Shown here piece by piece: positions 1 through 64,000 of a stretch of 64,000 bases of DNA (within the stretch, counting starts at the first letter, position 1; each line of letters begins with the position of its first letter). The position numbers and the translations under genes were made by a program. The DNA comes from an uncultured Candidatus Saccharibacteria bacterium (lineage in GTDB: Bacteria; Patescibacteriota; Minisyncoccia; Minisyncoccales; UBA10102). The notes beneath the pieces are model-generated. The model was not told the origin of the DNA. It saw only the letters and a program-made list of their open reading frames with translations, and searched no databases. Location: contig CAYZNF010000004.1 in the NCBI GenBank assembly GCA_964479725.1, positions 12,002 to 76,001 of the forward strand, written 5' to 3'.

Positions 1-1
1 T

Positions 2-1627
2 CTTATTTTAGCCTTTATTGGCTTAGCAACAATTTTAAGATTGCAAGAATATGCCAATAAAAAGCTCATAGTCAACCTCGTTGTTATTATCCTTTTAATG
101 AATTTCAGCAATGTCCTTGTCGGGTTAGTGGTAGATTTTTCTAATATTATTACCCACTACTTCTTTTCGGCCATCGGAAATTTTGGCGCAGGAAATTTCA
201 ACCAAGTTTTTAGCATTGGAAGCGACTACTTAAGCACTATCGGGTCAAGCGATGAATTGAGCTTGTTGGAAGTTTTTGCTCAAGGAGTTTCGTATGGCTT
301 AGTATCTGCCGTATTCTTCTTGGTATCCGCTCTAGTGTTTTGGGTAGTATTTCTTGTACTACTTCTTCGTATTATTGTTTTATGGCTTCTTGTCATCCTT
401 GCCCCCTTTGCTTTCGCGGCATATATTCTCCCCGGCACAAAGAAGTACTGGAGCCAATGGTGGCAAACTCTTATCCAATGGTCTATTGTCGGCATTCCTA
501 TCGGATTTTTTATGTATATTGCCGGACAAGTAATGGATCTTAAAACTACAGAATTGTTTCCTTCTTCACCCAATATAGGAGGCGAAATTGGGAATATGTC
601 CCAACTATTTACAGCTCTTCTGGCTCCTGCTACGGGCATCTTTCTGCTTATGATAGGTGTGGGAATAAGTATGGCATTTGCCCCGTCAGGAAGCCAAAAA
701 CTAATTGCCTGGGGAAAAGATACGGGCAGAAAAGCCGCGGCCAGAGCGGGCCGACCCCTTGGCGACACAGCAAGAACATGGGCGGCATCACGTCCCGGAT
801 TTAAAAAATTCGCAGAAAAACTCGAGCAAACATCTTCCAGAGACGCCAAAGGAATCGGGAAGTTTGGCATTCGCCCCATTGCTCCTCTTGCAAGATGGGC
901 AGGCAGACAACTGGGTTCTGAAAACCAAGCTACACTAAAGGGGCAAGTCGGCACAGCCGAAACTGCCGCGGCAAAATTGAGCGCAGAAACAGTGGCTTCA
1001 AGATTAAGAGGCAATATATCTGTTCAGGAAAAAATCGGCTACATTAATGCAAAAATTAAAAGCGGAGACATTGACGATCTCATAAAGGCAATGGGTCCTA
1101 ACGGAGAACAAGAGATCCAAAAAATTTATTCGAAAGCAAAGCAAATTGGACAACATAAAGATATCGAGGCAGCTATGCCTCACGCTATCACCCCTACGGA
1201 ATTGCAAGACGCTGCCGTAGCAACAGAAAAAGAAAGACTCATGACGGCAAATCCAGCATGGCCCGAACAACAAGCTGCTACTCAAGCAAGAAATACGGTT
1301 GGCCCCACACATATAATGCAAGAACGCACTAAACGACTAGCGAGCATGAAACCCGATAAAATCAGACAAATGTCAGAAAGCGCATTAAATCATCCGGACA
1401 CTCTCAATGCCATACTGCGAGGATGGGATGGCGGCCAAGTTTCAGCTCTTTATGTCCAACACGGATTTAAAGCTGTTAAGGCTTTGGAGGATAGACTAAG
1501 GGCCTTAACGCCCGCAGGGCAAACGCCGTTAGCTTGGCTCGAAGACCCCAACGGAGGAAATAATGCTAAGCTAGGATATTATTTGGGCAATACAGCTGGC
1601 CGCAGATTGGGTTTCACCATACAGTAA
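2..1627 (+). CDS. Polytopic membrane protein, VirB6/TrbL-like candidate of the T4SS-like cluster (5' end runs off the window)
   Basis: The frame is open from base 2, with no stop upstream of the TTG at 41. The N-terminal ~230 aa are consecutive hydrophobic helices (e.g. LVSAVFFLVSALVFWVVFLVLLLRIIVLWLLVILAPFAFAAYIL), followed by a ~300-aa soluble tail. Neighbours are PrgI-like, VirB4-like and pilin-like genes. Confidence 0.45.
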   Translation, partial: LILAFIGLATILRLQEYANKKLIVNLVVIILLMNFSNVLVGLVVDFSNIITHYFFSAIGNFGAGNFNQVFSIGSDYLSTIGSSDELSLLEVFAQGVSYGLVSAVFFLVSALVFWVVFLVLLLRIIVLWLLVILAPFAFAAYILPGTKKYWSQWWQTLIQWSIVGIPIGFFMYIAGQVMDLKTTELFPSSPNIGGEIGNMSQLFTALLAPATGIFLLMIGVGISMAFAPSGSQKLIAWGKDTGRKAAARAGRPLGDTARTWAASRPGFKKFAEKLEQTSSRDAKGIGKFGIRPIAPLARWAGRQLGSENQATLKGQVGTAETAAAKLSAETVASRLRGNISVQEKIGYINAKIKSGDIDDLIKAMGPNGEQEIQKIYSKAKQIGQHKDIEAAMPHAITPTELQDAAVATEKERLMTANPAWPEQQAATQARNTVGPTHIMQERTKRLASMKPDKIRQMSESALNHPDTLNAILRGWDGGQVSALYVQHGFKAVKALEDRLRALTPAGQTPLAWLEDPNGGNNAKLGYYLGNTAGRRLGFTIQ

Positions 1628-1638
1628 GGTGCAATATG

Positions 1639-1667
1639 AAAGGCGAAGACATGGTGTCTTCGCCTTT
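1639..1667. terminator. Bidirectional hairpin between convergent genes
   Basis: aaaggcgaagaca-tgg-tgtcttcgccttt gives a perfect 13-bp stem with a 3-nt loop. The A-run and T-run are built into the stem ends. It sits between the stop at 1627 (+) and the stop at 1672 (-). Confidence 0.6.
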
Positions 1668-1671
1668 GTGT

Positions 1672-1902
1672 TCAACCTCGAAGAGCTTTCGATCTTGTGG
1701 CTTTGGCGCGCTCCTCGTCGCGCTGTTTTGCCATTGCCATCGCCTCCTTTTCGATTTCTCGACGATGGCGGCCCTCCGTTCCCCCTCGCAACGCATCTAG
1801 GAGACGGGCGAAGGGGTTTTTGCGGATAGGGGGTTTCTGTATTTTCCCACCCCCTCCCGTCGTGGGATACCGACTCCACTTGCTGTTATTGCTATTGGCC
1901 AT
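1672..1902 (-). CDS. Hypothetical small basic protein (76 aa), second gene of the high-GC SPFH cassette
   Basis: The ATG lies 10 nt after the SPFH stop and is preceded by gaggga (tgagggatcaATG). The protein is MANSNNSKWSRYPTTGGGGKIQKPP...EERAKATRSKALRG and ends just before the 1639-1667 hairpin. I recognise no family. Confidence 0.35.
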   Translation of the reverse strand: MANSNNSKWSRYPTTGGGGKIQKPPIRKNPFARLLDALRGGTEGRHRREIEKEAMAMAKQRDEERAKATRSKALRG

Positions 1903-1909
1903 TGATCCC

Positions 1910-2914
1910 TCACTTCTTCCACAGCGCAACGAGCCTGGTAAACACGTCCTCCATGCCCCCGCCGCCGCTCGTTGATATGGCGGTGTAGGCTCCCTTATCA
2001 AGGGCTCTCTCAAGCTTGAGCAACTCCAGAGCTGCCGCCACGACCTGCGCCTTAAGCTCTGGATTTCCGGCTATTCTCTGCTGCATCTCCTGCTCAGTCA
2101 AACCCTCCGCCCGCCCCATTATCCGTACCGCCATGCCTATCGTTCTCTCGAGCACAGCGTCGGTCTCAGCGACGGCCTGGCTTCGCGACTCCCTTGCCTC
2201 CTGGAATCTCTTTGATGTCTGGAAATCCTGGATAGTCACTCCCTTCAATCTGATTCCTACTTCTGACAGCTTCTTGTCAAGCTCGTCTAGTCGATCGTCT
2301 GGAATACCGTCGGGACCCTTGCGAGCAACGTTGTAGCCTCCTCGCACCCTAAGCGCAATGTTGATAGATGCAAGGGAGCTTAGATAGCTTCGCAGCGCAT
2401 TGCCCACAAGATCCTTTACCAGAGCCCTCCAATCATCATGACCGTAGATAACGCGGTAAGCTCCTGGCAAGAATTTCCCGTCGCCGGCATCGTAGGAAGT
2501 GTCTGGATTCATCACCTCGACTTGCGCTGCGGCTCCAATTACCGTAGCGGCGGCATCGTCAAAGTCAATTGAGTTGGGATGCTTATCGTCGTCTAGAAGC
2601 GGGATTGTCTGTTGGCTCACCGGTACCCGAGCCCGCACTTTTTCGACCCCCGGAATAAGCCATGCTTTTCCGGGTCTCAAAATCCTGCTGTACCTCCCGT
2701 ACCATTCAATCACGCCACGTTCATCCTCTGGAACCTGGACGAACCCGGCAAGTTGTTTGGTTTCAAGCAAGAACAAGCCCAGCCCCGACAACCCAGACAC
2801 GCCCCCCAGGAGCAAAGCTCCCCAGCCGAACTGGGCTTTATCCACCATGAAGAGGGTAAGCAAGCCCAGGGCCGCAAGCGCCCCACCGAGGGCAAACAGA
2901 ATTATTTTTGCCAT
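1910..2914 (-). CDS. SPFH/band-7 (prohibitin/HflK-like) membrane-anchored protein
   Basis: It has an N-terminal TM region (IILFALGGALAALGLLTLF...), then VPEDERGVIEWYGRYSRILRPGKAWLIPGVEKV, which is typical of an SPFH domain start, and a coiled-coil C-terminus. GC is 58% in 2041-2140 against a ~44% backbone. Confidence 0.65.
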   Translation of the reverse strand: MAKIILFALGGALAALGLLTLFMVDKAQFGWGALLLGGVSGLSGLGLFLLETKQLAGFVQVPEDERGVIEWYGRYSRILRPGKAWLIPGVEKVRARVPVSQQTIPLLDDDKHPNSIDFDDAAATVIGAAAQVEVMNPDTSYDAGDGKFLPGAYRVIYGHDDWRALVKDLVGNALRSYLSSLASINIALRVRGGYNVARKGPDGIPDDRLDELDKKLSEVGIRLKGVTIQDFQTSKRFQEARESRSQAVAETDAVLERTIGMAVRIMGRAEGLTEQEMQQRIAGNPELKAQVVAAALELLKLERALDKGAYTAISTSGGGGMEDVFTRLVALWKK

Positions 2915-2952
2915 AGCACTTTCTCCCCGTCGTTTGTTGACTATCTATATAT

Positions 2953-2981
2953 AACATAGCAATAAATTACGCTTATGTCAA
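2953..2981 (-). promoter_or_regulatory. Sigma70-type promoter of the SPFH cassette
   Basis: The minus strand reads TTGACA-taagcgtaatttattgc(17)-TATGTT, followed by GGGGAG 8 nt before the ATG at 2914. Confidence 0.5.
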
Positions 2982-3032
2982 ATTTAGACGCGCTTCTTCT
3001 ACTTCACCTAGAAATGTCCTATAATTTACTAT

Positions 3033-3506
3033 ATGGCAAATCAATACACACAAGAGGAATTGTGGAAATTATACAAAACTTTGCCCGAGCAATTGCAAGA
3101 AGCAATATTTTCAGAAGAAACCGCAAATCATATTGGTAGCGCTTGTACCAAAAACCAGGTACCAGGCAACCTTGTTCCACGAGTTGCCGCTCAAGTAGGG
3201 GATGTTTTACTGGGCTTGGTGCGCCCTGAAGATTTTCAAAAAAACCTCGAAAAAGAAATTGGCTTGAAAAAAGCGGCAACGCAAGGGATTACCCAAGAGC
3301 TGAACCGATTTATTTTTTATCCGTTAAGATCTACTATTGATTCACTGCATAAAATAGGAAACGCGGAAAATTCTGCCATAAAGGAACAGCCCATCAAAGT
3401 TACCTCAACTTCCGACGCCAATATCAACACGGAACAATCCCAGGAAACCATAAAAAAGATCAAGCATTCCGGCCCCGATCCTTATCGAGAGCCTACTGAA
3501 GAATAA
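3033..3506 (+). CDS. Hypothetical protein (157 aa)
   Basis: Clean ORF MANQYTQEELWKLYKTLPEQLQEAIFSEETANHI... in tight spacing with the downstream T4SS-like genes. TATAAT at 3020-3025 ends only 7 nt before the ATG. Confidence 0.55.
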   Translation: MANQYTQEELWKLYKTLPEQLQEAIFSEETANHIGSACTKNQVPGNLVPRVAAQVGDVLLGLVRPEDFQKNLEKEIGLKKAATQGITQELNRFIFYPLRSTIDSLHKIGNAENSAIKEQPIKVTSTSDANINTEQSQETIKKIKHSGPDPYREPTEE

Positions 3507-3512
3507 TACACA

Positions 3513-3938
3513 ATGCGATTTCAAGTTCCCCAATTCATTGATAGGGAAGCAAGAATCATCGGCCCCCTTACATTCAAGCAATTCGGCTTTATCGGGGGTT
3601 CTGGAGCTTTTGCGTTTGTCTTATATTTCCTCATCCCGTTCCGCCCCCTTTTCCTCGTGCTTGCCCTTATCCTAATTTCCTTTGGACTAAGTCTCGCTTT
3701 TGTACGGGTAAACGGCCGATCTTTTCCTGAATACGTCCTCAACATGCTCCGCTTTAGCACGGGAACCAAAATATACGTGTGGAAAAAAGAAGACGCAAAA
3801 TATTCGGCCGAAGCAAAACAACAGCCAGGCTCCGCAACCACGGAAACATCCGAAACCCTTTCTGCCGTTACCCTTACCAGCAAAAGCAAAATACGGAATT
3901 TGTCCAGTCAAGTAGAAACCCAAAATCCAAACGCGTAA
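3513..3938 (+). CDS. PrgI/VirB3-like small membrane protein
   Basis: MRFQVPQFIDREARIIGPLTFKQFGFIGGSGAFAFVLYFLIPFRPLFLVLALILISFGL matches the PrgI-family pattern as I recall it (VPqFid-e-kiiGpLT-kQf followed by two TM helices). It sits 3 nt upstream of the VirB4 N-terminal ORF. Confidence 0.6.
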   Translation: MRFQVPQFIDREARIIGPLTFKQFGFIGGSGAFAFVLYFLIPFRPLFLVLALILISFGLSLAFVRVNGRSFPEYVLNMLRFSTGTKIYVWKKEDAKYSAEAKQQPGSATTETSETLSAVTLTSKSKIRNLSSQVETQNPNA

Positions 3939-3941
3939 ACA

Positions 3942-4589
3942 ATGGCCGAAACCCCAACCCAACAATTTTTGCCGGTAAGCGAAATAAAACAGGGCGTGCT
4001 AATACTTCGAGATCGGGGGATCCGAGGAGTTTTGATGGTTTCTTCCCAAAACTTTGCTCTAAAATCGCAAGAAGAACAGGACGCCACAATTTACCAATTC
4101 CAAAACTTCTTGAATTCCTTGGATTTTCCCCTCCAAATTACCATGCAATCCCGACGCCTCAACATTACCGGATATTTAGACTACATTAAAAACCTCGAGG
4201 CACAGCAAACAAGCACTCTCCTGCAAAAACAAACCGAGGATTACCGAAAATTCATCAGCCAGCTTATCAGTTCGGGGTCTATTTTGGCAAAAAGCTTTTT
4301 TGTAGTAGTGCCGTTTAGCGGTTTGGAGGTTATTTCCACCGGATCAAAGCAAAGCCTGCTAAAGCGCGGAACACAGGGTTTAGGAAAAATTTCAGATGAG
4401 CAGTTTGAAAGAATGCGATCCCAACTTTGGCAAAGGATGGAGTATGTTGCCCTGGGTTTGAGAAGGGCAGGACTGCATGCCGTACCACTAAACACGGAGG
4501 AGTTAATAGAACTGCTTTGGAGCTGGCATCATCCCCAGGAAGCAGAGGTGGGATATTTCCCATCCATTCCGCCAGAACTTATTACATGA
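3942..4589 (+). CDS. VirB4-like T4SS ATPase, N-terminal segment (215 aa) of a split gene
   Basis: FLPVSEIKQGVLILRDRGIRGVLMVSSQNFALKSQEEQDATIYQFQNFLNSLDFPLQITMQSRRLNI is the characteristic N-domain of Gram-positive/CPR-type VirB4 proteins of ~800 aa. The stop TGA (4587-4589) lies inside the left inverted repeat. Confidence 0.7.
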   Translation: MAETPTQQFLPVSEIKQGVLILRDRGIRGVLMVSSQNFALKSQEEQDATIYQFQNFLNSLDFPLQITMQSRRLNITGYLDYIKNLEAQQTSTLLQKQTEDYRKFISQLISSGSILAKSFFVVVPFSGLEVISTGSKQSLLKRGTQGLGKISDEQFERMRSQLWQRMEYVALGLRRAGLHAVPLNTEELIELLWSWHHPQEAEVGYFPSIPPELIT

Positions 4590-4624
4590 TTCGAATCTAC
4601 GAATGTATTCGAATGCTACGAATA
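4585..4624. repeat. Left inverted repeat of the cassette
   Basis: catgattcgaatctacgaatgtattcgaatgctacgaata. Internally it is two ~18-nt direct subrepeats (attcgaat-c-tacgaat gt attcgaat-gc-tacgaat). Confidence 0.8.
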
Positions 4625-4638
4625 GACAATGCAAAAAC

Positions 4639-5025
4639 ATGAAAGAAACGGTGCTTTATCCAGAATTGTCCTACGCCTTGACCGGAATTTTATTCTTAAC
4701 ACATAACGAACTCGGAAAATACTGCAATGAACAGCAATACGGTGATAAAATTGAAAGTGAATTACACAAGGCCAACATAGTGTATGAAAGAGAGAAAATT
4801 CTGCCAATTTCTTTTGAGGGAGAACAAGCGGGACGAAACAAAGTTGATTTCCTTGTAGCCGACAGGATCATCTTGGAACTAAAAGCGAAACGAATCCTTA
4901 CAAGAGAAGATTATTATCAAGTAAAACGCTATTTAGCCGCACTTGATAAACAACTGGGAATACTAGTAAACTTCAGAGCAGAATACATTGTCCCAAAAAG
5001 AATTCTTCACCCGAGTCATATATGA
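4639..5025 (+). CDS. GxxExxY-family protein (PD-(D/E)XK nuclease-fold superfamily), 128 aa
   Basis: MKETVLYPELSYALTGILFLTHNELGKYCNEQQYGDKIESELHKANIVYEREKILPISFEGEQAGRNKVDFLVADRIILELKAKRILTREDYYQVKRYLAALDKQLGILVNF contains the GxxExxY motif (GKYCNEQQY) and the D...ELK core. I use the start at the ATG at 4639 rather than 4603, which lies inside the repeat. Confidence 0.65.
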   Translation: MKETVLYPELSYALTGILFLTHNELGKYCNEQQYGDKIESELHKANIVYEREKILPISFEGEQAGRNKVDFLVADRIILELKAKRILTREDYYQVKRYLAALDKQLGILVNFRAEYIVPKRILHPSHI

Positions 5026-5035
5026 TTATTTCTTT

Positions 5036-5081
5036 TATTTGTAGCATTCGAATTCATTCGTAGATTCGGATTATCCCCATG
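5036..5081. repeat. Right inverted repeat of the cassette, running into the ATG of the VirB4 C-terminal ORF
   Basis: tatttgtagcattcgaattcattcgtagattcggattatccccatg. It is nearly identical to the solo copy at 51432-51482. Confidence 0.8.
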
Positions 5082-6848
5082 AAACTGCCTTTCTTAAAAA
5101 AACAGCAAATCCCCGAACAGATTTTTTCGACAGCCAAAGTTACCGCGAACGACATTATCGCGCCTTCTTCGATTCGGGTAAATCCTGAATACCTTGAAAT
5201 CAGCGGGCGCATTGCAAAATCATTTTTCGTTTTCTCCTACCCAAGATACCTCACCGACGTTTGGCTCGCCCAGGCAATAAACCTCGACGTTCCTCTCGAC
5301 ATATCTTTATTTATCCATCCCATTGACACGGCCATGATAATGCGCCACTTAAGAAAACGCATTACCGAGGTCCAGGCGGAAATAATGGAAAGGGAAGACA
5401 AGGGACTAATCCGCGATCCCCAGCTTGAAATTGCCTTCCAGGACTTGGAGAGTTTGCGAGATCGCCTGCAAACAGCCCAGGAAAGAATGTTTAAGCTTGG
5501 AATTTACATCACCGCTTATGGCGAAACGCACGATCAGCTTCGCGAAATCGAAACAAACCTGCGCTCCATATTTGAGTCAAAACTTATTTACATAAAACCT
5601 GCCGTTTATCAGCAAAAAGAAGGTTTCAATTCCTGCCTGCCCTACGGCAAAGATTTGCTCAATGTCCACACCGATCTCAATACCGAACCCTTGTCTTCTG
5701 TTTTCCCGTTTGTGTCGTTTGACTTGAGCTCGAACGAAGGAATTTTGTACGGTATAAACCAGCACAACAACTCACTCATACTTTTTGACCGCTTTTCTTT
5801 GCCGAACGCAAACGAAGTGATCTTTGCCGCTTCTGGCGCTGGAAAAAGCTACTACGCTAAACTGCAAATCATCCGCTCGTTAATGACGGGGGTGGATGTG
5901 ATTGTGCTTGATCCTGAAAACGAATACAAAACTTTAAGCCAGGCGGTAGGAGGAAGCTTTTTTAATATTTCTTTGGGTTCTGAAAACCACATTAACCCGT
6001 TTGACCTGTCCCAGCCGCGCGAAGATGAATCCGCCGCCGATGTGCTTCGCAGCAACGTCATTAACCTGGTAGGGCTTATGCGTATTATGCTCGGCGGGCT
6101 AACCCCCGAAGAAGATGCCATTATGGACAGGGCAATTGCCGAAACATACGCGGCAAAAGACATAACTGCCAACTCTGATCCCGCCGCCTGGCCAGATAAA
6201 ATTCCTTTAATGCAGGATCTTGAAGAGGTTTTGCGCACCATGGATCGCGCAGATTCTTTGGTGGAACGCCTTCAGCGCTTTACAAAGGGAACATACTCTA
6301 ATTTCTTTAACCAGCCCACAAATATTTCGCTCGACAATAACCTACTTGTTTTTGGCATACGGGAAATGGAAGACAGCCTGCGGCCAATGGCAATGTACAC
6401 TATTATGCGATACATTTGGAGCAAGGTGCGCTCGGAACTCAAAAAGAGGGTGCTTGTGCTCGACGAAGCCTGGTGGATAATGCAAACGGAAGACGGAGCT
6501 TCGTTCCTTTTCGGGGTTGCCAAACGAGCGCGAAAATATTGGCTTGGAGTTACCACCATTACCCAGGATGTGGGGGATTTTATGCGCTCTGAATACGGAA
6601 AACCCATTATCACCAACTCCTCCATACAAGTGCTAATGAAACAATCGCCCGCGACGATTGACCTGGTCAAAAAATCCTTCAGTCTTACTGGTATGGAAAA
6701 AAATATGCTTCTGGAAACAAATACCGGCGAAGGAATATTTTTTGCCGGCCAAAAGCATGTGGCAATACGCGTCATCGCCTCGCCCTTAGAGCACAGCATA
6801 GTAACCACCAACCCGGAAGAAATACAAGGACTTAAGGAAGCGTTGTAA
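5079..6848 (+). CDS. VirB4-like T4SS ATPase, C-terminal segment (589 aa) of a split gene
   Basis: IAPSSIRVNPEYLEISGRIAKSFFVFSYPRYL (VirB4 middle-domain signature), Walker A AASGAGKSY and Walker B VLVLDEAW. It is in the same reading frame (coordinate mod 3 = 0) as 3942-4589. Confidence 0.8.
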   Translation: MKLPFLKKQQIPEQIFSTAKVTANDIIAPSSIRVNPEYLEISGRIAKSFFVFSYPRYLTDVWLAQAINLDVPLDISLFIHPIDTAMIMRHLRKRITEVQAEIMEREDKGLIRDPQLEIAFQDLESLRDRLQTAQERMFKLGIYITAYGETHDQLREIETNLRSIFESKLIYIKPAVYQQKEGFNSCLPYGKDLLNVHTDLNTEPLSSVFPFVSFDLSSNEGILYGINQHNNSLILFDRFSLPNANEVIFAASGAGKSYYAKLQIIRSLMTGVDVIVLDPENEYKTLSQAVGGSFFNISLGSENHINPFDLSQPREDESAADVLRSNVINLVGLMRIMLGGLTPEEDAIMDRAIAETYAAKDITANSDPAAWPDKIPLMQDLEEVLRTMDRADSLVERLQRFTKGTYSNFFNQPTNISLDNNLLVFGIREMEDSLRPMAMYTIMRYIWSKVRSELKKRVLVLDEAWWIMQTEDGASFLFGVAKRARKYWLGVTTITQDVGDFMRSEYGKPIITNSSIQVLMKQSPATIDLVKKSFSLTGMEKNMLLETNTGEGIFFAGQKHVAIRVIASPLEHSIVTTNPEEIQGLKEAL

Positions 6849-6852
6849 TGCC

Positions 6853-7338
6853 ATGGCAACAGAAACGGCCAATGCCCCGCCTGAATCCAAAACAAACCCG
6901 GAAACTCCAGGACAAAAAGAAAACCAGCCGCAAGGACAAGCTCAAGAAAATTCCGAAGCAACGGAAAGGGCAAGGGTAAGAATTACAGATCCGGATTTTT
7001 TAATCATGCTCATTATTGCCGGAACCGTCGACTTGATGGACATCTTTTTGGAACCGCTTGCTTTTCTGATTTTCCCTAAAATCCTCGGCCTTATTTTAGA
7101 TACCATCACGATCCCAATTATAAATCTCTGGATTTACTCGAGGACTAATCGCCTGGAACAAGCAAAAGCAAAAATGTCCCGCGGCTCCTCTTCTGACACA
7201 AGAAGAGGATACCAAGGAAAAGTATTAAGAAAGATACTCGGCAAAGCAGGCCTCACTTTTCTTTTAGAAGCCATCCCGATAGTAGGCATTTTCCCTTTTT
7301 TGACCTGCCGCGTGCTTTCGACCCTAAAAGAAAAATGA
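6853..7338 (+). CDS. Hypothetical membrane protein (161 aa) in the T4SS-like cluster
   Basis: It has a Q/E/N-rich N-terminus followed by hydrophobic helices (FLIMLIIAGTVDLMDIFLEPLAFLIFPKILGLILDTITIPIINLWIY; GLTFLLEAIPIVGIFPFLTC). It lies 4 nt after VirB4. Confidence 0.5.
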   Translation: MATETANAPPESKTNPETPGQKENQPQGQAQENSEATERARVRITDPDFLIMLIIAGTVDLMDIFLEPLAFLIFPKILGLILDTITIPIINLWIYSRTNRLEQAKAKMSRGSSSDTRRGYQGKVLRKILGKAGLTFLLEAIPIVGIFPFLTCRVLSTLKEK

Positions 7339-7352
7339 TATAATTTTACAAC

Positions 7353-8681
7353 ATGCTCCGTATCTCCGCAAAACATATTTTCTTTTTCGCGCTCTTCGCT
7401 GTCGTGGCTTTTTTTATAGTCTCTTCCCCCGCTGTTTTTGCGCAAGAAAATCAACAATCTATTACCTGCGAAGAGGGTAAAAAGGCCTGCGGCGGAAATT
7501 GTATTTCAAGCGATTCGCTTTGTCTCAATCTTCAGTATCCATCTTTTGGAGGATATGATCTCAATACCGACCAAGAGCTCACCAAGTTCATTGCCTGGCT
7601 ATACTATTTCATGATTGGCATTGGCGGATTACTTGCATTTTTGATGCTCACCTGGGGAGGAGTTCAATACCTGTCTTCTGCGGGAAATCCGGGGCAAATT
7701 GGCGACGCAAAAGACAAAATCCAAAAAGCAATTTTCGGCCTTTTGCTTTTGCTTTCCTCCGTTCTCATAATCCAATTGTTCAATCCCGATCTAACTACAA
7801 TCCAAGACCCCGGGGCAAAGAAACTCAAGCTTGGAACGTTTGAGCTAACAAAATCCACCGTAGACATTCCCTACCGATGCAGTCCAATAAGCGGAGCTAA
7901 TCACACCTACCAATGCGCGGGAGGGATTCCTTTGGCTCCAGGACAACCTCCTGTAGATTTTGACTCTTCTGATGTCATTCCTGCTACTTCCTCAGACCCA
8001 GCACATATTTGGCCTGAAGCATGTGTTATAACCTCTGCTCCGGGCGAATACAGCAAATCGTGTGTTGCTGAGTGTTTCCGAGCCGGAGGAGAATCTGGCA
8101 AATTTGGAGAGACGTGGACTTGTTGCAACGTTCCTTCGCCAGAAAATCCGGGGCCCTCAACAACATGCCGCGGTATAACCAAAGGAGAGAACGAAGTTTT
8201 GGTTAGTCTGACTCCTAGTAGCCAAAACATACAACCCCTCATGCAATCTGTTATGCAAAGAGTAAAAGGAGTTTATGCATGCGATGACGTGGGTTGCAGA
8301 ATAGCTTGGAGAAAGTTTACGAAAAGCACTCCAAGGATTTGCAGATCAATTGTTGAGGATTCTTCTCCGTCAAACGATGACTTGTGCACGCAAATAGGTT
8401 CTCTTTATATCAATCAAAATGCAGTTGTCGTGCTTTACGAGGAAGAGAACTATAATGAAAATTATCCGATTTCAGAAAACAAAAAAAGAGTATGCTTTGA
8501 CAACACAAGCGGGAACAATAAACTCATTGCTAATCTAGACGCTATTCAAATTGCCCCTTCCTTTGTCAAAAACAATGGATGGAATGAAGACGCAGATAGT
8601 ATAAAAATACTAGACCCAGGAGATCCGGAAATCGAAAAAGTTTGTCAAAACAAATTTGAAGAGACTCTTCCTTCTCTCTAG
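7353..8681 (+). CDS. T4SS-pilin-like (VirB2/TrbC-type) domain fused to a ~290-aa cysteine-rich C-terminal domain
   Basis: Signal peptide (FFFALFAVVAFFIVSSPAVFAQ), then FIAWLYYFMIGIGGLLAFLMLTWGGVQYLSSAGNPGQIGDAKDKIQKAIFGLLLLLSSVLIIQLFNPDL. This is the two-helix pilin pattern I associate with the CPR T4SS pilin family. By my count the C-terminal part holds 14 Cys. Confidence 0.55.
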   Translation: MLRISAKHIFFFALFAVVAFFIVSSPAVFAQENQQSITCEEGKKACGGNCISSDSLCLNLQYPSFGGYDLNTDQELTKFIAWLYYFMIGIGGLLAFLMLTWGGVQYLSSAGNPGQIGDAKDKIQKAIFGLLLLLSSVLIIQLFNPDLTTIQDPGAKKLKLGTFELTKSTVDIPYRCSPISGANHTYQCAGGIPLAPGQPPVDFDSSDVIPATSSDPAHIWPEACVITSAPGEYSKSCVAECFRAGGESGKFGETWTCCNVPSPENPGPSTTCRGITKGENEVLVSLTPSSQNIQPLMQSVMQRVKGVYACDDVGCRIAWRKFTKSTPRICRSIVEDSSPSNDDLCTQIGSLYINQNAVVVLYEEENYNENYPISENKKRVCFDNTSGNNKLIANLDAIQIAPSFVKNNGWNEDADSIKILDPGDPEIEKVCQNKFEETLPSL

Positions 8682-8690
8682 AAAAAGGGA

Positions 8691-8718
8691 AGAGGCGCCG
8701 CCCAAAAGCGGTGCCTCT
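8691..8718. terminator. Hairpin between convergent genes
   Basis: agaggcgccgc-ccaaaa-gcggtgcctct, with one G:T pair in the stem. On the minus strand it is followed by cccttttt. Confidence 0.5.
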
Positions 8719-8727
8719 TGCTTGTTG

Positions 8728-9447
8728 CTACTTCAAGCTTGCAAACTTCAGCCCCCCAGCACCAGAGGGCACGAGAACGGGCCGAAACTTGCCGAAAAGC
8801 TCGCGATGCGCGAGATCCGGGACGCCCAGAGCGTGTACGTCTCCCTTCATCACCACGCATCCGTAACAGCCCTTCACGCCGTGATAGACCTGCTCCTCGG
8901 GAATCTCCACTCCCGAGAAACGAGGCTGTTGGCTTAGCCACCGGGCCACAATCAGCAACTCTTCAGGATTGCCCCCAATACTAGGCCCACCGACTAACAT
9001 CATGGCCTGGTCTACGTACCCCCAATTGGCCAACAGCACAAAAGAGGCTACGATTTGACCGCCGTCCTCCATACTATCGACAGGATCACCGGGAAGCTGA
9101 TACACCCCAGGTGTAATACCCCATTTTTCCCGCGCCACCGTATCGGCATACGGCCCCGTATAGACCGTGGCCTTGCCCTTCACAGAGGTGGAGGGGAGGA
9201 CTTGCTCCTGGAGCACGACAGCGCTGTCGCTCGCGGGAACCTTCTGCTCCTGGACGACGATGTCGCCTGGCGCAGCGACCGCCGCGTTGTTGTCGGTCGG
9301 CGCAAGAGCGACCGTCTCCCTTGAGAAAAAGCCTGTCGCAACCGACAAGAACAACCCCACGGCTAGCAGGAACAGTACCACGGCCCCGGTTGGGAAAACC
9401 CAGCCGGGTAGTCTGGCCGGTCTACGAACTTGGGTAGTGGTAGTCAT
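8728..9447 (-). CDS. Hypothetical membrane-anchored protein (239 aa), high-GC cassette
   Basis: I chose the start at MTTTTQVRRPARLPGW because AAGGAGGG sits 6 nt upstream (gcAAGGAGGgttaaaATG). It has one TM helix (VVLFLLAVGLFLSVATGFF). GC is 55% in 9001-9100. I recognise no family. Confidence 0.55.
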   Translation of the reverse strand: MTTTTQVRRPARLPGWVFPTGAVVLFLLAVGLFLSVATGFFSRETVALAPTDNNAAVAAPGDIVVQEQKVPASDSAVVLQEQVLPSTSVKGKATVYTGPYADTVAREKWGITPGVYQLPGDPVDSMEDGGQIVASFVLLANWGYVDQAMMLVGGPSIGGNPEELLIVARWLSQQPRFSGVEIPEEQVYHGVKGCYGCVVMKGDVHALGVPDLAHRELFGKFRPVLVPSGAGGLKFASLK

Positions 9448-9515
9448 TTTAACCCTCCTTGCATTGTCTGTTCTTACCGACAACCGAATTAGGAAAAGAG
9501 CAACTCTCTACTTTC

Positions 9516-9544
9516 ATTAGACCAGCTCCCGGGGATATTGTCAA
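9516..9544 (-). promoter_or_regulatory. Sigma70-type promoter of the 8728-9447 cassette
   Basis: The minus strand reads TTGACA-atatccccgggagctgg(17)-TCTAAT. Confidence 0.45.
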
Positions 9545-9573
9545 GCTTTCGCCGAAACGCCCTTTTCAGCCAC

Positions 9574-9610
9574 ATGTGTGACACCAGGTGTCACACATGG
9601 TGTCACACAT
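9574..9610. promoter_or_regulatory. Operator-like array: three copies of ATGTGTGACAC (one inverted, two tandem)
   Basis: atgtgtgacac-cag-gtgtcacacat forms perfect 11-bp arms (9574-9584 and 9588-9598). ggtgtcacacat is repeated in tandem at 9587-9598 and 9599-9610. The array lies just upstream of the cassette promoter. Confidence 0.5.
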
Positions 9611-9668
9611 CCGCCGTCTTACGACAAAGTACACATATAGTATACCTTAGTCTCCCTAAGTTTTGGGT

Positions 9669-9689
9669 GTGTGTAACCTGGTTACACAC
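9669..9689. repeat. Perfect palindrome gtgtgtaacc-t-ggttacacac
   Basis: 10-bp arms with a 1-nt spacer, 5 nt beyond the jag stop. The half-site is related to the TGTGTGACAC repeat 80 nt away. Confidence 0.5.
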
Positions 9690-9693
9690 ATTG

Positions 9694-10149
9694 CTATTTT
9701 GGCTTTACAATAATTCTTCGATTTGGCTCCTCGCCAAGGCTTTCTGAAACAACATCATTACGGTCGGCTAGTTCCATATGCACGATCCTCCTCTCCGAAG
9801 GAGGCATAGCTTCCAATTCCCTGGGCTTTTTAAGCAGGGAAACCTCGTCTGCCACTGTTCTGGCAAGCTCGCGCAGGTAGTTTTCCTTGTTTTTCCTGTA
9901 GCCGTTAATATCCATGGTAAGGCGTATAGATTCGCCTGTTTTCTTTTTCATTATGAGCCGCAAAAGGTACTGGATATCAGAAAGCACCGACCCTCTGTCG
10001 CCTATAAACAATTGGGGGTCTTTGGCAACAAGATCAATAGAGTATACTTCGTCTTCAAGCAGGCTTACTTTTACCTCGCCTTCCAGTTCGAGCTTTGAGA
10101 AAAGGGTTTTTGCCTCTTTTTCAATTGTCGAAAGAAAGTTATTGAGCAT
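9694..10149 (-). CDS. jag: Jag/KhpB-type RNA-binding protein (KH + R3H)
   Basis: C-terminal R3H-like MPPSERRIVHMELADRNDVVSESLGEEPNRRIIVKP. It holds the conserved position downstream of yidC. Confidence 0.8.
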   Translation of the reverse strand: MLNNFLSTIEKEAKTLFSKLELEGEVKVSLLEDEVYSIDLVAKDPQLFIGDRGSVLSDIQYLLRLIMKKKTGESIRLTMDINGYRKNKENYLRELARTVADEVSLLKKPRELEAMPPSERRIVHMELADRNDVVSESLGEEPNRRIIVKPK

Positions 10150-10879
10150 TTGCGTTTGCCAAAGCTTTCTCTTTTTTATCGTTCCTGTTCATCCACCAGT
10201 ATTGGGCAATGCTGAATAAATTGCTCACCACCAAATACAAAGCAACTGCCGAGGGCATGCGCATGCCGATAATCACTATGATTACGGGGAAGATAAACAG
10301 CATCTGCTTTTGCATTATGGAGGAAAAATCACCTGTCTGTGTTTTGGCTGTTTGTTTTTTTTGAGGTATTGTCTGTTTTACCTGTATAAATTGGGTAAGC
10401 CCGGCAAGCACGGCAAGCGGAAGAGAGGTTTTTGCCAGATCAACCAAATTTAAAAGCGTGGTGTTGATAACCTCGGGACGCGAGATAAAGCTGTACAATA
10501 AATTCAGCTTGTCTCCGTTAAATCCCTTCCAAAACAATTGGTATAATGCAATCATCACGGGAAGCTGGAGAAGAAGGGGGAGAAAGGAAGCAAAAGGATT
10601 TACCTTCTCTTTTTTATACAGCTCCATTGTCGCCTCGGCGAGCTTCGTCCGGTCTTTTTTGAATTTCGCCCGAATTTCCTCGATCCTTGGCTGGAGCTCT
10701 GCCAACCGTTTTTGGGCTTTCGTGGCTTTGGCGCTCAAGGGATACAGCACGAAACGTATCACTAGCGTCAGCGCAACGACAGCAAGCCCAAAATCACCCA
10801 AGTACTCATAGAGCAAAACAAGGGCGTTAAAAAGGGGGATAAAAAGAACTGTCCGAAAAAAATCTACAATAAGGCTCAT
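10139..10879 (-). CDS. yidC: Membrane protein insertase YidC/Oxa1 family
   Basis: Multi-TM 246-aa protein: LFNALVLLYEYLGDFGLAVVALTLVIRFVLYPLSAKATKAQKRLAELQPRIEEIRAKFKKD. It lies in rnpA-yidC-jag synteny. Confidence 0.85.
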   Translation of the reverse strand: MSLIVDFFRTVLFIPLFNALVLLYEYLGDFGLAVVALTLVIRFVLYPLSAKATKAQKRLAELQPRIEEIRAKFKKDRTKLAEATMELYKKEKVNPFASFLPLLLQLPVMIALYQLFWKGFNGDKLNLLYSFISRPEVINTTLLNLVDLAKTSLPLAVLAGLTQFIQVKQTIPQKKQTAKTQTGDFSSIMQKQMLFIFPVIIVIIGMRMPSAVALYLVVSNLFSIAQYWWMNRNDKKEKALANANAQ

Positions 10880-11241
10880 ACGTTTAATCTAGATGTGGTA
10901 GGTTGCAGTAGCGAAGCTTTTTTGAATGCTTTCCAGGCGATCCTGGCGGCTTCTTCTTCTGTTTTGATTGAAAGCCCGGGCAGAGCAATTATCACTATGT
11001 CCCAGCCGTTGTTAATTTCAGAAATGCGCTTTCGGATTGCTTCGCTTAAAAACCGGCGGATTTGATTTCGCTCCACCGCTTTTTTTGAGACTTTTTTACT
11101 TACAACGACCGCGAACCGGGAAAAGGGAAACTGATTTTCTTTTCTGCGCACAACAATTCCCTCGCTCCGCACGCTGTTGCGACCGCGGAAAACCCGTTCA
11201 AACTCTTTTGTTTTTGTAAGCCGTAAGGCTTTGGGGAGCAT
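10876..11241 (-). CDS. rnpA: Ribonuclease P protein component
   Basis: LRLTKTKEFERVFRGRNSVRSEGIVVRRKEN...FAVVVSKKVSKKAVERNQIRRFLSEAIR. It lies immediately downstream of rpmH. Confidence 0.85.
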   Translation of the reverse strand: MLPKALRLTKTKEFERVFRGRNSVRSEGIVVRRKENQFPFSRFAVVVSKKVSKKAVERNQIRRFLSEAIRKRISEINNGWDIVIIALPGLSIKTEEEAARIAWKAFKKASLLQPTTSRLNV

Positions 11242-11259
11242 TCGAAAGATCGCGCATTA

Positions 11260-11394
11260 TTAAACAGTCAGGCGTTTTCGTCCTTTTTGCCTGCGCTTTG
11301 AAACAATAGTCCGTCCTGTACGGGTTTTGGTCCGCTTTAAGAAACCGTGGGTTCTTTTCCGTTTCTTTTTCCTGGGTTGATATGTTATGCTCAT
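11260..11394 (-). CDS. rpmH: 50S ribosomal protein L34 (44 aa; not in the supplied ORF track)
   Basis: Manual translation of the minus strand gives [44 protein letters not shown] followed by a stop. Confidence 0.9.
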
Positions 11395-11449
11395 AGGCAA
11401 AGTATACTATTTTGCCGTTACCTGGTCAAACGTTCCCTTTCTCACCAGC

Positions 11450-11471
11450 CTATCCCCAGCTTTTCCCCAGC
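11450..11471. promoter_or_regulatory. Two tandem copies of the motif (C/T)T(A/T)TCCCCAGC upstream of dnaA (DnaA-box-like)
   Basis: ctatccccagc (11450-11460) and ttttccccagc (11461-11471). The same motif recurs at 12991-13002 and 13046-13057. Confidence 0.45.
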
Positions 11472-11572
11472 TTCTGCACAGCCTTGGAGCTTTCTTGTTT
11501 ATTTGGCGCGAGATTGCGTTGTGCTATAATGATCCATCATCGTTCTTCAATACAACAGCTAGTCGCAGACTA

Positions 11573-12943
11573 ATGACAAAAGAAGAACTTTGGCAAGCCG
11601 TGCTTGCCCAACTCCAATTTCATATTTCTCCGGCCAATTTTGCCACATGGCTGAAGAATACTTTTATCCTTTCTAAAAAAGGTGGCCAGCTTCTTGTGTC
11701 CGTGCCGAATAATTTTTCGAAAGAGTGGCTCGAAAACAAATATAACAAGCTGATATTTAAGATTTTAAAGGAAACAGACCACGAAATAAAAGAGATTTTA
11801 TATACGGTAGAAAAAGTTCCCCAGAAACCAAAAGAAGCCCCAACTCCCAGCCCAATTTCCCATTCTGCCGCAATGGTCGCGGAGGCGCAGCTTGAATTCC
11901 AGGAATTCAAGGTAAACAAAACCACAAACCTCAACCCAAAATATACTTTTGAGAATTTTATCGTGGGCCCTTTCAATGAATTGGCTAACGCCGCTTCTTT
12001 GGCCATTACCCAGCACCCGGGAACAGTGTACAACCCCCTTTTCGTATACGGGGGAGTGGGGCTGGGCAAAACCCATCTCTTGCAGGCAACAGGCAACAAG
12101 ATAGCAAAGGATTTCCCGGAAAAGAAAGTGCGCTATATTTCTTCGGAACGCTTTACGTCGGGAGTTGTCTCGGCCATCCGCAACCGTACGGTTGATGAAT
12201 TTCGCGTTTCCTACCGCGACATTGATATTTTTATCTTAGACGACGTGCAATTTCTTGCCGGCAAAGACAAAACCCAGGAAGAGCTCTTCCATACGTTTAA
12301 TACCCTGTACGAGCACGGCAAGCAGGTTGTTTTTTCGTCCGACCGGCCGCCAAAATCTATTCCGGCCCTGGAAGAGCGTTTGCGTTCCCGCTTCGAGGGG
12401 GGCATGGTCGCGGACGTCAGCATGCCAGACTACGAAACAAGACTGGCCATTTTGAAATCGAAAATGCAAGAAAAAAACTTTATGCTGGGCGAAGATATAT
12501 GTGAATACATAGCATCGCACATCCAGAGAAACATTAGGGAGCTGGAAGGCGCTCTTAACCGGCTGTATGCGCACTTCAGGCTCATAAACAAGGCGCCAAC
12601 CCTTGTGGATGCTAAATCCGCGCTCAAAACAGTCATACAAAGCCCCAACAAAATGATAAACCATAAGAAAATCATCCAGATTGTGGCTGAATTTTATGAT
12701 ATCAAAGAAAAAGACATTATCGCGCCCTCCCGCAAAAAGGAGGTTGTAAAACCAAGACAGATTGCCATGTACCTGCTCCGCGAAGAATTAAAAAGTTCCT
12801 TTCCCTTTATTGGCAAAAGATTTGGGGGCAAAGATCACACCACAGCAATTTATGCCTGTGAAAAAATTGGGAAAGAAATGCAGGAATCCGAAATTTTGTT
12901 TGATGAAATCAATCTAATAAAACAGAGGATGTACAGTGGATAA
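11573..12943 (+). CDS. dnaA: Chromosomal replication initiator DnaA (456 aa)
   Basis: MTKEELWQAVLAQLQFHISPANFATWLKNT, Walker A GGVGLGKTHLLQA, and C-terminal KPRQIAMYLLREELKSSFPFIGKRFGGKDHTTAIYA. I prefer the start at 11573 because the track start at 11387 would overlap rpmH. TGcTATAAT lies at 11522-11530. Confidence 0.9.
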   Translation: MTKEELWQAVLAQLQFHISPANFATWLKNTFILSKKGGQLLVSVPNNFSKEWLENKYNKLIFKILKETDHEIKEILYTVEKVPQKPKEAPTPSPISHSAAMVAEAQLEFQEFKVNKTTNLNPKYTFENFIVGPFNELANAASLAITQHPGTVYNPLFVYGGVGLGKTHLLQATGNKIAKDFPEKKVRYISSERFTSGVVSAIRNRTVDEFRVSYRDIDIFILDDVQFLAGKDKTQEELFHTFNTLYEHGKQVVFSSDRPPKSIPALEERLRSRFEGGMVADVSMPDYETRLAILKSKMQEKNFMLGEDICEYIASHIQRNIRELEGALNRLYAHFRLINKAPTLVDAKSALKTVIQSPNKMINHKKIIQIVAEFYDIKEKDIIAPSRKKEVVKPRQIAMYLLREELKSSFPFIGKRFGGKDHTTAIYACEKIGKEMQESEILFDEINLIKQRMYSG

Positions 12944-13106
12944 CTTCCGCTGATTTTTATAAGCTAAGTTCTGCTCTTTTTCAGGAGCGATTTATCCCCA
13001 GCTCCATACACAGAATATTAAAGAGGGGTTAAGAAGAGGGTGCGAGTTTTCCCCAGCTATAGTAATAACAGTAATCAATACATATTAATTAATAATTATA
13101 GAGGAG
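12936..13106. other. Candidate oriC (dnaA-dnaN intergenic region)
   Basis: Canonical box gtggataac (reverse complement TTATCCAC) at 12936-12944. Variant boxes tttatccccagc (12991-13002) and gttttccccagc (13046-13057). An AT-rich tract agtaataacagtaatcaatacatattaattaataattata at 13061-13100 could be the DUE. Confidence 0.55.
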
Positions 13107-14231
13107 ATGAAAGCCACCGTACTGAAAGAAAATTTAAAAGAGGGATTGCTTACGGTAGAAAAAGCTATTTCAAAATCGTTGAGCCTGCCCATACTGGGGA
13201 ACGTGCTGCTTTCATGCGAGAAAAATTTTGTTGAATTGGCGGCCACCGACCTGGAGATTGGCATTAGGTACAGGATGCTCTCGAAAAACGAACAGGAGGG
13301 CAGTGTAGTCATTCCAGGAAGGGTTTTGTCGCAGCTTGTGGGTTTTCTGCCGGAGTCCTCTGTTATGCTCGAACAGCGCGACGGTGAATTGCTTGTAGTG
13401 TGCGGGGATTATTCTACCACTGTAAAAATATTAAGCGCCGAAGAATTTCCACTTATTCCTTCGCTTAAGGGAGAGGAACGATGCATGGAGGTTGAAGCGC
13501 AATCGTTCTGCAGGGGATTAAACCAAGTAGCTGGAATGGCTGGACAAAGCCAGGCGCGTCCCGAGATTGGAGGGGTGTATTTGGTTTTTGAGAAAGATTC
13601 AGCTAAAGTTGTGGCAACCGACAGTTTCCGCCTGGGGGAAAAGACGCTGTATTTTAAAGAACCCTCTTCGCTGGAAACCTCTTTTATACTGCCCCAAAAA
13701 ACAGCGCGGGAGATTATTTCTATTTTTAGCGAGAAAGAGGGGAAGGTAAAAGCTTGCCTTTCCGCGAGCCAGGTTATTTTTGACTACTCTTCAGAAGATC
13801 TTTCCCAGCCCCATGTGCAGGTAGTATCCCGACTGATTGATGGGGAATACCCGAGATACCAGGATATTATTCCCAAAGACTATAAAACAAAGGTTATTGC
13901 GGACAGAGCAGAGCTTATGAACCATGTGCGGGCATCGAGTATTTTCACGGGGAAAACAAACGAAGCCCATTTTTGTTTCCAGCCGGAAGAAGGGGGCATG
14001 GAAATCACTTCCAGGAATACCGATGTTGGGGAGCACACTTCTTTTTTAAAGGGGGATGTTGCGGGAGAGCATCTGCAGGTATCTTTTAACTGGAGGTTTT
14101 TACTTGAAGGGCTGGGCGCCATGAAAAGTAAGGATGTGGAAATGCGCTTGAGCGGGGAAGACGGTCCTGCCGTGTTGGCGCCGCAAGAACAGGAGGGTTT
14201 TTTGTATATTTTAATGCCAATAAAAGCATAG
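13107..14231 (+). CDS. dnaN: DNA polymerase III beta sliding clamp
   Basis: 374 aa directly after dnaA: MKATVLKENLKEGLLTVEKAISKSLSLPILGNVLL...; ends YILMPIKA. Confidence 0.9.
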   Translation: MKATVLKENLKEGLLTVEKAISKSLSLPILGNVLLSCEKNFVELAATDLEIGIRYRMLSKNEQEGSVVIPGRVLSQLVGFLPESSVMLEQRDGELLVVCGDYSTTVKILSAEEFPLIPSLKGEERCMEVEAQSFCRGLNQVAGMAGQSQARPEIGGVYLVFEKDSAKVVATDSFRLGEKTLYFKEPSSLETSFILPQKTAREIISIFSEKEGKVKACLSASQVIFDYSSEDLSQPHVQVVSRLIDGEYPRYQDIIPKDYKTKVIADRAELMNHVRASSIFTGKTNEAHFCFQPEEGGMEITSRNTDVGEHTSFLKGDVAGEHLQVSFNWRFLLEGLGAMKSKDVEMRLSGEDGPAVLAPQEQEGFLYILMPIKA

Positions 14232-14236
14232 TTTCC

Positions 14237-15265
14237 ATGACTTTAGGATCGAGACTAAAGATCTTCGGGTTTTTCGGGGCTGGTTTGCTATTCTTTGCTT
14301 CTTCTCCCTTTGCCCTTGACACGATTTTTTCGGTCTTTACTCCTCCTGGTGTTATGGCGGTTTTGAGTCCTCAAGAAGCGAACGGGGAAGATATTCTTTT
14401 TCGCGTTCAATTCGACAAACCCGTGCAAAGAAAAGAATTGGAAACCCAAATATCTCCCGTCCTGTACGGGGAATGGCGTTTCGAAAAGCCCCTTATCCAA
14501 AACCATCTATTCCGCGACGCAGTGTTTTATGCTCCTGCGGGCCTTAACGAGGGCGGCGAATATTCTGTTAACCTCGAAAATATTAAGGGTTTTGGATTGG
14601 AGAAAACTTCCAGCCACTCTTTCGCTGTTCGTATTCCCGAGGAAAATATTTTAGCAAGCGTAAGCGCGAATAGCCCTCCGTCCCTTATCTTGCTTCCTAT
14701 TCCTGTTGATTGGCAGGATTCTCCATTGTCGTGCGAGGCAGCTTCCTTAAAAATGGCCCTGGGGTACAAAGGGGAAAAAGTCAAAGAAAGCGATATTATG
14801 GACAGGGTGGGGTATTCTTATCCCATTGCAAGGCAGGGTGTTGTGTGGGGCGATCCCAACCAAGGTTTTGTGGGGAATATTGAGGGGCAAATGTGTACTA
14901 CGGGATTTGGGGTGTTTTGGGATCCTTTAGTATTTGCGGCCCAGCAATGGCGTCCCAGCGAAATTATCAAGAGCGGCACCCTTAAAGATATCACAAAAAC
15001 CATAGACAGCGGAGACCCGATTGTGGTATGGGGACGTCTTCCTGTGACACAGATGACCGATTGCTCATGGGTTACTCCGCAAGGTGTGTTTGTTAAAGCA
15101 TTCAAAGAAACCCACGTACGTCTTGTTGTGGGATATATTGGATCGCCAGATCAGCCGCACACAATTATCTTAAACGATCCCCTTTCCGGTCGTTTGTATT
15201 GGCCGGCGGGTAAGTTTATGTCAAACTGGGAAGTCTACGGAAGGACCGGAGTCATTGTGCATTAA
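14237..15265 (+). CDS. Secreted/membrane-anchored peptidase C39-like domain protein
   Basis: N-terminal hydrophobic segment, then DWQDSPLSCEAASLKMALGYKG (catalytic Cys context), followed by HVRLVVGYIG...ILNDPLSG (His region). Confidence 0.55.
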   Translation: MTLGSRLKIFGFFGAGLLFFASSPFALDTIFSVFTPPGVMAVLSPQEANGEDILFRVQFDKPVQRKELETQISPVLYGEWRFEKPLIQNHLFRDAVFYAPAGLNEGGEYSVNLENIKGFGLEKTSSHSFAVRIPEENILASVSANSPPSLILLPIPVDWQDSPLSCEAASLKMALGYKGEKVKESDIMDRVGYSYPIARQGVVWGDPNQGFVGNIEGQMCTTGFGVFWDPLVFAAQQWRPSEIIKSGTLKDITKTIDSGDPIVVWGRLPVTQMTDCSWVTPQGVFVKAFKETHVRLVVGYIGSPDQPHTIILNDPLSGRLYWPAGKFMSNWEVYGRTGVIVH

Positions 15266-17205
15266 AAAAGTATTTCTTGTTGGGGTTGCGAGGGCGGAGC
15301 AAAAAAAGGCAAAACTTTTACCATAAAGTCGTGCCAAATGGGGGCGGCCAATTCTATGCCTGGCCCCCTGCGTATGGGATCGTTATTGTTATTTCCCGTC
15401 CAGACCCCCGCCACAATTTGCGGGGTGTATCCTACTGTCCAGGCGTCCCTGTATTCTTGGGTTGTGCCGGTTTTTACCGCGACATTGTAGCCAGGGATAA
15501 CCAGAGAAGAATTGTATCCAAATACCGGCGCCCTGGCATTGTTGTCTGACAGTATGCTGGTTATTGTGCGGGCCACTTCCGGCGCGAGAACAGTGGCCGA
15601 TGTTTTGCTGTTTTGGTCTATTACACTTCCCGATTGATCAACGATTTTCATTATTGCAACAGGAGGAACTCTTCTGCCATCTGTTGCAAACACGCCGTAG
15701 GCAGAAGCCATATCCAAAAGACGCACCTCTCCGCCGCCCAGCACAAGGGATGGGCCGTAAAAAGAAGGTTCCCTGTTGAGGGTGGTAATCCCCATGTCTT
15801 TGGCTGTTTGGATGCTTTCCGGGATTCCTGCCATCTCTATCATTACCGTAACCGCAGGGATGTTAAGGGATTGAGCCAGCGCGCTCCGCAAAGAAACGGG
15901 CCCCCTAAAATTGCCGTCATAGTTTTGGGGGATATATTCTTTTCCTCCCCATATTCCAAAATTCTTCAATTCGTCTATGACTATGGTTTCATCCGACACG
16001 CCTTTTTTGAATGCCGTAGCATACACAAACGGCTTGAACGTAGATCCGGGCTGTCTTCCCGGGTAGCTTGTTACCACGTTAACCTTGGGGTCGAAAAGAC
16101 AGGTTTTTCCAGAGATGCAATCTTGAGGAAAAGACTGGGGAGCATGCCAATCTTTTGATCCCACCATTGCCAGGATTTCTCCGCTATTGGGGTCTATGGC
16201 CACGATAGCGGAATTGTTGGCGTTATGGCTTGCGTTTTGTTTTGCGAATTTTGTTATTGCCTCTTCGGCGGCTTTTTGGACTTTCCAGTCAAGGGTGGTA
16301 TATACTTTGAATCCGTTTTTCCTTACATAGTCTTCACTATATTTTGAAAACAATTGCTCCATCACGTACAAGGAAAAGTGAGGAGCTTTGATATTTGTAA
16401 GGTTTGCCGCGGCAAATTTAATTTCTTTTGCTTTTGCCGTTTCAGCTTCTTGTTTGGTAATGAATCCCAGCTCTTCCATGCGGCCCAGTACATAATTTTT
16501 CCTGTTAAACAAGGCTTCTTTGTGGGTGCCAAAGGGCGAGTAGTATGTAGGAGCCTGGATCATTGCGGCCAGGACGGCGGATTCTGGAAGCGTCAGCTCT
16601 TGCACCGGCTTGCCAAAATATATTGGCGAAGCCGCTCCCACGCCATAAAGGTTGGCGCCAAGCGGCACTTGGTTTAGGTAAAATCCGAGCAGTTCGTCTT
16701 TCGTGTATCTTCGCTCGAGCTCAATAGTAATCATGAGCTCCTTAATTTTTCTCTCCACTGTTTTTTCTCGGGAAAGGAAAACGGTTCTTACGAGCTGTTG
16801 GGTAATAGTAGAACCGCCCTGGGCAGCTGATCTGCGCCATATGTTTGTAACAACCGCGCGTGTCATGCCGCGCACGTCAACGCCGGGATGTTTATAAAAT
16901 TCATCGTCCTCGGTGGCAATAACCGCCCTTTGGAGGGCTAAGGGTATTTCAGAAAGCGGAGTGGGTTCGCGGCGCTCTTCCTCGTATAATTCGTACAAGA
17001 GCACGGTTCCGGTGCGGTCGTATATTTGGGTTGGCTTGGAAAATGCCGCTTCTGTGTAGCGTTCGGGCCGGGGAAGGTCTTTGGCGTAATAGAAAAACAG
17101 CAATGCCACTGCCGCGCTTCCAAGGAAAAACAAGGCGAAGCTTATTTTCAACGCCCACAAAAAAACCGTTTTTAGTTTGCCAAAACGAGATTTCATTGTA
17201 CACAT
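15262..17205 (-). CDS. Bifunctional class A penicillin-binding protein (glycosyltransferase 51 + transpeptidase)
   Basis: ATEDDEFYKHPGVDVRG and GGSTITQQLVR (GT51 motifs), then STFKPFVY (SxxK) and KTGTT (KTG). An alternative start three codons in is possible. Confidence 0.85.
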   Translation of the reverse strand: MCTMKSRFGKLKTVFLWALKISFALFFLGSAAVALLFFYYAKDLPRPERYTEAAFSKPTQIYDRTGTVLLYELYEEERREPTPLSEIPLALQRAVIATEDDEFYKHPGVDVRGMTRAVVTNIWRRSAAQGGSTITQQLVRTVFLSREKTVERKIKELMITIELERRYTKDELLGFYLNQVPLGANLYGVGAASPIYFGKPVQELTLPESAVLAAMIQAPTYYSPFGTHKEALFNRKNYVLGRMEELGFITKQEAETAKAKEIKFAAANLTNIKAPHFSLYVMEQLFSKYSEDYVRKNGFKVYTTLDWKVQKAAEEAITKFAKQNASHNANNSAIVAIDPNSGEILAMVGSKDWHAPQSFPQDCISGKTCLFDPKVNVVTSYPGRQPGSTFKPFVYATAFKKGVSDETIVIDELKNFGIWGGKEYIPQNYDGNFRGPVSLRSALAQSLNIPAVTVMIEMAGIPESIQTAKDMGITTLNREPSFYGPSLVLGGGEVRLLDMASAYGVFATDGRRVPPVAIMKIVDQSGSVIDQNSKTSATVLAPEVARTITSILSDNNARAPVFGYNSSLVIPGYNVAVKTGTTQEYRDAWTVGYTPQIVAGVWTGNNNNDPIRRGPGIELAAPIWHDFMVKVLPFFAPPSQPQQEILF

Positions 17206-17284
17206 AATGTAGCATCTTTCGGGTCTCCCAGCAACCTGCTACAATACACCAAAGACGGCCCACTTCTTTAAAAGATTACATTAT

Positions 17285-17665
17285 ATGCAATCAGATCCAG
17301 AAAAAAAATCGTTTGACGGGCAGGAGGGAAAGGACGTGTTTTTACCCGAAACAGAGGCGGTCAGGGAAGAAAAAAGCCAAGAAGAAAAAGAGGCTCCTTT
17401 TGATCGGGACACAACAAGAGAGAAGTTGGAGGAGGCGGTGCGCGCTTTAGATCAAAACCCGGCCGCGGTAGAGGAGGCAAGAAAAAGAGCTGCGGCAATG
17501 CCGGCCGCGACCCCGGCAAAAACCGTTGATAATTTAGTTGCCGCCGCAAAAGAAAAGGGAGTTGTTTTTGCTGTGCGCATCGCAAAAGAAATAAACGACC
17601 CCTTTATTCTTGACGCCCTCCACGATAGGCTTATCCAAGAGGGCATGCTAAAAGATTTTTCATAA
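17285..17665 (+). CDS. Hypothetical acidic protein (126 aa)
   Basis: Clean ORF 8 nt upstream of the coupling-ATPase-like gene. I recognise no motif. Confidence 0.45.
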   Translation: MQSDPEKKSFDGQEGKDVFLPETEAVREEKSQEEKEAPFDRDTTREKLEEAVRALDQNPAAVEEARKRAAAMPAATPAKTVDNLVAAAKEKGVVFAVRIAKEINDPFILDALHDRLIQEGMLKDFS

Positions 17666-17673
17666 GAGTTTCC

Positions 17674-20130
17674 ATGCCATTTTACATTGTATTGTCCGCG
17701 TTTCTCCTGGTTTCTTTCGGCGTACTTTTATTTTTGTATATAAAACAAAAGGAAAAAAAGAGCTTGCTCTCAAGCCTTAATACCTCCCTTTTTTTGGTAT
17801 TGATGCCAAAGTATGAAGCAAAACAAGAAGGCGCCGCGCAAAAAGACGAAAAGGCCCTGGTAGCGCAAATGGAGCAATTCTACTTAAGCTTTTTGCATTT
17901 GCGAGGGCCCGGTTTTTTTCAGTCGTTATTTGCTCCCCCTCCGAGCATAACCCTGGAGATTGCTTCCCGGATTGGAGGCTCCGACATTTCGTTTTACGTT
18001 GCCGTGCCGCGGTTTCTCCAAGGAGCTTTTGAAAAATATGTGCAAGGAGTATATCCGAAGGCGGTTGTGGAAAAAATCCCGCAGGATTATACGGTATTTG
18101 AACCTGGAGGAGCTTCTGCCGGAGGAGTAGTGCGCTTGAGAAATACCCCATTTTTCCCCATTGCGACGTATAAGTCTTTGGAGCAGGACCCTTTGGGCGC
18201 CTTGACAAATGCCTTGAGCAAGATACAGCCAGACGAAGGCGCGGCCCTGCAGGTTGTTATTAGGCCTGTTTCTAAAGGGCATTGGCGAGGATACGGAGAA
18301 AACGTAATAAAGCACATTCGCGAAGGAAAACCGCTAAAACAGGCTCTGGCAGACAGCATGAGGGGGCCGCTGGCTCAAATGGCCCTGGACGTATTCAATG
18401 GTTTAACCCAGGGCAATTCTTCTGAAAAGAAACAGCAAGAGCAGACCATGGAAGCTGAAAAGAAAAAGAAAGAAGACCAGGCGGGGGACGATCAGATCGT
18501 GGAAGCAATACGCCAAAAAACTCAAAAAGAAGTTTTTGACGTAAATATTCGTATCATAGTTTCGGCGCAAACCCAAGCGCGAGCCGAAGAAATTTTCGGA
18601 CACTTTGAAGGAGCATTCGGGCAGTTCTCCAGGCCTCCGCTCAATAATTTTGAAATTGTAAAACTGCGAAAAAAGAGCCTCAAAAAACTTATCTACGATT
18701 TCAGTTTTCGCAATTTCAGCAATGCCTATCGAAATATTCTCAATACAGAAGAGCTAGCAAGCATTTACCATTTCCCAACCAAATTCACGGAAACCCCTTA
18801 CATTAAATCCGCCAAAGGAAGCGCCGCCGCTCCGCCGGCAAATCTTCCCGCCGCGGGGCCGGTTGTTTTGGGGGTTTCAAAATTTCGCGGGGAGGAGAGA
18901 AAAGTATTCTTTGCTTCGCGGGGCGACAGAAGAAGGCATTTTTATGTTGTGGGGCAAACCGGAACAGGTAAAACAAGCATGCTCCAGGAAATGATCCGCC
19001 AGGATATTGAGAACGGCGAGGGCGTTGGCGTAGTTGATCCGCACGGGGAATTGGTAGAAGCGGCATTGGCATGTGTGCCAAAGGATCGCGTGAAGGATGT
19101 GGTGTTGTTTGAGCCGTTTGATTTGGAGCGGCCGTCGGGCTTAAACATGCTTGAGTACGATACTCCCGAGCAAAAGGATTTCGCGGTTCAGGAAATGATA
19201 ACCATTTTCCATAAACTTTTTCCTCCCGAAATCATCGGTCCCATGTTTGAGCATAATATGAGAAATGCTTTGCTGGCCCTTATGGCAGATCACGACAACC
19301 CCGGCACTCTTGCTGAAATCCCCCGTATTTTTACGGATGATGAGTTTTTGCAGGCCAAACTGCAAAAGGTGGCAGACCCTATGGTGCGCAACTTTTGGCT
19401 CAAGGAATGGAAACAGCTTACCGGCTCCACAAAATCTGATATGCTGGGGTATATTGTTTCGAAGGTTGGCAGGTTTGTTGAAAACGACATGATGCGCAAT
19501 ATCATTGGCCAATCTCATTCAAGCTTCAATTTGGAAGCTGTCATGGACGAAAAGAAAATCTTTTTGGCCAATCTATCCAAAGGAATGACTGGCGAAGTTA
19601 ACAGCTCTCTTCTCGGACTTATTTTAGTGTCAAAAATGCAAATGGCCGCAATGAAGCGAGCTCGTATTGCCGAGGAGGACCGCCAGGATTTTTATTTGTA
19701 CATAGACGAATTCCAAAACTTTACCACGGACAGTATTGCCGTTATACTTTCCGAGGCGAGAAAATACCGCCTAAGCCTTATTATGGCCCACCAGTACATT
19801 CCCCAGCTTACGAATGAAATAAAAAATGCGGTCTTGGGAAATGCCGGAACCATAGGAGCCTTCAGGGTGGGCGCCGAAGACGCGGAATTTTTGGAAAAGC
19901 ATTTTACTCCCGAGTTCTCGAAGTTTGACTTGATGAATCTCGACAATTTCAATTTGGCCGTAAAAATGCTAATCAATAATATGGTGTCCTCGGCGTTCCA
20001 AATCCAAACCCTTCCTCCGCAAAAGGGCAACAAAGAAATGGTGGAACCTATAAAAAATATTTCAAAGCTCAAGTACGGAAGAAAGCGTTTCATAGTCGAA
20101 AGCGAAATTTTAGAAAGGGCTAAATTGTGA
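17674..20130 (+). CDS. VirD4/TraD/TraG-like type IV coupling-protein-family ATPase (818 aa)
   Basis: N-terminal TM helix (FYIVLSAFLLVSFGVLLFLYI), Walker A VVGQTGTGKTS, Walker B FYLYIDEFQNF, then ILSEARKYRLSLIMAHQY, which is typical of the TraD/VirD4 C-terminal region. Confidence 0.65.
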   Translation: MPFYIVLSAFLLVSFGVLLFLYIKQKEKKSLLSSLNTSLFLVLMPKYEAKQEGAAQKDEKALVAQMEQFYLSFLHLRGPGFFQSLFAPPPSITLEIASRIGGSDISFYVAVPRFLQGAFEKYVQGVYPKAVVEKIPQDYTVFEPGGASAGGVVRLRNTPFFPIATYKSLEQDPLGALTNALSKIQPDEGAALQVVIRPVSKGHWRGYGENVIKHIREGKPLKQALADSMRGPLAQMALDVFNGLTQGNSSEKKQQEQTMEAEKKKKEDQAGDDQIVEAIRQKTQKEVFDVNIRIIVSAQTQARAEEIFGHFEGAFGQFSRPPLNNFEIVKLRKKSLKKLIYDFSFRNFSNAYRNILNTEELASIYHFPTKFTETPYIKSAKGSAAAPPANLPAAGPVVLGVSKFRGEERKVFFASRGDRRRHFYVVGQTGTGKTSMLQEMIRQDIENGEGVGVVDPHGELVEAALACVPKDRVKDVVLFEPFDLERPSGLNMLEYDTPEQKDFAVQEMITIFHKLFPPEIIGPMFEHNMRNALLALMADHDNPGTLAEIPRIFTDDEFLQAKLQKVADPMVRNFWLKEWKQLTGSTKSDMLGYIVSKVGRFVENDMMRNIIGQSHSSFNLEAVMDEKKIFLANLSKGMTGEVNSSLLGLILVSKMQMAAMKRARIAEEDRQDFYLYIDEFQNFTTDSIAVILSEARKYRLSLIMAHQYIPQLTNEIKNAVLGNAGTIGAFRVGAEDAEFLEKHFTPEFSKFDLMNLDNFNLAVKMLINNMVSSAFQIQTLPPQKGNKEMVEPIKNISKLKYGRKRFIVESEILERAKL

Positions 20131-20137
20131 TTTAAAT

Positions 20138-22507
20138 ATGCCAAAACGTAGAAGGGGTCCTGAAGACCAAGGGGGAGACCGTGGTCAAACAAAAGATCTA
20201 AAAGATCTAAGAGAACTAGATGCTTTTGTAGGAGAGTTTCCACCCGCTACAGAGAACCCGGGCGATGATCCTGGCCGAGAAAATCCGAGAGAGGCCGGGG
20301 ATAAAGATGTAGATAGAGTGGTCGATGCTGTTGTAGAGTCAAATGGCGGCGAAGGGGTTGCTGAAAACGAAATTGACAGAAGAATTGGTGTTGCGGCGAA
20401 TGAACTTCTAATGCAAAAAGGCAAGCCCCGTTACTCTCAAGCTCAAGCAGAGACATGGATGAGGGGCATGTCAGAAAGACAAAGAATAGAATTTGCGCGG
20501 AGAATGAGGAATATTCTAGAGCAAAAACCCGTCGTACCCAAGAGAGAGCCTGCTTCTCCCCCAAAAAAAGTAGAGAAAAGAGACGATGTCGCGGAAGGCG
20601 GGGCAAAAGGAATGAGGAGATTGGAAAGCGATGCGGTTAACGCCTATTATCAAAAAAAGCTGGCAGGGGGTACTCAAGAAGAGTTGGATGCGATTTTAGC
20701 GCAATTTGGCGGACAAGGAGTTGCTTCTGCCGTCCTGAACACTATTCCTGGGCGCGTAGACAGGCTTATCGTCCCGGCCGAAGGCGGCAAGGCTCCAGTG
20801 GGCAGGCAAAAAGACGCAAGCGATGACGAAAGAAATAAAAGAGAACGGCGGGAAAAGTCTCCCGAGGGAAGGACAATAGAAGAAAAAGCGATTGCCTTGC
20901 GAAGGGTGCGCGATGGAAAATTGCGTGAGATTGCTAATGCTCTGTCCGGTAATAGAATTGACGAAGACCAAGCCGCACAAACACGAAGGCAGATTGAAAA
21001 AGAATATCAAGAAGCTATGGGGTTATTGGGGCCAGAAGCGCAGAAGTTTCTTTCTAGAGAGACAATATCTCCGACCGTTGCCAGTGCGGATGTAAGGATT
21101 GGCAGTGGCGAGAGACAAAGAAGTCCCGAAAGAAGGAAGGAGATAGTTGTTGAGGGAGAAAAGGAAAGGGAAAAAGAAAGAAAGAGAAAATTCGAGGAAA
21201 GATGGAACGCGACCGGGAAAAGATTTAATGCGGAAAAATTTAGAATTAATCCTGACACCGTAAAGGAGATGAAAGGGCTCATAGAGGAGGTCCAGCAGAT
21301 TTTTGTGGCGGAAGAAGGCAGAAAATTTATTTCAAAAAACAAAAAAGAATTTGCCTCGGTCATAGGAGATGTTGACCCAAACGAACTTGATGGGGATCGT
21401 GTGTGGGAGCTGGTATGGAACAGACAAGACTTTAGGGGGCAAATCGAAGGAAGCTTGAAATGGAACCAGTTGGACGGTTTGAGAGATATGCTGGGAAAGT
21501 ACAGCAAGGGAGATCTTCCTCCGGAAGTAAGGGTTCTGTTGTTTAAGGAGCTTTCGCGGGCGCAGGGAGTAAGACAAGAGGTTTTGGTGGAGTTGTGGGA
21601 AAAAATTGAAGGCAGGAAACTTGACGAGCAGGCCCGACAGGGATTGGGTACTCCAGAAGACTATATGCAAGTACGACAGCAGGAAATTTTGGTTAGCCAA
21701 AAATTGGCGGAAAGGAGAACTAAGATTCTTGTTGATCATGCCATAGCAATGGGGGGAACGGGACACGTGCTTAGCTTGGATGAGAGCGAAATGCAGAGGA
21801 TTGCCGACGATTTGGCTCAAGTCTTTAAGGGAGAGGCGTATATTAATCAAGACGCTCTATACGCTCTTCTTGAGCAAGGTTACAATATCAGAGAGACTAA
21901 AAAGAAGACGGGTGCGTTTTGGATATTTGGAGCCGGAGACGTAAAGCTGAAGAATAGGAATGGAGAGACAAAAATTATTAAGGCAAAAGAAGTGCGAGTA
22001 TTCTTTAGCGGGTTAAACGAAAAACTGGCAAACGAAACTGCGAAAGAGGTGCAGGCCATTCTTTCTGAAGAATGGAAAGGAAGGTTTGAAGCAAACAAGG
22101 CCTCCCTTATTTCGGCTATGGCCGAGAGAATGCCAGAAAGTATAGTGGCCGAGATATACAGCAAAGTCAGGGAAGAGCTTGAGGCGGACTTTCTGCGCCA
22201 GTACGCCGAGGAAAAAAAGAAAAAAGGGCCAGGCCAAAAATTAGAGCAGCGTCTCAAAGCAGAAGGAAAAGATTTGGGAGCTCTAGCGGAAAAAGCTCTT
22301 GAGCTTTCAGGACAGGATTTAAGCGAAGAAGATCAAGAAGAAGCGATTAGGGGGTTGATGGGCGAATTTGGTTTTGGCGTGGATGATGCGGCGTGGGGCG
22401 CAGTTAAAGGAGGAAGGCAATATGCTACTTTGAAACAGTACGCGGCAAAAGGAAAAATGGGATGGTTCGACGGGCTGTTAAAGTTCTTTGATTCCTTTGT
22501 AAAATAA
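20138..22507 (+). CDS. Hypothetical large, highly charged protein (789 aa)
   Basis: The ORF starts 7 nt after the coupling-ATPase stop. The N-terminal ~350 aa are K/E/R/D-rich and look low-complexity; the C-terminal ~430 aa are more ordered. I recognise no family. Confidence 0.55.
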   Translation: MPKRRRGPEDQGGDRGQTKDLKDLRELDAFVGEFPPATENPGDDPGRENPREAGDKDVDRVVDAVVESNGGEGVAENEIDRRIGVAANELLMQKGKPRYSQAQAETWMRGMSERQRIEFARRMRNILEQKPVVPKREPASPPKKVEKRDDVAEGGAKGMRRLESDAVNAYYQKKLAGGTQEELDAILAQFGGQGVASAVLNTIPGRVDRLIVPAEGGKAPVGRQKDASDDERNKRERREKSPEGRTIEEKAIALRRVRDGKLREIANALSGNRIDEDQAAQTRRQIEKEYQEAMGLLGPEAQKFLSRETISPTVASADVRIGSGERQRSPERRKEIVVEGEKEREKERKRKFEERWNATGKRFNAEKFRINPDTVKEMKGLIEEVQQIFVAEEGRKFISKNKKEFASVIGDVDPNELDGDRVWELVWNRQDFRGQIEGSLKWNQLDGLRDMLGKYSKGDLPPEVRVLLFKELSRAQGVRQEVLVELWEKIEGRKLDEQARQGLGTPEDYMQVRQQEILVSQKLAERRTKILVDHAIAMGGTGHVLSLDESEMQRIADDLAQVFKGEAYINQDALYALLEQGYNIRETKKKTGAFWIFGAGDVKLKNRNGETKIIKAKEVRVFFSGLNEKLANETAKEVQAILSEEWKGRFEANKASLISAMAERMPESIVAEIYSKVREELEADFLRQYAEEKKKKGPGQKLEQRLKAEGKDLGALAEKALELSGQDLSEEDQEEAIRGLMGEFGFGVDDAAWGAVKGGRQYATLKQYAAKGKMGWFDGLLKFFDSFVK

Positions 22508-22516
22508 TCAACCACA

Positions 22517-22747
22517 ATGAACCCATTTCTTACAGACAAGTCTCTTAGCCAATTTCTACGGAAAGCGAATATAAGTCAAAAGACGAAAGATTTTTTTCTT
22601 GCCGAACTGCCGGCAATGGATGAAGAGAACAGGGCTTCTCTTGCCAGGTTTCTTGCTGAAATTACTTTCTTAGACGACGAGGAAAAGGAAGCTGTTTTGC
22701 GTGTGAAAAATTTTCAGAAAAGCGGAAGCTTCTTTGGGGCAGTTTGA
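22517..22747 (+). CDS. Hypothetical small protein (76 aa)
   Basis: ORF 9 nt after the previous stop: MNPFLTDKSLSQFLRKANISQKTKDFFLAELPAMDEENRASLARFLAEITFLDDEEKE. Confidence 0.4.
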   Translation: MNPFLTDKSLSQFLRKANISQKTKDFFLAELPAMDEENRASLARFLAEITFLDDEEKEAVLRVKNFQKSGSFFGAV

Positions 22748-22780
22748 GAAAAACGGATCTTTCAGGTAAGATGGTGGTTA

Positions 22781-23956
22781 TTGGCTATGGCAAAAAGTTC
22801 TATACAAGACACGCTTTCGCGGCAAGTCGCAGAAATTCTTCCGGGCAAGGAGGGACTGGAAAAGCTGATGCGAAAGAAAAAGATACGGTTGTATTTGGGG
22901 ATAGACCCGACTTCCCCATTTTTGCATTTGGGGCACGCCGTAATTTTAAGGAAGCTCCGGCAGTTCCAGGATTTGGGGCACGAGGTTGTTTTGCTGTTTG
23001 GGACATTTACCGCGAAAATAGGAGACCCTTCGGGAAAGGATAAACGCAGGGAACCCCTGTCCGATGCCCAAATAAAACAAAACATGGCAACTTACAAAAA
23101 CCAGGCCGCAAAAATTTTGGATATTTCAAAAGTTACCATACGTAAAAACGGGGAGTGGCTTGACAAAATGAAGTTTGACGATGTCTTGCGTCTTACTTCC
23201 CAGGTAACCGTGAGCCAATTGCTTGAGCGCGACATGTTCCAGCAGAGAATTAAGGAAGGAAACGAGATTTGGACGCACGAGCTTTTGTATCCTCTAATGC
23301 AAGGGTATGATTCCGTGGCAATGGATGTTGACCTGGAGGTTGGCGGAACCGACCAAACGTTTAACATGCTAGTGGGAAGGAAGCTCCAGAAGACCTACAA
23401 CAACAAGGAAAAATACGTGCTTACCGTCCCATTGCTTTTGGGTTTGGACGGCAGGAAAATGAGCAAGAGTTTGGGGAATACCGTGAACATCCTTGATTCT
23501 CCCAAAGATATGTACGGGAAAATCATGAGCCTTCAGGATAATCTTGTTGTCCACTACTTTGAAATGTGCACCAATGTTGCGGCAGAGAAGGTGGCGGCAA
23601 TAGAAAAAGGAATGAAGCCGAGGGACATGAAAGCAGCCCTGGCCAGGGAAATTGTCGGTTTGTATTACGGAGCAAAAGAAGCAAACGCGGCAGAGGAGGA
23701 GTTTAATAATGTATTCCGCGAGAAACAGACTCCCTCTGAAGTGACGGAAATTAAATTGTCCGAAAAAGAGCTTTCTTTGGTGGACTTGTTGATAAAGACA
23801 GGATTGGCCAAAAGCAAGTCAGAAGCAAGAAGACTCATAGAACAAGGAGGGATGAAAATAAATAACCAGGTGCAAGAAGACGCAAATCGGGTGGTTTCTA
23901 TAGCAAGCGGAATGGTAGTGCAGGCGGGAAAGAGGCGATTTGTAAAAATAACGTAA
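22781..23956 (+). CDS. tyrS: Tyrosine--tRNA ligase
   Basis: HIGH-type motif FLHLGHAV, KMSKS present, GDPSGK, and a C-terminal S4-like LVDLLIKTGLAKSKSEARRLIEQGGMKINNQ. Confidence 0.85.
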   Translation: MAMAKSSIQDTLSRQVAEILPGKEGLEKLMRKKKIRLYLGIDPTSPFLHLGHAVILRKLRQFQDLGHEVVLLFGTFTAKIGDPSGKDKRREPLSDAQIKQNMATYKNQAAKILDISKVTIRKNGEWLDKMKFDDVLRLTSQVTVSQLLERDMFQQRIKEGNEIWTHELLYPLMQGYDSVAMDVDLEVGGTDQTFNMLVGRKLQKTYNNKEKYVLTVPLLLGLDGRKMSKSLGNTVNILDSPKDMYGKIMSLQDNLVVHYFEMCTNVAAEKVAAIEKGMKPRDMKAALAREIVGLYYGAKEANAAEEEFNNVFREKQTPSEVTEIKLSEKELSLVDLLIKTGLAKSKSEARRLIEQGGMKINNQVQEDANRVVSIASGMVVQAGKRRFVKIT

Positions 23957-23960
23957 AAAA

Positions 23961-23988
23961 GACCCTGCTCTCTGGGCAGGGTCTTTTT
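23961..23988. terminator. Rho-independent terminator after tyrS (A-run upstream, T-run downstream, so usable in both directions)
   Basis: aaaaaa-gaccctgc-tctctg-gcagggtc-tttttt. Confidence 0.75.
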
Positions 23989-24194
23989 TGGTTTATTCAG
24001 TTTCTATTCCCACTTCTTTTTCGTCGTTGTCGTCTCCCTGTTTTGCGGGAGCCGTTTCTTCTGGTGTTTCTTCTTCTGGAGTTGCTATCTCATCTTGGGC
24101 AAAAATAGTTTCGAATGTCATATGCGTAAAATTTATACTTTTATACGGCAACGACCTTTGGACTTGTTCATGGTAGTCTTTTAGAATTGACGTG

Positions 24195-24704
24195 TCAACC
24201 CTTAAAGAGCAGATTGTGCACAGAAAGGCCGCAGGCAATAGCCATTCCAAGGGCATCGGCGGCATCGTCTGGTTTTGGAATTTCTTTTAGGGCAAGTATT
24301 TCTTTTATCATCCGCTGGACCTGTTTTTTTTCGGCCTTGCCGTATCCCGTGATTGCCAGTTTCATTTGGGGCGGGGTAAATTCGAAAACGGGGATATTGT
24401 GTTTTGCGGCAGAAAGAAGGACAACGCCCCTTGCTTCACTTACCGCCATGACTGTTTTTTGATTTTTTGTAAAAAACAGGCGTTCAATCCCGATTGCTTC
24501 GGGCTTGTAGTTTGCGATAATCTTATTGAGATTTTTTTCTATGGCGGCCAGACGTTCTCCCGGCATTTCTGTTTTTAGTGTCCGAAATATGCCGTACTCT
24601 AAACAATCAAAAAGGGCATTTGGGTTTGTCCGTTTCCCTATAACGTATGACAACACCCCGTATCCCATGCGTTCGGTGCCAGGATCTATGCCAAGTACGG
24701 TCAT
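24195..24704 (-). CDS. ruvC: Holliday junction resolvase RuvC
   Basis: MTVLGIDPGTERMGYGVL... and ADALGMAIAC near the C-terminus. It lies next to yebC and ruvB. Confidence 0.85.
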   Translation of the reverse strand: MTVLGIDPGTERMGYGVLSYVIGKRTNPNALFDCLEYGIFRTLKTEMPGERLAAIEKNLNKIIANYKPEAIGIERLFFTKNQKTVMAVSEARGVVLLSAAKHNIPVFEFTPPQMKLAITGYGKAEKKQVQRMIKEILALKEIPKPDDAADALGMAIACGLSVHNLLFKG

Positions 24705-25432
24705 GCTTGAAGTTTGATGTTTGAATATATATCCTGCACATCATCTTGCTCGTCTAGGGCCTCGAAAAGGGCAAGCAGAGATTTGCCTTCGTCCCGACTC
24801 AAGGAAAGACGTTCTTTTGGCACCCAGTCCAGGGTTGCTGATTCAACGGCAAATCCCTTCTCTTGCAGAGAAATCTTGAGCTTATCCAGATCCGTTGGAG
24901 AGGAGTAGGCATCTGCCTTGTCTTGTTCTTGCCAGTAGATGTCTTCGGCTCCTGCCTCAATAAGCGACAGCTCTATATCTTCCTTTGAAAGGGAGGATTG
25001 TGCGAGGTTTAGGGTTATGACTCCTTTTCTTTCAAACATCCAGCGCACCGCCCCTCCTTCCGCTATTTTTCCATTATATTTCGCGATAATCTGTTTAATT
25101 TCCCCAATTGTTCGGTTTTTGTTGTCCGTAATGGCTGAAACAATCAAGGCGCTGTTTGAGGGGCCGTATGCTTCCACAAGAATTTCCTCCAGCTGGGCCC
25201 CTGCTTCTTCGCCCGACCCCTTTTTTATTGCTTTTGCAATATTATCCGAAGGCATGTTTGCTTCCTTGGCTTTTTCTACCACAGAACGCAATCGCGGATT
25301 TGCGGCAATATCTCCGCCCGATCGCGCGGCCATGCTAATCTCTTTTGAGATTCTCGAAAAAAGCTTGCTGCGTTTGGCATCAGCGATTCCTTTTTGGTGT
25401 TTGATTCCTGCCCAATGGCTGTGTCCTGACAT
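24701..25432 (-). CDS. yebC: YebC/PmpR family DNA-binding regulator
   Basis: MSGHSHWAGIKHQKGIADAKRSKLFSRISKEI is the family signature N-terminus. Confidence 0.9.
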   Translation of the reverse strand: MSGHSHWAGIKHQKGIADAKRSKLFSRISKEISMAARSGGDIAANPRLRSVVEKAKEANMPSDNIAKAIKKGSGEEAGAQLEEILVEAYGPSNSALIVSAITDNKNRTIGEIKQIIAKYNGKIAEGGAVRWMFERKGVITLNLAQSSLSKEDIELSLIEAGAEDIYWQEQDKADAYSSPTDLDKLKISLQEKGFAVESATLDWVPKERLSLSRDEGKSLLALFEALDEQDDVQDIYSNIKLQA

Positions 25433-25441
25433 AGGGTGAAA

Positions 25442-26449
25442 TTAAATAAGTTCTTTTCGTAAAGTGGGCATGCCAAGGTGCTGATAAGCAAGGCGGGTGG
25501 CCACTCGGCCCCTTGGGGTGCGCTCGATGAAACCTAAACGCAGGAGATAGGGTTCATATATATCGAGAATGGCATCTTGCTCTTCTGACGTGGCGGCCGC
25601 AAGAGCTTGGATGCCAACAGGCCCCCCTGAAAATTTAGTGATAATGGTTTCGAGTATTTTCCTGTCTCCCGGCTCTAATCCATGCTGGTCTATTTCAAAA
25701 AATTCCAAAGCCTGTTGCCCGATATCGGGAGTAATGAAGGAAGAATCTTTTGAAATCGCGAAATCGCGCACCCTTTTTAATATGCGGTTGGCGATACGGG
25801 GGGTAAACCGCGAGCGGGATGCAATAGTGCGTATGGTCTCTCCGTCAATTTCAATGTTAAGAATGTTTGCGGCCCTCTTAATGATTTTTTCCATATCGTC
25901 GGTTTCATAGAAGGAAAACTGGAAAATAGCCCCAAATCTGTTTCGCAGGGGAGTAGGCAGTAGGGCTAGTCGAGTTGTTGCTCCTACCAAGGTAAAGCGG
26001 GGAAGGGATAACTCCATGGTCCTTGCCATGGGGCCCTTGCCTATGAGTATATGAAGCTTGAAGTCTTCCATGGCAGAATATAAGGCTTCCATGGCGGACT
26101 TATGCACGCGGTGGCACTCGTCTATGAACAAAATGTCCCCCTCTTCAAGGTTGGTAAGCAGAGAGGCTAACTCTCCGCTTTTCTCGATGGTGGGCCCGGA
26201 GCATATTTTCATCCGCACTCCTACTTCGTTGGCAATGACATGGGCGAGCGTGGTTTTGCCAAGACCCGAATTGCCGTAAAACAGCAGATGTTCAAGAGGT
26301 TCGCTCCGCTTTTTGGCGGAGTCAATTATGATGCGGAGGTTGTTTTTTATCTTTTCCTGGCCGATATAATCCTGCCACGTCCCTGGCCGCAGGCTTGCAT
26401 CCCATTCTCGCTCTTCTTTTGAGGAAGTATGTGGTTTATTGACAACCAT
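25442..26449 (-). CDS. ruvB: Holliday junction branch-migration helicase RuvB
   Basis: LRPGTWQDYIGQEKIKNNL, Walker A GNSGLGKTTLAHVIA, Walker B ILFIDECHR. Confidence 0.9.
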   Translation of the reverse strand: MVVNKPHTSSKEEREWDASLRPGTWQDYIGQEKIKNNLRIIIDSAKKRSEPLEHLLFYGNSGLGKTTLAHVIANEVGVRMKICSGPTIEKSGELASLLTNLEEGDILFIDECHRVHKSAMEALYSAMEDFKLHILIGKGPMARTMELSLPRFTLVGATTRLALLPTPLRNRFGAIFQFSFYETDDMEKIIKRAANILNIEIDGETIRTIASRSRFTPRIANRILKRVRDFAISKDSSFITPDIGQQALEFFEIDQHGLEPGDRKILETIITKFSGGPVGIQALAAATSEEQDAILDIYEPYLLRLGFIERTPRGRVATRLAYQHLGMPTLRKELI

Positions 26450-26481
26450 TTCGTAATGTATTATAATGTGTTCGCTTGCAT

Positions 26482-26621
26482 AATCCTGCCAATGGGCTGG
26501 GGACAGTAGGGGTTTTTCTTAGTTTCGGATGGTCTGGGCTTTGCCGAGACCTCTCCTCGGAAAAAATCCTAAACTTTTGGTCCACGTACTATGGTTTTGT
26601 CCCCAGCCTATTGCCAGGATT
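26482..26621. repeat. 140-bp intergenic element bounded by 24-bp inverted repeats
   Basis: aatcctgccaatgggctggggaca (26482-26505) against the reverse complement of tgtccccagcctattgccaggatt (26598-26621), matching 22 of 24. Inside is the hairpin ccgag-acctctc-ctcgg followed by aaaaaa. Confidence 0.6.
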
Positions 26622-26639
26622 TTTGTTTTGGGAATGTTT

Positions 26640-27959
26640 TTATTCGGCAGTTTCCCGTTCTATTTCTTCTAGGGTTGTCATGTGCCGCAAAACCTTTAGC
26701 AATCCGTCCTGCCGCATGGGAATCATGCCTTCTTTTACCGCGAACGATTGGATGTCTGAAGTGGATGGAGATTTCAGGACAAAGGACTCCATTTTTTCTG
26801 TTACGGCAATTGCTTCAAAAATTCCAATCCTGCCCTTGTATCCCGTAAAATTGCATTGGCCGCATCCTTTGGCCTTCGGCAGTAGCAATGGGTGGGCAAT
26901 TTCCGGACGAAACTCTTTTTTGATGTCCTTTAACGCGTCTATTATTTCTTTCTCTGTTTTCTCGTCTGCCGCGGCAAGTTCCTTGCATTGCTGGCACAGC
27001 TTTCTTACTAAACGCTGGGCAATGATAAGGTTTGCGGCCGAGGCCATAACAGGAAGTTTTGCCCCCAGGCTCAAAAGTCTTGAAAATGCCCCCGCCGCGT
27101 CGTTGGTATGCAGGGTGGCAAGGACAAAATGCCCGGTGAGAGCGGCCTGGAGAGCAATCTCGGCTGTTTTTTCGTCCCTAATTTCTCCCACCAAAATGAC
27201 ATCGGGATCCTGGCGCACTATGGCTTGGAGGCCAGTGGCAAAGTCATAGCCCTTGGAGGGATTTACCTGGGTTTGCGAAATCCCTTCCAGGTGATACTCA
27301 ATAGGATCTTCAATGGTAATAATCTTGATTTCAGGTTGTCGAATGGCCCGTAAAAATGCGTATAAGGTAGTTGTTTTGCCAGATCCCGTTGGGCCGGTAA
27401 CGATAATCATGCCGTTCGGTTTTTTAATCTCGTTTTGAAAGACATCTAAAAGGTCTTCCCTCAGCCCCAACTCTTCAATCGCTACAAGGCTTTGGGGGTT
27501 AAGTACGCGCATGACAAGGGATTCTCCGTATTCTGATGGAAGGGTAGAGACGCGCACTTCTACTGCTGTTTTTTCCTGGAGGAGGAATGAAAATCTTCCG
27601 TCCTGGGGACGATCGGTAATGTTAAGTTTTATGCCAGAGGAAACAAGCTTAAGCCGAGAAAGTATTTGTTCGTACAGGGACGAAGAAAAAATTCCCGCGT
27701 CATGGAGGATTCCGTCAATACGCAGTCTTGTTTGGACGTTATCTTGCGTTGGTTCAAAGTGGATGTCGGATGCTTTAAGATATACTGCCGAAGCCAGGAT
27801 AAAATCGATAATTTCTGTAATGGGCTTGCCTTGCATGGTGCCAAGCTGCTCTTGAAAACCGGCAAGATTGGGAACGCGTGAGCTTACATGCGAAAGCATA
27901 GCCTCTGAAAGGGAAATTTCACCTATCAATTTTCTTTTTGTCGTTACGCCTTGTTCCAT
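26640..27959 (-). CDS. GspE/PilB-family type II/IV secretion (type IV pilus assembly) ATPase
   Basis: ASDIHFEP, Walker A VTGPTGSGKTTTLYA, PDVILVGEIRD, LATLHTNDA, and the Cys cluster CQQC...CGQC. Confidence 0.8.
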   Translation of the reverse strand: MEQGVTTKRKLIGEISLSEAMLSHVSSRVPNLAGFQEQLGTMQGKPITEIIDFILASAVYLKASDIHFEPTQDNVQTRLRIDGILHDAGIFSSSLYEQILSRLKLVSSGIKLNITDRPQDGRFSFLLQEKTAVEVRVSTLPSEYGESLVMRVLNPQSLVAIEELGLREDLLDVFQNEIKKPNGMIIVTGPTGSGKTTTLYAFLRAIRQPEIKIITIEDPIEYHLEGISQTQVNPSKGYDFATGLQAIVRQDPDVILVGEIRDEKTAEIALQAALTGHFVLATLHTNDAAGAFSRLLSLGAKLPVMASAANLIIAQRLVRKLCQQCKELAAADEKTEKEIIDALKDIKKEFRPEIAHPLLLPKAKGCGQCNFTGYKGRIGIFEAIAVTEKMESFVLKSPSTSDIQSFAVKEGMIPMRQDGLLKVLRHMTTLEEIERETAE

Positions 27960-28825
27960 AAGGGGGAAAGGGTCGCAGTAAGCTTTTGCTTTGCTTGGTC
28001 TAGCGTCATTTGCTCGAAAGAGAAAAGGACCCAGCTTTCTTTGCTCTCGCCTTTTAGGGTTCGCAATATCTGATCCCGAAGATCCGAAGACGTAGACCAG
28101 AGAACGCCCCTAGGCTGTAAAGAAGAATCCGGCATATATACCAAAAGATATGAATTGCCAGATCCGATACAGTTTTTAAACTGGGAGATTACGGGAACTA
28201 GAAGCTTTGGGGATGTTCCGGTTGCGGAAAAGTCCTGGGGGGTAACAATTCCCATGTGCAGGGATGTGCCGGGAATACGTTCGAGACCGGAAAAGATTCT
28301 TGAGGCAAGGGCAAGTGCGGGGACATCGGTGACCAGAAGATTTTTAAGGATAACATCCGAGGCTTCTGTAGCGCCAATGATGCGGTTGCCAGATCCCGCA
28401 TTGTCGGGAAGAGTCCTATCGCCTACAATAATAGTGAGATCCGCGGCATGCAATTTTTGCAGGGAGATGTTTTCCTTTTCAAGCGAGCCGTCGGAAAGCG
28501 TGAAATACAGCTTCAGATCGTTCCTGTCTTTTTCGTAATATACCTTGCTGATATGGGAAGCTATGTTGCGAAGTATAAGGGCAAATGTTTTGTCCCCCTG
28601 CTCTTTTTGGATGTGGGACGGGAGAAGGGTTTTTCCGGGGATTGTTTCTTCTACGCCAATGCTTTTGCCCAGTTGTTTCAATCCGCAAAAAACACTAAAC
28701 GCGCGGGTAAGATCTTCTTGCGTTGGGCGGTCGGGCAGTGAAAGCACAATGATTTGTGAGGAAGTAAGAAGTTCTTGTGTGTTCATGGTGGCCAGCGTAA
28801 CGGGTTCTCTGCTTTCTTTTTTCAC
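27944..28825 (-). CDS. Hypothetical protein (293 aa) upstream of and overlapping the PilB-like gene
   Basis: Long clean ORF with a 16-nt overlap onto the PilB-like start. I recognise no motif. Confidence 0.5.
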   Translation of the reverse strand: MKKESREPVTLATMNTQELLTSSQIIVLSLPDRPTQEDLTRAFSVFCGLKQLGKSIGVEETIPGKTLLPSHIQKEQGDKTFALILRNIASHISKVYYEKDRNDLKLYFTLSDGSLEKENISLQKLHAADLTIIVGDRTLPDNAGSGNRIIGATEASDVILKNLLVTDVPALALASRIFSGLERIPGTSLHMGIVTPQDFSATGTSPKLLVPVISQFKNCIGSGNSYLLVYMPDSSLQPRGVLWSTSSDLRDQILRTLKGESKESWVLFSFEQMTLDQAKQKLTATLSPLWNKA

Positions 28826-28851
28826 CTTATCTTAAAGGGTATTCAAAGTCA

Positions 28852-29331
28852 ATGAAAAAACAAGAAAAATTTTTGGAAAACGCAGTCTTTCCTCTTTCTT
28901 CGGCGTTGGGAATGCGCAAATTGGGAATGGAATTTGGAAAATATTTGCTGAATCTTCCCCTAAGAAGGGGCGCTTTAGCGGTTGGTTTGCGGGGAAATCT
29001 TGGGAGCGGCAAGACCACATTTGTCCAGGGGGTCGCGAAGGTGCTTGGAGTGCAGGAAAAAGTATTGAGTCCGACTTTTGTGATATGGAAGTCGTATTCC
29101 GTGGGAACGGGGAGCGAGGCTCGGATGTTTTCCCACATCGATTGCTATCGCACCGCGGCTAAAGAGGATCTTTTGGCGCTCGGATGGAGGGAGACAATAA
29201 AAAATCCGCGGCATATTATAGTAATTGAGTGGGCGGAAAAAATTCCCCAGCTTTTGCCCGAAGACGCTATTGTCCTTTCTTTTTCATCTACCGGGGAAAA
29301 ATCCCGCGAAATTAAAATCATCAGCTTATGA
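28852..29331 (+). CDS. tsaE: tRNA t6A biosynthesis ATPase TsaE
   Basis: LRGNLGSGKTTFVQGVAKVLGV...SPTF...HIDCYR. Confidence 0.8.
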   Translation: MKKQEKFLENAVFPLSSALGMRKLGMEFGKYLLNLPLRRGALAVGLRGNLGSGKTTFVQGVAKVLGVQEKVLSPTFVIWKSYSVGTGSEARMFSHIDCYRTAAKEDLLALGWRETIKNPRHIIVIEWAEKIPQLLPEDAIVLSFSSTGEKSREIKIISL

Positions 29332-31532
29332 ACCCAAAACGGCTTCTTCTCATTGACGCAAACTCGCTTATACATCGGGCTTTTCACGCGATCCCTCCCC
29401 TGCATACTTCAAGGGGCGAGGCGGTGAACGCGGTGTATGGTTTTTTGCAAATTCTTTTGCGGGTCCTGCAAGAGTTTCATCCCGATTACGCGGCGGCCGC
29501 TTTTGATGTAGAGGGGCCAACGTTTCGTCATAAAAAATTTGACCGCTACAAGGGTAAACGCCAAAAAGCTCCCGATGAATTATATGCCCAGTTTGCGCCA
29601 ATCAAAACGCTCTTGAAAATACTAGGCATACCAACCTATGAACTGCAAGGATATGAAGCAGACGATATTATTGCGACTCTTGCTGTGTCTGCCCGGGACA
29701 AAAAGGATGCAAATGAAGTTATTATTGTAAGCGGCGACATGGATGTTTTGCAGCTCGTGGATGATCGGGTAAAAGTGTACACCATGAAAAAAGGCATTGG
29801 CGAAACAGTGCTTTATAACAGGCCAAGTGTTGAAAAGCGTTTTGGAGGATTGCGACCGGATCAATTGGCCGACTACAAAGGGTTGCGGGGCGATGTTTCA
29901 GATAATATCCCTGGAGTTCGGGGGATTGGGGAAAAGACAGCTATACAACTGCTTTTGAAGTTTGGGTCCGTAGAAAGTCTTTACGAGGCGCTGGAAAAAG
30001 GGAAAGACGAGGCAAAAGAAATTACTCCCCGTCTCCAGAAGCTTTTGGCGGACGAAAAGGAGAAGGCTTTCATGAGTAAGATGCTGGGTATGCTGGATAG
30101 GGCCGTGCCAATCGAAAACTCTCTCCAAAATTTTTCCGAAGAAAACCTAAAAAGGGAAGATTTCAGGAAAATGCTCTCTGATTTGGAGTTCCAAGGTCTC
30201 ATTAAGAGACTGTTTCCTGGAAACAACCAAGAGTCCCTATTCGGCGAAAAAAATCCAGAGCCCAATATATTCGAGAAGATCGAACAGCTAAAGAAAATAG
30301 GGGTGCTTTCGCAGGACCTATGCGAAATGGAAAGGCATTTGGCCCCTGTTATTGACCAGATGGAGAAGGCGGGCATTCAAATCAATAAAGAGTATTTTTT
30401 TCGGCTGTCTTCTGAAATCTCAAAAGAGCTGGAGGAATTGCGAAAACATATTTTTAAAGAAGCGGGCAGGGAATTTAACGTAAATTCGCCCCAGCAGCTT
30501 TCGGGAATTTTGTTTGAGGATTTGCGCATTTCTATCAAGGGTCTCAAGAAAACACCGGGAAGGGTGGTTTCAACCGCCGCTTCCGAGCTGGAAAAGCTGC
30601 GCGGAGAGCATCCTATCGTGGATTTTTTGCTGAAATACCGCGAATTGCAGAAACTTTTTACGACATATATCAATACTCTTCCCGAGCTTACCGACAGCCA
30701 GGGCCGCATCCATACCCACTTTGATCAGCTTGGCACGGCTACCGGTCGTATTTCCTCTTCCAATCCAAATCTCCAGAATATTCCGTTAAAGGGAGATTGG
30801 GGAACTAGAATTAGGAAAGGTTTTGTGGCGGCTGAAGGTTTCCAATTTGCCGGGTTTGATTATTCTCAAATGGAACTGCGAGTGGCGGCCCATGTTGCAG
30901 ATGACAAGAAAATGCAGGAATTTTTCTTGGAAAACAAGGATATTCATCGCATGACCGCGGCGGAAGTTTTTGGCATTCCTCCGGAGAAAGTTACAGATGA
31001 AATGCGATACCGGGCCAAGGCGCTGAACTTTGGGGTATTGTACGGCATGGGAGCATCCGGATTTGCCAGGAGTGCGGGCATTCCCATGGAAGAAGCCCAA
31101 GAGTTTATCGACAATTACTTTACGCGTTTCCCCCAGATTATGGCTTATATCGAAAAAACCAAACAATTTGGGCGTGAGCATGGCTATACGGAAACGATGT
31201 TTGGCAGGAAGCGGTATATTCCGGAAATAAATTCTACGAATTTCCAGATCAGATCCGCGGCAGAGCGGGAAGCGGTAAACCATCCCATACAGGGGGGAGC
31301 GGCTGATTTAATGAAAATGGCAATGGTGCGTGTGGCGGAGCAGGTTCTTCCTTCGTATCCGAACGCCCGCATGCTCATACAGATTCACGACGAATTGTTG
31401 TTTGAAATTAAAGAGGATATACTAAATAAAATAATCCCCGAAATTAAAACCGCGATGGAGGGTGTGTGTGCGATGAAGATTCCTTTGGTTGTGGGAGTGG
31501 AACACGGAAAGGATTGGGGAAGCATGCGATAA
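29328..31532 (+). CDS. polA: DNA polymerase I (5' nuclease + polymerase domains; 3'-5' exonuclease region very short)
   Basis: N-terminal LLLIDANSLIHRAFHA and GDVSDNIPGVRGIGEKTA (5' nuclease/HhH). Polymerase motifs RIHTHFDQLGTATGRISSSNPNLQNIP, DYSQMELRV and QIHDELLFE. Only 734 aa in total. Confidence 0.85.
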   Translation: MNPKRLLLIDANSLIHRAFHAIPPLHTSRGEAVNAVYGFLQILLRVLQEFHPDYAAAAFDVEGPTFRHKKFDRYKGKRQKAPDELYAQFAPIKTLLKILGIPTYELQGYEADDIIATLAVSARDKKDANEVIIVSGDMDVLQLVDDRVKVYTMKKGIGETVLYNRPSVEKRFGGLRPDQLADYKGLRGDVSDNIPGVRGIGEKTAIQLLLKFGSVESLYEALEKGKDEAKEITPRLQKLLADEKEKAFMSKMLGMLDRAVPIENSLQNFSEENLKREDFRKMLSDLEFQGLIKRLFPGNNQESLFGEKNPEPNIFEKIEQLKKIGVLSQDLCEMERHLAPVIDQMEKAGIQINKEYFFRLSSEISKELEELRKHIFKEAGREFNVNSPQQLSGILFEDLRISIKGLKKTPGRVVSTAASELEKLRGEHPIVDFLLKYRELQKLFTTYINTLPELTDSQGRIHTHFDQLGTATGRISSSNPNLQNIPLKGDWGTRIRKGFVAAEGFQFAGFDYSQMELRVAAHVADDKKMQEFFLENKDIHRMTAAEVFGIPPEKVTDEMRYRAKALNFGVLYGMGASGFARSAGIPMEEAQEFIDNYFTRFPQIMAYIEKTKQFGREHGYTETMFGRKRYIPEINSTNFQIRSAAEREAVNHPIQGGAADLMKMAMVRVAEQVLPSYPNARMLIQIHDELLFEIKEDILNKIIPEIKTAMEGVCAMKIPLVVGVEHGKDWGSMR

Positions 31533-31556
31533 TTTCTTTTTGGATTTTGGGTTTCT

Positions 31557-32516
31557 ATGCGAATTTCCCTTCGTTTTCTTACTCTTGGAGTTATCATGAT
31601 CGTGCTGGTGGCAGGAGGATTGCTGCTGGTTTCATTGGCCAGCGTTGTTTTTTACAACCAAAGCATCGGTCAGATGACGGACGACCATAAAAATATTATT
31701 CGCAATGTAGGGCATCTTTTGTACGGTTCATACCAAAGCGGGATGACTGCGGAAGAATTTTCCCAATTGCGCCAGCGCATCATTGAAAACGCCGGAGAGA
31801 GGAAAACTATCATTTTTTTCAGGGTAATTAACGCGGATGATAAAAAGATTGCAGCGAGCAAAAATCGGGAAGAAATCGGGACTGTTCTTGAATTTATTCC
31901 AGCCCCTCCCCTAAAAGAGCCGGCAATACGCAGTATGCGCTGGGATGGGGAGGGTATCCTAGAGCTTTCTTTTCAAAGCAACCCAAAAGAAGTCCTTACT
32001 TTGGGCGTGAGTTTAAAGCAGACTCGTGATTCGGTGTTTCGTCTTGCTGTGGGGGAGGCTCTGGTTGTGTTTCTGGTGACAGTCACCGTGGGCTTGCTTT
32101 TATACTCGCTTTTTCGTCGGCTTTTTCTCTCGCCGTTGAATGCTCTCCAGCGAGGCATGCAGAGAGCTCGCCAAGGGAATCTTGATATCGTTCTGCCCAC
32201 GGCTATTGCGGCAGAAATAGGAGACCTCGCCCAATCTTTTAATGGAATGCTGTTGGATTTGCGCCATACCCAGGCTAATCTCCAGGAAACAAATACGGTT
32301 TTGGAAATTAAGGTAAACGCAAGGACGAGAGAGTTGCGAGAATTGGCAAACCGGCTGGAGGCTAAGGCCCAGGAAAGGACAGAAGAACTGCAGAGCCGGG
32401 TAAAGGAGTTGGAAAAGTTCAGGAGGTTTATTGTGGGGAGGGAATTAAAGATGATGGAGCTAAAAAAAGAGTTAAAGCGTTTGCAACAGTCGCAAGAAAA
32501 TAATGGTAGTAACTAA
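31557..32516 (+). CDS. Membrane sensor module: 2 TM + HAMP + coiled coil, with no output domain (319 aa)
   Basis: TM1 LTLGVIMIVLVAGGLLLVSLASVVF, TM2 LVVFLVTVTVGLLLYSLF, HAMP-like LSPLNALQRGMQRARQGNLDIVLPTAIAAEIGDLAQSFNGMLLDL. It ends in ELEKFRRFIVGRELKMMELKKELKRLQ. Confidence 0.65.
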   Translation: MRISLRFLTLGVIMIVLVAGGLLLVSLASVVFYNQSIGQMTDDHKNIIRNVGHLLYGSYQSGMTAEEFSQLRQRIIENAGERKTIIFFRVINADDKKIAASKNREEIGTVLEFIPAPPLKEPAIRSMRWDGEGILELSFQSNPKEVLTLGVSLKQTRDSVFRLAVGEALVVFLVTVTVGLLLYSLFRRLFLSPLNALQRGMQRARQGNLDIVLPTAIAAEIGDLAQSFNGMLLDLRHTQANLQETNTVLEIKVNARTRELRELANRLEAKAQERTEELQSRVKELEKFRRFIVGRELKMMELKKELKRLQQSQENNGSN

Positions 32517-33849
32517 TCATATGGCATCATTTATTAGTTTTGGCGTTGGTACATCAATAAAAGAAAATATCGTTGAAGCCGCCGAGGAAGCGGCGCAATT
32601 GGCGCGCTCGAAGATAGAAAAAGATCCCCAGCTGCTCATTGTTTTTTGCACCTTCAATTATGACTCGAAACAATATTCAGAAGCCTTAAAAAAAATTAGG
32701 AGTTTTTTCCCCGCCGGAACGCCGCTGGTGGGAGGAACAGCTTTAAGTTTTTTCGGAGACGGCAAAGTATTTGACGCTTTCAGCACCGGAGGCAAGGAAA
32801 GGGGCGTAGGAGTGTTCGCGGTAGCGTCGGATTACTTAAAAATTGGGGTGGGGCTTGGCGATGGGGTAGATAAGGATCCAGAGGCGGCGGGAAGGATTGC
32901 GATTACAAGTGCGCTGGAAAATCTAGACTACAATCCCTCGGTGGCTTATATGGCAATGGTTCAGCGAGGCGCCAAAGATATGATTAATTTTCGTCCTATG
33001 AACGGGCTTATTATTACTCCCGGGGGAACGCCAAAGCACCTCTTTATCGGGAACTCTATTCTTCGGGGAATTACTTCTGTAACGAAAAAGGCGGTACGCC
33101 TTACAGGAGGAGGAACAGGATGCCTTATCACGCAAGACGGGCAATTTACCCCCACCTATCAATTTTTTGGGGACGAAGTGTATAACGAGGCGGTTATTAC
33201 CGTAGTGTTCGGATCTGACCTGGAAATTGGCTACGGTACAGCCTCGGGGTTTCAGCCACTGGGTCCGGGTGTTTTTGTCAATAAGGCCGAGGGGTGGACC
33301 ATAAAGGAAATTGAGGGCAAGCCGGCTGTTGAAGCTATGGCTGTAATGTTTGAAAAAGAAATAGGAATAAAAAAGGAGGATTTTGTAAAAGGACCGCTGT
33401 ATGCAATTGGCGCCAAAGGATATGGATTCGGAATTTCAGAGGTTGCTTCCAAGTCCTACTGGCCCATTGTCCCCCTAGCAGTTACGAAGGAGGGGTATGT
33501 GGTGGTTACGACAGAGGTAAAAAACGGAATGGGAATCGCGCTTGTTGAAAATAAAAAGGAAAATTGCAAGAACGCCGCCGTAGAAGCCGCCCAAATCATG
33601 GCTGATGATGTTAAAACAGCCGACTTTGGCCTTGTGATCATGTTCTCATGCGCTATGCGCGGATTTATTCTTAGAGAAGAATATGCCCAAGAAATGGATA
33701 TGATAAAGCAGGTAACAGGCAAAGAAACCGCGGTGTTCGGATTAGGATCCGCGGAAGAAATCGGATTTTATCGGACAGGAGACATGATGGGTTCAAACTA
33801 CATAATTACCATGATGGGAGTTTCCAATAAACTTATTTCTGAAGTATGA
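32503..33849 (+). CDS. FIST (FIST_N/FIST_C) sensory domain protein
   Basis: ~445 aa: FGVGTSIKENIVEAAEEAAQLARSKI...LLIVFCTFNYD...PLVGGTA (FIST N-domain pattern), with C-terminal FSCAMRGFIL. An alternative start at 32521 (MASFISF) avoids overlap with the upstream stop. Confidence 0.6.
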   Translation: MVVTNHMASFISFGVGTSIKENIVEAAEEAAQLARSKIEKDPQLLIVFCTFNYDSKQYSEALKKIRSFFPAGTPLVGGTALSFFGDGKVFDAFSTGGKERGVGVFAVASDYLKIGVGLGDGVDKDPEAAGRIAITSALENLDYNPSVAYMAMVQRGAKDMINFRPMNGLIITPGGTPKHLFIGNSILRGITSVTKKAVRLTGGGTGCLITQDGQFTPTYQFFGDEVYNEAVITVVFGSDLEIGYGTASGFQPLGPGVFVNKAEGWTIKEIEGKPAVEAMAVMFEKEIGIKKEDFVKGPLYAIGAKGYGFGISEVASKSYWPIVPLAVTKEGYVVVTTEVKNGMGIALVENKKENCKNAAVEAAQIMADDVKTADFGLVIMFSCAMRGFILREEYAQEMDMIKQVTGKETAVFGLGSAEEIGFYRTGDMMGSNYIITMMGVSNKLISEV

Positions 33850-34439
33850 GATCGAAAAAGCTCCCAAAGATTGCAGGGGGAGGAGAAAACGAGAATGCAT
33901 GGAAACAGGATATAGCAGAGTGTCTTCCCTATGCCGTGCTTGTGTTTAACGGCAAAGGAAGAATTGCGTATGCGAACCCGGCGTTTTTCCAGATTTTAGG
34001 GCAAAATCAACAGAAAATTATCGGGAAAGAAGTGCGTATTATTTTTTCCAATCGAGATCAGGATAGAGGGATGGGGGTGCTGCAAAACGCATTGCGCAAT
34101 CAAAAAAAAGTGCAGGATTTCCAGGTGATTCTGACTACGGGAACAGGCAAAGATATTCCTATGGCGCTTTCTATCATACCTCTTATGGAACGAGAATTGG
34201 GCATTGTAACCCTTTCCGATGTCCGTCAGCTGCAGGGTTTGCTCCAGGGGTTGCAGCGTGCCCAGATGACACTGCAAGAGCAAGTTGAAAGACGAACAAA
34301 AGAGTTGCGAGAAAAAGTTGAAGAATTGGAACAATTCCACCGGCTTACGGTGGGAAGAGAAATGAAGATGGTCGAATTGAAAAAAGAATTGGAACAGCTG
34401 AAAGAACATCGGGGAATTGCCGAGGGAAATAAACCCTAG
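33846..34439 (+). CDS. PAS domain + coiled coil protein without an output domain (197 aa)
   Basis: PAS-like PYAVLVFNGKGRIAYANPAFFQILGQNQQKIIGKEV. It ends in ELEQFHRLTVGREMKMVELKKELEQLK. Its start overlaps the FIST stop (ATGA). Confidence 0.6.
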   Translation: MRSKKLPKIAGGGENENAWKQDIAECLPYAVLVFNGKGRIAYANPAFFQILGQNQQKIIGKEVRIIFSNRDQDRGMGVLQNALRNQKKVQDFQVILTTGTGKDIPMALSIIPLMERELGIVTLSDVRQLQGLLQGLQRAQMTLQEQVERRTKELREKVEELEQFHRLTVGREMKMVELKKELEQLKEHRGIAEGNKP

Positions 34440-34459
34440 CTTTTAGAAAATATCTTTCC

Positions 34460-37222
34460 GTGCAAAAAAAATCGCAATCCATTGTCGCCATATTAGAGCA
34501 AATCTCTTCAGGGGTTCGGGTTAAAAAACCATTGCAGGAGATTTTTGATTTGATTGTCCCCCTGACTATACAGGCATTGGAAGCTCAATCTGCGGCGGTG
34601 TGGCTGGTGGCAAAAGAAGGAGATCGGCTTGAACTTGCAGCTTCTTATAATCTAAAAAAAGAGGTTGTTGAATATTTCAAGCCCAAGGAACACTGGCCGC
34701 GTCCCGAAGAGGGAATTGTCGGAAAAGCCTTCGGCGAGAAGCGCTGCTTTGTTGAGAGAAATATTCTGGAGCGGGCAGATGTGCCGGAGGCCTGGAAGGA
34801 GCTTATTAGGCAAGGGGTTTTCGATTTTAAAACCTTGCTTGCTAATCCGCTCCTTATAGAAGACGGCAAGGTTGTCGGAGTGCTCAACCTTTATTTTGCC
34901 GAAGATCGGAAATTTGCCGAAAAAGAATTTAATATTTTGCGCATTATAGCTAATTACCTCGGGACAGCCATCGAAGCCCGCACCCTCTTGGATTCGGTAC
35001 AGCAGAATCGCAACGAACTTGAGGCCGAAAGAGACCAGCTCTCGGCTCTTCAGCAAGCCACGCAATTTTTAAGTATTAGCACGGAAAAACCCCTCTTAGA
35101 AATTCTTAATGAGCTCTTGCAGAATATTGGCAAAGCAATACACGCCAGCGCTATTGCTTTGTGGCGTCCGACTCTCGACGGAAAGCATCTGTATATCTAC
35201 GCCCATCAGGGAATGACAGAAAACTATGTGACGTTATTTAACTCAAGGCCCTTATCTATGACTGGGCAGAATGTTGTGGGGACAGTTGCTTCTACGCGTA
35301 AGCCTTATTTTCTTCCTGATGTGCAAAAATTTCCCTGGAATGAAGATATCGACAAAAAACGCCTCAAGGTGGCGATTTCAGAAAAAGTTCTTTCTATAGC
35401 TAGTTTGCCCGTTGTAGTAAACGGAGAGCTTTTTGGGGTGCTTAATTTTTACTTTACCGATCCGAAGAATTATGCGGCCCAGGAACAGTATATCTTAGGA
35501 GTGGTAAGCAATATTTTTTCGATTGCGATTGGCAACTCTCAATACAGAGAAGAACTTCAGAAAGAACGCGATCAGCTGGCAAAGCTTCAACAGGGTGTTG
35601 AGGCTTTGAGCATCAGCTCTGCAACCTCCCTGCACGATCTTTTACTTAAACTTGTAAACACCGTGGGAGAAGCCGTAAGCACTCAAGCCATAGCGCTTTG
35701 GCGTCCGTCCCAGGATAAAAAGTTTTTGCAGCCCGCCATAGCAAGCGGGCTTCCCGAGGACTATATCGAATCGTTTCGGAAGTATCCAGTGCCCCTTAAC
35801 GCGCAAACAATTGTCGGAGAGGCGGCTTCGCGCCGGGCTCCGGTATTTTCAGGAAACCTGCAAATAAGAAAGCGAAACAAGATATATTCGGACAAGCTTA
35901 TTGAGCGTATGGAGCAAGCGAATATCCACTCGGTGGCAAGTTTCCCCCTTACTATCGAGAACGAGCTTTTCGGAGTATTAAATTTTTATTTTTCCCAGCG
36001 TCGCACCTACACGCCCAATGAACAATACATTCTTCAGGTGGCGGCCAACACCGTTGCTATTGCTATAGGAAACGTGCAGTATCGCCAGGAGCTTGAAGAT
36101 GCGCAGAGAGCTCTTTTAAATATTTTGGAAGATACCGACGAGGCTAAGCGCCGGGCCGAGCAGGAAAGGAATAAGACACAGCTTATCATTACCCATTTCA
36201 TGGACGGATTGATCGTGTTTAATTCGGAAGGAAGGGTTGACTTGGCAAACCCGCGTGCGGAATATCTGCTTTCGGCCACAGCGGAAGAAATGTTTGGGAA
36301 GTCAATAGAGGAACTCGGCAGTATTCCTGCTTTTGCCCCCGTATTGCAGGTGGTCCAAAAACAAGAAGAATCGGTTGACAGGAAAGAAGTTGAGATCGGC
36401 AAAGGGATTACCGTTGAGATTACGACGGTAGCTTTGGGTACGGAAACCGAGAAAGGCGGTACTACTATTGTTCTTCATGATGTTACCAGGGAGAAGCAGA
36501 TTGAACGTTTGAAAACAGAATTCGTTTCACTTGCCGCCCATCAGCTTCGCACGCCCTTGTCGGCAATAAAATGGACATTGCGCATGCTTTTGGATGGGGA
36601 TGTCGGCGCCATAAGCAAAGAGCAGAAGGAATTTTTGGACCGCACTTATACCTCCAATGAGCGGATGATTATGCTTATAAACGATCTGCTCGATGTAACA
36701 AGGATCGAAGAAGGGCGATATTTATACAAGCCTTCGTTTGTCCAGCTGGAGGCAATTGTTGAAAACGCGGTGCGTATGTATAAAGAAGAGGCGGAAAAAA
36801 AGAAGATAACCCTATCATTCGAAAATCCCAAAGAGCGCTTGCCTCATGTTCTGGTAGATGCCGAAAAAATAATGCTTGCTGTGCAAAATCTCATCGATAA
36901 CGCCATTAGATATACTGCCTCGGGAGGGAAAATACGGGTGGGTCTTGAAACAAAGCAGGGCAAGATGCAGGTATTTGTTTCGGATAATGGGGTTGGGATA
37001 CCGGCCGATGAGCAAAAACGCATTTTCCAGAAGTTTTTCCGGGCAAGCAATGTACGTACTCTCGACACCGAAGGATCCGGCCTTGGCTTGTATATAATCA
37101 AAAATATTGTCGAAGCTCATGGAGGAACTGTTTGGTTCGATTCGGAGGTTCAAAAAGGGACAACCTTTTATTTTACTCTTCCTATGCGACAAGAAATGGA
37201 AGAGTTCTTGAAAAAATTTTAG
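34460..37222 (+). CDS. Soluble hybrid sensor histidine kinase: 3 x GAF + PAS + HisKA + HATPase_c (920 aa)
   Basis: Three repeats end in GVLNLYFAED / GVLNFYFTDP / GVLNFYFSQR (GAF-like). The PAS is ITHFMDGLIVFNSEGRVDLANPRAEYLL, the H-box is EFVSLAAHQLRTPLSAI, the N-box is NLIDNAIRYT, and the G-boxes are DNGVGIP and GSGLGL. GTG start. Confidence 0.8.
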   Translation: MQKKSQSIVAILEQISSGVRVKKPLQEIFDLIVPLTIQALEAQSAAVWLVAKEGDRLELAASYNLKKEVVEYFKPKEHWPRPEEGIVGKAFGEKRCFVERNILERADVPEAWKELIRQGVFDFKTLLANPLLIEDGKVVGVLNLYFAEDRKFAEKEFNILRIIANYLGTAIEARTLLDSVQQNRNELEAERDQLSALQQATQFLSISTEKPLLEILNELLQNIGKAIHASAIALWRPTLDGKHLYIYAHQGMTENYVTLFNSRPLSMTGQNVVGTVASTRKPYFLPDVQKFPWNEDIDKKRLKVAISEKVLSIASLPVVVNGELFGVLNFYFTDPKNYAAQEQYILGVVSNIFSIAIGNSQYREELQKERDQLAKLQQGVEALSISSATSLHDLLLKLVNTVGEAVSTQAIALWRPSQDKKFLQPAIASGLPEDYIESFRKYPVPLNAQTIVGEAASRRAPVFSGNLQIRKRNKIYSDKLIERMEQANIHSVASFPLTIENELFGVLNFYFSQRRTYTPNEQYILQVAANTVAIAIGNVQYRQELEDAQRALLNILEDTDEAKRRAEQERNKTQLIITHFMDGLIVFNSEGRVDLANPRAEYLLSATAEEMFGKSIEELGSIPAFAPVLQVVQKQEESVDRKEVEIGKGITVEITTVALGTETEKGGTTIVLHDVTREKQIERLKTEFVSLAAHQLRTPLSAIKWTLRMLLDGDVGAISKEQKEFLDRTYTSNERMIMLINDLLDVTRIEEGRYLYKPSFVQLEAIVENAVRMYKEEAEKKKITLSFENPKERLPHVLVDAEKIMLAVQNLIDNAIRYTASGGKIRVGLETKQGKMQVFVSDNGVGIPADEQKRIFQKFFRASNVRTLDTEGSGLGLYIIKNIVEAHGGTVWFDSEVQKGTTFYFTLPMRQEMEEFLKKF

Positions 37223-37297
37223 GGGATTTAGCCCGAGTTTTGTCGGGGGACTTGCCGAAAATATCCAACATAGTACAATAGTATAAATACCCTTATT

Positions 37298-37663
37298 ATG
37301 AAAAAAATACTTCTGATCGAGGACGAAAAGCTGTTGGCCGACCTTTTGCAAAAAAAGCTGGTGGCGGAAGGATACAGGGTATTTGTAGCTGGTGACGGGG
37401 ACGCAGGTATCCAGGCCGCGAAAGACGAAAAGCCAAATCTTATTCTGCTCGACATGCTGCTTCCGAAAAAAGACGGCATTGGGGTCTTGGAGGGATTAAA
37501 CGAAATGGGTCTTTTGTCCGAAATTCCGGTTATCGTTATTTCTAATTCCGGGCAACCCGTAGAAATTGAACGGGCAAAGGAATTGGGGGTCAAGGATTGG
37601 CTTATAAAAGTGGAGTTTGACCCCAATGAAGTAATAGACAAGGTTAAGCAACATATTTCTTAA
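37298..37663 (+). CDS. Single-domain response regulator (receiver only)
   Basis: KILLIEDE...PNLILLDMLLPKKDG...VIVISN...K; 121 aa with no output domain. Confidence 0.8.
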   Translation: MKKILLIEDEKLLADLLQKKLVAEGYRVFVAGDGDAGIQAAKDEKPNLILLDMLLPKKDGIGVLEGLNEMGLLSEIPVIVISNSGQPVEIERAKELGVKDWLIKVEFDPNEVIDKVKQHIS

Positions 37664-37677
37664 AGCAATCTATAATT

Positions 37678-38043
37678 ATGGTTCGTATTGTGGTTGTTGA
37701 AGATGACAAGTTTTTGAGGGAGCTTATCGTGCAAAAGCTCACAAAGGAAGGGTATGACGTTACCGAGGCTGTAGACGGCGAGATTGGCGTACAGAAAATA
37801 AAAGAAGAACATCCGGACCTTGTTTTGCTGGATCTTATCCTGCCTGGTATAGATGGATTTGAGGTATTAAAGCAAGTCAAAGAAAATCCTGATACGGCAA
37901 AAGTGCCAATCATCATATTATCCAATCTTGGCCAGCAAGAAGACGTTGAGCGCGGATTAAAGCTTGGGGCTGTTGATTATCTTATTAAGGCTCACTTTAC
38001 TCCCGGAGAAATTGTAGAAAAGATACGGACCATAGTAAAATAA
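37678..38043 (+). CDS. Single-domain response regulator (receiver only)
   Basis: RIVVVEDD...PDLVLLDLILPGIDG...IIILSN...K; 121 aa with no output domain. Confidence 0.8.
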   Translation: MVRIVVVEDDKFLRELIVQKLTKEGYDVTEAVDGEIGVQKIKEEHPDLVLLDLILPGIDGFEVLKQVKENPDTAKVPIIILSNLGQQEDVERGLKLGAVDYLIKAHFTPGEIVEKIRTIVK

Positions 38044-38051
38044 AAAGCGCC

Positions 38052-38993
38052 ATGCTTATTGTTTTGTATGGTGAGGATACATACAGCTTGAAGAAAAAGC
38101 TTCGTGCTGTGGTTTTGCGTTATCGCCAGCTCTATCCTTCGGGTCTTTCGATGCGGGAGTGGGATTCTCAATCGGAAGACGCCACGGAAATCAAAGAAGC
38201 AATAGAAGCCCGTTCTTTGTTCGGGGAAAAGAAACTGCTTATTGCAAAAAACCTTATTTCCCATAAGGGGCTTTTGGAATATATAGAACCTCGGCTTGGA
38301 TTGCTGGGTAAGGATAGTGATGTTATCCTTGTTTTTGTTGAAGAGGGAAATATCGAAAAAAATGAGACATTTGAAAAAGTGCGCTCTATGGCGGCCATGG
38401 CTCAAGAATTTCCGCCACTCAAAGAAAGCGCCGTAAAGACATGGCTGCATAAAGAATGCCAAAAATACGGCCTTAAGATGACGCCGTCGGGCGAGGCGGC
38501 GTTGAGCCGTGAAGTTCGGGGAAATCTTTGGCGGCTCGAGCAAGAAGTGCGAAAATTAGCAGCCTTTTCCTTGCCATCAAAAAGCGTTTCTGAAAAAGAC
38601 ATCAAAGCGCTGGTGCATTTTGCTTTTGACCCCAATATTTTCCAAACTCTCGAAGCAATGCTGGGGGGAAATAAAAAAAACGCCCTTGTTTTACTCAAGG
38701 AACATGAACAACAGGGAGAGTCGCCGTTTTATATTTTTTCCATGCTTGTGTCCCAGTGTCGCAAGATGCTTTCGTTGAAGGATTTGTATGACAAAAAATA
38801 TTCCCTTCAGGAAATTGCCAGGAAAAGCAAAATGCACCCCTATGCTCTGAAAAAAGCCCTGGAGCTGGCTTCGAAATTCTCCCTCGCGGATCTTAAAAAT
38901 CTATACGGGCGGCTTTTCAAAACTGACGCCGAAATTAAACTTGGGAAGGTGGAACCCTCCCAAGCTCTCGAGCAGCTGGTTCTATATAGTTAA
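38052..38993 (+). CDS. holA: DNA polymerase III delta subunit
   Basis: 313 aa: MLIVLYGEDTYSLKKKL..., middle LSREVRGNLWRLEQEVRKLA, with the typical size and pattern of holA. Confidence 0.65.
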   Translation: MLIVLYGEDTYSLKKKLRAVVLRYRQLYPSGLSMREWDSQSEDATEIKEAIEARSLFGEKKLLIAKNLISHKGLLEYIEPRLGLLGKDSDVILVFVEEGNIEKNETFEKVRSMAAMAQEFPPLKESAVKTWLHKECQKYGLKMTPSGEAALSREVRGNLWRLEQEVRKLAAFSLPSKSVSEKDIKALVHFAFDPNIFQTLEAMLGGNKKNALVLLKEHEQQGESPFYIFSMLVSQCRKMLSLKDLYDKKYSLQEIARKSKMHPYALKKALELASKFSLADLKNLYGRLFKTDAEIKLGKVEPSQALEQLVLYS

Positions 38994-39253
38994 ACTGATT
39001 TTGCGGGGAAATGCGAAAGGCGCGACTTGTTGCGCGAAGCGGTATTTTTCTTTATGACTCCAAGCTTTGCCGCTTTGTCGAGTATTTGATAAAGGTGCGG
39101 CGCAAAAGTTTTTGCTTCTTCGTAATTCTTTTTGGCGATGAGCGATTTCATCTTTTTGATCGCTTCTTTTACCTCTCGCCTTGTCTTGAGGTTATGCACC
39201 CTTCTGCGCTCACTTTGGCGAAGAGCTTTTTTTGCTGATTTTGTAATAGGCAT
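38990..39253 (-). CDS. rpsT: 30S ribosomal protein S20
   Basis: MPITKSAKKALRQSERRRVHNLKTRREVKEAIKK... Confidence 0.9.
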   Translation of the reverse strand: MPITKSAKKALRQSERRRVHNLKTRREVKEAIKKMKSLIAKKNYEEAKTFAPHLYQILDKAAKLGVIKKNTASRNKSRLSHFPAKSV

Positions 39254-39267
39254 GACAAAATTATTAG

Positions 39268-41226
39268 CTACGTACGCTTTTTAGTAATAGCATCTTTTTG
39301 TTTTTTTATCAAGTCCCGTATGGCAGCCGCCCGCTCAAAATCGAGTATTTCTGCGGCTTCTCCCATTTCTTTCTCTAAAACCCTTATATCTTCCACTCCT
39401 GCCAGTTCTGCCAGGATTGCTTCTTTTTTCTCTCCCAAAGCCCAGGAGCGTATAGATTTTACAATGGGTTGGGGGGTAATGCCATGGGTTTTATTATGGG
39501 TTTCCTGGATTTTCCTGCGCCGTTCCACTTCGCCTATGGCGGCTTTCATCGAGCCTGTAATTTTATCTGCATATAAAATAACCCGTCCTTCGGTATGTCT
39601 TGCCGCCCTGCCCATTGTTTGTATAAGAGTAGTTTCGTTGCGAAGAAAACCTTCCTTATCCGCGTCCAATATTGCCACTAGAGCTACCTCGGGAAGATCG
39701 AGCCCTTCCCGCAGCAAGTTAATTCCTACAATAACATCAAATTCCCCCGCCCGGAATTGTTCCAAAATGGCCGGACGCTCCAGTGTTTTTACTTCAGAAT
39801 GCAGCCATTTGCTGGAAATACTCTCTTGTTCGAAATATAAAGAAATTTCTTCGGCAAGGCGCTTGGTAAGGGTTACTACCAGTGTCCTTTGTTTTTTTGC
39901 CCGAACTTTTTTGATCTCACAGATAAGATCCTGGATTTGTTTTTCTGTCGGTTTTATTTCAATGCTGGGTTCTAAAAGACCCGTGGGGCGGATAATTTGT
40001 TCGGCGATATTTTTTCTCCCTGCTTGCTCTTGCTCCCAGTCTCCTGGCGTGGCCGAAACATACACAAGCTGCGGGGCGCGCTTTAGGAATTCGGGGAATG
40101 CCAAAGGACGATTATCGATTGCCGAGGGCAAACGGAAGCCAAAATCAATTAAAGATTGTTTCCTTATTTTATCTTGCACCGACATTGCCCGTATTTGGGG
40201 GAGGGTAAGGTGGCTCTCGTCCACGATGACCATGAAATCTTTGGAAAAGTAATCCAGCAGGGTAAATGGAGGATCTCCAGGTTTTCTGAATTCAAAGTGC
40301 CTGGAGTAGTTTTCAATGCCGTGGCAATAGCCTGCCTCCTCAATCATTTCCAAGTCGTACTGTGTTCTTTGCTCCAGGCGTTGGGCTTCCAAGAGCTTCC
40401 CTTGCGATTTTAATTCCGCCAGGCGTTCTCCCAATTCTGTTCTGATATTGGCCATGGCCAGGCGCATTTTTTCTTCCTGGGTTACCCAAAATTTGGCTGG
40501 ATATAACCGGTAGGTGGCAAGATGAGACACAAATTCGGGATCAAAGCCTGGGTTGGCAATTGAAAGCCTTTCGACTGTGTCGCCAAAAAACTCCACTCTT
40601 ACTATTTGTTTTCCAGTTACCAAAAAAATTTCCAAAGAATCTCCTCTCACTCGAAATGTGCCCGGGACAAAATCAATGTCATTTCTCTGGTACTGGAGCA
40701 TAGTAAGGTGGGCAAAGAATTCCTTTCGCTTTATTGCCTGTCCCGGGCGTATATCAAAAGAAATTTGCTGATAATCTTTAGGATTTCCTATGTTGTATAT
40801 GCAAGATACCGATGCAACAACGATGGCATCGGAGCGAGAAAGGACATCTTGAGCCGCTTCGTGCCGCATCCTGTCTATAGTTTCGTTTATCTTTGCGTCT
40901 TTTTCTATGTAGGTGTCTGTTTGGGGAATATAGGCTTCGGGCTGGTAATAGTCGTAGTAGGAAACAAAGTAATGGACAGAATTATTCGGGAAAAATTCCT
41001 TGAATTCCTGGTAAAGCTGGGCCGCCAATGTTTTGTTGGGAGAAATAACCAGGGCCGGTTTTTGCACGGCTTCAATAACCTTTGACATGGTAAAAGTTTT
41101 GCCAGATCCGGTTACGCCCAAAAGCACCTGGTGGCGGTTGCCAGATTGTATGCCGCGGGTAAGCTGTTCTATTGCTCGCGGCTGGTCGCCTGTAGGCTCA
41201 AATTTGGAAACAACCTTGAATTGCAT
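39268..41226 (-). CDS. uvrB: Excinuclease ABC subunit B
   Basis: FKVVSKFEPTGDQPRAIEQL, GVTGSGKTFTM, DESHLTLPQ, GRAARH, and a C-terminal UVR domain FERAAAIRDLI. Confidence 0.95.
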   Translation of the reverse strand: MQFKVVSKFEPTGDQPRAIEQLTRGIQSGNRHQVLLGVTGSGKTFTMSKVIEAVQKPALVISPNKTLAAQLYQEFKEFFPNNSVHYFVSYYDYYQPEAYIPQTDTYIEKDAKINETIDRMRHEAAQDVLSRSDAIVVASVSCIYNIGNPKDYQQISFDIRPGQAIKRKEFFAHLTMLQYQRNDIDFVPGTFRVRGDSLEIFLVTGKQIVRVEFFGDTVERLSIANPGFDPEFVSHLATYRLYPAKFWVTQEEKMRLAMANIRTELGERLAELKSQGKLLEAQRLEQRTQYDLEMIEEAGYCHGIENYSRHFEFRKPGDPPFTLLDYFSKDFMVIVDESHLTLPQIRAMSVQDKIRKQSLIDFGFRLPSAIDNRPLAFPEFLKRAPQLVYVSATPGDWEQEQAGRKNIAEQIIRPTGLLEPSIEIKPTEKQIQDLICEIKKVRAKKQRTLVVTLTKRLAEEISLYFEQESISSKWLHSEVKTLERPAILEQFRAGEFDVIVGINLLREGLDLPEVALVAILDADKEGFLRNETTLIQTMGRAARHTEGRVILYADKITGSMKAAIGEVERRRKIQETHNKTHGITPQPIVKSIRSWALGEKKEAILAELAGVEDIRVLEKEMGEAAEILDFERAAAIRDLIKKQKDAITKKRT

Positions 41227-41248
41227 GTATGATAGAATTAATCTAGTA

Positions 41249-41382
41249 GAAAGCTAAAGTAGCTTTCTCGGCACAAGCCTTGTGGAGCACGCATAATTTT
41301 CTGGTGAAAATTTGCTCCGTCCCTGCCTGCCGGCAGGCAGGTCGCGCCGCCGCGCTCCGAAGGACTCCACAAACCTTATGCC
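41249..41382. other. Highly structured GC-rich intergenic element (unassigned; possible ncRNA or repeat)
   Basis: Hairpin gaaagcta-aag-tagctttc (41249-41267). An 18-nt closing helix pairs 41270-41287 with 41365-41382 at 15 of 18 positions. Inside are aattttc-tggt-gaaaatt (41295-41312) and the perfect 20-nt palindrome cctgcctgccggcaggcagg (41322-41341). Confidence 0.4.
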
Positions 41383-41405
41383 TTCGACGCTATATTACTT
41401 AGAGT

Positions 41406-41966
41406 ATGATTTCTTATTTACAAGGAAAAGTTATTTTTAAAGGCAAAGACTGGCTTGTCGTAAATGTCCAGGGAGTCGGCTACAAAGTATTTGCTTCAGA
41501 GCCGACTATTGAAAAAACTTCTGTGGGCCAGGCAATAGAGCTGTTTTGCTTCTTGAACGTAGGGGAAGGCGTGTTGGATTTATATGGATTTTTGTCCCAG
41601 GAAGCTTTAAGCTTGTTTGAAACTCTCAACGATGTCCAAGGCATTGGCCCCAAAGCCGCCCTTGCCCTGTCTTCTCTTGGTACCATAGAACACTTCAAAA
41701 AAGCAATCGAGGCTAGGGATGAACGATTCTTCTCCGGCATAAAAGGCATTGGCCAAAAAAAGATGCAAAAAATCATGCTGGAGCTTACCGGAAAACTGGG
41801 TGATCCTTTGGCTAGGCGGGGGGGTGCAAAAGATGAGGCTGTTGAAGCATTGGTAGGTCTTGGATTTCAAAAGAGAGACGCGGAAAACGCGCTTTCCCGT
41901 GTTTCTTCGGATATTACTGCAGAAGAACGCATAAAAGAGGCTCTTAAACTATTGGGTGGAAACTGA
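41406..41966 (+). CDS. ruvA: Holliday junction DNA helicase RuvA
   Basis: MISYLQGKVIFKGKDWLVVNVQGVGYKV..., HhH GIGPKAALALSS and GIGQKKMQKI. Confidence 0.9.
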   Translation: MISYLQGKVIFKGKDWLVVNVQGVGYKVFASEPTIEKTSVGQAIELFCFLNVGEGVLDLYGFLSQEALSLFETLNDVQGIGPKAALALSSLGTIEHFKKAIEARDERFFSGIKGIGQKKMQKIMLELTGKLGDPLARRGGAKDEAVEALVGLGFQKRDAENALSRVSSDITAEERIKEALKLLGGN

Positions 41967-41994
41967 AAAACTCCCGTGATACAGTGGAACTACC

Positions 41995-43284
41995 ATGAAA
42001 GCGCTAATTAAACGGCTCATCCCAAAACAATTTTGGGGCTGGTATCATTTTTCTTTGGCTTTGCGGGGGGCTATCCGATATGGTTTTCCTTCAAAAAAAC
42101 TCATAGTCATTGGTGTTACAGGCACCGACGGCAAATCTACTACAACTGAAATGATAGTAAGGGTGCTAAAAGAAGCTGGCTATAAAACAGCTTCCACGTC
42201 TTCTGTTTGGTTCCAAATAGGAGACGCAAAAGAGAAAAACCCTTTGAAAATGAGCATGCCGGGCAAGTCTTTTCTCCAAAGCTTTTTGGCAAAAGCGGTA
42301 AAAGAAGGATGTACCCATGCCGTGCTCGAGGTAAGCTCGGAGGGTATTCTCCAGCACCGCCATCGTTTTATTGATTTTCATACGGCCGTATTTACCAATA
42401 TTTACCCAGAACATATTGAAAGACACGGCTCCTTTGAAAAATATTTGTCAGAAAAGCAAAAGCTTTTTCGCGCGGCAAAACAAGTGCATGTCATAAATAC
42501 AGACGACAAAAATGCCCCCCAGTTCCTTAAATTTGGGGCAAAGCACGCCTATGGTTTTGGGTTTGGAGAAAAACAAAAATATTCCGAAGTCGAAAAATAT
42601 ATACGGGCGGAAAGCGTAGAAGATACAAAAAACGGGGTGCGTTTTTTGGTAAACGGAACGCAATTTCAGCTCCAGCTTTTGGGGTGGTTTAACGCCATGA
42701 ATGCCTTGGCGGCAATTTGCGTTGCCGACTCTCAAAATATTCCCTTGGCAAAAGCAAAAACCGCTTTGGAAAAAATGGATGCCATGCCCGGGCGTATGGA
42801 GGTTGTTATTCGAGAGCCGTTCACTGTTATCGTTGATTATGCAGTAACTCCCGAAGCCTATGAAAATTTATACAAAGCCGCGCGGCAATTATTCCAGCCT
42901 CGAAAAATGATTGCGGTGTTTGGCGCGGCAGGAGGGGGGAGGGATACATGGAAAAGGCCTTTGCTTGGGAAGATTGCCGCGGAATATTGCGACGAGATTA
43001 TTTTGACCAACGAAGATCCTTATGATGAAGATCCGCTACAGATTTTATCGGAGATAAAATCTGGAATTACCAATACCCAATTTCCAATGACCAATGTCTT
43101 GGAAATCTTAGATAGAAGAGAGGCGATACGAAAAGCCCTGTCTATAGCAAAAGAGGGAGACGTAGTTGTGCTTACCGGCAAGGGGAGCGAAGACGCTATT
43201 GCTGTTGCCGGAGGAAAAAAGATTCCTTGGAGTGAACGAGGCGTTGTTGAGGAGGAAATAAAAAAAATTGGAGCTGGAACGTAA
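41995..43284 (+). CDS. Mur ligase family protein (MurE-like UDP-MurNAc-tripeptide synthetase type)
   Basis: VIGVTGTDGKSTTTEMI (Mur ligase P-loop), HAVLEVSSEG, DYAVTPEA, NEDPYDEDP. Confidence 0.7.
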   Translation: MKALIKRLIPKQFWGWYHFSLALRGAIRYGFPSKKLIVIGVTGTDGKSTTTEMIVRVLKEAGYKTASTSSVWFQIGDAKEKNPLKMSMPGKSFLQSFLAKAVKEGCTHAVLEVSSEGILQHRHRFIDFHTAVFTNIYPEHIERHGSFEKYLSEKQKLFRAAKQVHVINTDDKNAPQFLKFGAKHAYGFGFGEKQKYSEVEKYIRAESVEDTKNGVRFLVNGTQFQLQLLGWFNAMNALAAICVADSQNIPLAKAKTALEKMDAMPGRMEVVIREPFTVIVDYAVTPEAYENLYKAARQLFQPRKMIAVFGAAGGGRDTWKRPLLGKIAAEYCDEIILTNEDPYDEDPLQILSEIKSGITNTQFPMTNVLEILDRREAIRKALSIAKEGDVVVLTGKGSEDAIAVAGGKKIPWSERGVVEEEIKKIGAGT

Positions 43285-43294
43285 GTTCCAGCTC
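43271..43294. terminator. Shared hairpin at the convergent ends of the Mur ligase gene and the minus-strand minigene
   Basis: gagctggaac-gtaa-gttccagctc gives a perfect 10-bp stem. It is flanked by aaaaaaa on the plus strand, which reads as a T-run for the minus-strand transcript. Confidence 0.65.
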
Positions 43295-43448
43295 AAACCA
43301 TGTCATCCGGGACGTCCTGGAGATAGACCCATGCGCGCCTGTCTCCGCCAGGCAACACATGGATCCTTTCCAGCCTGTACTCTGTGGGTGGCGTCGGGGG
43401 AACGGGGGGCTTTGGTGGGGGTTGTTTTCGGTCCTTCATCCACAACAC
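43293..43448 (-). CDS. Hypothetical proline-rich miniprotein (51 aa; not in the ORF track), 63% GC cassette
   Basis: Manual translation gives (GTG)MLWMKDRKQPPPKPPVPPTPPTEYRLERIHVLPGGDRRAWVYLQDVPDDMV. AAGGAGG (43455-43461) lies 6 nt upstream of the GTG. It has its own consensus promoter and terminator. Confidence 0.5.
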   Translation of the reverse strand: MLWMKDRKQPPPKPPVPPTPPTEYRLERIHVLPGGDRRAWVYLQDVPDDMV

Positions 43449-43472
43449 GACGCACCTCCTTTATTTATGCTA

Positions 43473-43501
43473 ATAATATAGGTATTCTGATGAGTTGTCA
43501 A
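43473..43501 (-). promoter_or_regulatory. Near-consensus sigma70 promoter of the minigene
   Basis: The minus strand reads TTGACA-actcatcagaataccta(17)-TATTAT. Confidence 0.6.
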
Positions 43502-43581
43502 GAAGCTCTGCTGTGGACAATTCCGGGGAGACATGCTATAAGTGAGAAGCCAGCATATCTCTAAAAATTGTTTGAAATTGT

Positions 43582-43797
43582 ATGGGCAAAAAATCTCCGT
43601 TTCCCAAAAGCACCAGAAAGTTTATTCGCAGTGAAAAGGCCCGTATTCGGCGCACCTTCGGCAGTTTAGAAGAGCAAAGAGCCAAGATCGCTGAATTGTA
43701 CGCTCGCCTTGCGCCCAAAGTAAAACAAACGGAAACCGGTGAGGTCAAAGCGCCTAATGCCCCAGAAAAGCAGGAAGCCGCGCCAGCGGCAAAGTAG
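43582..43797 (+). CDS. Hypothetical small basic protein (71 aa)
   Basis: MGKKSPFPKSTRKFIRSEKARIRRTFGSLEEQRAKIAELYARL.... It lies 6 nt upstream of the SpoU-family gene. Confidence 0.4.
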   Translation: MGKKSPFPKSTRKFIRSEKARIRRTFGSLEEQRAKIAELYARLAPKVKQTETGEVKAPNAPEKQEAAPAAK

Positions 43798-43803
43798 CCC
43801 AAA

Positions 43804-44271
43804 GTGGAAAAGGAATTTTTTGTTATCGTTGACAACGTCCGAAGTCTTGAAAATGTCGGTTCGATATTCCGTACTGCCGATGCTTTTGGCGCAACAAAAA
43901 TATTTCTCTGCGGCATTACCGGAATACCCCACGGAAAAGGGGATAAAATTTCAAAAACAGCCCTGGGAGCAGAGCAATGGATTCCCTGGGAATACCATAA
44001 GCAAACGTGGCGGGTGGTTGAAAAAATGAAACGAGCAAGAGTGTTTATCGCGGCTTTAGAGCAAACATCTAAAAGTGTCCCATTGGATAAATTTATCCCC
44101 AGATTTCCTTTGGCATTAGTGGTAGGAAACGAAGTAGAAGGCGTTTCTTCTTCTGTGCTGGAAAGAGCGGATGCTTGTGTTGAAATCCCAATGTCTGGAA
44201 AGAAGGAATCACTCAATGTTGCCGTGGCTTTTGGCATCGCCGCCCACGCAATTGCGAGATATCGCAATTGA
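43804..44271 (+). CDS. SpoU/TrmH-family RNA 2'-O-methyltransferase
   Basis: VDNVRSLENVGSIFRTADAFG, ALVVGNEVEGVS, ESLNVAVAFGIAAH (the three SpoU motifs). GTG start. Confidence 0.8.
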   Translation: MEKEFFVIVDNVRSLENVGSIFRTADAFGATKIFLCGITGIPHGKGDKISKTALGAEQWIPWEYHKQTWRVVEKMKRARVFIAALEQTSKSVPLDKFIPRFPLALVVGNEVEGVSSSVLERADACVEIPMSGKKESLNVAVAFGIAAHAIARYRN

Positions 44272-44288
44272 CCAGTCGGTGCTTTCAT

Positions 44289-44365
44289 GTCCTCGTAGCT
44301 TAGTGGATAGAGCGCTTCCCTCCCTCTGGGCCGTACGGCCCGACGGGCCGGAGGCCGAAGGAAAG
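44289..44365 (+). pseudogene. tRNA-Arg 5'-half fragment with a 33-nt GC-rich insertion in the anticodon loop
   Basis: 44289-44323 is identical to 44614-44648 (acceptor 5' strand, D arm, 5' anticodon stem, loop CTCC). Next comes ctctgggccgtacggcccgacgggccggaggcc, then gaaggaaag, which matches the tRNA's gaaggaaga at 8 of 9 positions. Homology is then lost. Confidence 0.7.
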
Positions 44366-44374
44366 CTAAATTCC

Positions 44375-44623
44375 ATGTTTTGCGTATATTTACTTCAAAG
44401 CGAAAAAGATAACAGTTTTTATATAGGCCAAACTAATGATTTGGAAAAAAGACTTGCTCGGCATAATAACGGTTTCGTGGTTTCTACAAAAAAGAAGATT
44501 CCTTGGTGTTTGCTTGGGTATGAAAAGTATCAGTCGCGCAATGAGGCGCGATGGCGCGAACACGAATTGAAACAAAGTTATTCGAAAAAGAGAAAGTTTA
44601 TTGAAAGTTTTTTGTCCTCGTAG
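44375..44623 (+). CDS. GIY-YIG nuclease-domain miniprotein (82 aa)
   Basis: MFCVYLLQSEKDNSFYIGQTNDLEKRLARHNNG...WCLLGYEKYQSRNEARWREHELKQ has the GIY...YIG, R and E motif order. The last 10 nt, including the stop, overlap the 5' end of the intact tRNA-Arg. Confidence 0.75.
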   Translation: MFCVYLLQSEKDNSFYIGQTNDLEKRLARHNNGFVVSTKKKIPWCLLGYEKYQSRNEARWREHELKQSYSKKRKFIESFLSS

Positions 44624-44686
44624 CTTAGTGGATAGAGCGCTTCCCTCCGAAGGAAGAGGTCAGAGGTTCAAATCCTCTCGAGGACA
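44614..44686 (+). tRNA. tRNA-Arg (anticodon CCG), 73 nt, no encoded CCA
   Basis: Manual cloverleaf: GTCCTCG TA GCTT AGTGGATA GAGC G CTTCC CTCCGAA GGAAG AGGTC AGAGG TTCAAAT CCTCT CGAGGAC A. Confidence 0.85.
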
Positions 44687-44744
44687 CCCCGCGTGATCCG
44701 CCGGCCGCAAACCGGCGATTGAGCAAACCGAAACCATCTCGCGC

Positions 44745-44773
44745 TTGACATCTCGTTAGGTGGTGGTAATAAA
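44745..44773 (+). promoter_or_regulatory. Promoter of the tRNA-adjacent island gene
   Basis: TTGACA-N16/17-TAATAA(A), then AGGAG 7 nt before the ATG at 44788. Confidence 0.45.
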
Positions 44774-44787
44774 GTAGGAGAAACCGT

Positions 44788-45540
44788 ATGGATGTATCCA
44801 ATCTAGAACAACATGTTGTGGCATTTATCGCGTGGATCAAAGACGCGTCTACCGGCATTGTGCCGTTCAATTACATTGATCCGGCGATGCGTGAAGCGGA
44901 TGCTCTATATGAGATACTCCTTGAGATGGCAAGGAATGATGTTGAGCGTCGCCAAGCACGCGTGATGTACGAGCAACACCGTGATACCCTTACGGGAGGA
45001 AAAGAGACGCCAGGAACAGAACTGATCGTCGCAACCCTGCGATCAGTGAGCAGAACAGTTGACGAAAAAAGACTCCTGGGAGCGATACACGAGCGCCTGT
45101 CTAGGCGCCACGAGAATGGCTCGGGGTACATCGTCCGTGTCTTGGGGCTGGAACCCGAAGTCCGTCGAATCGGAATTGAAAGGGTTTGCGTGATAGCTAG
45201 GATCTTCTATGAGGTGATACACCAAGGGCGACGCCTGGGGGATTACAAGATCGTGGTCTATTTGTATGATAATGGCGCTGAATGGGTTGGCATAGATATC
45301 TCTGGGGCGTTCGATCACAGTCTACGCGAAACCTTGAAGTACATAGACCTTGAGGTCATAGGCGGACACGAACTGGCGACCATCGAAAAGAACAATGGAG
45401 TTCCATCGATGCAGCTACAGGCTCTCGCCGCACGGCTCCGGGGGTATCAGCATTCCGATGTTGAAGCAACAGTCCGTGAGATCCTTGAGGACCGCTTCGG
45501 TAAACAGGCGAATCATGACCTCGTGCTGTGGAACAACTAG
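44788..45540 (+). CDS. Hypothetical protein (250 aa), GC-shifted island next to tRNA-Arg
   Basis: Clean ORF with promoter and SD. GC is 53% in 45001-45100. I recognise no motif. Confidence 0.55.
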   Translation: MDVSNLEQHVVAFIAWIKDASTGIVPFNYIDPAMREADALYEILLEMARNDVERRQARVMYEQHRDTLTGGKETPGTELIVATLRSVSRTVDEKRLLGAIHERLSRRHENGSGYIVRVLGLEPEVRRIGIERVCVIARIFYEVIHQGRRLGDYKIVVYLYDNGAEWVGIDISGAFDHSLRETLKYIDLEVIGGHELATIEKNNGVPSMQLQALAARLRGYQHSDVEATVREILEDRFGKQANHDLVLWNN

Positions 45541-45972
45541 TTTGAGATTATGGATTGGGACGAAGCCGGAGTCGCCTTTTCCATGGATTTCGATATCGAA
45601 AGACATGAAGAAAAGGTCGGCCTCATTGAGGTAGGAGTATCTATAATGTCCAGAGATATGATACAGGCCACACTCTCTGATGCAAAGCGCCTGTAAGTGT
45701 CGCACATCCCCCTTCTGCGGAAAGCGTTGATGGTGAAGGAATCAAGGCAAGGCATGCCCTATCCGGGTCTGTCAAGCGCCGGTCGTGCAACTGGTGGGTG
45801 ATAGCTGCTCACAGAACAGGCATCCATTACTAGCAGATCCTGTATCTCCCACAACTCCCTAATGATGAGGTTCCAATCAAATCCGGTGGGGTACACGCAT
45901 ATCAGTAGTATGTATATTTGAGCTTAAGTTGTCTCCCCTCCCGTCTTACCCATTGAGACGAGGGACACAGTA

Positions 45973-46422
45973 CTAGTCCTCCTCGAAGAAGCGTCCGTGA
46001 GTGCGCAAAATGCGCTCAACCTTTTCTGGAGTACTTCCCACCACAAAGGCGGAGAGGTGGTAACCACCGAATTCCCTGTTCCAGAGTATAGCTGAACCGT
46101 GGATGGCGTCGAGGAATAGAGGGTCGCCCGGCCGTTGAGGTCTGGCCATCTGAAGTCGACGACCGGTGGGCTGGCCGTCTGTACCTAGGTCATCCTTTAC
46201 CCACCGCCAAAAGAACGTACTGTGGTCATGGATGTATCTAGCAAGGTCTTCTCTCACTTGTGCATCTTTGATATCAATGACGACGTGCCGGTCGTTCGTT
46301 ACATAGATTGCCCCAATCTCTATCATCAGATGATCGCTTGGGGCAGTTGATTCGGCATTGGCCCTTCGGCCGCGGATTATGAGTTTTTCCATTGTATTGG
46401 GATTTCCATCCTTGTATTGCAT
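45973..46422 (-). CDS. Hypothetical protein (149 aa), GC-shifted island
   Basis: Clean ORF with no recognisable motif. The start is uncertain (MQYKDG... or the internal MEKLIIRG...). Confidence 0.45.
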   Translation of the reverse strand: MQYKDGNPNTMEKLIIRGRRANAESTAPSDHLMIEIGAIYVTNDRHVVIDIKDAQVREDLARYIHDHSTFFWRWVKDDLGTDGQPTGRRLQMARPQRPGDPLFLDAIHGSAILWNREFGGYHLSAFVVGSTPEKVERILRTHGRFFEED

Positions 46423-46625
46423 AGGGCATGTATGGGTAAAGTTGACCTGAGTAGTTACGAAAACACCTTCTAGCTCTTACGATGTGCCTCAATTGCTCTT
46501 GAGGGTTCCAAGCAGACGGCTTCTCCCGAACATCAGAGTGCTATGGTGTGCCTCCTTTTTCCACTGGTCACGCCACTCCTTATATATATTGCTTGCCGTT
46601 TTTGCATATTGCTAAACATGTCATG

Positions 46626-46760
46626 CTAACCGAATTGAATTCCGCAACAGCAGGGGCAGATTCCATCAAATGGGCTCTCCTTATCCCAAGGAACGAAATC
46701 AAGAGCATATCCGCAAGCCGGACACAGATTGGTATTGTTGTAAATGGAATTATTCATCAT
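46626..46760 (-). CDS. Possible zinc-ribbon miniprotein (43-44 aa; not in the ORF track)
   Basis: Manual translation gives (M)MNNSIYNNTNLCPACGYALDFVPWDKESPFDGICPCCCGIQFG. The two Cys pairs CPAC...CPCC are spaced like a zinc ribbon. It starts 6 nt after the vapC stop. I see no SD. Confidence 0.3.
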   Translation of the reverse strand: MMNNSIYNNTNLCPACGYALDFVPWDKESPFDGICPCCCGIQFG

Positions 46761-46766
46761 TTAATT

Positions 46767-47174
46767 TCAATATTTTTCAAAATTGCTTTTGCGCGGAGGA
46801 TATACGGCAATGTCTTTCATCGGAAAATCTTCCAAGTTGTTTGTAATAAGAGTTAAGCCGTGTTGTTTGGCTTGGCTGGCCAAAAAACAATCCAGAAGCT
46901 TTGTTCTGGAAGATGATAGGAATTTCTTTCTATACATTCCCGCGCTGCGGGCGGTGCTTTCTTCGATGGGAAGAATGGGGAAAGCGCGGGCTAGTTTCTC
47001 GAATGCTTTTTTCTCTGGAGCACAAGCTTTTGCCATAAATTCGGCAATCGTTATTACAGAGAGAACTACCGCCCCGTGCTTAATCGCAGTTTTCACAAAT
47101 GAAGCATCTGGCTCATGGCCGTCTATGGCCAAAATGCACACATTAGTATCCAATAGAAACCGGTGGGTATTCAT
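46767..47174 (-). CDS. vapC: PIN-domain toxin (VapC-like)
   Basis: MNTHRFLLDTNVCI...TIAEF...LLDCFLASQA...LITNNLEDF carries the PIN acidic residues. Its ATG overlaps the antitoxin stop (ATGA). Confidence 0.75.
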   Translation of the reverse strand: MNTHRFLLDTNVCILAIDGHEPDASFVKTAIKHGAVVLSVITIAEFMAKACAPEKKAFEKLARAFPILPIEESTARSAGMYRKKFLSSSRTKLLDCFLASQAKQHGLTLITNNLEDFPMKDIAVYPPRKSNFEKY

Positions 47175-47434
47175 TGATCTTGATCTTCGCGCATTTTTCT
47201 CTGCCATTCAATTGCTTTCTCTTTGGTCCATCGGGGGTTTTTTGCGTTTCCGACAACTTCGTTTGCAAGCAGTCCAAGGTCTTGTTTTGTTTTGCACTCT
47301 TTCATTAGGCGTTCTGTCGCTGCGCGTCGAAGATAGGCGCCTAAACTTTCTTTTGTGTTGTGTCTCGCTTGTTCGATTTTTTCTCTAAGGTCCTGCGGAA
47401 GGAGGATTTGGGTTCGTATCAGTTTTTTATTCAT
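47171..47434 (-). CDS. vapB: Ribbon-helix-helix-type antitoxin (VapB-like)
   Basis: LIRTQILLPQDLREKIEQARHNTKESLGAYLRRAATERL. It is 87 aa and translationally coupled to the PIN gene. Confidence 0.6.
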   Translation of the reverse strand: MNKKLIRTQILLPQDLREKIEQARHNTKESLGAYLRRAATERLMKECKTKQDLGLLANEVVGNAKNPRWTKEKAIEWQRKMREDQDQ

Positions 47435-47474
47435 ACATCATAATTATACATCATATGAAGAAAGTTGGTCAAGG

Positions 47475-48242
47475 CTATTGTTTCTTTTCCCCGAAGAATT
47501 GGCTAAGGGATTTGATGCCTTCCATAAACTCTATGGGCAGGGCGAATATGACTGTTTTTGAGGGATCGGGGTTTATTTTTTCGATTGTTTGCAGAGTTCT
47601 TAACGATATTCCCGCGGGAACCGAACTTAGAAGAGTTGCGGCTTTTGAAAGTTTTTCTGCTGCAGTAAACTCTCCTTCTGCCTGGATTATAATGGCGCGG
47701 CGTTCCCTTTCAGCTTCCGCCTGCCTTGCCATGACTCTCTTCATATCCATGGGCAATTCAATGTCTTGTATTTTGATTGATGAAATATCAATTCCCCAAG
47801 GATCCGTTGCCACATCAACAATTTTTTTCATTTCACCTGCAATCTTGTCGCGTTCAGACAGCAGGAAGTCTAATTCAACTCCGCCGATAATATCCCGCAG
47901 GGTGGCTTGGGCGTATAAAGCAACGGCGCTTATGAAATTTTGAATTTCCAGCACAGCTTTCTCGGCCTCTTCTACTTTAAAGTACACGACAGCGTTAATG
48001 CCCACGGTTACATTGTCTTTGGTGATAACCTCCTGTTTTGGAATATCGACAGTCGCAATTCGCAGGTCCACTTTAATCATTCGCTGTATGCCAATAAATA
48101 TCCAGGTAAGCCCTGGCTTTCTTGTGCCGGAATATTTGCCCAGGGTAAGCACGACCCCTCTTTCATATTGGTCTATGACCCGTATGCCCAAAACTCCAAA
48201 CAGGAAAACTATGCCTCCAATAACGTAAAGCGCAATGTCCAT
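47475..48242 (-). CDS. SPFH/band-7 stomatin-like (slipin) protein, backbone GC
   Basis: N-terminal TM helix, then IDQYERGVVLTLGKYSGTRKPGLTWIFIGIQRMIKVDLRIATVDIPKQEVITKDNVTV and AEAERERRAIIIQAEGE. Confidence 0.8.
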   Translation of the reverse strand: MDIALYVIGGIVFLFGVLGIRVIDQYERGVVLTLGKYSGTRKPGLTWIFIGIQRMIKVDLRIATVDIPKQEVITKDNVTVGINAVVYFKVEEAEKAVLEIQNFISAVALYAQATLRDIIGGVELDFLLSERDKIAGEMKKIVDVATDPWGIDISSIKIQDIELPMDMKRVMARQAEAERERRAIIIQAEGEFTAAEKLSKAATLLSSVPAGISLRTLQTIEKINPDPSKTVIFALPIEFMEGIKSLSQFFGEKKQ

Positions 48243-48342
48243 GAGATTTATGTTAGGGTTCTTCTTATACTTTCTCTATAGCAAACCCGCGCCTTAACTG
48301 CAAAACATGACGATAATGTGATAAGATAAGCTCGAACTTTTT

Positions 48343-49521
48343 ATGAAATATTTTTTCGGCAATCCTGCGGTGCTTGCATTGGCTTCTTTGGTGGGCACTA
48401 TAGTCGGGGCGGGTATTTTTGCTCTTCCTTACGCGGTTTCCCAAAGCGGTGCTATCCCCGCTATTTTTTATTTTGTTGTCATGGGGGGCGTTGTGCTTTT
48501 GCTGCACTTGTTTTTCGGAGAGTTTTCGTTGCGTACGTCCGCAACCCACCGTCTTATCGGATACGCAAAGCTGTATTTGGGAAGCACAGGCAAGGGCTTT
48601 GCTGTGTTTGCCATTTTGTTCAGCAATATAGGAGCTTTGCTGGCATATACTATTATCGGAGGGGAATTCTTGCAAACAGCGCTTTCACCGCTCGTCGCTA
48701 TTTCAAGTTTTCAGGCATCTTTGATATTTTGGGGAATTTTATCTTTGTTTATCCTGCGGGGGATTAAACTTATCGCCAAGGCAGAGCTTTTAATGAACAT
48801 TGCCTTGTTTGCCGCTGTAGGAATTATTTTTTTCTTTGCTATTCCTTTTGTGCATGCAGAAAATTTCTTTGTGTTCAGCATGCCAAACGCTTTTCTCCCG
48901 TACGGACTTATTTTATTCGCGTTCGCCGGATGGTCCGCTATTCCCGAAATAGCCGAATTATTTAAAAAGAAAAAAGACAAGAAACGCCTGGACAATGTGA
49001 TTGTCGCTTCCTCTGTAATAACGGCTGTTCTGTATGCCGCGTTTGCTTTTATTATTTGGGGAGTGTCGGGTTCGGCCACTTCGCAAGAGGCGCTAAAGGG
49101 GCTTGTTCCTTTCTTGGGAAAGGATATCGTCATTCTAGGCTCTTTTCTTGGGTTAGTGGCAATAGCGAGTTCGTATGTAATTTTGGGCAGTTACCTTAAA
49201 AATTCCCTCAAGTACGATTTTAAAATAAACCATGGCATTTCCACGAGTGTTGCCACGGTCATTCCGCTTTTGCTTTTCCTGGCTGGCATATGGCAGTTTA
49301 CCCAAGTGCTGGATGTTGTAGGAGCAATAAGTTTGGGTGCTGTTGAAGGAGTGCTCATAGTCTTAATCTACCGGAAAGCAAAAAAACTGGGAGACAGGCA
49401 GCCAGAATATTCTTTGCGAATTCCCGATGCTTTGCTGTTTTTCCTCATTGCTATTCTCGTGGGGGGAGCGGCGGTAAAAGTTTTTTATATTCTTTCTCCT
49501 GTTTTTAAGGATTTGTTCTGA
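48343..49521 (+). CDS. Amino acid permease-like transporter (~11 TM)
   Basis: LASLVGTIVGAGIFALPYAVSQSGAIPAIFYFVVMGGVVLLLHLFFGE is typical of amino acid/aromatic amino acid permease N-termini. The protein is hydrophobic throughout. Confidence 0.6.
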   Translation: MKYFFGNPAVLALASLVGTIVGAGIFALPYAVSQSGAIPAIFYFVVMGGVVLLLHLFFGEFSLRTSATHRLIGYAKLYLGSTGKGFAVFAILFSNIGALLAYTIIGGEFLQTALSPLVAISSFQASLIFWGILSLFILRGIKLIAKAELLMNIALFAAVGIIFFFAIPFVHAENFFVFSMPNAFLPYGLILFAFAGWSAIPEIAELFKKKKDKKRLDNVIVASSVITAVLYAAFAFIIWGVSGSATSQEALKGLVPFLGKDIVILGSFLGLVAIASSYVILGSYLKNSLKYDFKINHGISTSVATVIPLLLFLAGIWQFTQVLDVVGAISLGAVEGVLIVLIYRKAKKLGDRQPEYSLRIPDALLFFLIAILVGGAAVKVFYILSPVFKDLF

Positions 49522-49534
49522 TATAATACTGAAT

Positions 49535-50332
49535 ATGAAAGAATTTTTGGCAGACTTGTTTTTGACCGAAGACGCAAGAAAAAAGCGATTTGTGCAATTA
49601 TTGCAGGCAAAGCAATACAAAGAAGCCGAAGAAGTTTTGCACCGGCTCAACCGAGGCACATTTATTGGAGATTTTGTTTACGGCGCCAATGACGGCATTA
49701 TCACAACATTTGCAGTAGTGGCAGGAGCGGCTGGAGCCGCGCTTTCTCCGGGAGTTATTATTATTTTAGGAATTGCCAACCTGGTGGCCGACGGATTCTC
49801 AATGGGAGCCTCCAATTTCCTTTCGTTAAGATCAAAACGGGAATTTGTTAAAACCCAGCGTAAAAAAGCAGAATGGGAAGTGGAACAATTCCCGGAAAAC
49901 GAGAAAGATGAAGTAAGGGATATTTTGCGTTCATGGGGCATCCCTGAATCCGTGCTTGAGCAGTCGGTTTACGGACTTACCCAAAACAAGAAAAAATGGG
50001 TGGACCTAATGATGAAAGAAGAGCTTGGTTTGCAAGAAGAGGAAGATGCCAATCCTTCAAAACATGGCACGGCAACGTTTCTTGCTTTCCTGGCGGCCGG
50101 ATCCATTCCTTTGGTTCCTTATTTTATTGGCAATAATTCGGGAATCCAGTTTTTGTTTTCAAGCATTTTTGCGGGATTGGCCTTTTTTGCGGTAGGATCG
50201 GCAAGAACACTTGTTACCCACGAGCATCCATTTAGAGGAGGGCTGGAAATTATGCTTGTGGGAGGATTTGCCGCGGCGGTTGCCTATGCCATAGGCTGGG
50301 CGGTAAAAACCGTGCTTGGCATCACCATATAG
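49535..50332 (+). CDS. VIT1/CCC1-family iron/manganese transporter
   Basis: GDFVYGANDGIITTFAVVAGAAGA, with C-terminal TM helices GGFAAAVAYAIGW. Confidence 0.7.
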   Translation: MKEFLADLFLTEDARKKRFVQLLQAKQYKEAEEVLHRLNRGTFIGDFVYGANDGIITTFAVVAGAAGAALSPGVIIILGIANLVADGFSMGASNFLSLRSKREFVKTQRKKAEWEVEQFPENEKDEVRDILRSWGIPESVLEQSVYGLTQNKKKWVDLMMKEELGLQEEEDANPSKHGTATFLAFLAAGSIPLVPYFIGNNSGIQFLFSSIFAGLAFFAVGSARTLVTHEHPFRGGLEIMLVGGFAAAVAYAIGWAVKTVLGITI

Positions 50333-50334
50333 TT

Positions 50335-51096
50335 ATGAGCTTGGATTTTTTTATTAAAAACCATGGATATGAAACAGCGGGGTTTTGGCTGCCCCGCGTT
50401 ACCACAATCACATCCATTATTTCAAAGCCCAATCTTATCCAATACTATGCCAGGCATAGGAATATTTTTGCCGCCCAGCGCGCTCTGGCTTTGGCCGCCG
50501 ACTGGGGAACGATGGTGCACGAGGGCATTGAAAATGTTTTGCGGGGAGAGTCGTTTGTGATTGATCCTCGCATCTCGCCTTCCGTGTCGGCATTCCGTGT
50601 GTGGATGCGAGAGCATGATATTGAAGTAGTCGGCGAGCATGGAGGCATTGAGAGGCGCGTAACAGATTTGGAACACCGGTATGCGGGCACCATTGATATT
50701 ATAGCGAAGGTGGACGGAAGAGTAGGAGTTATTGATATTAAAACGGGAAGCGGCATTTGGGAAGAATATTATTTGCAGACCGCGGCCTATTTGCACGCAT
50801 ACCAAGAGCATGAGGAAAACAACCTGAAAGATGCTACGCGATGGATTTTGCGCGTGGACCAGTACCAGGAGTGCGAAGGATGTTTAGCCCAAAGGAGAGA
50901 TAAAGACGGCACACAGCACGTCAAGGGAGGGAAGAAATTCTGCAATCACCAATGGACTCCTCCCAAGGCGGATGTTGAGTGGAAAGAGCTTGAAGGATAC
51001 GAACACGATGCCAAAGCTTTTTTGGCGGCAAAGGAGGTGTGGGAATGGTACAATAAAAAATGGCTGCAGAAAATTTCCCTTTATCCCCATCTGTAA
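50335..51096 (+). CDS. PD-(D/E)XK nuclease superfamily protein (RecB/Cas4-like core)
   Basis: GTMVHEGIE, YAGTIDIIAKVDGRVGVIDIKTG (D...D-x-K) and QTAAYLHAY (QxxxY), followed by the Cys cluster CEGC...C. Confidence 0.55.
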   Translation: MSLDFFIKNHGYETAGFWLPRVTTITSIISKPNLIQYYARHRNIFAAQRALALAADWGTMVHEGIENVLRGESFVIDPRISPSVSAFRVWMREHDIEVVGEHGGIERRVTDLEHRYAGTIDIIAKVDGRVGVIDIKTGSGIWEEYYLQTAAYLHAYQEHEENNLKDATRWILRVDQYQECEGCLAQRRDKDGTQHVKGGKKFCNHQWTPPKADVEWKELEGYEHDAKAFLAAKEVWEWYNKKWLQKISLYPHL

Positions 51097-51101
51097 AATA
51101 T

Positions 51102-51428
51102 ATGGCTCAACTAAAACCAATTCTGGGATTTGTGCTGGTGGGCGCGGGAGTGCTGATTATTGGGTATGCCCTGTATTCTTCGCTGATGATTTTCAAGGGC
51201 AAAAATGAACCCCCGCAGATTTTTTCTAGGCCATTAGCAATGCGAACGGCGCAAAACCAGGAAGCGCAGCAGGCCGAAGCCTTATTGCAGGATCAGCTAA
51301 AAGCATATATGCCTCCAGATGCTTTTGCCAGGATGCTCAATCTCGTTTCTTGGTCAATTCTGTCTGGCGTGCTTATCTTGGGCGGCGGGCAGATGGCGGG
51401 CATTGGCGTAAAACTTCTCAAACCCTAA
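51102..51428 (+). CDS. Hypothetical small membrane protein (108 aa)
   Basis: MAQLKPILGFVLVGAGVLIIGYALYSSLMIF plus a C-terminal TM helix. I chose the start at 51102 so that it follows the upstream stop. Confidence 0.45.
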   Translation: MAQLKPILGFVLVGAGVLIIGYALYSSLMIFKGKNEPPQIFSRPLAMRTAQNQEAQQAEALLQDQLKAYMPPDAFARMLNLVSWSILSGVLILGGGQMAGIGVKLLKP

Positions 51429-51431
51429 TTA

Positions 51432-51482
51432 TATTTGTAGCATTCGCATTTATTCGTAGATTCGGATTATCTTTATGAAACT
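51432..51482. repeat. Solo copy of the VirB4-cassette terminal repeat, including the ATGAAACT start
   Basis: tatttgtagcattcgcatttattcgtagattcggattatctttatgaaact differs from 5036-5086 at 5 of 51 positions. It fills the 46-nt gap before the EndoQ-like gene. Confidence 0.8.
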
Positions 51483-52722
51483 TATTGCTGATTTTCATAT
51501 TCATTCCCGATTTTCAAGGGCAACGTCAAAAAGCCTTACTTTGCCAAATCTCGACGAGTGGGCAAAAAAGAAAGGCATTACTGTGATGGGCACGGGTGAT
51601 TTTACCCATCCTGGATGGATAAAAGAAATCAAGGAGCAAATAGAGCCGGCGGAAGAGGGATTGTTTAAATTGCGGGGCAAAAACTCGCCGACCCGATTTC
51701 TTTTTTCAAGCGAAATCAGCTGTATCTATTCAAAGGGCGGAGCAGTGCGAAGAATCCATCTCATTGTTTTGGCTCCTTCCCTGGAGGCTGTAGAGCAAAT
51801 CAACGCGAAACTTGATAAGGTGGGAAATCTAAAGTCCGACGGCAGGCCGATCCTTGGCATTGACGCAAAAGAGATTGCGAAAATTGCCCTTGAAGCTTCC
51901 CCGGATTGCATGGTTATACCTGCCCATGCCTGGACTCCTTGGTTTTCGGTGTTCGGATCAAAATCCGGATTTAATTCAATTGAGGAGTGCTTCGAAGAGT
52001 ACGCGCAATATATCTACGCCATTGAAACGGGTCTTTCATCTGACCCTGCAATGAACTGGCGGCTCTCGACACTTGATAAGATTTCATTTGTTAGCAATTC
52101 AGACAGCCACAGCTTAGAAAAAATCGGAAGGGAGGCAAATGTTTTTGATGTTGATTTGGATTATAGGGGCATTATGGATGCCCTGAAGGCGAAAGATCCA
52201 AAGCGCTTCCTGTTTACCATGGAATTTTTCCCCGAAGAGGGAAAATACCATTACGACGGGCATCGCTTGTGCGGAGTGCGAATGAAGCCGGAAGAATCAA
52301 GGCAGAACAACAGCATTTGTCCCAAATGCAAAAAGCCTCTTACCATAGGCGTGTTGAATCGAGTAGCTGAATTGGCTGACAGGCCCGAAGGTTTTGTGCC
52401 TCAAGGAGCGATTCCCTATAAGAGTCTTATTCCCTTGCAAGAAATCATAGCCGATGTTTTGGAGGTAGGAGTAAGTACGCAGAAAGTAAGAGTCCAGTAC
52501 GAGAAACTCCTTCAAGAAATCGGGAGTGAATTCGATGTGCTGCTTGACGCGTCGGCGGAAGCGCTCAAACGATCAACTCTTTCAGAGATAGCCGAGGGAA
52601 TTTTGCGCGTGCGCGAAGGAAAAGTTGCTATTGAGCCTGGATTTGACGGCGAATACGGCACGATAAAAATTTTTCAGGGCAATGCAAAAGACGTAATTAC
52701 CAAGCAGAAGAACTTATTTTAA
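51475..52722 (+). CDS. Endonuclease Q-like PHP-domain protein
   Basis: MKLIADFHIHSRFSRATSKSLTL...GITVMGTGDFTHPGW (PHP metal ligands) and the zinc-finger-like CPKCKKPLTIGVLNRV. Confidence 0.6.
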   Translation: MKLIADFHIHSRFSRATSKSLTLPNLDEWAKKKGITVMGTGDFTHPGWIKEIKEQIEPAEEGLFKLRGKNSPTRFLFSSEISCIYSKGGAVRRIHLIVLAPSLEAVEQINAKLDKVGNLKSDGRPILGIDAKEIAKIALEASPDCMVIPAHAWTPWFSVFGSKSGFNSIEECFEEYAQYIYAIETGLSSDPAMNWRLSTLDKISFVSNSDSHSLEKIGREANVFDVDLDYRGIMDALKAKDPKRFLFTMEFFPEEGKYHYDGHRLCGVRMKPEESRQNNSICPKCKKPLTIGVLNRVAELADRPEGFVPQGAIPYKSLIPLQEIIADVLEVGVSTQKVRVQYEKLLQEIGSEFDVLLDASAEALKRSTLSEIAEGILRVREGKVAIEPGFDGEYGTIKIFQGNAKDVITKQKNLF

Positions 52723-52741
52723 TCAAAATAAACACGGACTC

Positions 52742-52769
52742 TTGACTCCCTTGTTGGCGGGAGTAGAAT
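52742..52769 (+). promoter_or_regulatory. Promoter of an orphan short transcription unit
   Basis: TTGACT-cccttgttggcgggag(16)-TAGAAT, followed by GGAGGTG. Confidence 0.45.
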
Positions 52770-52786
52770 GGAGGTGAAAATTGATT

Positions 52787-52876
52787 ATGCAAGAAATTTT
52801 TTCCACAAAATCACAGCGACCAGCTTTTAATATTTGCATTTCCCAGTGCACATTTAATGCATGTTGGGGTGGTTAA
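52787..52876 (+). CDS. Possible 29-aa Cys-containing peptide (alternatively part of a ~175-nt sRNA)
   Basis: MQEIFSTKSQRPAFNICISQCTFNACWGG. GGAGG lies ~12 nt upstream, which is long spacing. It sits between a promoter and a hairpin plus T-run. Confidence 0.25.
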   Translation: MQEIFSTKSQRPAFNICISQCTFNACWGG

Positions 52877-52919
52877 GGTATCGACTGTAATAAATTTCGT
52901 AATTTTTCGTCTTAAGTCT

Positions 52920-52948
52920 ATCTGGCCACCCATAAGAGCCAGATTTTT
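52920..52948 (+). terminator. Hairpin + T-run ending the short unit upstream of greA
   Basis: atctggc-cacccataaga-gccagat-ttttt. Confidence 0.45.
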
Positions 52949-52976
52949 CTTAAAAACAATCTAACTTCTATAGTCC

Positions 52977-53456
52977 ATGACTACTGCAACTAAGTTCTAT
53001 CTTACAAGGCAAGGCTTAAGAGAAGTTCAAGATGAGCATGAAAGACTTTTAGCATTCCGCAACGCAAAGGTTCAAGAAGAAGTACCCAGCACCCTTCATT
53101 CTGAAGATATAAATCCCGACTACCTTGCCTTCAAGGAAGATATGAATATGCTTGAAGACAAGATTGTCGAGGTGGAAACTATAATACAAAATGCGGCACT
53201 CATTGCTCCTCCCCCAAAGCAAGAACGCAACATGGTGCACTTGGGAGCCACAGTAGTAGTGGAGGTGGACGGAGCAAGGGACGAGTTTGAAATTGTGGGT
53301 ACGGTTGAGGCTAATCCTTCGCGCGGCAGAATTTCAAACGAGTCTCCGGTTGGAAAGCTTTTATTGGGAGCTGGTATTGGTGACATGGTAGAAGTTGCTT
53401 TTCCAATAAAAACTGTGTACAAAATCGTTGAAATTATGTATAAGGTGAAGTATTAG
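52977..53456 (+). CDS. greA: Transcription elongation factor GreA family
   Basis: YLTRQGLREVQDEHERL (N-terminal coiled coil) and C-terminal HLGATVVVEVDG...EFEIVGTVEANPSRGRISNESPVGKLLLGAGIGDMVEV. Confidence 0.8.
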   Translation: MTTATKFYLTRQGLREVQDEHERLLAFRNAKVQEEVPSTLHSEDINPDYLAFKEDMNMLEDKIVEVETIIQNAALIAPPPKQERNMVHLGATVVVEVDGARDEFEIVGTVEANPSRGRISNESPVGKLLLGAGIGDMVEVAFPIKTVYKIVEIMYKVKY

Positions 53457-53506
53457 GGTGTTTATTGTATCTTCATCTCTATGGGGCGTTGCGCTTTGAA
53501 TAAGTT

Positions 53507-54127
53507 ATGGATTATTTCCTCCGATTTTTGTTGACCCTCGACAAACTTAAAGACGTAAAGAGGCGAGGGATGAGTTTCTATGGGGTCGAAAAACAGGACA
53601 GTCCAACAGACCATACTTTCCGGCTCGTAATGATGGTGTGGCTTTTTGGACATAAGAGGCATTTAAATTTGGAAAAAGCCTTTAAAATGGCTCTTGTGCA
53701 TGATCTATGCAAAATTTACACGGGGGATATTACTCCCTACGATCTTTTGCCAGATATAGGACAGCGAAAAGGAGAAGACTTGGCAAAGCGCTGGCGGCGT
53801 CTTTCTCTTGAGCAAAAAGAAAAGCGATACAATCAAATTTTAGCAATGCGTTACGAGGGGCTTTGGAAATTGGTTGGAGAGTTGCCAGAGGAATTGAGTG
53901 AGGAAATGATGCATGCCGGGATTGAGTATAGAAAACGGGAAACCGAAGAAGCTCGATTTGTTGCCCAGCTCGATATGCTGGAAAATCTTTTGGAAGCCCT
54001 TGAGCAGTACAAGAAAAATAAGGAATTTCCCATGCAGCCCTGGTGGGAGCATGCCCGCGAAGTTATAGATGATCCTGGCTTACTCGAATTCCTGCAGCAA
54101 ATTGAGCAGGAACAAAAAAAAGAGTAG
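53507..54127 (+). CDS. HD-domain phosphohydrolase (YfbR-like 5'-nucleotidase type)
   Basis: DSPTDHTFRLVMMVWLF...ALVHDLCKIYTGDITPYD contains the H...HD...D motifs. Confidence 0.6.
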   Translation: MDYFLRFLLTLDKLKDVKRRGMSFYGVEKQDSPTDHTFRLVMMVWLFGHKRHLNLEKAFKMALVHDLCKIYTGDITPYDLLPDIGQRKGEDLAKRWRRLSLEQKEKRYNQILAMRYEGLWKLVGELPEELSEEMMHAGIEYRKRETEEARFVAQLDMLENLLEALEQYKKNKEFPMQPWWEHAREVIDDPGLLEFLQQIEQEQKKE

Positions 54128-54185
54128 GTCTTTACTATTGTTCAAAAGCCGCTATAACGAAGGTAGAACCTTAGAGGAGGGTGTC

Positions 54186-54794
54186 ATGACTACTCCGCTC
54201 GTTGTCGGGTTAATTGGACCGACGGATATTGAAGCCACCGGGCGTCACTTGGAAGTCCCCCCGGAGTTCTTGTTGGAGCATGCGCAAAAGGTGGGTAGAG
54301 CCATTGCGGCTGTAACGAGGAGGTATTCGATTGAGCTTTGGTTCAACAGCGACCGAGGCATGCTTCTCGAGGTCGCTCGTGCATTTAAGGAGGCTATTAG
54401 GGGCGATACGACGAGGGGAAAGCTTGTAATGATTGCCCCTCGTAATCCCTATCCTTGGCCTGCCGACCATGCCTGGGATTACATAGGAGAAGCTGATGAG
54501 GTGGAATGGGTGTCGGATTGGTTCCAGGCGAATTATCAAGTAGTTTCTCGGCCCCGTGTTTGCGTTGTGGTAGGATTGAGCGGCGGGACAGGAACGGAGA
54601 TTGGATATGCCGGATGGGATGCCCGTTTTGGCACAGGTAATCTCGAGCTTCTTGTCGTAATCAGGGAGTTGGTACGAGGGGGAAATTTGCCCCCGGAGCT
54701 TGTGGAGAGAATTCCAACCTCAATGCTCTTGTACGCGGGAGCAGAGGAGGTGGAGAGGATCCTCCTGGAGTTTTGTGCGAGAGGGAGTCCCTAG
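54186..54794 (+). CDS. SLOG/LOG-like Rossmann-fold protein (202 aa), GC-shifted cassette
   Basis: I chose the start at MTTPLVVGLIGPTD because GAGGAGGG lies 5 nt upstream. VVVGLSGGTGTEIGYA resembles the GGxGTxxE loop of LOG/SLOG proteins. GC is 52% in 54301-54400. Confidence 0.45.
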   Translation: MTTPLVVGLIGPTDIEATGRHLEVPPEFLLEHAQKVGRAIAAVTRRYSIELWFNSDRGMLLEVARAFKEAIRGDTTRGKLVMIAPRNPYPWPADHAWDYIGEADEVEWVSDWFQANYQVVSRPRVCVVVGLSGGTGTEIGYAGWDARFGTGNLELLVVIRELVRGGNLPPELVERIPTSMLLYAGAEEVERILLEFCARGSP

Positions 54795-54804
54795 GGACTC
54801 CCTC
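54781..54804 (+). terminator. Perfect 11-bp hairpin enclosing the stop codon of the SLOG-like gene
   Basis: gagggagtccc-ta-gggactccctc, followed by ccttcttt. Confidence 0.5.
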
Positions 54805-54853
54805 CCTTCTTTATAATTAGCTCTAAACACGGCAATTAGGTATAATACATTGA

Positions 54854-55846
54854 ATGAAGAAGCTTATTGTTTTCGCTCTTTTTCTTATAGCGGGAATAGG
54901 CCTTTTTCTATGGCTGGTTAACCATATCGGCTGGGCAGAAGTATGGGAAATAACCCGCAGCTTTGGAGCGGTTAAGGGTTTGGCGGTTTTGGCCCTTACG
55001 ATCCTAATGGCGGTGTTTGGAGCGTGGAGATGGAGCGTCATTTTGCGTTCTCAAGGATATAAAGTGCCTTTTTTTACTGTTTCCGAGCTGTATTTGGCTG
55101 GTTTTGCCCTCAATTTTTTCATTCCCATGGTTATTCTGGTGGGAGAATTGTTTAAGGCATATTTCTTAAAAGAAAGAAAAGAGGTTCCCTTCAGCCAGGG
55201 AATGGCCTCGGTGATAAGCGAGAAAATTCTTGATCTCACCACTCATTTTGCGGTTATTGTTGTCGGGCTTATTGTGCTTTTGTTTGCCTTTGGAGGAGTG
55301 GTCCCAAAATTCCTTTCCATTGTTATGACTGGTGTGGCGGCATTGGGTTTTGTCGTGGCCTTTTTTTACCTCAAGACTTTCCGAGGGGAGAGCATAATCA
55401 AATTTTTTTATCCCAACTCGAACGGAAGCCTGCACGATGTTGAAAAGGAGATCATACAATTTTTTCACTGGAAAAACCCTGCCTTTAGAAAAAGCATCGC
55501 GCTTTCGGTTTTGCGCAGTATGGCGGCGTTTGCTAGGACAGCCCTTATCCTAATTTTTCTGGGGGTCAAGCTAAAGCTCCTTTCTGTTATACCCATTCTC
55601 GGTTTTTATTACGTTGCCCTGCTTACTCCCATTCCCGCTTCTTTGGGTTCGCACGATGCTTTGCAGGTGCTTGCTTTCCAGGCGTTCGATATGCCCTCGT
55701 CCTTTGGAGCGGCTTTTGCTCTTATTGTGCGTATTACCGAGGCCGCGGTAGGAATCGTGGGAACCGTTGTGCTTACGATTGGCGGTGCAAGAATGGCAAT
55801 GCGCATAGTAAGCAATCAAGTGGCGAAAATATTTTTTAGATCATGA
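54854..55846 (+). CDS. Flippase-like (LPG-synthase TM / UPF0104) membrane protein
   Basis: 8+ TM helices: FLIAGIGLFLWLVNHIGWAEVWEITRSF...AVFGAWRWSVILRSQGYKVPF, which is typical of this family. Confidence 0.6.
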   Translation: MKKLIVFALFLIAGIGLFLWLVNHIGWAEVWEITRSFGAVKGLAVLALTILMAVFGAWRWSVILRSQGYKVPFFTVSELYLAGFALNFFIPMVILVGELFKAYFLKERKEVPFSQGMASVISEKILDLTTHFAVIVVGLIVLLFAFGGVVPKFLSIVMTGVAALGFVVAFFYLKTFRGESIIKFFYPNSNGSLHDVEKEIIQFFHWKNPAFRKSIALSVLRSMAAFARTALILIFLGVKLKLLSVIPILGFYYVALLTPIPASLGSHDALQVLAFQAFDMPSSFGAAFALIVRITEAAVGIVGTVVLTIGGARMAMRIVSNQVAKIFFRS

Positions 55847-57573
55847 AAACAGCAAATCACGTCATTGCGTCTGTTTTCTATGATCTCGCTTTTTATCATG
55901 AAATGGAGGGAGTTGCTTTCAAGCCCCAGGCCTACGAAAGGGCGGCGGAAGCTCTGGAGGCTTTAGGGCAAGACGTGCAAGAGCTTTACCAAAGAGAGGG
56001 CATCAAAGGTTTGGAAAAAATTCCCGGCGTGGGAAAAAGCATCGCGGAAAAAATTGAGGAATACTTAAAGGCGGGCAAGATCGTCTTGCATGAAGAATAC
56101 CGGAAGAAATTCCCCGTTGATCTCGAAGAGCTTGGATCGGTAGAGGGTGTGGGGCCAAAAAAAGTGAAAGAACTGTACGAAAAGCTGGGCATCAGGAATA
56201 TTGCCGATCTTGAGTCTGCTGCAAAAAAAGGAAAAATAAGGGAGCTGGAGCGTTTTGGGAAAAAAACGGAAGAAAATATCCTGCAAAGCATTGAGTTTGT
56301 GAAACGAAGCCAGGGACGATGGCTTCTTGGAGACATTTATCCTTATGTGTATGAAATTTTGTCTCTTTTGAAGAAATCGGGGATTTTTGAGACAGTTGAG
56401 GTGGCAGGATCCATTAGAAGAATGAAGGAAACTATCGGGGATATTGATATTCTTGGCACGACCGAAACACCGGAAAAAGCAGTTGAATATTTTCTTTCTC
56501 ACATCCCCCAAAAAAAGATATGGGGAAAAGGGGCAACAAAAGTTTCTATCCGTACTTTGCATGGGTTTGATATTGACTTGCGGGTGCTTTCTCCGACAAT
56601 TTATGGCGCGGCTTTGCAGTATTTTACCGGATCAAAGGAGCATAATGTAAAACTAAGAACGTATGCCGTTGAGCACGGTTTGAAAGTAAGCGAATACGGG
56701 GTATTCCGGGGCAAAAAATTAATTGCGGGAAAAACGGAGGAAGAGGTGTACAAAGCCCTGGGCATGCCGTATATTGAACCAGAACTTCGCGAGGATCGGG
56801 GAGAGATTGAGGCAGCCTTGGAAAACAGTCTCCCAAAAATGATTGAGTATGGCTCTTTGAGGGGGGATTTGCAAATTCAAACTAATTGGACCGACGGCAA
56901 AAATTCTATCGAAGAAATGGCAAAGGAAGCAAAACGCCAGGGTTTGGAATACATCGCCATTACCGACCATACCCGCGATCTTGCCATGACGGGAGGGTCT
57001 GATGAGCCAAAACTTTTGCGCCAAATGAAAGAAATTGACGAGGTCAACAAAAGGGTTTCGGGGATTCGCGTGCTCAAAGGGGCCGAAGTTAACATAAGAA
57101 AAGACGGCACCCTTGATATATCAGACGAGGTGTTATCGCAACTCGATGTCGTGGGGGTTTCGGTGCATTCTTTGTTTAAGATGTCGAAAAAAGATATGAC
57201 GGAAAGGATTGTGAGGGCAATAAAAAATCCTAATGTCGATATATTGTTTCATCCTACGGGAAGGCTTATAAATAAAAGAGATCCTTATGAGGTGGATATG
57301 GATGCTGTGATGGACGCTGCGAAAGAAACCGGGACGATGCTTGAGGCAAACGCCCATCCAGAACGCCTCGACCTCAAAGACAGCCATATTAAAATGGCAA
57401 TCGAAAAAGGGGTGCAACTTGTTATTGACTCTGACGCTCACAACGCAAGTGACATTTCTTTTTTGAGATATGGCGTTGCCCAGGCACGCCGAGGTTGGGC
57501 AGCAAAAAAAGATATTCTAAATACATTGCCAGTAGAGCGGTTGCTGGGGTCGCTAAAAAATAGAAAAATATGA
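55843..57573 (+). CDS. Family X DNA polymerase with C-terminal PHP domain (PolX)
   Basis: Hh[11 protein letters not shown] and [10 protein letters not shown], nucleotidyltransferase core [26 protein letters not shown]...SVHS...DSDAH. Confidence 0.85.
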
Positions 57574-58031
57574 CCAAGGAAAAATCAGCAGGAGCGGTAG
57601 TATATTACATGGTCCAGCAGAACGAGCCCTTGTATTTGCTTCTACATTACCCTTCTTCCATGAAAGCAAAAGACGAATATTGGGATTTTCCCAAGGGGCA
57701 CATAGAAAAGGGCGAGGAAGAACAGGAAGCCGCGCGGCGGGAAATTGGCGAGGAAACGGGTTTGAAGGACGTTGTGTTTCAAGAGGGATTTCAGGAACTC
57801 ATTCACTATTATTTCCAATTTCAGGGAAAGAAAATTTCAAAGGATGTTGTCTTTTTTCTGGCCCAGACCAAAAAAAGCGATGTCAGCATATCTTTTGAGC
57901 ACAAGGGTTTTGTATGGCTTCCCTACGAACAAGCCCTCAAGCGGCTAAAGTATGACAATGCCAAAAATATCTTAAAAAAGGCGCAGGCATTTCTTGGCAA
58001 TAGGCAAGGCGGGCAAACAAAAACACCCTGA
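57570..58031 (+). CDS. NUDIX hydrolase
   Basis: Nudix box GHIEKGEEEQEAARREIGEETGL. Confidence 0.8.
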   Translation: MTKEKSAGAVVYYMVQQNEPLYLLLHYPSSMKAKDEYWDFPKGHIEKGEEEQEAARREIGEETGLKDVVFQEGFQELIHYYFQFQGKKISKDVVFFLAQTKKSDVSISFEHKGFVWLPYEQALKRLKYDNAKNILKKAQAFLGNRQGGQTKTP

Positions 58032-58058
58032 ACAAAGTCGAAGGGTGTTTTTGTTTTA

Positions 58059-58403
58059 TTATTTCACCTTGGCTATGATTTGCTTGAAGAATTCCGGCTG
58101 CTGCTGGGCTAACTGCGAAAGAATCTTTCGGTCCAGTTCGATATTATTTTTCTTGAGCCCGGCTATGAGTCTGCTGTAAGTGAGTCCTTCTGCTCTGGCG
58201 GCGGAATTGATATGGATCTGCCAAATAGACCTAAAGGATCGTTTTTTTGCTTTTCTGTCGCGAAACGCGTATTGTCCCGCCCGAAGAAGAGCTTCTTTTG
58301 CCCTTCGGTATTTTGATTTCCTGCCCCAACGGAATCCTTTCGTATCTTTGAGCAGGTGTTTGCGCCGCTTGTGGGCGCTTGTGCCTCTTTTTACTCGAGC
58401 CAT
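58059..58403 (-). CDS. rplT: 50S ribosomal protein L20
   Basis: MARVKRGTSAHKRRKHLLKDTKGFRWGRKSKYRRAKEALL... Confidence 0.95.
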   Translation of the reverse strand: MARVKRGTSAHKRRKHLLKDTKGFRWGRKSKYRRAKEALLRAGQYAFRDRKAKKRSFRSIWQIHINSAARAEGLTYSRLIAGLKKNNIELDRKILSQLAQQQPEFFKQIIAKVK

Positions 58404-58407
58404 TTTA

Positions 58408-58605
58408 TTAGGTTACTGCTTTTCTAATCATCTTGGTTTCCGACTGTGAAAGCGCTACCAGCTTTCTAAGCTGGCGCCGTTTCTTTCCGGTTTGTTTGGC
58501 CAAAAGATGGTCCTGCCCTACTTTGCGGCGCAGTATTTTCCCATTCTTGGTTATTTTGAAGCGTTTTGTAATCGATTTCCTTGTTTTTGCTTTTATCTTT
58601 GGCAT
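58408..58605 (-). CDS. rpmI: 50S ribosomal protein L35
   Basis: MPKIKAKTRKSITKRFKITKNGKILRRKVGQDHLL... Confidence 0.9.
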   Translation of the reverse strand: MPKIKAKTRKSITKRFKITKNGKILRRKVGQDHLLAKQTGKKRRQLRKLVALSQSETKMIRKAVT

Positions 58606-58606
58606 A

Positions 58607-59137
58607 CTATTGTTTACCGATAATCATCGAGAGTCCTCGAGGTTCTTTCTTGATTTCCCTTTCGACGCGCAGAGGAACAGATGCTTTTATGATTTCCACG
58701 AGTTTGCCCATTTTTTCCCTTGCTACGTCTTGGAGGGCATTTTCCCTTCCCCTTAAGCGAAGCGAGACTCTTACAATATCCCCCTTTAGCAAAAATTTTT
58801 CCGCTTGTCGAGCCCTTGTTTCCAAATCATGCTGGGAAATATTGAATGTGAGCCGAAGCTCTTTTAATCCGCCGCCCTGTTTTTTTGCTTCGCGCTCTTT
58901 CTTCTCTTTTTGATACAGGAATTTTCCGTATTCCCCGAGTTTGCATACGGGAGGATCCACTTTCTCTGTAACTTGGATAACGTCCAAGCCTCGCCCAACC
59001 CCGATTTTCATGGCCTCCTGAAGGGGTACAACTCCGAGCTGTTTTCCAGTTTCATCTATGAGACGGACTTCTTTTGCGCGGATAAAATGATTGACAGGAG
59101 TCCTGTCAGGAAATTTTTTTGTAAAAGGTTTATTCAA
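58607..59137 (-). CDS. infC: Translation initiation factor IF-3 (TTG start)
   Basis: INHFIRAKEVRLIDETGKQLGVVPLQEAMKIGVGRGLDVIQV..., in infC-rpmI-rplT order. Confidence 0.9.
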   Translation of the reverse strand: MNKPFTKKFPDRTPVNHFIRAKEVRLIDETGKQLGVVPLQEAMKIGVGRGLDVIQVTEKVDPPVCKLGEYGKFLYQKEKKEREAKKQGGGLKELRLTFNISQHDLETRARQAEKFLLKGDIVRVSLRLRGRENALQDVAREKMGKLVEIIKASVPLRVEREIKKEPRGLSMIIGKQ

Positions 59138-59176
59138 TGTCTGTTATCTATGCTTTAATAAGAATTTTGACAAATT

Positions 59177-59533
59177 TGGTGGAGATGGAGGGGTTGAACC
59201 CTCGTCCAAAGAAATTTGAAAGAAACTTCTACAGGCGTAGCTCGGTTTTGTGTTGGAAAAGAGGTATTAACCGAGCCAAACCCTCTTTTCCTTTGGCCTG
59301 AAAGTTCGATAGCCGCCTCGGCCCGGGCAAGCTATCCACCTCGATTGCGTTACACCCGTTTCGGTCCATCGAGGATCAACCGGACGAATGGCTTAGCGTT
59401 TAAGCGTAAGCAAGAGCCCTCTGTTGAGGAGCAAATATGTTGGCAATTATATGCCCCAAGGTTTTTTAAAGAGCGCCTTGGAAGCTCTGCCTGCGATTTC
59501 TTCCTCATGTTCTCTGTCGAAACATGCATCCCC
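59177..59533 (-). ncRNA. ssrA: tmRNA (SsrA), ~357 nt
   Basis: On the minus strand the 5' end is GGGGATGCATGTTTCGACAGAG and the 3' end is GGACGAGGGTTCAACCCCTCCATCTCCACCA. The tag reading frame gcc aac ata ttt gct cct caa cag agg gct ctt gct tac gct taa encodes ANIFAPQQRALAYA (59400-59444). Confidence 0.9.
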
Positions 59534-59577
59534 GTCTTTTGCTTTTTTTAAAAGCAAAAGACGAAAATTCAAGTTAC

Positions 59578-60018
59578 TCATGATTGAAACGACCTCATCT
59601 CTCGATCAGCATCGCGCTTTTTTAGAGTTTGGCGCTTATCGTGCTGTTTTTTGCCGCGAGCCAGGGCAAATTCGAGTTTTATTTGAGCTCCTTTATTATA
59701 CAACCTAATTGGGACTAAAGTCAAGCCTCTTTCCCTGCTTTTGCCGAATAGGTAGCGCGTCTCTTTTTTATGGAGCAAAAGTTTGCGGGAGCGCTGGGGA
59801 TCGTACGAAGAAGGGGCGTTGAGGGGCTGATAGGGGGGTATAGTCGCTCCGATTAAAAATAGTTCATTGCCTCGGGGGATAATATAGGATCCCGCAATTT
59901 GTCCGCGGCCCATTCGCACCGATTTTACCTCTTGTCCCGTCAGCACCAAACCAGCCTCGAGAGTTTCGAGGATTTCGTAGTCAAACCCGGCTTTTCTATT
60001 TTCCGCGTAATTGGCCAT
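59578..60018 (-). CDS. smpB: SsrA-binding protein SmpB (146 aa)
   Basis: NRKAGFDYEILETLEAGLVLTGQEVKSVR...LHKKE...LVPIRLYNKGAQIKLEFALARGKKQHDKR. I chose the start at MANYAEN (60018); the track's N-terminal extension is low-complexity. Confidence 0.9.
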   Translation of the reverse strand: MANYAENRKAGFDYEILETLEAGLVLTGQEVKSVRMGRGQIAGSYIIPRGNELFLIGATIPPYQPLNAPSSYDPQRSRKLLLHKKETRYLFGKSRERGLTLVPIRLYNKGAQIKLEFALARGKKQHDKRQTLKKRDADREMRSFQS

Positions 60019-60103
60019 TGTGAGTTTACTGTAGCATTGAGGCAAGCTTTTGGGCAATGTTTGTTTTAGACAAAATATATGGTACAAGATAGACTGTAAT
60101 ATA

Positions 60104-61906
60104 ATGATACGGCAGGAAATTGAACAATTAATAAGGGAGGCAATCGAGGAGCTTAAGAAAGAAGACAAGCTGGGGGATTTAACCATTGGCGAAATTCCTC
60201 TCGAGCATCCAGAAAAAGAAGAGCATGGCGACTATGCCACCCCTATTGCTTTGCAATTGGCAAAACAGCTCGGCAAAAATCCCCGTGAAATCGCTGATCT
60301 TATTATTTCGAAATTCGAAATTAGAAATTTGGAATTCCTCGATGGAATCAAAGCGGAGGGTCCTGGTTTCATCAACTTCTATATAGCAAAAGATTATTTG
60401 CTTTCAGAATTGGCCAGGGTTTCAGAAGAAAGAGAGCGCTTTGGTAAAAACCTTTCCTTGAAAGGAAAGAAAATGATGGTTGAATATGCTCATCCCAATA
60501 CCCACAAAGAAATGCATATTGGCCATATGAGAACCTTAATCACGGGAGAGGCATTGGCCCGCATTTTTTCTTTTTGCGGAGCAAAAGTTTTTCGTGCGAA
60601 TTATCAGGGAGATATTGGCCCGCACGTGGTAAAAGCAATTTGGGGAACGCAAAAAATTTTGGGGGAAAGGAAACTGACTTTTGCGAAAGTAGAAAAGTTG
60701 AGCCTGATTGAAAAGGCGCATCTGCTGGGTGAGGGCTATGTTCGGGGCAACCAAGAGTATGAGGCCAATAAACCAGAAATTGATGCCCTCAACGCAAGGC
60801 TGTACAAAAAAGAAAGGACAGTAATGCCTTTGTACTATAAGACGCGCCAGTGGAGTTTGAAATATTATGATGTCATTTACAAACGCTTTGATGCTAAATT
60901 CAACAAGCTATATTTTGAAAGCCAAGTGGCAAAACTTGGCGAGCAAATTGTACTGAAAAATATTGGAAAAGTGTTTGAGCAAAGTGAGGGCGCAATAATT
61001 TTTGACGGCGAGAAACACGGTCTTCATAAACGCGTCTTTATTACCCGTGATGGAAATCCAACCTATGAAGGAAAAGAGATGGGGCTGGCTTTTACTCAAT
61101 ACAAGGATTTCCCCTTTGACTTGAATTGCCACGTGGTGGCAAATGAGCAAACGGGGTATTTTAAGGTGGTGTTTAAGGCGTTAGAGCTAGTAAGCAAAAA
61201 GTTCAAGGGTAAAGAATATCATTTGCCTATGGGCATGGTGCAATTGGTAGGAAAAAAAATGTCTTCAAGGACAGGGGTTGTGATAACGGTTGACGGCCTG
61301 CTCGACGATGTGAAGGCATTGCTGCTGCCCCTTATTAAAAGTGAAGCTCTTACCAAAAAACAAGTTGATGAAATAGCTAGTGTTGGTACGATTGCTGCTG
61401 TGAAATATTCGGTGCTCAAGAATGATACACGATCGAATGTTGCTTTTGATATGGCAAAGTCAGTGAGCCTCGATGGAGATTCGGGTCCGTATCTGCAGTA
61501 TACATACGCGAGATGCCGGAGTATCTTGCGAAAAGCACGAATTGCAAAAAACAAATTGCGAATCGCACCCAACAGTCAACCCCTCGACCAAGCTCGGGAC
61601 AAGCCCTTCGACTCGACTCAGGGCAAGCAATCAGCAATCAGCAATGAGGAGATTGCTGTTCTAAGGTGGCTCTATCGATTTCCTGAAGTTGTGCAGGAGG
61701 CGGGAGAAAAGTTTTCTCCGAATTTGGTTTGCAATTTTGTATTCGAATTAGCCCAGCGCTACAATTATTTTTACAATATTCATTCTGTGCTTCAGGCAGA
61801 AACAGAAGAGCAAAAACAATTCCGTCTTTTACTCACCTCTGCCACTGCTCAAACCATCAAAAACTCTCTCAATCTTTTAGGCATTAAAGCCCCAGAAAAG
61901 ATGTAG
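60104..61906 (+). CDS. argS: Arginine--tRNA ligase (600 aa) with a low-complexity insert before the anticodon-binding domain
   Basis: EHPEKEEHGDYATPIALQLAK, VEYAHPNTHKEMHIGHMR (HIGH region), YLQYTYARCRSILRKA, and the C-terminal DALR-type helix bundle. I chose the start at MIRQEIEQL. Confidence 0.85.
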   Translation: MIRQEIEQLIREAIEELKKEDKLGDLTIGEIPLEHPEKEEHGDYATPIALQLAKQLGKNPREIADLIISKFEIRNLEFLDGIKAEGPGFINFYIAKDYLLSELARVSEERERFGKNLSLKGKKMMVEYAHPNTHKEMHIGHMRTLITGEALARIFSFCGAKVFRANYQGDIGPHVVKAIWGTQKILGERKLTFAKVEKLSLIEKAHLLGEGYVRGNQEYEANKPEIDALNARLYKKERTVMPLYYKTRQWSLKYYDVIYKRFDAKFNKLYFESQVAKLGEQIVLKNIGKVFEQSEGAIIFDGEKHGLHKRVFITRDGNPTYEGKEMGLAFTQYKDFPFDLNCHVVANEQTGYFKVVFKALELVSKKFKGKEYHLPMGMVQLVGKKMSSRTGVVITVDGLLDDVKALLLPLIKSEALTKKQVDEIASVGTIAAVKYSVLKNDTRSNVAFDMAKSVSLDGDSGPYLQYTYARCRSILRKARIAKNKLRIAPNSQPLDQARDKPFDSTQGKQSAISNEEIAVLRWLYRFPEVVQEAGEKFSPNLVCNFVFELAQRYNYFYNIHSVLQAETEEQKQFRLLLTSATAQTIKNSLNLLGIKAPEKM

Positions 61907-61907
61907 A

Positions 61908-61936
61908 TTGACTATGGCGAGTATTCTTTGTATAAG
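61908..61936 (+). promoter_or_regulatory. Promoter of the 70-aa membrane-protein cassette, overlapped by a 10-bp inverted repeat
   Basis: TTGACT-atggcgagtattctttg(17)-TATAAG. The inverted repeat gagtattctt (61919-61928) / aagaatactc (61943-61952) brackets the -10. GGAGG lies 6 nt before the ATG. Confidence 0.5.
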
Positions 61937-61970
61937 AGAATGAAGAATACTCGGGCTACGGAGGGAAACG

Positions 61971-62183
61971 ATGGACTTTGTTGCGTTCCTGGCTCTAGCA
62001 GGTCTTTTGATGGTTCTTGCAGGTATTACTCTATTCTGGAGCAGGGAGGGGCAAACCAATAGCCCGCGCCTGCATTCACTAGGCGCCTGGCTGGGCGCAA
62101 TGGGTATTTGGATGTACTTAGTCGCAATATTGGATTTGTTGACAGCCATCTTGGAAAGACTCGATCGCTTACCCGTATCATAA
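61971..62183 (+). CDS. Hypothetical two-TM miniprotein (70 aa), GC-shifted cassette
   Basis: MDFVAFLALAGLLMVLAGITLFW...LGAWLGAMGIWMYLVAILDLLTAIL. GC is 55% in 62001-62100. It has its own promoter, SD and terminator. Confidence 0.55.
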   Translation: MDFVAFLALAGLLMVLAGITLFWSREGQTNSPRLHSLGAWLGAMGIWMYLVAILDLLTAILERLDRLPVS

Positions 62184-62210
62184 GCGGGAAGCGCTCTGAA
62201 AAACGTGAAG

Positions 62211-62245
62211 CGCCAGGGGTGTAATGCTCCTGGCGTTGTTTTTTT
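62211..62245 (+). terminator. Rho-independent terminator
   Basis: cgccagg-ggtgtaatgct-cctggcg-ttgttttttt. Confidence 0.6.
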
Positions 62246-62268
62246 AGACTTCTTCTGAACGAAGTAAT

Positions 62269-62307
62269 AACTACGAAATCTTGCATATGCAGTAAATCGT
62301 AGTAGTA
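62269..62307. repeat. Palindromic element with a GCATATGC core (left copy)
   Basis: aactacgaaatcttGCATATGCagtaaatcgtagtagta. The arms actacga/tcgtagt can pair. Confidence 0.55.
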
Positions 62308-62314
62308 TGGATTT

Positions 62315-62887
62315 GTGAGTAAGTACAAATATTATTTGAAGAAACCTAAATCTGAAATTACCAAAGATATCCTTATATGGATTATGGCAGGAGGGTTGAT
62401 CGCGATTGCGGCTACTTCCCCCTATTTTGGCACCAACCTTGTGAGAGAATTTCGAAAGCGTAAACATTACGATAGAAAGAAAGTATATGATACATTCTTC
62501 AGACTGCAACGACAGGGATATCTTCAGATTACGAAGCGCAATCGCCAGATTTATATTTCTCTTACCGAGGAAGGCAGAAAGAAAGCGGGAAGGTTTCAGA
62601 TTAATTCTTTAGAAATCCATAAGCCAAAACACTGGGATGGAAAATGGAGGATTGTATTGTTTGATATCGAAAATTCAAAAGACATCAAGAGAGAGGCTTT
62701 GCGCGGAAAATTGAAGGAGTTAGGTTTTTACCTTTACCAAAAGAGCGTATGGATACACCCCTTTGAGTGCAATGATGAGGCAGAGCTTTTAAAAGAGTTT
62801 TTCGGTCTTACCGATAGCGAAATTTGTCTTATTGTTGCTGAAAGAATCTCAAACGAGAAGGTGGTCAAGGATTACTTCGGGCTATAA
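62315..62887 (+). CDS. PaaX-like / Cas2-fold regulatory-domain protein with an N-terminal TM segment (190 aa)
   Basis: ILIWIMAGGLIAIAATSP (TM), wHTH-like VYDTFFRLQRQGYLQITKRNRQIYISLTEEGRKKA, then WDGKWRIVLFDIENSKDIKREALRGKLKELGFYLYQKSVWIHPF, the PaaX central-domain pattern. GTG start. Confidence 0.5.
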   Translation: MSKYKYYLKKPKSEITKDILIWIMAGGLIAIAATSPYFGTNLVREFRKRKHYDRKKVYDTFFRLQRQGYLQITKRNRQIYISLTEEGRKKAGRFQINSLEIHKPKHWDGKWRIVLFDIENSKDIKREALRGKLKELGFYLYQKSVWIHPFECNDEAELLKEFFGLTDSEICLIVAERISNEKVVKDYFGL

Positions 62888-62898
62888 TTTTAAACGCG

Positions 62899-62937
62899 AC
62901 TACTACGAAAATATGCATATGCGGTTTTTAGTAGTAC
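62899..62937. repeat. Palindromic element with a GCATATGC core (right copy)
   Basis: actactacgaaaatatGCATATGCggtttttagtagtac, related to 62269-62307. Confidence 0.55.
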
Positions 62938-62975
62938 TTTAGTTAAAAGCTGGCGATTGAAAATATAGGGGGAAA

Positions 62976-64000
62976 ATGGTAATGTTGAGAATAAATATGG
63001 AAGCGAATTTCCCCAAATTTGAAGAGAAAGTTTTGAAGCAGTGGCGTGCATCGCAAGCTTTTGAAAAGTCGGTTGAGCGGAGAAAAAATGGACCGCGGTT
63101 CGTATTTTATGAAGGCCCGCCCACAGCCAACGGAAAGCCTGGTATACACCACGTGCTGGCCCGTTCGTTTAAGGATATTGTTCTGCGCTACAAAACTATG
63201 CGCGGATTTTTTGTTGAAAGAAGAGGCGGATGGGATACCCATGGCCTTCCTGTTGAATTGCAAGTTGAAAAACGGCTTGGGCTTCAATCCAAGCGCGATA
63301 TTGAAAAATACGGCATAGCCAAGTTCAATAAGGAGTGCAAAAAATCCGTTTGGATGTATTTGCAGGAATGGGAAAGCCTAACCGACCGTATCGGATTCTG
63401 GATAGATCTTGAAAAATCATATATTACCTATGAACCTTCCTATATGGAAAGTTTGTGGGCGATTATAAAGAAGTTCTGGGAAAAGGGTTTGCTTTACAAA
63501 GATTACAAAGTAGTACCCTATTGCCCTCGCTGTGGCACCGCCCTTTCATCCCATGAATTAGCGCAAGGGTATAAAACCGTAAAAGATCCTGCGGTATATG
63601 TGAAATTTCAGATTCGAAAGGAGGATCTTCCCAAACTATCAACTACAAACTGCCAATTGCCAGCTGCCTCCATTTTGGCTTGGACCACAACTCCGTGGAC
63701 ATTACCCTCAAATATTGCCCTAGCAGTAAAGGAGGATATTGAGTATTCTCTGGTTAAGGCGGGCGAAGAATACTATATACTCGCAACCGATAGGGTTAAA
63801 GCAGTATTTGGCGAAAAGTTCGAAAGTGTAAAAACTTTCAAAGGGAAGGATCTTTTAGGCATCCGATACGCCCCTTTATATGAATTTGATAAGGCGGAAG
63901 CGGGAAAGAAGATTTGGGAGGTGATTCCAGCCGATTTTGTTACCACAGAAGACGGAACAGGAGTTGTGCATACCGCCGTAGCTTATGGCGTAGACGATTT
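62976..64000 (+). CDS. ileS: Isoleucine--tRNA ligase, N-terminal part (runs off the window; not in the ORF track)
   Basis: Manual translation gives ...MEANFPKFEEKVLKQWRASQAFEKSVERRKNGPRFVFYEGPPTANGKPGIHHVLARSFKDIVLRYKTMRGFFVERRGGWDTHGLPVE... (HIGH region PTANGKPGIHHV), then CPRCGTALSSHE. An alternative start lies at 62997. Confidence 0.85.
   Translation, partial: MVMLRINMEANFPKFEEKVLKQWRASQAFEKSVERRKNGPRFVFYEGPPTANGKPGIHHVLARSFKDIVLRYKTMRGFFVERRGGWDTHGLPVELQVEKRLGLQSKRDIEKYGIAKFNKECKKSVWMYLQEWESLTDRIGFWIDLEKSYITYEPSYMESLWAIIKKFWEKGLLYKDYKVVPYCPRCGTALSSHELAQGYKTVKDPAVYVKFQIRKEDLPKLSTTNCQLPAASILAWTTTPWTLPSNIALAVKEDIEYSLVKAGEEYYILATDRVKAVFGEKFESVKTFKGKDLLGIRYAPLYEFDKAEAGKKIWEVIPADFVTTEDGTGVVHTAVAYGVDD

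Follow-up and report, generated by a model that had tools for sequence, protein, structure and literature searches.

A C-terminal helical tail shared by separately encoded sensors may couple them to one soluble histidine kinase in CPR bacteria

The window, a 64,000-nucleotide stretch of a Candidate Phyla Radiation (CPR; Patescibacteria) genome, carries at positions 31557-38043 six genes on the positive strand that encode, as the sequence-only reading had described, a TM-HAMP protein, a FIST protein, a PAS protein, a histidine kinase with three GAF domains and a PAS domain, and two receiver-only proteins, in that order. The TM-HAMP and PAS proteins end in homologous tails of ~70 residues, and this tail is a previously uncatalogued C-terminal module that marks a large undescribed family of CPR sensors. 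It is strictly C-terminal, attached to diverse sensors, and recurs in a conserved cassette of a sensor array, a kinase and two receivers. Tail genes are almost always located just upstream of the kinase and the two receiver genes, suggesting that the tail helix probably plugs separately encoded sensors into the kinase. The full explanation, in which the tail would be a transmitter or docking module coupling interchangeable, separately encoded sensors to one kinase, is given an even chance; physical docking, the docking surface and the direction of regulation are points that we infer from these sequence patterns.

The first gene (31557..32516) encodes a membrane sensor of 319 aa, identified from its ORF, Pfam and NCBIfam matches and hydrophobicity. 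Two hydrophobic segments (aa 1-35 and 158-191) and a HAMP domain (aa 185-236, Pfam E=3.9e-10) give a layout of TM1, an extracytoplasmic region of ~120 aa, TM2, HAMP and the conserved tail (aa 251-319, 32307..32513, delimited by BLASTP and the family consensus). The second gene (32521..33849) encodes a cytosolic protein of 442 aa with the general FIST architecture (FIST_N and FIST_C, Pfam E=1.6e-24 and 7.7e-13) and without the conserved tail; an assignment as NosP equivalog was rejected, the NF041558 score being 20 bits against a cutoff of 450. FIST orthologs (~40% identity) stand alone beside housekeeping genes in other CPR genomes, and not every cassette sensor is therefore tied to the cassette. 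The third gene (33846..34439) encodes a cytosolic PAS sensor of 197 aa, in which a PAS domain (aa 21-125, Pfam PAS_9 E=4e-12) is followed by the tail (about aa 126-197, 34221..34436, from BLASTP and AlphaFold2). Neither the HAMP nor the PAS protein, nor any of 123 scanned family members, has a Pfam match to HisKA or HATPase_c as expected of a histidine kinase, which bears out the earlier description of the two as output-less, and the MCPsignal domain (PF00015) that would mark an MCP was found by Pfam in none of the window proteins or scanned family members. The claimed absence of a DNA-binding output also stands, as Pfam finds neither a DNA-binding domain nor another kind of output domain in the six proteins.

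The spacing is tight, as first read from the sequence. An ATG at 32503, giving a 448-aa form of the FIST protein, overlaps the HAMP stop codon (TAA, 32514-32516), whereas the NCBI record begins the protein at the alternative ATG, 32521; the PAS start and FIST stop overlap as ATGA at 33846-33849. The PAS stop lies 20 nt from the GTG start of the kinase, and a gap of 75 nt separates the kinase from the first receiver gene. The cluster is closely flanked on both sides: polA ends 24 nt ahead of the HAMP gene, and 8 nt separate the second receiver gene from holA; the six genes are therefore not clearly a self-contained operon, which corrects the earlier reading. Consensus promoter and terminator scans of the region were uninformative.

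Composition-adjusted BLASTP aligns the two window tails at 24 of 45 identical positions (E=2e-12, HAMP aa 267-311 against PAS aa 143-187), and a direct count gives 23 of the 37 positions for which about 22 had been claimed. Their DNA is just 58% identical, and 40% at third codon positions, indicating that selection acts on the protein. The motif has no third copy in any frame of the 64-kb window. The tail is built of one or two S-helix (ART/ERT) units, the near-invariant motif ELEKFHRLTVGRELKMIELKKEI and a Lys-rich end. In the HAMP tail, two S-helix units (ART, aa 255-257, and ERT, aa 273-275) are followed by ELEKFRRFIVGRELKMMELKKELKRLQ as the distal motif (aa 284-310, nt 32406-32486) and by a short polar stretch at the end; this tail matches the family consensus IKVkARTkEL..LEekVKERTKELQeRieELEKFHrLTVGRELKMIELKKEI. 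The PAS tail has a single unit (RRT, aa 149-151), and its distal motif is ELEQFHRLTVGREMKMVELKKELEQLK (aa 160-186, nt 34323-34403). Across 133 tails, G-R-E is invariant, and conservation is 99% for M, 94% for F, and 98% and 88% for the T and the R of the R-T signature. AlphaFold2 predicts the PAS tail to be one continuous helix (aa 123-194, with pLDDT 95-99 over aa 131-190), and a parallel dimeric coiled coil is the most likely form of the tail.

A 45-position tail profile searched against 1.84e9 representative proteins gave 9055 matches at E<=1e-3 and 438 protein clusters at E<=1e-10, and a 68-position tail profile (A4) found nothing below E=0.1 among 177,635 PDB sequences that include many coiled coils. 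Together with the BLASTP value, these results argue against a merely generic coiled coil. No domain model, structure or paper describing the tail was found. The tail is C-terminal in 131 of 135 top database matches, the protein ending 9-26 aa after ...ELK, and all 107 HMM-detected tail ORFs from 80 metagenome loci end <=32 aa past the motif, which is absent from the kinase ORFs, including 41 neighbouring kinases.

HAMP domains precede the tail in 39 of the 123 scanned proteins, and other attached N-terminal domains include PAS, HisKA_7TM, dCache, Cache_3-Cache_2, PilS-6TM, flavodoxin, 5TMR-LYT and GAF; none of the 123 carries a catalytic output domain. All 2080 tail pairs compared are similar (median 53% identity), whereas the N-terminal pairs of the same proteins are detectably similar in just 366 of 2080. 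The smallest members consist of TM plus tail (119 aa) or of the tail alone (65 aa, on 22 contigs), and two proteins (P0011 and P0012) have tandem double tails.

The S-helix (Anantharaman, Balaji & Aravind 2006, PMC1592074) is a ~40-residue coiled coil with an ERT signature in its central heptad, found between two signalling domains, usually with a sensor before it and a catalytic domain after it. The proximal tail resembles it in carrying the R-T signature after HAMP (ART/ERT) or PAS (RRT); however, no domain follows the tail, whose only sequel is a conserved ~30-residue segment (FHRLTVGRELKMIELKKEI...) and a stop codon, and its units are often duplicated in tandem. The earlier description of the tail as an internal linker of kinases thus holds for the proximal ERT-type S-helix (PMC1592074), but not for the distal ELExF..VGRExxMxELKxE, given its C-terminal position and its absence from the 41 neighbouring kinases.

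The kinase gene (34460..37222, GTG start) encodes a soluble protein of 920 aa composed of three GAF domains, an acidic helix, PAS, HisKA (His694) and HATPase_c (Pfam). It has no convincing TM segment, the sole hydrophobic window lying inside GAF2; TM and HAMP are on the separate 319-aa protein. In NCBIfam comparisons, aa 542-909 align to WalK 229-594 of 594 (E=1.7e-76) and aa 539-908 to PnpS 23-390 of 390 (E=1.5e-77), so that its PAS-HisKA-HATPase_c core is of the WalK/PnpS/PhoR type and can be aligned along the entire catalytic half. As a WalK or PnpS equivalog it was rejected (PnpS 261 bits against a cutoff of 400; WalK 258 against 725). The HAMP protein aligns to WalK 184-256 through its aa 173-245, and the two proteins are complementary halves, which counts for docking. 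The kinase core is ~47-53% identical to kinases found after tail genes in other loci, and the neighbouring kinases belong to a single family in which the acidic helix-PAS-DHp-CA core is conserved. Of the 41 kinases compared, only that of this lineage has the three GAFs, the GAF region having no counterpart in the others, and the shared core begins at the acidic ALLNILED helix (in the window aa 541-573, YRQELEDAQRALLNILEDTDEAKRRAEQERNKT, 36080..36178, from alignment and motif count); 32 of the 41 have the strict motif [LM][LMI]N[IML][LM]ED. Docking on the linkers between GAF domains, as once proposed, is therefore unlikely to be general.

The 80 loci were selected as those that best match a profile built from the window, and most of them have the polA...holA synteny in common, so the adjacency counts that follow are not phylogenetically independent: a HisKA-HATPase gene lies within 3 kb downstream on the same strand in 37 of the 44 informative loci (those with >=3 kb of downstream sequence), a tail gene overlapping the kinase start codon in 14 of these 37, and tail genes occur without a nearby kinase in 7 of 44. 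Arrays of one to seven tail genes precede a single kinase, which is an orthologous soluble PAS-HisKA-HATPase protein followed by two separately conserved receiver-only genes, and Pfam-annotated contigs agree with this adjacency. The neighbourhood tsaE-polA...holA-rpsT is conserved, and tail genes also adjoin the kinase outside the polA-holA synteny (L014, L070 and L071). The exact six-gene order, which recurs in locus L062, is one variant: the sensor array varies from locus to locus, whereas the kinase-REC-REC core behind it stays constant. The loci of relatives also encode ~200-aa V4R-like proteins. The genes of the cassette are co-conserved. The conserved adjacency, the frequent stop/start overlap and the complementary WalK alignments agree with the proposal that sensor pieces encoded apart serve a single kinase.

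The last two genes encode receivers of 121 aa each, REC-A (37298..37663, Pfam E=1.9e-19) and REC-B (37678..38043, Pfam E=1.1e-27). Response_reg is the only Pfam domain above threshold in either; REC-B has a weak Endo_dU match (16.8 bits against a cutoff of 32.7). Both window proteins and the orthogroup consensuses have D52, S82 and K104 and acidic pockets (E8-D9 / D9-D10), as in CheY-like single-domain response regulators. The REC-A orthogroup has a mean identity of 65% across 26 loci, compared with 45% to REC-B, and the REC-B orthogroup a mean of 72% across loci, both above the median of 48% for PolA in the same loci.

Counted against docking on the kinase are the weak charge complementarity between the distal tail (net charge +2.4) and the kinase acidic helix (-2.2), the position of that helix behind three GAFs rather than at a free N-terminus in the window kinase, the tail loci with no kinase nearby, the non-independence of the loci, the stand-alone FIST orthologs, and the absence of a natural tail-kinase fusion among the outliers inspected. 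The tail could instead be an oligomerisation device only, forming homo- or heterodimers or bundles among the sensors themselves, with the kinase affected through other surfaces or a shared ligand or metabolite, or with these proteins serving a purpose independent of the kinase. Such a role fits the form of the tail, one long amphipathic helix in which hydrophobic residues recur regularly at a/d after the Gly, as well as the tandem tails and the loci with no kinase nearby, and paralogous tails within a genome are about as similar as those between genomes (53%), making mixed oligomers plausible. However, simple dimerisation needs neither the invariant G-R-E, F, T and M nor such tail identity across sensors otherwise sharing nothing, the positional linkage to the kinase start codon is strong, and the tail-only and TM+tail mini-proteins encoded directly before the kinase suggest that the tail itself has a partner; we consider this reading unlikely, though it deserves some weight. 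Rather improbable is that the distal motif tethers REC-A and/or REC-B instead of the kinase, the sensors controlling the place of receiver phosphorylation or sequestration, or if it happens at all, by analogy with chemoreceptor C-terminal peptides that tether CheB/CheR and short helical peptides that bind CheY. The receivers are unusually conserved relative to PolA, including the alpha4-beta5-alpha5 region (SNSGQPVE..DWLIKTEFDP / LSNLGQ.EDVE..DYLIKAHFTPGEI), implying conserved protein partners, and the cassette has no other conserved partner gene and pairs tail genes with the two receivers in most loci. Yet tail genes adjoin or overlap the kinase gene and not those of the receivers. In addition, hhalign finds homology between the proximal tail and the coiled coil at the N-terminus of the kinases (probability 84%, E=8e-6), and the WalK alignments of the HAMP protein and the kinase cover neighbouring halves of WalK.

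Phe and Gly in ELEKFHRLTVGRE are spaced (F-x5-G) exactly as Phe and His are in EFVSLAAHQLRTPL of the kinases (F-x5-H), and the tail alone gives two Pfam matches, one with HisKA_2 at E about 0.02 and one with His_kinase at E=0.005, which could mean that the tail is a degenerate first DHp helix and its bearers truncated pseudo-kinases intercalating into the DHp bundle of the real kinase. These matches are sub-threshold, sit among dozens of coiled-coil noise matches and cover the part of the model after the His; when the tail profile is aligned with that of the DHp region in the neighbouring kinases, nothing is found (probability 0.5%), and the predicted structure is a single helix with no hairpin, making this origin very improbable. 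An artefact, whether a large kinase broken by sequencing or assembly error or pseudogenisation, or a compositional coiled-coil resemblance, has next to no probability. Short or overlapping intergenic distances and differing frames superficially resemble a frameshifted gene, but the stop falls at the same place relative to the motif in all 107 ORFs, which come from 80 independent metagenome contigs, and in 131 of the 135 proteins from the database, refuting a split kinase; proteins identical to the window's occur in an NCBI MAG, and the E-values lie far past compositional similarity, with an empty PDB control.

Among known systems, WalK/PnpS/PhoR kinases carry TM-HAMP-PAS-DHp-CA in one chain, and the HAMP protein and kinase together cover the full WalK plan. 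Here, in contrast, the input and catalytic halves are made as two polypeptides, a tail has been added to the input half, one kinase can have several alternative input halves before it, the kinase scores below the NCBIfam equivalog cutoffs, and the receivers are without an OmpR-type DNA-binding domain. The MCP-CheA-CheY system is similar in that varied sensors (TM-HAMP, PAS, Cache), each with a long coiled coil at its end whose kinase-proximal motif is very conserved, occur together with a single soluble kinase and with CheY-like receivers of one domain, the interaction being presumed here. It differs in that the tail proteins lack MCPsignal and their tail is predicted to be a single helix rather than a hairpin, and the kinase is class I HisKA rather than CheA; no CheW, CheR or CheB was found in the loci examined, and no CheA or CheW among the recurrent neighbour gene families or scanned ORF domains. 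Output-less sensors beside a kinase, presumably acting in trans, are also a feature of H-NOX/HnoK, NosP/NahK and three-component systems, a co-sensor pattern that fits the window FIST protein, although not a NosP equivalog, and the V4R-like proteins of relatives. To our knowledge, the contacts between sensor and kinase in these systems are globular, and their sensors do not share a portable docking tail.

In the docking model, the TM-HAMP and PAS sensors would each bind the soluble kinase encoded downstream through their tails, most likely at the acidic ALLNILED helix preceding the PAS-DHp-CA core, a candidate surface at which a mixed helical bundle could form. Tail binding would modulate kinase autophosphorylation, with the tail-less FIST protein and the three GAF domains of the kinase as putative extra cytosolic inputs, and the kinase would phosphorylate two distinct CheY-like receivers that act through protein-protein contacts with partners. 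The system may represent a WalK/PnpS-like kinase whose TM-HAMP input half is made as a protein of its own and has been generalised to an interchangeable multi-sensor array, with a logic that would resemble chemoreceptors feeding CheA.

All six ORFs that a sequence-only reading had proposed at 31557-38043 were found as described on the positive strand, encoding a HAMP protein (31557-32516; 319 aa, hydrophobic segments at aa 1-35 and 158-191, HAMP at aa 185-236), a FIST protein (32521-33849; 442 aa, FIST_N and FIST_C), a PAS protein (33846-34439; 197 aa, PAS at aa 21-125), a kinase (34460-37222; 920 aa, three GAF domains, PAS, HisKA and HATPase_c) and two receiver-only proteins of 121 aa each, REC1 (37298-37663) and REC2 (37678-38043). 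The tight spacing it described is also present: the HAMP gene stop is flanked by ATGs at 32503 and 32521, the latter being the FIST start in the NCBI record, and the FIST and PAS genes overlap in an ATGA at 33846-33849. Pfam and NCBIfam searches of the six proteins identified no DNA-binding or enzymatic output domain besides the kinase, in agreement with the claim that DNA-binding output is lacking. Identical proteins are encoded by a Candidatus Wildermuthbacteria MAG (GCA_016188315.1, contig JACPIB010000066; CPR/Patescibacteria). Because polA ends only 24 nt 5′ of this cassette and holA starts 8 nt 3′ of it, the transcription unit may extend beyond the six genes.

The HAMP and PAS proteins end in a common helix of ~70 residues, termed here the tail, with the distal segment GRELKMIELKKEI. 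HAMP protein aa 267-311 and PAS protein aa 143-187 share 24/45 identities (E=2e-12; BLASTP with composition adjustment). One 65-aa tail used alone in a word-indexed homolog search, which is too insensitive for this purpose, retrieved one fragment only; a 45-position profile built from this fragment and the two window tails gave 9055 matches at E<=1e-3 and 438 at E<=1e-10 when searched with HMMER against 1.84 billion representative proteins. The consensus of 133 aligned tails is IKVkARTkELeELaesLEekVKERTKELQeRieELEKFHrLTVGRELKMIELKKEIkkLKkeL followed by a Lys-rich end, in which G-R-E (residues 294-296 of the HAMP protein) is invariant and T, F and M are conserved at 98%, 94% and 99%, respectively. 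No Pfam or NCBIfam model matches the tail above threshold, and a tblastn search of 72,556 plasmids with the consensus gave no match. A second profile (68 positions, 42 tails) retrieved only noise from all PDB sequences, with nothing better than E=0.12; these sequences include many coiled coils, therefore the tail signal is not generic coiled-coil composition, and the similarity is genuine and specific. Nucleotide identity between the window tails is only 58%, and 40% when third codon positions are compared; conservation therefore acts on the protein, and recent gene conversion or a nucleotide-level element is ruled out as the cause of their likeness. AlphaFold2 predicts the tail as one uninterrupted 72-residue helix (pLDDT 95-99), a model that is reliable for the tail alone, the PAS part being without alignment depth and to be ignored. 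The invariant glycine does not break the modelled helix and may be a tight helix-packing point.

The position of the tail is uniform. Among the best 150 database matches, 131 of 135 motif carriers have the core motif near the C-terminus, with 9-26 residues after ...ELK. A search with the tail profile yielded 80 metagenome loci, in which an HMM identifies 107 tail-bearing ORFs; these loci are the best matches to a window-derived profile and are mutually related, and counts drawn from them are not phylogenetically independent. Every one of the 107 ORFs stops within 32 residues past the motif, and no kinase ORF in the 80 loci carries it, therefore a sequencing error or the splitting of a single kinase is excluded as the origin of the separate genes. 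Apparent tail-kinase fusions among database outliers are in fact tandem double tails or low-complexity acidic extensions. Two membrane proteins, P0011 (304 aa) and P0012 (306 aa), each carry two complete tandem distal tail motifs per chain.

The regions preceding the tail are diverse. Pfam searches of 123 tail members identified HAMP (39), PAS, HisKA_7TM, dCache, Cache_3-Cache_2, PilS-type 6TM, flavodoxin, 5TMR-LYT and GAF domains, and no catalytic output domain. The tails gave significant alignments in 2080/2080 pairwise comparisons (median 53% identity), compared with 366/2080 for the N-terminal parts (median 28%). Minimal forms also occur among the tail-bearing database proteins, including one TM helix plus tail (P0052, 119 aa; locus L087, 7001-7360), a soluble HAMP plus tail (P0213), a coiled coil plus tail (P0194; locus L089, 7001-7348) and the tail alone (P0232, 65 aa, on 22 contigs), and P0232, P0052 and P0194 are encoded directly upstream of the kinase. 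With similar segments on dissimilar N-termini and with these minimal forms, the tail therefore behaves as an autonomous, portable module, and the minimal forms suggest that it has a role in itself, for instance tethering or modulating the kinase constitutively.

Conservation extends to the genes that follow. At least 3 kb of sequence is available downstream of the last tail gene in 44 loci, and in 37 of these a HisKA-HATPase kinase is encoded on the same strand no more than 3 kb after it; the tail-gene stop overlaps the kinase start in 14 of the 37. In most loci a pair of ~122-aa receiver-only genes then follows, and the typical order, yebC< ruvB< T2SSE-ATPase< tsaE> polA> [sensors] kinase> REC> REC> (fpg) holA> rpsT< uvrB<, is shared by the window and by three long contigs for which Pfam annotation was precomputed. 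A candidate output, the gene that comes after the receivers, proved to be Fpg/MutM and therefore housekeeping. The number of tail genes in a sensor block ranges from one to seven, the maximum being in L079; FIST genes, a multi-pass membrane protein or small V4R-like proteins can be present as well. One locus (L062) reproduces the exact order of the window, HAMP-tail, FIST, PAS-tail, kinase, REC, REC, and three (L014, L070, L071) keep tail-to-kinase adjacency outside the polA-holA context. The genes are thus co-conserved, with a variable sensor array and a constant kinase-REC-REC unit. The closest orthologs of the window FIST protein (39-43% identity; L003, L004, L005 and L006, one a named Nealsonbacteria) adjoin housekeeping genes (pyrF, prs, penicillin-binding protein) without signalling neighbours, and lack of cluster conservation, as these stand-alone orthologs of about 40% identity would indicate, is true of FIST only. 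Most FIST genes inside other cassettes are ~25-28% identical to that of the window, and a search with the FIST protein of a genome contig collection that does not contain the genome of the window found only one distant SAR324 relative.

The kinases encoded after tail genes form one family, in which a variable N-terminus, often an ERT-type coiled coil, precedes a core of an acidic helix (...ELEdSRkALMNILEDvEEARkrAEEEKnKT), PAS, DHp (EFVSLAAHQLRTPLSAIKW) and CA. The window kinase core (aa 541-920) is about 47-53% identical to the others. Its three GAF domains (aa 1-540; 34460-36079) have a counterpart in 0/40 kinases of related cassettes (371-675 aa), as if additional cytosolic sensors had been fused onto the kinase in this lineage. 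The receivers of the cassettes, REC-A (REC1 in the window) and REC-B (REC2), are distinct orthogroups with mean identities of 65% and 72% across 26 loci and 45% between groups, and both retain the acidic pocket, D52, S82 and K104; in the same loci PolA is 37-62% identical, TsaE 32-45% and HolA 25-36%.

Several other features were observed in these neighbourhoods. A ~200-aa family absent from the window lies between tail gene and kinase in one to three copies per locus (L009, L015, L018, L034, L035, L046, L059, L068, L078, L079, L086 and L088); it has the motif …KGE.RG…WYP…HP.YC…EETKC.F.GD.YHEYLIKW and a weak Pfam V4R match (E=0.04), and is probably a further stand-alone ligand-binding co-sensor. 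In L089 (7338-9433) the same interval is occupied by a 353-aa gene without annotation and by an FAD/NAD-dependent oxidoreductase-like gene (340 aa), a possible redox input. The polA position encodes only the 5′-3′ exonuclease part (303-320 aa) in L087 (6016-6927), L088 (5707-6669) and L089 (5996-6931); the window PolA (29328-31532) is full, at 734 aa with a polymerase domain. A T2SSE/PilB-type secretion ATPase at 26640-27959 on the negative strand, 3.6 kb upstream of the cassette and conserved in 24 loci, may reflect plain synteny, or the receiver-only proteins may act on a type IV pilus-like machine. The window also encodes a full-length DnaA (11387-12943; DnaA_N, Bac_DnaA, Bac_DnaA_C) and so probably lies near the chromosomal replication origin. 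Type IV secretion/conjugation-like genes at 41-1627, 5079-6848, 17674-20130 and 20138-22507 include TrbL/VirB6-like, TraG P-loop/VirB4-like ATPase and TrwB-type coupling protein types, and adjoin a 789-aa ORF without a Pfam match; strand asymmetry is exceptionally strong here, with a GC skew of 0.30 and an AT skew of 0.28 at 20-22 kb.

Diverse output-less sensors carry one conserved terminal helix, and their genes are tied by position, and often by translational coupling, to that of one soluble kinase. The earlier proposal of a kinase dismantled into docking sensor pieces is partly supported; for its docking part we infer, with good motivation and at about an even chance, that the tail would bind the kinase encoded beside the sensors and pass on sensor state. 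Up to the ELE motif the proximal tail is homologous to the N-terminal coil of the kinases (E=8e-6 and 84% probability in hhalign); past this point the tail is basic whereas the kinase helix is acidic (net charge +2.4 versus -2.2 over comparable segments). The location of membrane-anchored, tail-only proteins immediately 5′ of the kinase gene further hints that the tail by itself has a partner. That partner could possibly be the receivers, or the tail could serve mere oligomerisation among sensors. A degenerate H-box or DHp alpha1 helix was rejected, with an hhalign probability of 0.5% and only sub-threshold Pfam matches. Docking on the kinase also underlies a broader and more tentative proposal, which we consider somewhat improbable as a whole: that the tail represents a new kind of transmitter domain, a docking helix that is portable, folds on its own and plugs any separately encoded sensor into one class-I histidine kinase, with sensor genes swapped in a fixed slot between polA and kinase, giving a multi-input, chemoreceptor-array-like hub in genome-reduced CPR that evolved independently of CheA/CheW.

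Comparison with known systems places the cassette within two-component signalling with trans-acting sensors. The NCBIfam alignments of the kinase cover WalK 229-594 and PnpS 23-390 and that of the HAMP protein covers WalK 184-256, thus together the two proteins make up a WalK-like plan in two adjoining halves. In operation the system is like a split WalK-type kinase, and its logic resembles receptor-to-CheA pathways. Its proteins fall outside MCPs, NosP systems and NCBIfam equivalogs. The proximal tail fits the sequence definition of the S-helix, with its ERT signature, but an S-helix lies between two domains (PMC1592074) and the tail breaks this architectural rule. This signature explains why the segment had been described as an internal kinase linker, a description that holds for the proximal tail and fails for the distal motif, found inside no kinase among the best 150 database matches and the 80 loci, though weaker matches might differ. 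CPR/Patescibacteria have very few two-component systems, and papers on their signalling report only kinase scarcity (PMC10805038, PMC7137472). Literature on CPR kinases, HAMP and FIST yielded no description of the tail or cassette.

The observation on one operon extends to a large family that lacks annotation and to a conserved signalling cassette of CPR; the tail proteins are mislabelled as 'histidine kinases' by JGI auto-annotation. Should the tail prove to be a docking module, counts of kinases would understate the sensory repertoire of CPR, with up to seven sensors per kinase missed by domain-based censuses. Such a module would further exemplify, in nature, a non-covalent and modular coupling of sensors to a kinase via a roughly 70-residue helix, which would help explain signal passage across coiled coils and provide a component for sensor engineering. 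Few blocks of the loci examined are as well conserved as the cassette, which may therefore be a principal environmental or host-sensing route of these uncultured CPR episymbionts.

Follow-up and report, generated by a model that had tools for sequence, protein, structure and literature searches.

A putative selfish homing-type GIY-YIG cassette with a rescue target copy in a bacterial tRNA-Arg(CCG) gene

SegB of phage T4 is encoded by a free-standing GIY-YIG gene that lies among tRNA genes, and cleavage of this region in rivals favours inheritance of the gene itself. The mobile endonuclease ORFs (mORFs) of fungal mitochondria carry the C-terminal part of their target gene and displace the native part, as in atp6 of Allomyces macrogynus and in the atp6, atp9, cox2, and nad3 hybrids of Glomus (PMC3630166). 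GIY-YIG ORFs have also been reported in non-intron insertions of CPR rRNA genes, for which no anatomy was given and which were judged to lie outside homing (PMC11270868). Stand-alone Slx1-like GIY-YIG genes are widespread in prokaryotes, where they have been judged vertically inherited and related to repair; the clade is defined by the lack of an auxiliary domain and of a conserved C-terminal Asn (PMC1564403). Here we analyse a GIY-YIG minigene joined to a tRNA gene in a 64-kb stretch of DNA, the whole of which is referred to as the window. We found no published description of this GIY-YIG/tRNA architecture in literature searches, and to our knowledge the bacterial UPF0213 family, to which the protein is related, has not been described as mobile.

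The locus contains a direct repeat of the 5' half of a tRNA-Arg(CCG) gene (Table 1). The two copies, 44288-44323 and 44613-44648, are identical at 36 of 36 positions, and the repeat reaches 41 nt (44283-44323 and 44608-44648) when two mismatches are allowed; no second repeat of comparable size is present in a 2-kb region. The upstream copy begins 17 nt past the stop codon of a TrmH/SpoU gene and consists of tRNA positions 1 to 35 (44289-44323) with one T in front. It breaks off after anticodon position 35 and runs into a 33-nt GC-rich insert (44324-44356), here termed PAL, which contains the perfect palindrome GGGCCGTACGGCCC at 44328-44341. This displaced fragment was not called as a tRNA by Rfam or by ARAGORN, whether intron models were used or not. 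The downstream copy is made up of the first 35 nt of an intact tRNA and the preceding T; ARAGORN called this tRNA at 44613-44689, and the Rfam tRNA family (RF00005) matched it at 44614-44686 with 72.6 bits (gathering score, 29). Its 3' part occurs once in the window, with 0 occurrences expected. The exact 5'-half repeat, the normal downstream tRNA, and the palindromic GC-rich insert had all been described in the original prediction, made from the letters alone, and each was confirmed. Its claim that the 3' anticodon stem resumes after the insert with a match of 8/9 was too generous: the ungapped match to tRNA positions 36 to 44 is 7/9, and a single 1-nt gap brings it to 9 matching columns of 10.

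The 82-aa GIY-YIG ORF, preceded by an AT-rich leader (leaders of 9 to 15 nt also occur in related loci), extends into the intact tRNA, as had been noted: its last three codons and TAG stop fall within tRNA positions 1 to 10, and the stop (44621-44623) coincides with U8-A9-G10. A further GC-rich hairpin (44699-44717) starts 12 nt past the tRNA. It passed no similarity test and may be the relic of a right-hand PAL or just a transcript-end hairpin, and whether it belongs to the element is uncertain. A promoter scan of 43700-44900 revealed no sigma-70-like site; co-transcription driven by an upstream promoter is therefore inferred.

Table 1. Coordinates of the features of the tRNA-Arg(CCG)/GIY-YIG locus in the window
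Feature	Position	Strand	Evidence
Direct repeat copy 1, displaced non-functional 5' fragment of tRNA-Arg(CCG)	44288..44323	+	36/36 to 44613-44648
PAL, 33-nt GC-rich palindromic module CTCTGGGCCGTACGGCCCGACGGGCCGGAGGCC	44324..44356	.	Between tRNA positions 35 and 36 of displaced fragment
Stub of tRNA positions 36-44, GAAGGAAAG	44357..44365	+	7/9 ungapped to GAAGGAAGA
AT-rich leader CTAAATTCC ahead of start codon	44366..44374	+	Sequence
GIY-YIG nuclease minigene, 82 aa, Slx1/UPF0213 type	44375..44623	+	Pfam PF01541
Intact tRNA-Arg(CCG), functional gene	44614..44686	+	ARAGORN; Rfam RF00005
GC-rich hairpin CGCCGG-CCGCAAA-CCGGCG	44699..44717	.	Read from sequence

The predicted protein matches Pfam PF01541 over residues 1 to 72 (53.2 bits; cut-off, 22.6; E = 3.9e-14), and no other GIY-YIG copy is found in the window. 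Residues Y5, Y16, G18, R26, H30, and E62 are invariant in an alignment of 18 relatives and include the expected catalytic motif residues (Tyr of GIY, Tyr-x-Gly of YIG, Arg, and Glu); the same alignment has no invariant Asn after E62, and the 82-aa protein is without an auxiliary domain. An AF2 model (pLDDT 96.7) predicts strands E2-9, E15-20, and E44-52 and three helices, a fold that matches those of UPF0213, Slx1, I-TevI, and UvrC. Foldseek gave a TMq of 0.75 (rmsd, 1.5 Å) for Slx1 and 0.49 for I-TevI, and a PDB profile search ranked 1zg2 (6.5e-17) and 1ywl (3.8e-13) ahead of SLX1 (4.4e-8), I-TevI (0.09), and UvrC (0.42). We conclude from the alignment, the profile search, and the predicted structure that the putative nuclease belongs with Slx1 and UPF0213 and not with the classical homing endonucleases of the I-TevI type; its nuclease activity is inferred. 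Structure-specific cleavage of branched DNA is, as far as we know, established solely for eukaryotic Slx1-Slx4.

Loci of relatives were retrieved with a 7-sequence alignment, and the complete set (n = 104) comprised 101 related loci from genomes and metagenomes together with L102, L103, and the window (loci are designated by L and a number). The search for other tRNA and GIY-YIG junctions that had been proposed was productive: in about 35 of the 104 loci, in CPR and other phyla, the ORF ends at or inside an intact tRNA on the same strand. Eight tRNA types are represented at these junctions, namely, Arg (CCG/GCG), Asp, Asn, Trp, Val, Glu, Gly, and Pro. In all except two of these loci, a tRNA 5' fragment split by a GC-rich palindrome lies 40 to 90 nt upstream of the ATG. 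An intact carried copy together with a displaced native part is seen in the window and about 30 other loci, and the carried and displaced copies differ in sequence in L040, L048, L026, L001, L023, L090, and L102.

The full anatomy is seen in L040, the only locus that allows a fully clean two-sided reconstruction. Its order is native tRNA-Val (positions 1 to 21), PAL, ORF, a different intact tRNA-Val, PAL, and native tRNA-Val (positions 22 to 76). The native pieces, when rejoined, give a perfect cloverleaf with the acceptor stem GCGCGAT/ATCGCGC, and the insertion has not duplicated its target site. Partial right-hand native fragments with a PAL were found in L022, L026, L068, L102, L049, L017, and L014. 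The original prediction held that a GIY-YIG element had struck the anticodon-loop region, and that the 5' half is present twice while the tRNA stays intact, in mirror image to integrase-type 3'-end duplication. Both statements gained support: the 35/36 breakpoint recurs in loci of tRNA-Arg and tRNA-Glu, the cassette of L040 splits a native tRNA, and the layout recurs at eight tRNA types.

Genes other than tRNAs are also targets of this ORF family. Four-helix-bundle (TIGR02436) genes are split at the IPxxIAEGY motif, with a 17-nt PAL on either side, and removal of the insert restores a contiguous TIGR02436 match; a DUF2341 gene is a further target, with 5' duplication, and one relative adjoins RNase P RNA. 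Pfam did not confirm a Y1-transposase-like identity considered for the host gene of L051/L054. There are also relatives, L021 among them, that lie near a tRNA, have a Shine-Dalgarno sequence of their own, and show no duplication. A pattern scan of IMG/VR found no relatives in phage carriers.

The PAL of the window has three arms (GGGCC/GGCCC/GGGCC) in a CTCT..GGAG frame. Its site is unique in the window, with 3 overlapping pattern matches against 0.13 expected, and on this basis the idea that it is a genome-wide repeat was rejected. In most related loci a PAL-like module lies 14 to 70 nt upstream of the ORF, and the succession of PAL and a 6- to 20-nt stub is found likewise in L020, L072, L086, L087, L023, L103, and L102. 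PAL type co-varies with ORF clade, PALs are nested within PALs in L102 and L039, and a right-hand PAL follows the tRNA in L040, L022, L026, and L068. The GC-rich hairpin is present, as had been described; to judge from the sequences compared, it is a conserved palindromic module that accompanies the ORF, not an incidental insert. Both alternative PAL hairpins are kept through Watson-Crick double changes in related copies, with no G-U intermediates among the pairs, and the PAL keeps the same form when reverse-complemented. The RNA folding of fragment, PAL, and leader is not exceptional (z = -1.7). Given this ordinary folding and the absence of G-U intermediates, a role as an RNA element is disfavoured and a role at the DNA level is favoured, but the matter is not settled; we lean toward the latter, and the function of the PAL is inferred.

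Comparisons between loci bear on whether the element moves. L086 and L087 share a stretch of only 414 nt, from the start of the fragment to the end of the tRNA, within which the ORFs are 95% identical; their flanks are unrelated. L086 and L095, conversely, have flanks 85.5% identical over 1.7 kb and an identical tRNA, and their ORFs are just 82% identical. The similarity between the window and L102 is confined to 44288-44687, and in a neighbour-joining tree the ORFs that share a target gene cluster together even when their hosts belong to different phyla. The similarities of ORF, tRNA, and flank are incongruent between loci, from which we infer that the element is mobile. In-frame stops in the ORFs of L020 and L057, and extra PALs or fragments in L102, L041, and L095, are the apparent decay expected for copies of a selfish gene. 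No empty allele of the window locus was found through homologues of the upstream TrmH gene and their contigs. Identity to the nearest TrmH neighbours is just about 70%, and their loci lack a tRNA at the corresponding place, so the empty site cannot be defined; one TrmH relative shares the order Mur ligase-NIF3-TrmH...permease, and the tRNA is absent there.

Taken together, these observations are best explained, with a probability that we put at about 0.65, if 44288-44686 is a selfish homing-type cassette lodged in tRNA-Arg(CCG) at position 35/36 and carrying a rescue copy of its target; nuclease activity, target, and mobility are all inferred. A complete cassette, as in L040, would consist of PAL, short target stub, leader, GIY-YIG ORF, intact tRNA overlapping the end of the ORF, spacer, and PAL, and would sit between two native tRNA halves without target-site duplication. 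The native gene would be destroyed, and the host would survive on the working cassette tRNA, whose gene is joined directly to that of the nuclease. The window copy would represent the left half of such an arrangement (native 5' fragment, PAL, stub, ORF, and intact tRNA); either recombination between two 3' halves deleted the right-hand native 3' half and PAL, or the right-hand crossover occurred inside the tRNA. Since the window copy lacks both the right-hand PAL and the native 3' half, its history is inferred from the other loci. Homing-like spread may proceed by a break in or near the target and repair from the filled allele, with tRNA sequence serving as homology arms. Transcription presumably starts at a host promoter upstream of the displaced fragment, RNase P would free the tRNA and in doing so remove the last codons and stop of the ORF, and recombination between the 36-nt repeats could excise the cassette precisely.

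Several points speak against the cassette reading: neither an empty allele of this locus nor a promoter-like site was found, the fully clean two-sided reconstruction rests on L040 alone, the window copy is without its right-hand PAL and native 3' half, the protein has no DNA-binding domain, and its clade is treated in the literature as vertical and repair-related (PMC1564403). In addition, the intact tRNA of the window is the same as the displaced fragment through position 35, with the 35/36 site unchanged, so a sequence-specific nuclease should cut the functional copy too, and the usual immunity of homing is not met. A speculative form of the cassette reading, which we regard as unlikely, is a "destroy-and-rescue" drive whose specificity would come from DNA pairing and shape, not from recognition of DNA sequence by the protein. 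Filled and empty alleles would pair through their tRNA sequence, PAL hairpins at the cassette ends would form a branched junction at the precise point of insertion, the domain-only Slx1-like nuclease would cleave that junction, and repair would copy the cassette and its rescue tRNA into the empty allele. Such a drive, if true, would explain how an 82-aa nuclease without a DNA-binding domain could be target specific, why PAL and ORF co-evolve with strict Watson-Crick pairing, and why the cassette's own intact tRNA escapes attack.

Other explanations were weighed against the homing-type cassette. The element could instead be a PAL-ended cut-and-paste or copy element, in which the nuclease acts on PAL ends as hairpins or cruciforms and the tRNA fragments are mere passengers. 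Slx1 relatives are reported to cleave branched and hairpin DNA (PMC8287910), and PALs stand as direct repeats on either side of the ORF in the four-helix-bundle class and in L040. The co-variation of PAL type with ORF clade and the nesting of PALs point the same way, and the strict Watson-Crick pairing and reverse-complement symmetry suggest a structure at the DNA level. The clean L040 insertion, however, has no target-site duplication, insertions are target specific by clade, which homology-directed copying fits better, and the PAL is not dispersed, with a single site in 64 kb. GIY-YIG enzymes hydrolyse DNA, and we know of none that catalyses strand transfer. We consider this explanation possible but doubtful. 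An ordinary host gene, that is, a housekeeping Slx1-like repair nuclease co-transcribed with the tRNA beside an unrelated relic of tandem duplication, would accord with the vertical inheritance attributed to the widespread stand-alone Slx1-like genes (PMC1564403) and with the L021-like relatives. It does not account for the order of fragment, PAL, ORF, and tRNA at eight tRNA types, the split native tRNA of L040, the incongruent ORF and flank similarities, the protein-coding genes split at conserved motifs, or the pseudogenised ORFs, and is largely refuted.

That the tRNA is interrupted, the upstream 5' half being exon 1 and the 325 nt to 44648 a group I or protein-spliced intron encoding the endonuclease, is suggested by the breakpoint, which is likewise 35/36: group I introns at this tRNA position are enriched in Patescibacteria, some with endonuclease genes (PMC13011429). 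A complete uninterrupted tRNA nevertheless lies downstream, no group I or II intron was matched in Rfam at E <= 1, and the ORF takes up 249 of the 325 nt. Group I introns need a U before the 5' splice site, and the junction here is preceded by C35. ARAGORN run with introns of up to 600 nt, a check that the original prediction had proposed, yielded the contiguous tRNA alone, and we hold an intron to be very improbable. Still weaker is the case for a site-specific recombinase whose crossover lay in the tRNA 5' half, or for a duplication arising in assembly. Direct tRNA repeats around inserted DNA are a hallmark of integrase-mediated islands (10.1101/2022.07.05.498093), but this insert of 325 nt holds one GIY-YIG ORF, no recombinase turned up in it or in the scanned ORFs of the following 7 kb, and the tRNA 3' part is not repeated in the window. 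The link that had been drawn to a GC-shifted island beyond the tRNA is not supported: neither an integrase nor a 3' tRNA repeat occurs in the island, which nothing joins to the cassette. An assembly artefact, which the original prediction had left standing as an alternative, is excluded by the presence of the same architecture in more than 25 independent assemblies. The recombinase and assembly explanations are both refuted for practical purposes.

If correct, the homing-type cassette would mean that one or more branches of the bacterial Slx1-like/UPF0213 family, which is large and uncharacterised and has so far been regarded as a vertically inherited repair factor, have selfish mobility as their biological role. 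The element would survive in a single-copy essential RNA gene without splicing, by means of a spare gene copy fused to its own nuclease gene; this fusion would make it hard to lose and would move tRNA alleles between species. It would also account for two features of small-genome bacteria, tRNAs that the usual annotation tools miss and partial 5' tRNA fragments, as well as for annotation errors such as a 130-aa protein called across fragment and PAL. The pair of nuclease and palindrome would offer a tractable experimental system for target finding by a minimal nuclease.

Among known systems, integrase-type islands and prophages resemble the cassette in that the tRNA piece they carry keeps the gene intact and leaves a partial copy at the other end. 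They are kilobases long, use a tyrosine or serine recombinase, and duplicate the 3' part; the cassette has a 325-nt insert, no recombinase, and a duplicated 5' part. SegB shares the tRNA setting of the cassette but has about 220 aa, a DNA-binding domain, and an I-TevI lineage, with neither target duplication nor a palindromic module. The best sequence and fold matches are Slx1 and bacterial UPF0213 (BH0048, EF2693), which have the minimal domain in common with the window protein and, like it, are without the C-terminal Asn found in the UvrC/I-TevI lineage; eukaryotic Slx1 differs in its RING domain and its dependence on Slx4. The tRNA group I introns of Patescibacteria occur in the same host group at the same unusual 35/36 position, some with a homing endonuclease gene, but they are self-splicing ribozymes of 184 to 894 nt with HNH endonucleases and no gene duplication (PMC13011429), whereas the cassette has no ribozyme, needs no splicing, duplicates the tRNA, and encodes a GIY-YIG enzyme. 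The GIY-YIG insertions of CPR rRNA genes likewise have CPR hosts and a structured-RNA gene as target and are not group I or II introns (PMC11270868).

The best reading, by analogy, is that the cassette may be a mirror image of the fungal mORFs. In both, a free-standing endonuclease ORF (GIY-YIG in Glomus atp9) enters a conserved gene and brings a partial copy of it, a working hybrid gene is left with the native part as a nearby displaced pseudogene, and there can be sequence differences between the carried and the native part, which in the mORFs reveal horizontal transfer (PMC3630166). In the mORFs it is the 3' part that is carried, and its native counterpart is displaced downstream; the cassette carries the 5' part or the whole tRNA and displaces the native 5' part upstream. 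It differs further in its bacterial instead of mitochondrial hosts, its tRNA gene target, its 82-aa Slx1-like domain without a DNA-binding module, and the conserved palindromic module at its bounds.

The 36-nt direct repeat (44288-44323 and 44613-44648) was identical at 36 of 36 positions, and tRNA calls by ARAGORN and Rfam, together with the Pfam match of the ORF, confirmed the original prediction that the 5' half of tRNA-Arg(CCG) is repeated around a GIY-YIG ORF. Its claim that the last codons and stop of the ORF lie within the intact tRNA was also borne out: the three final codons and the TAG stop constitute tRNA positions 1 to 10, with the TAG ending at position 10. The stub, the few tRNA nucleotides that follow the GC-rich palindromic module (PAL), matched tRNA positions 36-44 at 7 of 9 positions without gaps, rather than the 8 of 9 claimed. 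No second sequence like the ORF, the PAL, or the tRNA 3' part was found in the 64-kb window, and neither a tRNA 3' part nor the PAL consensus was found downstream of the tRNA; the window copy is the left half of a cassette only. Judged by proteins with 100% identity in public records, the source genome is a Candidatus Wildermuthbacteria (CPR) MAG. A publicly annotated gene model, P0001 (130 aa, window 44171-44623), uses an earlier start and reads through the tRNA fragment and the PAL; it is probably wrong, since the 82-aa ORF from 44375 fits the conserved N terminus of the family. A 25-nt stretch in a Mur ligase gene (42256-42280, minus strand) is 92% identical to ORF positions 44440-44464 on the opposite strand (blastn E = 3e-4), a likeness that is probably due to chance.

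Features of the window and of related loci (L numbers; loci from other genomes or metagenomes carrying a relative of the ORF or its flanks)
Locus	Feature	Coordinates	Strand	Source
Window	TrmH/SpoU-family tRNA methyltransferase gene, directly upstream of displaced fragment	43804-44271
Window	Repeat copy 1 (tRNA positions 1-35), after which the sequence leaves the tRNA	44288-44323
Window	PAL, 33 nt, GC-rich, including perfect palindrome GGGCCGTACGGCCC	44324-44356
Window	Stub GAAGGAAAG	44357-44365
Window	Leader, 9 nt, between stub and ORF
Window	GIY-YIG ORF, 82 codons	44375-44623		Pfam, 53.2 bits
Window	Intact tRNA-Arg(CCG), with repeat copy 2 at its start	44613-44689		ARAGORN
Window	Intact tRNA-Arg(CCG)	44614-44686		Rfam, 72.6 bits
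Window	GC-rich hairpin after tRNA, meaning uncertain	44699-44717
Window	ORF without Pfam match	44788-45540	+
Window	ORF without Pfam match	45973-46422	-
Window	PIN-domain gene	46767-47207	-
Window	SPFH/Band 7 gene	47475-48242	-
Window	tmRNA gene, tag peptide APQQRALAYA	59177-59533	-
L014	Right-hand remnant: full-length tRNA-Asp with its own 5' flank, positions 38-49 swapped for 16-nt hairpin	3429-3534
L022 (twice), L026	Right-hand remnant: PAL at 35/36, then tRNA-Arg 3' part
L068	Right-hand remnant: PAL and tRNA-Pro 3' part
L049, L017	Right-hand remnant: short 3' ends
L102	Right-hand stub at contig end
L053	Insertion in four-helix-bundle gene (example)	1814-2536
L006, L007, L030-L036, L042-L045, L047, L050, L052, L055, L056, L061, L062, L069, L071, L074, L075	Insertion in four-helix-bundle gene
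L039	DUF2341 membrane-anchored protein gene, tRNA-like logic	~970-1700
L041	DUF2341 membrane-anchored protein gene, tRNA-like logic	~1720-2500

Related loci were collected from GTDB species representatives (21), metagenomes (80), and exact protein look-up (2). A check for other tRNA and GIY-YIG junctions, as the original prediction had proposed, found about 35 in which the ORF ends inside, or a few bases from, an intact same-strand tRNA, whose type is Arg-CCG, Arg-GCG, Asp, Asn, Trp, Val, Glu, Gly, or Pro. Hosts include Doudna-, Kerfeld-, Morani-, and Vogelbacteria, as well as Aminicenantia, KSB1, and one gammaproteobacterial MAG. All but 2 have a copy of the tRNA 5' part 40 to 90 nt upstream of the start codon, which in many loci matches the tRNA exactly over 22 to 39 nt, and the ORF stop is formed by U8-A9-G10 of the tRNA in the Arg, Asn, Trp, Val, and Pro loci. 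This recurrence rules out chance and assembly error, and with it the assembly duplication that had been named as a possible refutation. The displaced fragment, a nonfunctional 5' piece of the tRNA gene, has the layout tRNA(1..x), GC-rich palindromic module, tRNA(x+1..y), AT-rich leader, and ATG in every case, with a stub (y-x) of about 6 to 25 nt. By manual reading, breakpoint x falls in the D-loop (14-22), the anticodon loop (35-38), or the T-loop (53/54) in about 20 of 22 cases; breakpoint 35/36 was repeated in tRNA-Arg (the window, L020, L102, L001, L022 [twice], and L026) and likewise in tRNA-Glu.

A complete, two-sided cassette splits a native tRNA-Val(GAC) at locus L040, in the order native positions 1-21, PAL, stub and leader, ORF, a different intact tRNA-Val, a 28-nt spacer, PAL, and native positions 22-76. 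The intact tRNA-Val overlaps the end of the ORF and differs in sequence from the native one. The native pieces, when joined, give a perfect cloverleaf (ARAGORN tRNA-Val[GAC], acceptor stem GCGCGAT/ATCGCGC), and the target has no duplicated or missing base. It follows from this anatomy that an element in its complete form is bounded by PALs and brings its own working tRNA, and that the upstream fragment is a remnant of the native gene. Cassette composition, precise insertion, a carried tRNA, and a displaced native fragment are demonstrated, and the proposal that a GIY-YIG element had targeted the tRNA and regenerated or duplicated its 5' half was essentially right. Right-hand remnants survive at several other loci (see the table). 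The 16-nt hairpin in the tRNA-Asp of L014 is the same as in the displaced fragment there, and ARAGORN still reports a tRNA; apparently both native tandem tRNA-Asp copies were hit, and only that of the cassette is still intact. In L102, tRNA-Arg(CCG) is present in three different variants, along with three PALs, and L095 (1690-1890) has, upstream of the fragment-PAL-ORF-tRNA unit, two extra tandem units (~26 nt of 5' flank plus tRNA-Glu 1-35), each with a different 45-nt palindrome, of another PAL type, at 21/22 and ending at position 35; these extra pieces look like debris of repeated invasions. Downstream of the ORF in L059 (~910-1010) and L060 (~2280-2380) lies a tRNA-Asn(GTT) with a 29-nt PAL between T-stem and T-loop, not called by ARAGORN.

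In the window, PAL is present at the cassette site only. Its common form among the loci is 29 nt long, CTCYGG-a-TAC-a'-GTA-a-GGAG; variants comprise shorter hairpins of 13 to 21 nt and clade-specific types. Across ten 29-nt copies, both alternative hairpins (a:a' and a':second a) were 97 to 98% paired, 3 of 5 pairs had changed on both sides and none by a one-sided (G-U) change, and 0 of 500 shuffles reached the observed score. The reverse complement has the identical form and either arm order is seen relative to the ORF, pointing to, though not proving, a structure that acts at the DNA level.

The window protein consists of the catalytic domain alone, with Y5, Y16, G18, R26, H30, and E62 invariant among its relatives. 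A profile search of PDB sequences matched the UPF0213 proteins BH0048 (6.5e-17) and EF2693 (3.8e-13), followed by SLX1 (4e-8), I-TevI (0.09), and UvrC (0.42). The AlphaFold model is confident (pLDDT 96.7) and superimposes on Slx1 with a TMq of 0.75 and rmsd of 1.5 Å, compared with a TMq of 0.49 for I-TevI. A 2006 survey placed stand-alone bacterial GIY-YIG proteins of this type in an Slx1 cluster considered vertically inherited, and derived selfish GIY-YIG enzymes from another, UvrC-like lineage (PMC1564403).

Target-specific lineages, horizontal movement, and decay are all evident in the cassette family. In a neighbor-joining tree, 81 distinct ORFs cluster by target, although hosts differ: the window falls in an Arg clade, and the tree also has one Glu and two Asp clades, an Asn group, and a four-helix-bundle clade. 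Between loci L086 and L087, similarity is limited to 414 nt (92.8%), beginning exactly where the fragment begins and stopping where the tRNA stops; their ORFs are 95% identical and their flanks unrelated. The flanks of L086 and L095 are homologous (85.5% over 1.7 kb) and their tRNAs identical, but their ORFs are 82% identical. Similarity between the window and L102 (protein identity, 70%) is confined to 44288-44687. The cassette ORFs of L020 (3001-3206) and L057 (975-1211) contain in-frame stops, with fragment, PAL, and tRNA still present; they are decaying copies.

Other genes are also targeted. Four-helix-bundle (TIGR02436, Avd-like) genes contain about 25 relatives of the ORF, which split the conserved IPxxIAEGY motif and have a 17-nt PAL hairpin, GGCTCCGCCCCGGAGGG, on both sides; its 5' copy provides GGAGG ahead of the ATG. 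Without the insert, the gene encodes a protein matching TIGR02436 end to end; there is no rescue copy, and the host gene remains as two ORFs. PAL and ORF precede a four-helix-bundle gene in L004 (bAvd-like by Pfam), L028, L058, L073, and L076. In L039 and L041, the first ~40 codons of the DUF2341 gene, beginning with its start codon, are duplicated upstream, with one or two PALs in the upstream copy, and the intact downstream copy has ATA in place of ATG, directly after the ORF stop. In a Saccharibacteria MAG (L010, 1518-2132), the ORF runs into RNase P RNA (Rfam, 173.7 bits), sharing its last 33 nt with the 5' end of that RNA gene; the RNase P 5' segment is also found as an inverted copy (ccccgcacctattagccct) immediately upstream of the ORF. 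A separate arrangement was observed in L002 (2568-2917) and L027 (1930-2279), where the ORF lies between 26-nt hairpin direct repeats, ATCTCCGATTCGGCAGAATCGGAGAT, with similar hairpin units in a run upstream.

We propose that the predicted nuclease triggers a break, which would be repaired off the filled allele with the tRNA halves as homology arms. The one-sided window form may derive from recombination of carried with native 3' halves; alternatively, the right-hand crossover may have fallen within the tRNA. The cassette is presumably transcribed from upstream. The TrmH stop and the fragment are just 17 nt apart; a scan of the window locus found no promoter-like site. RNase P would free the tRNA and thereby shorten the nuclease mRNA; the tmRNA gene is relevant only because such processing would yield a non-stop message. 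The intact window tRNA retains the 35/36 site unchanged. An untested hypothesis is that, on pairing of a filled with an empty allele, PAL hairpins form a branched junction at the site of insertion and the Slx1-like enzyme cuts it; this would explain the role of the PAL, targeting without a DNA-binding domain, and sparing of the intact tRNA. The 2006 survey reported a TrmH-GIY-YIG fusion protein, which it took to hint at a function involving RNA (PMC1564403); adjacency such as that in the window could give rise to fusion gene models.

An integrase-type island would need a recombinase and duplication of the tRNA 3' part, neither of which applies to the window cassette. Four genes fill the stretch from the tRNA to an amino-acid permease gene (44788-48300), where the GC content rises a little (0.51 at 45-46 kb) and neither an integrase nor a tRNA 3' repeat was found; in the syntenic relative L104, TrmH leads to the permease without the tRNA and these intervening genes. 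Position 35/36 of patescibacterial tRNAs is a known site of group I introns, which are ribozymes, come with HNH enzymes, and involve no duplication (PMC13011429), but no ribozyme is present at the window locus, and the cassette has a GIY-YIG ORF and a duplicated tRNA 5' part.

The window feature instead belongs to a widespread and apparently undescribed family of minimal GIY-YIG cassettes, which, as judged from sequence comparison, invades conserved genes and brings a replacement for what gets broken. Our literature search found no description of the fragment-PAL-ORF-tRNA architecture, although papers beyond the library searched are not excluded. GIY-YIG ORFs noted without further analysis in CPR rRNA insertions that are not group I or II introns (PMC11270868) may be related. 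We rate the window cassette among homing-type mobile endonuclease ORFs, with nuclease break and repair inferred, and see a modest chance that it finds its targets by a new kind of mechanism. The closest described mechanism is that of fungal mitochondrial mobile endonuclease ORFs, which carry a copy of the C-terminal part of their target, forming a hybrid gene and leaving the native part as a pseudogene (PMC3630166). The present cassette is their mirror image and is set apart from them by its host, type of target, nuclease lineage, and palindromic boundaries.
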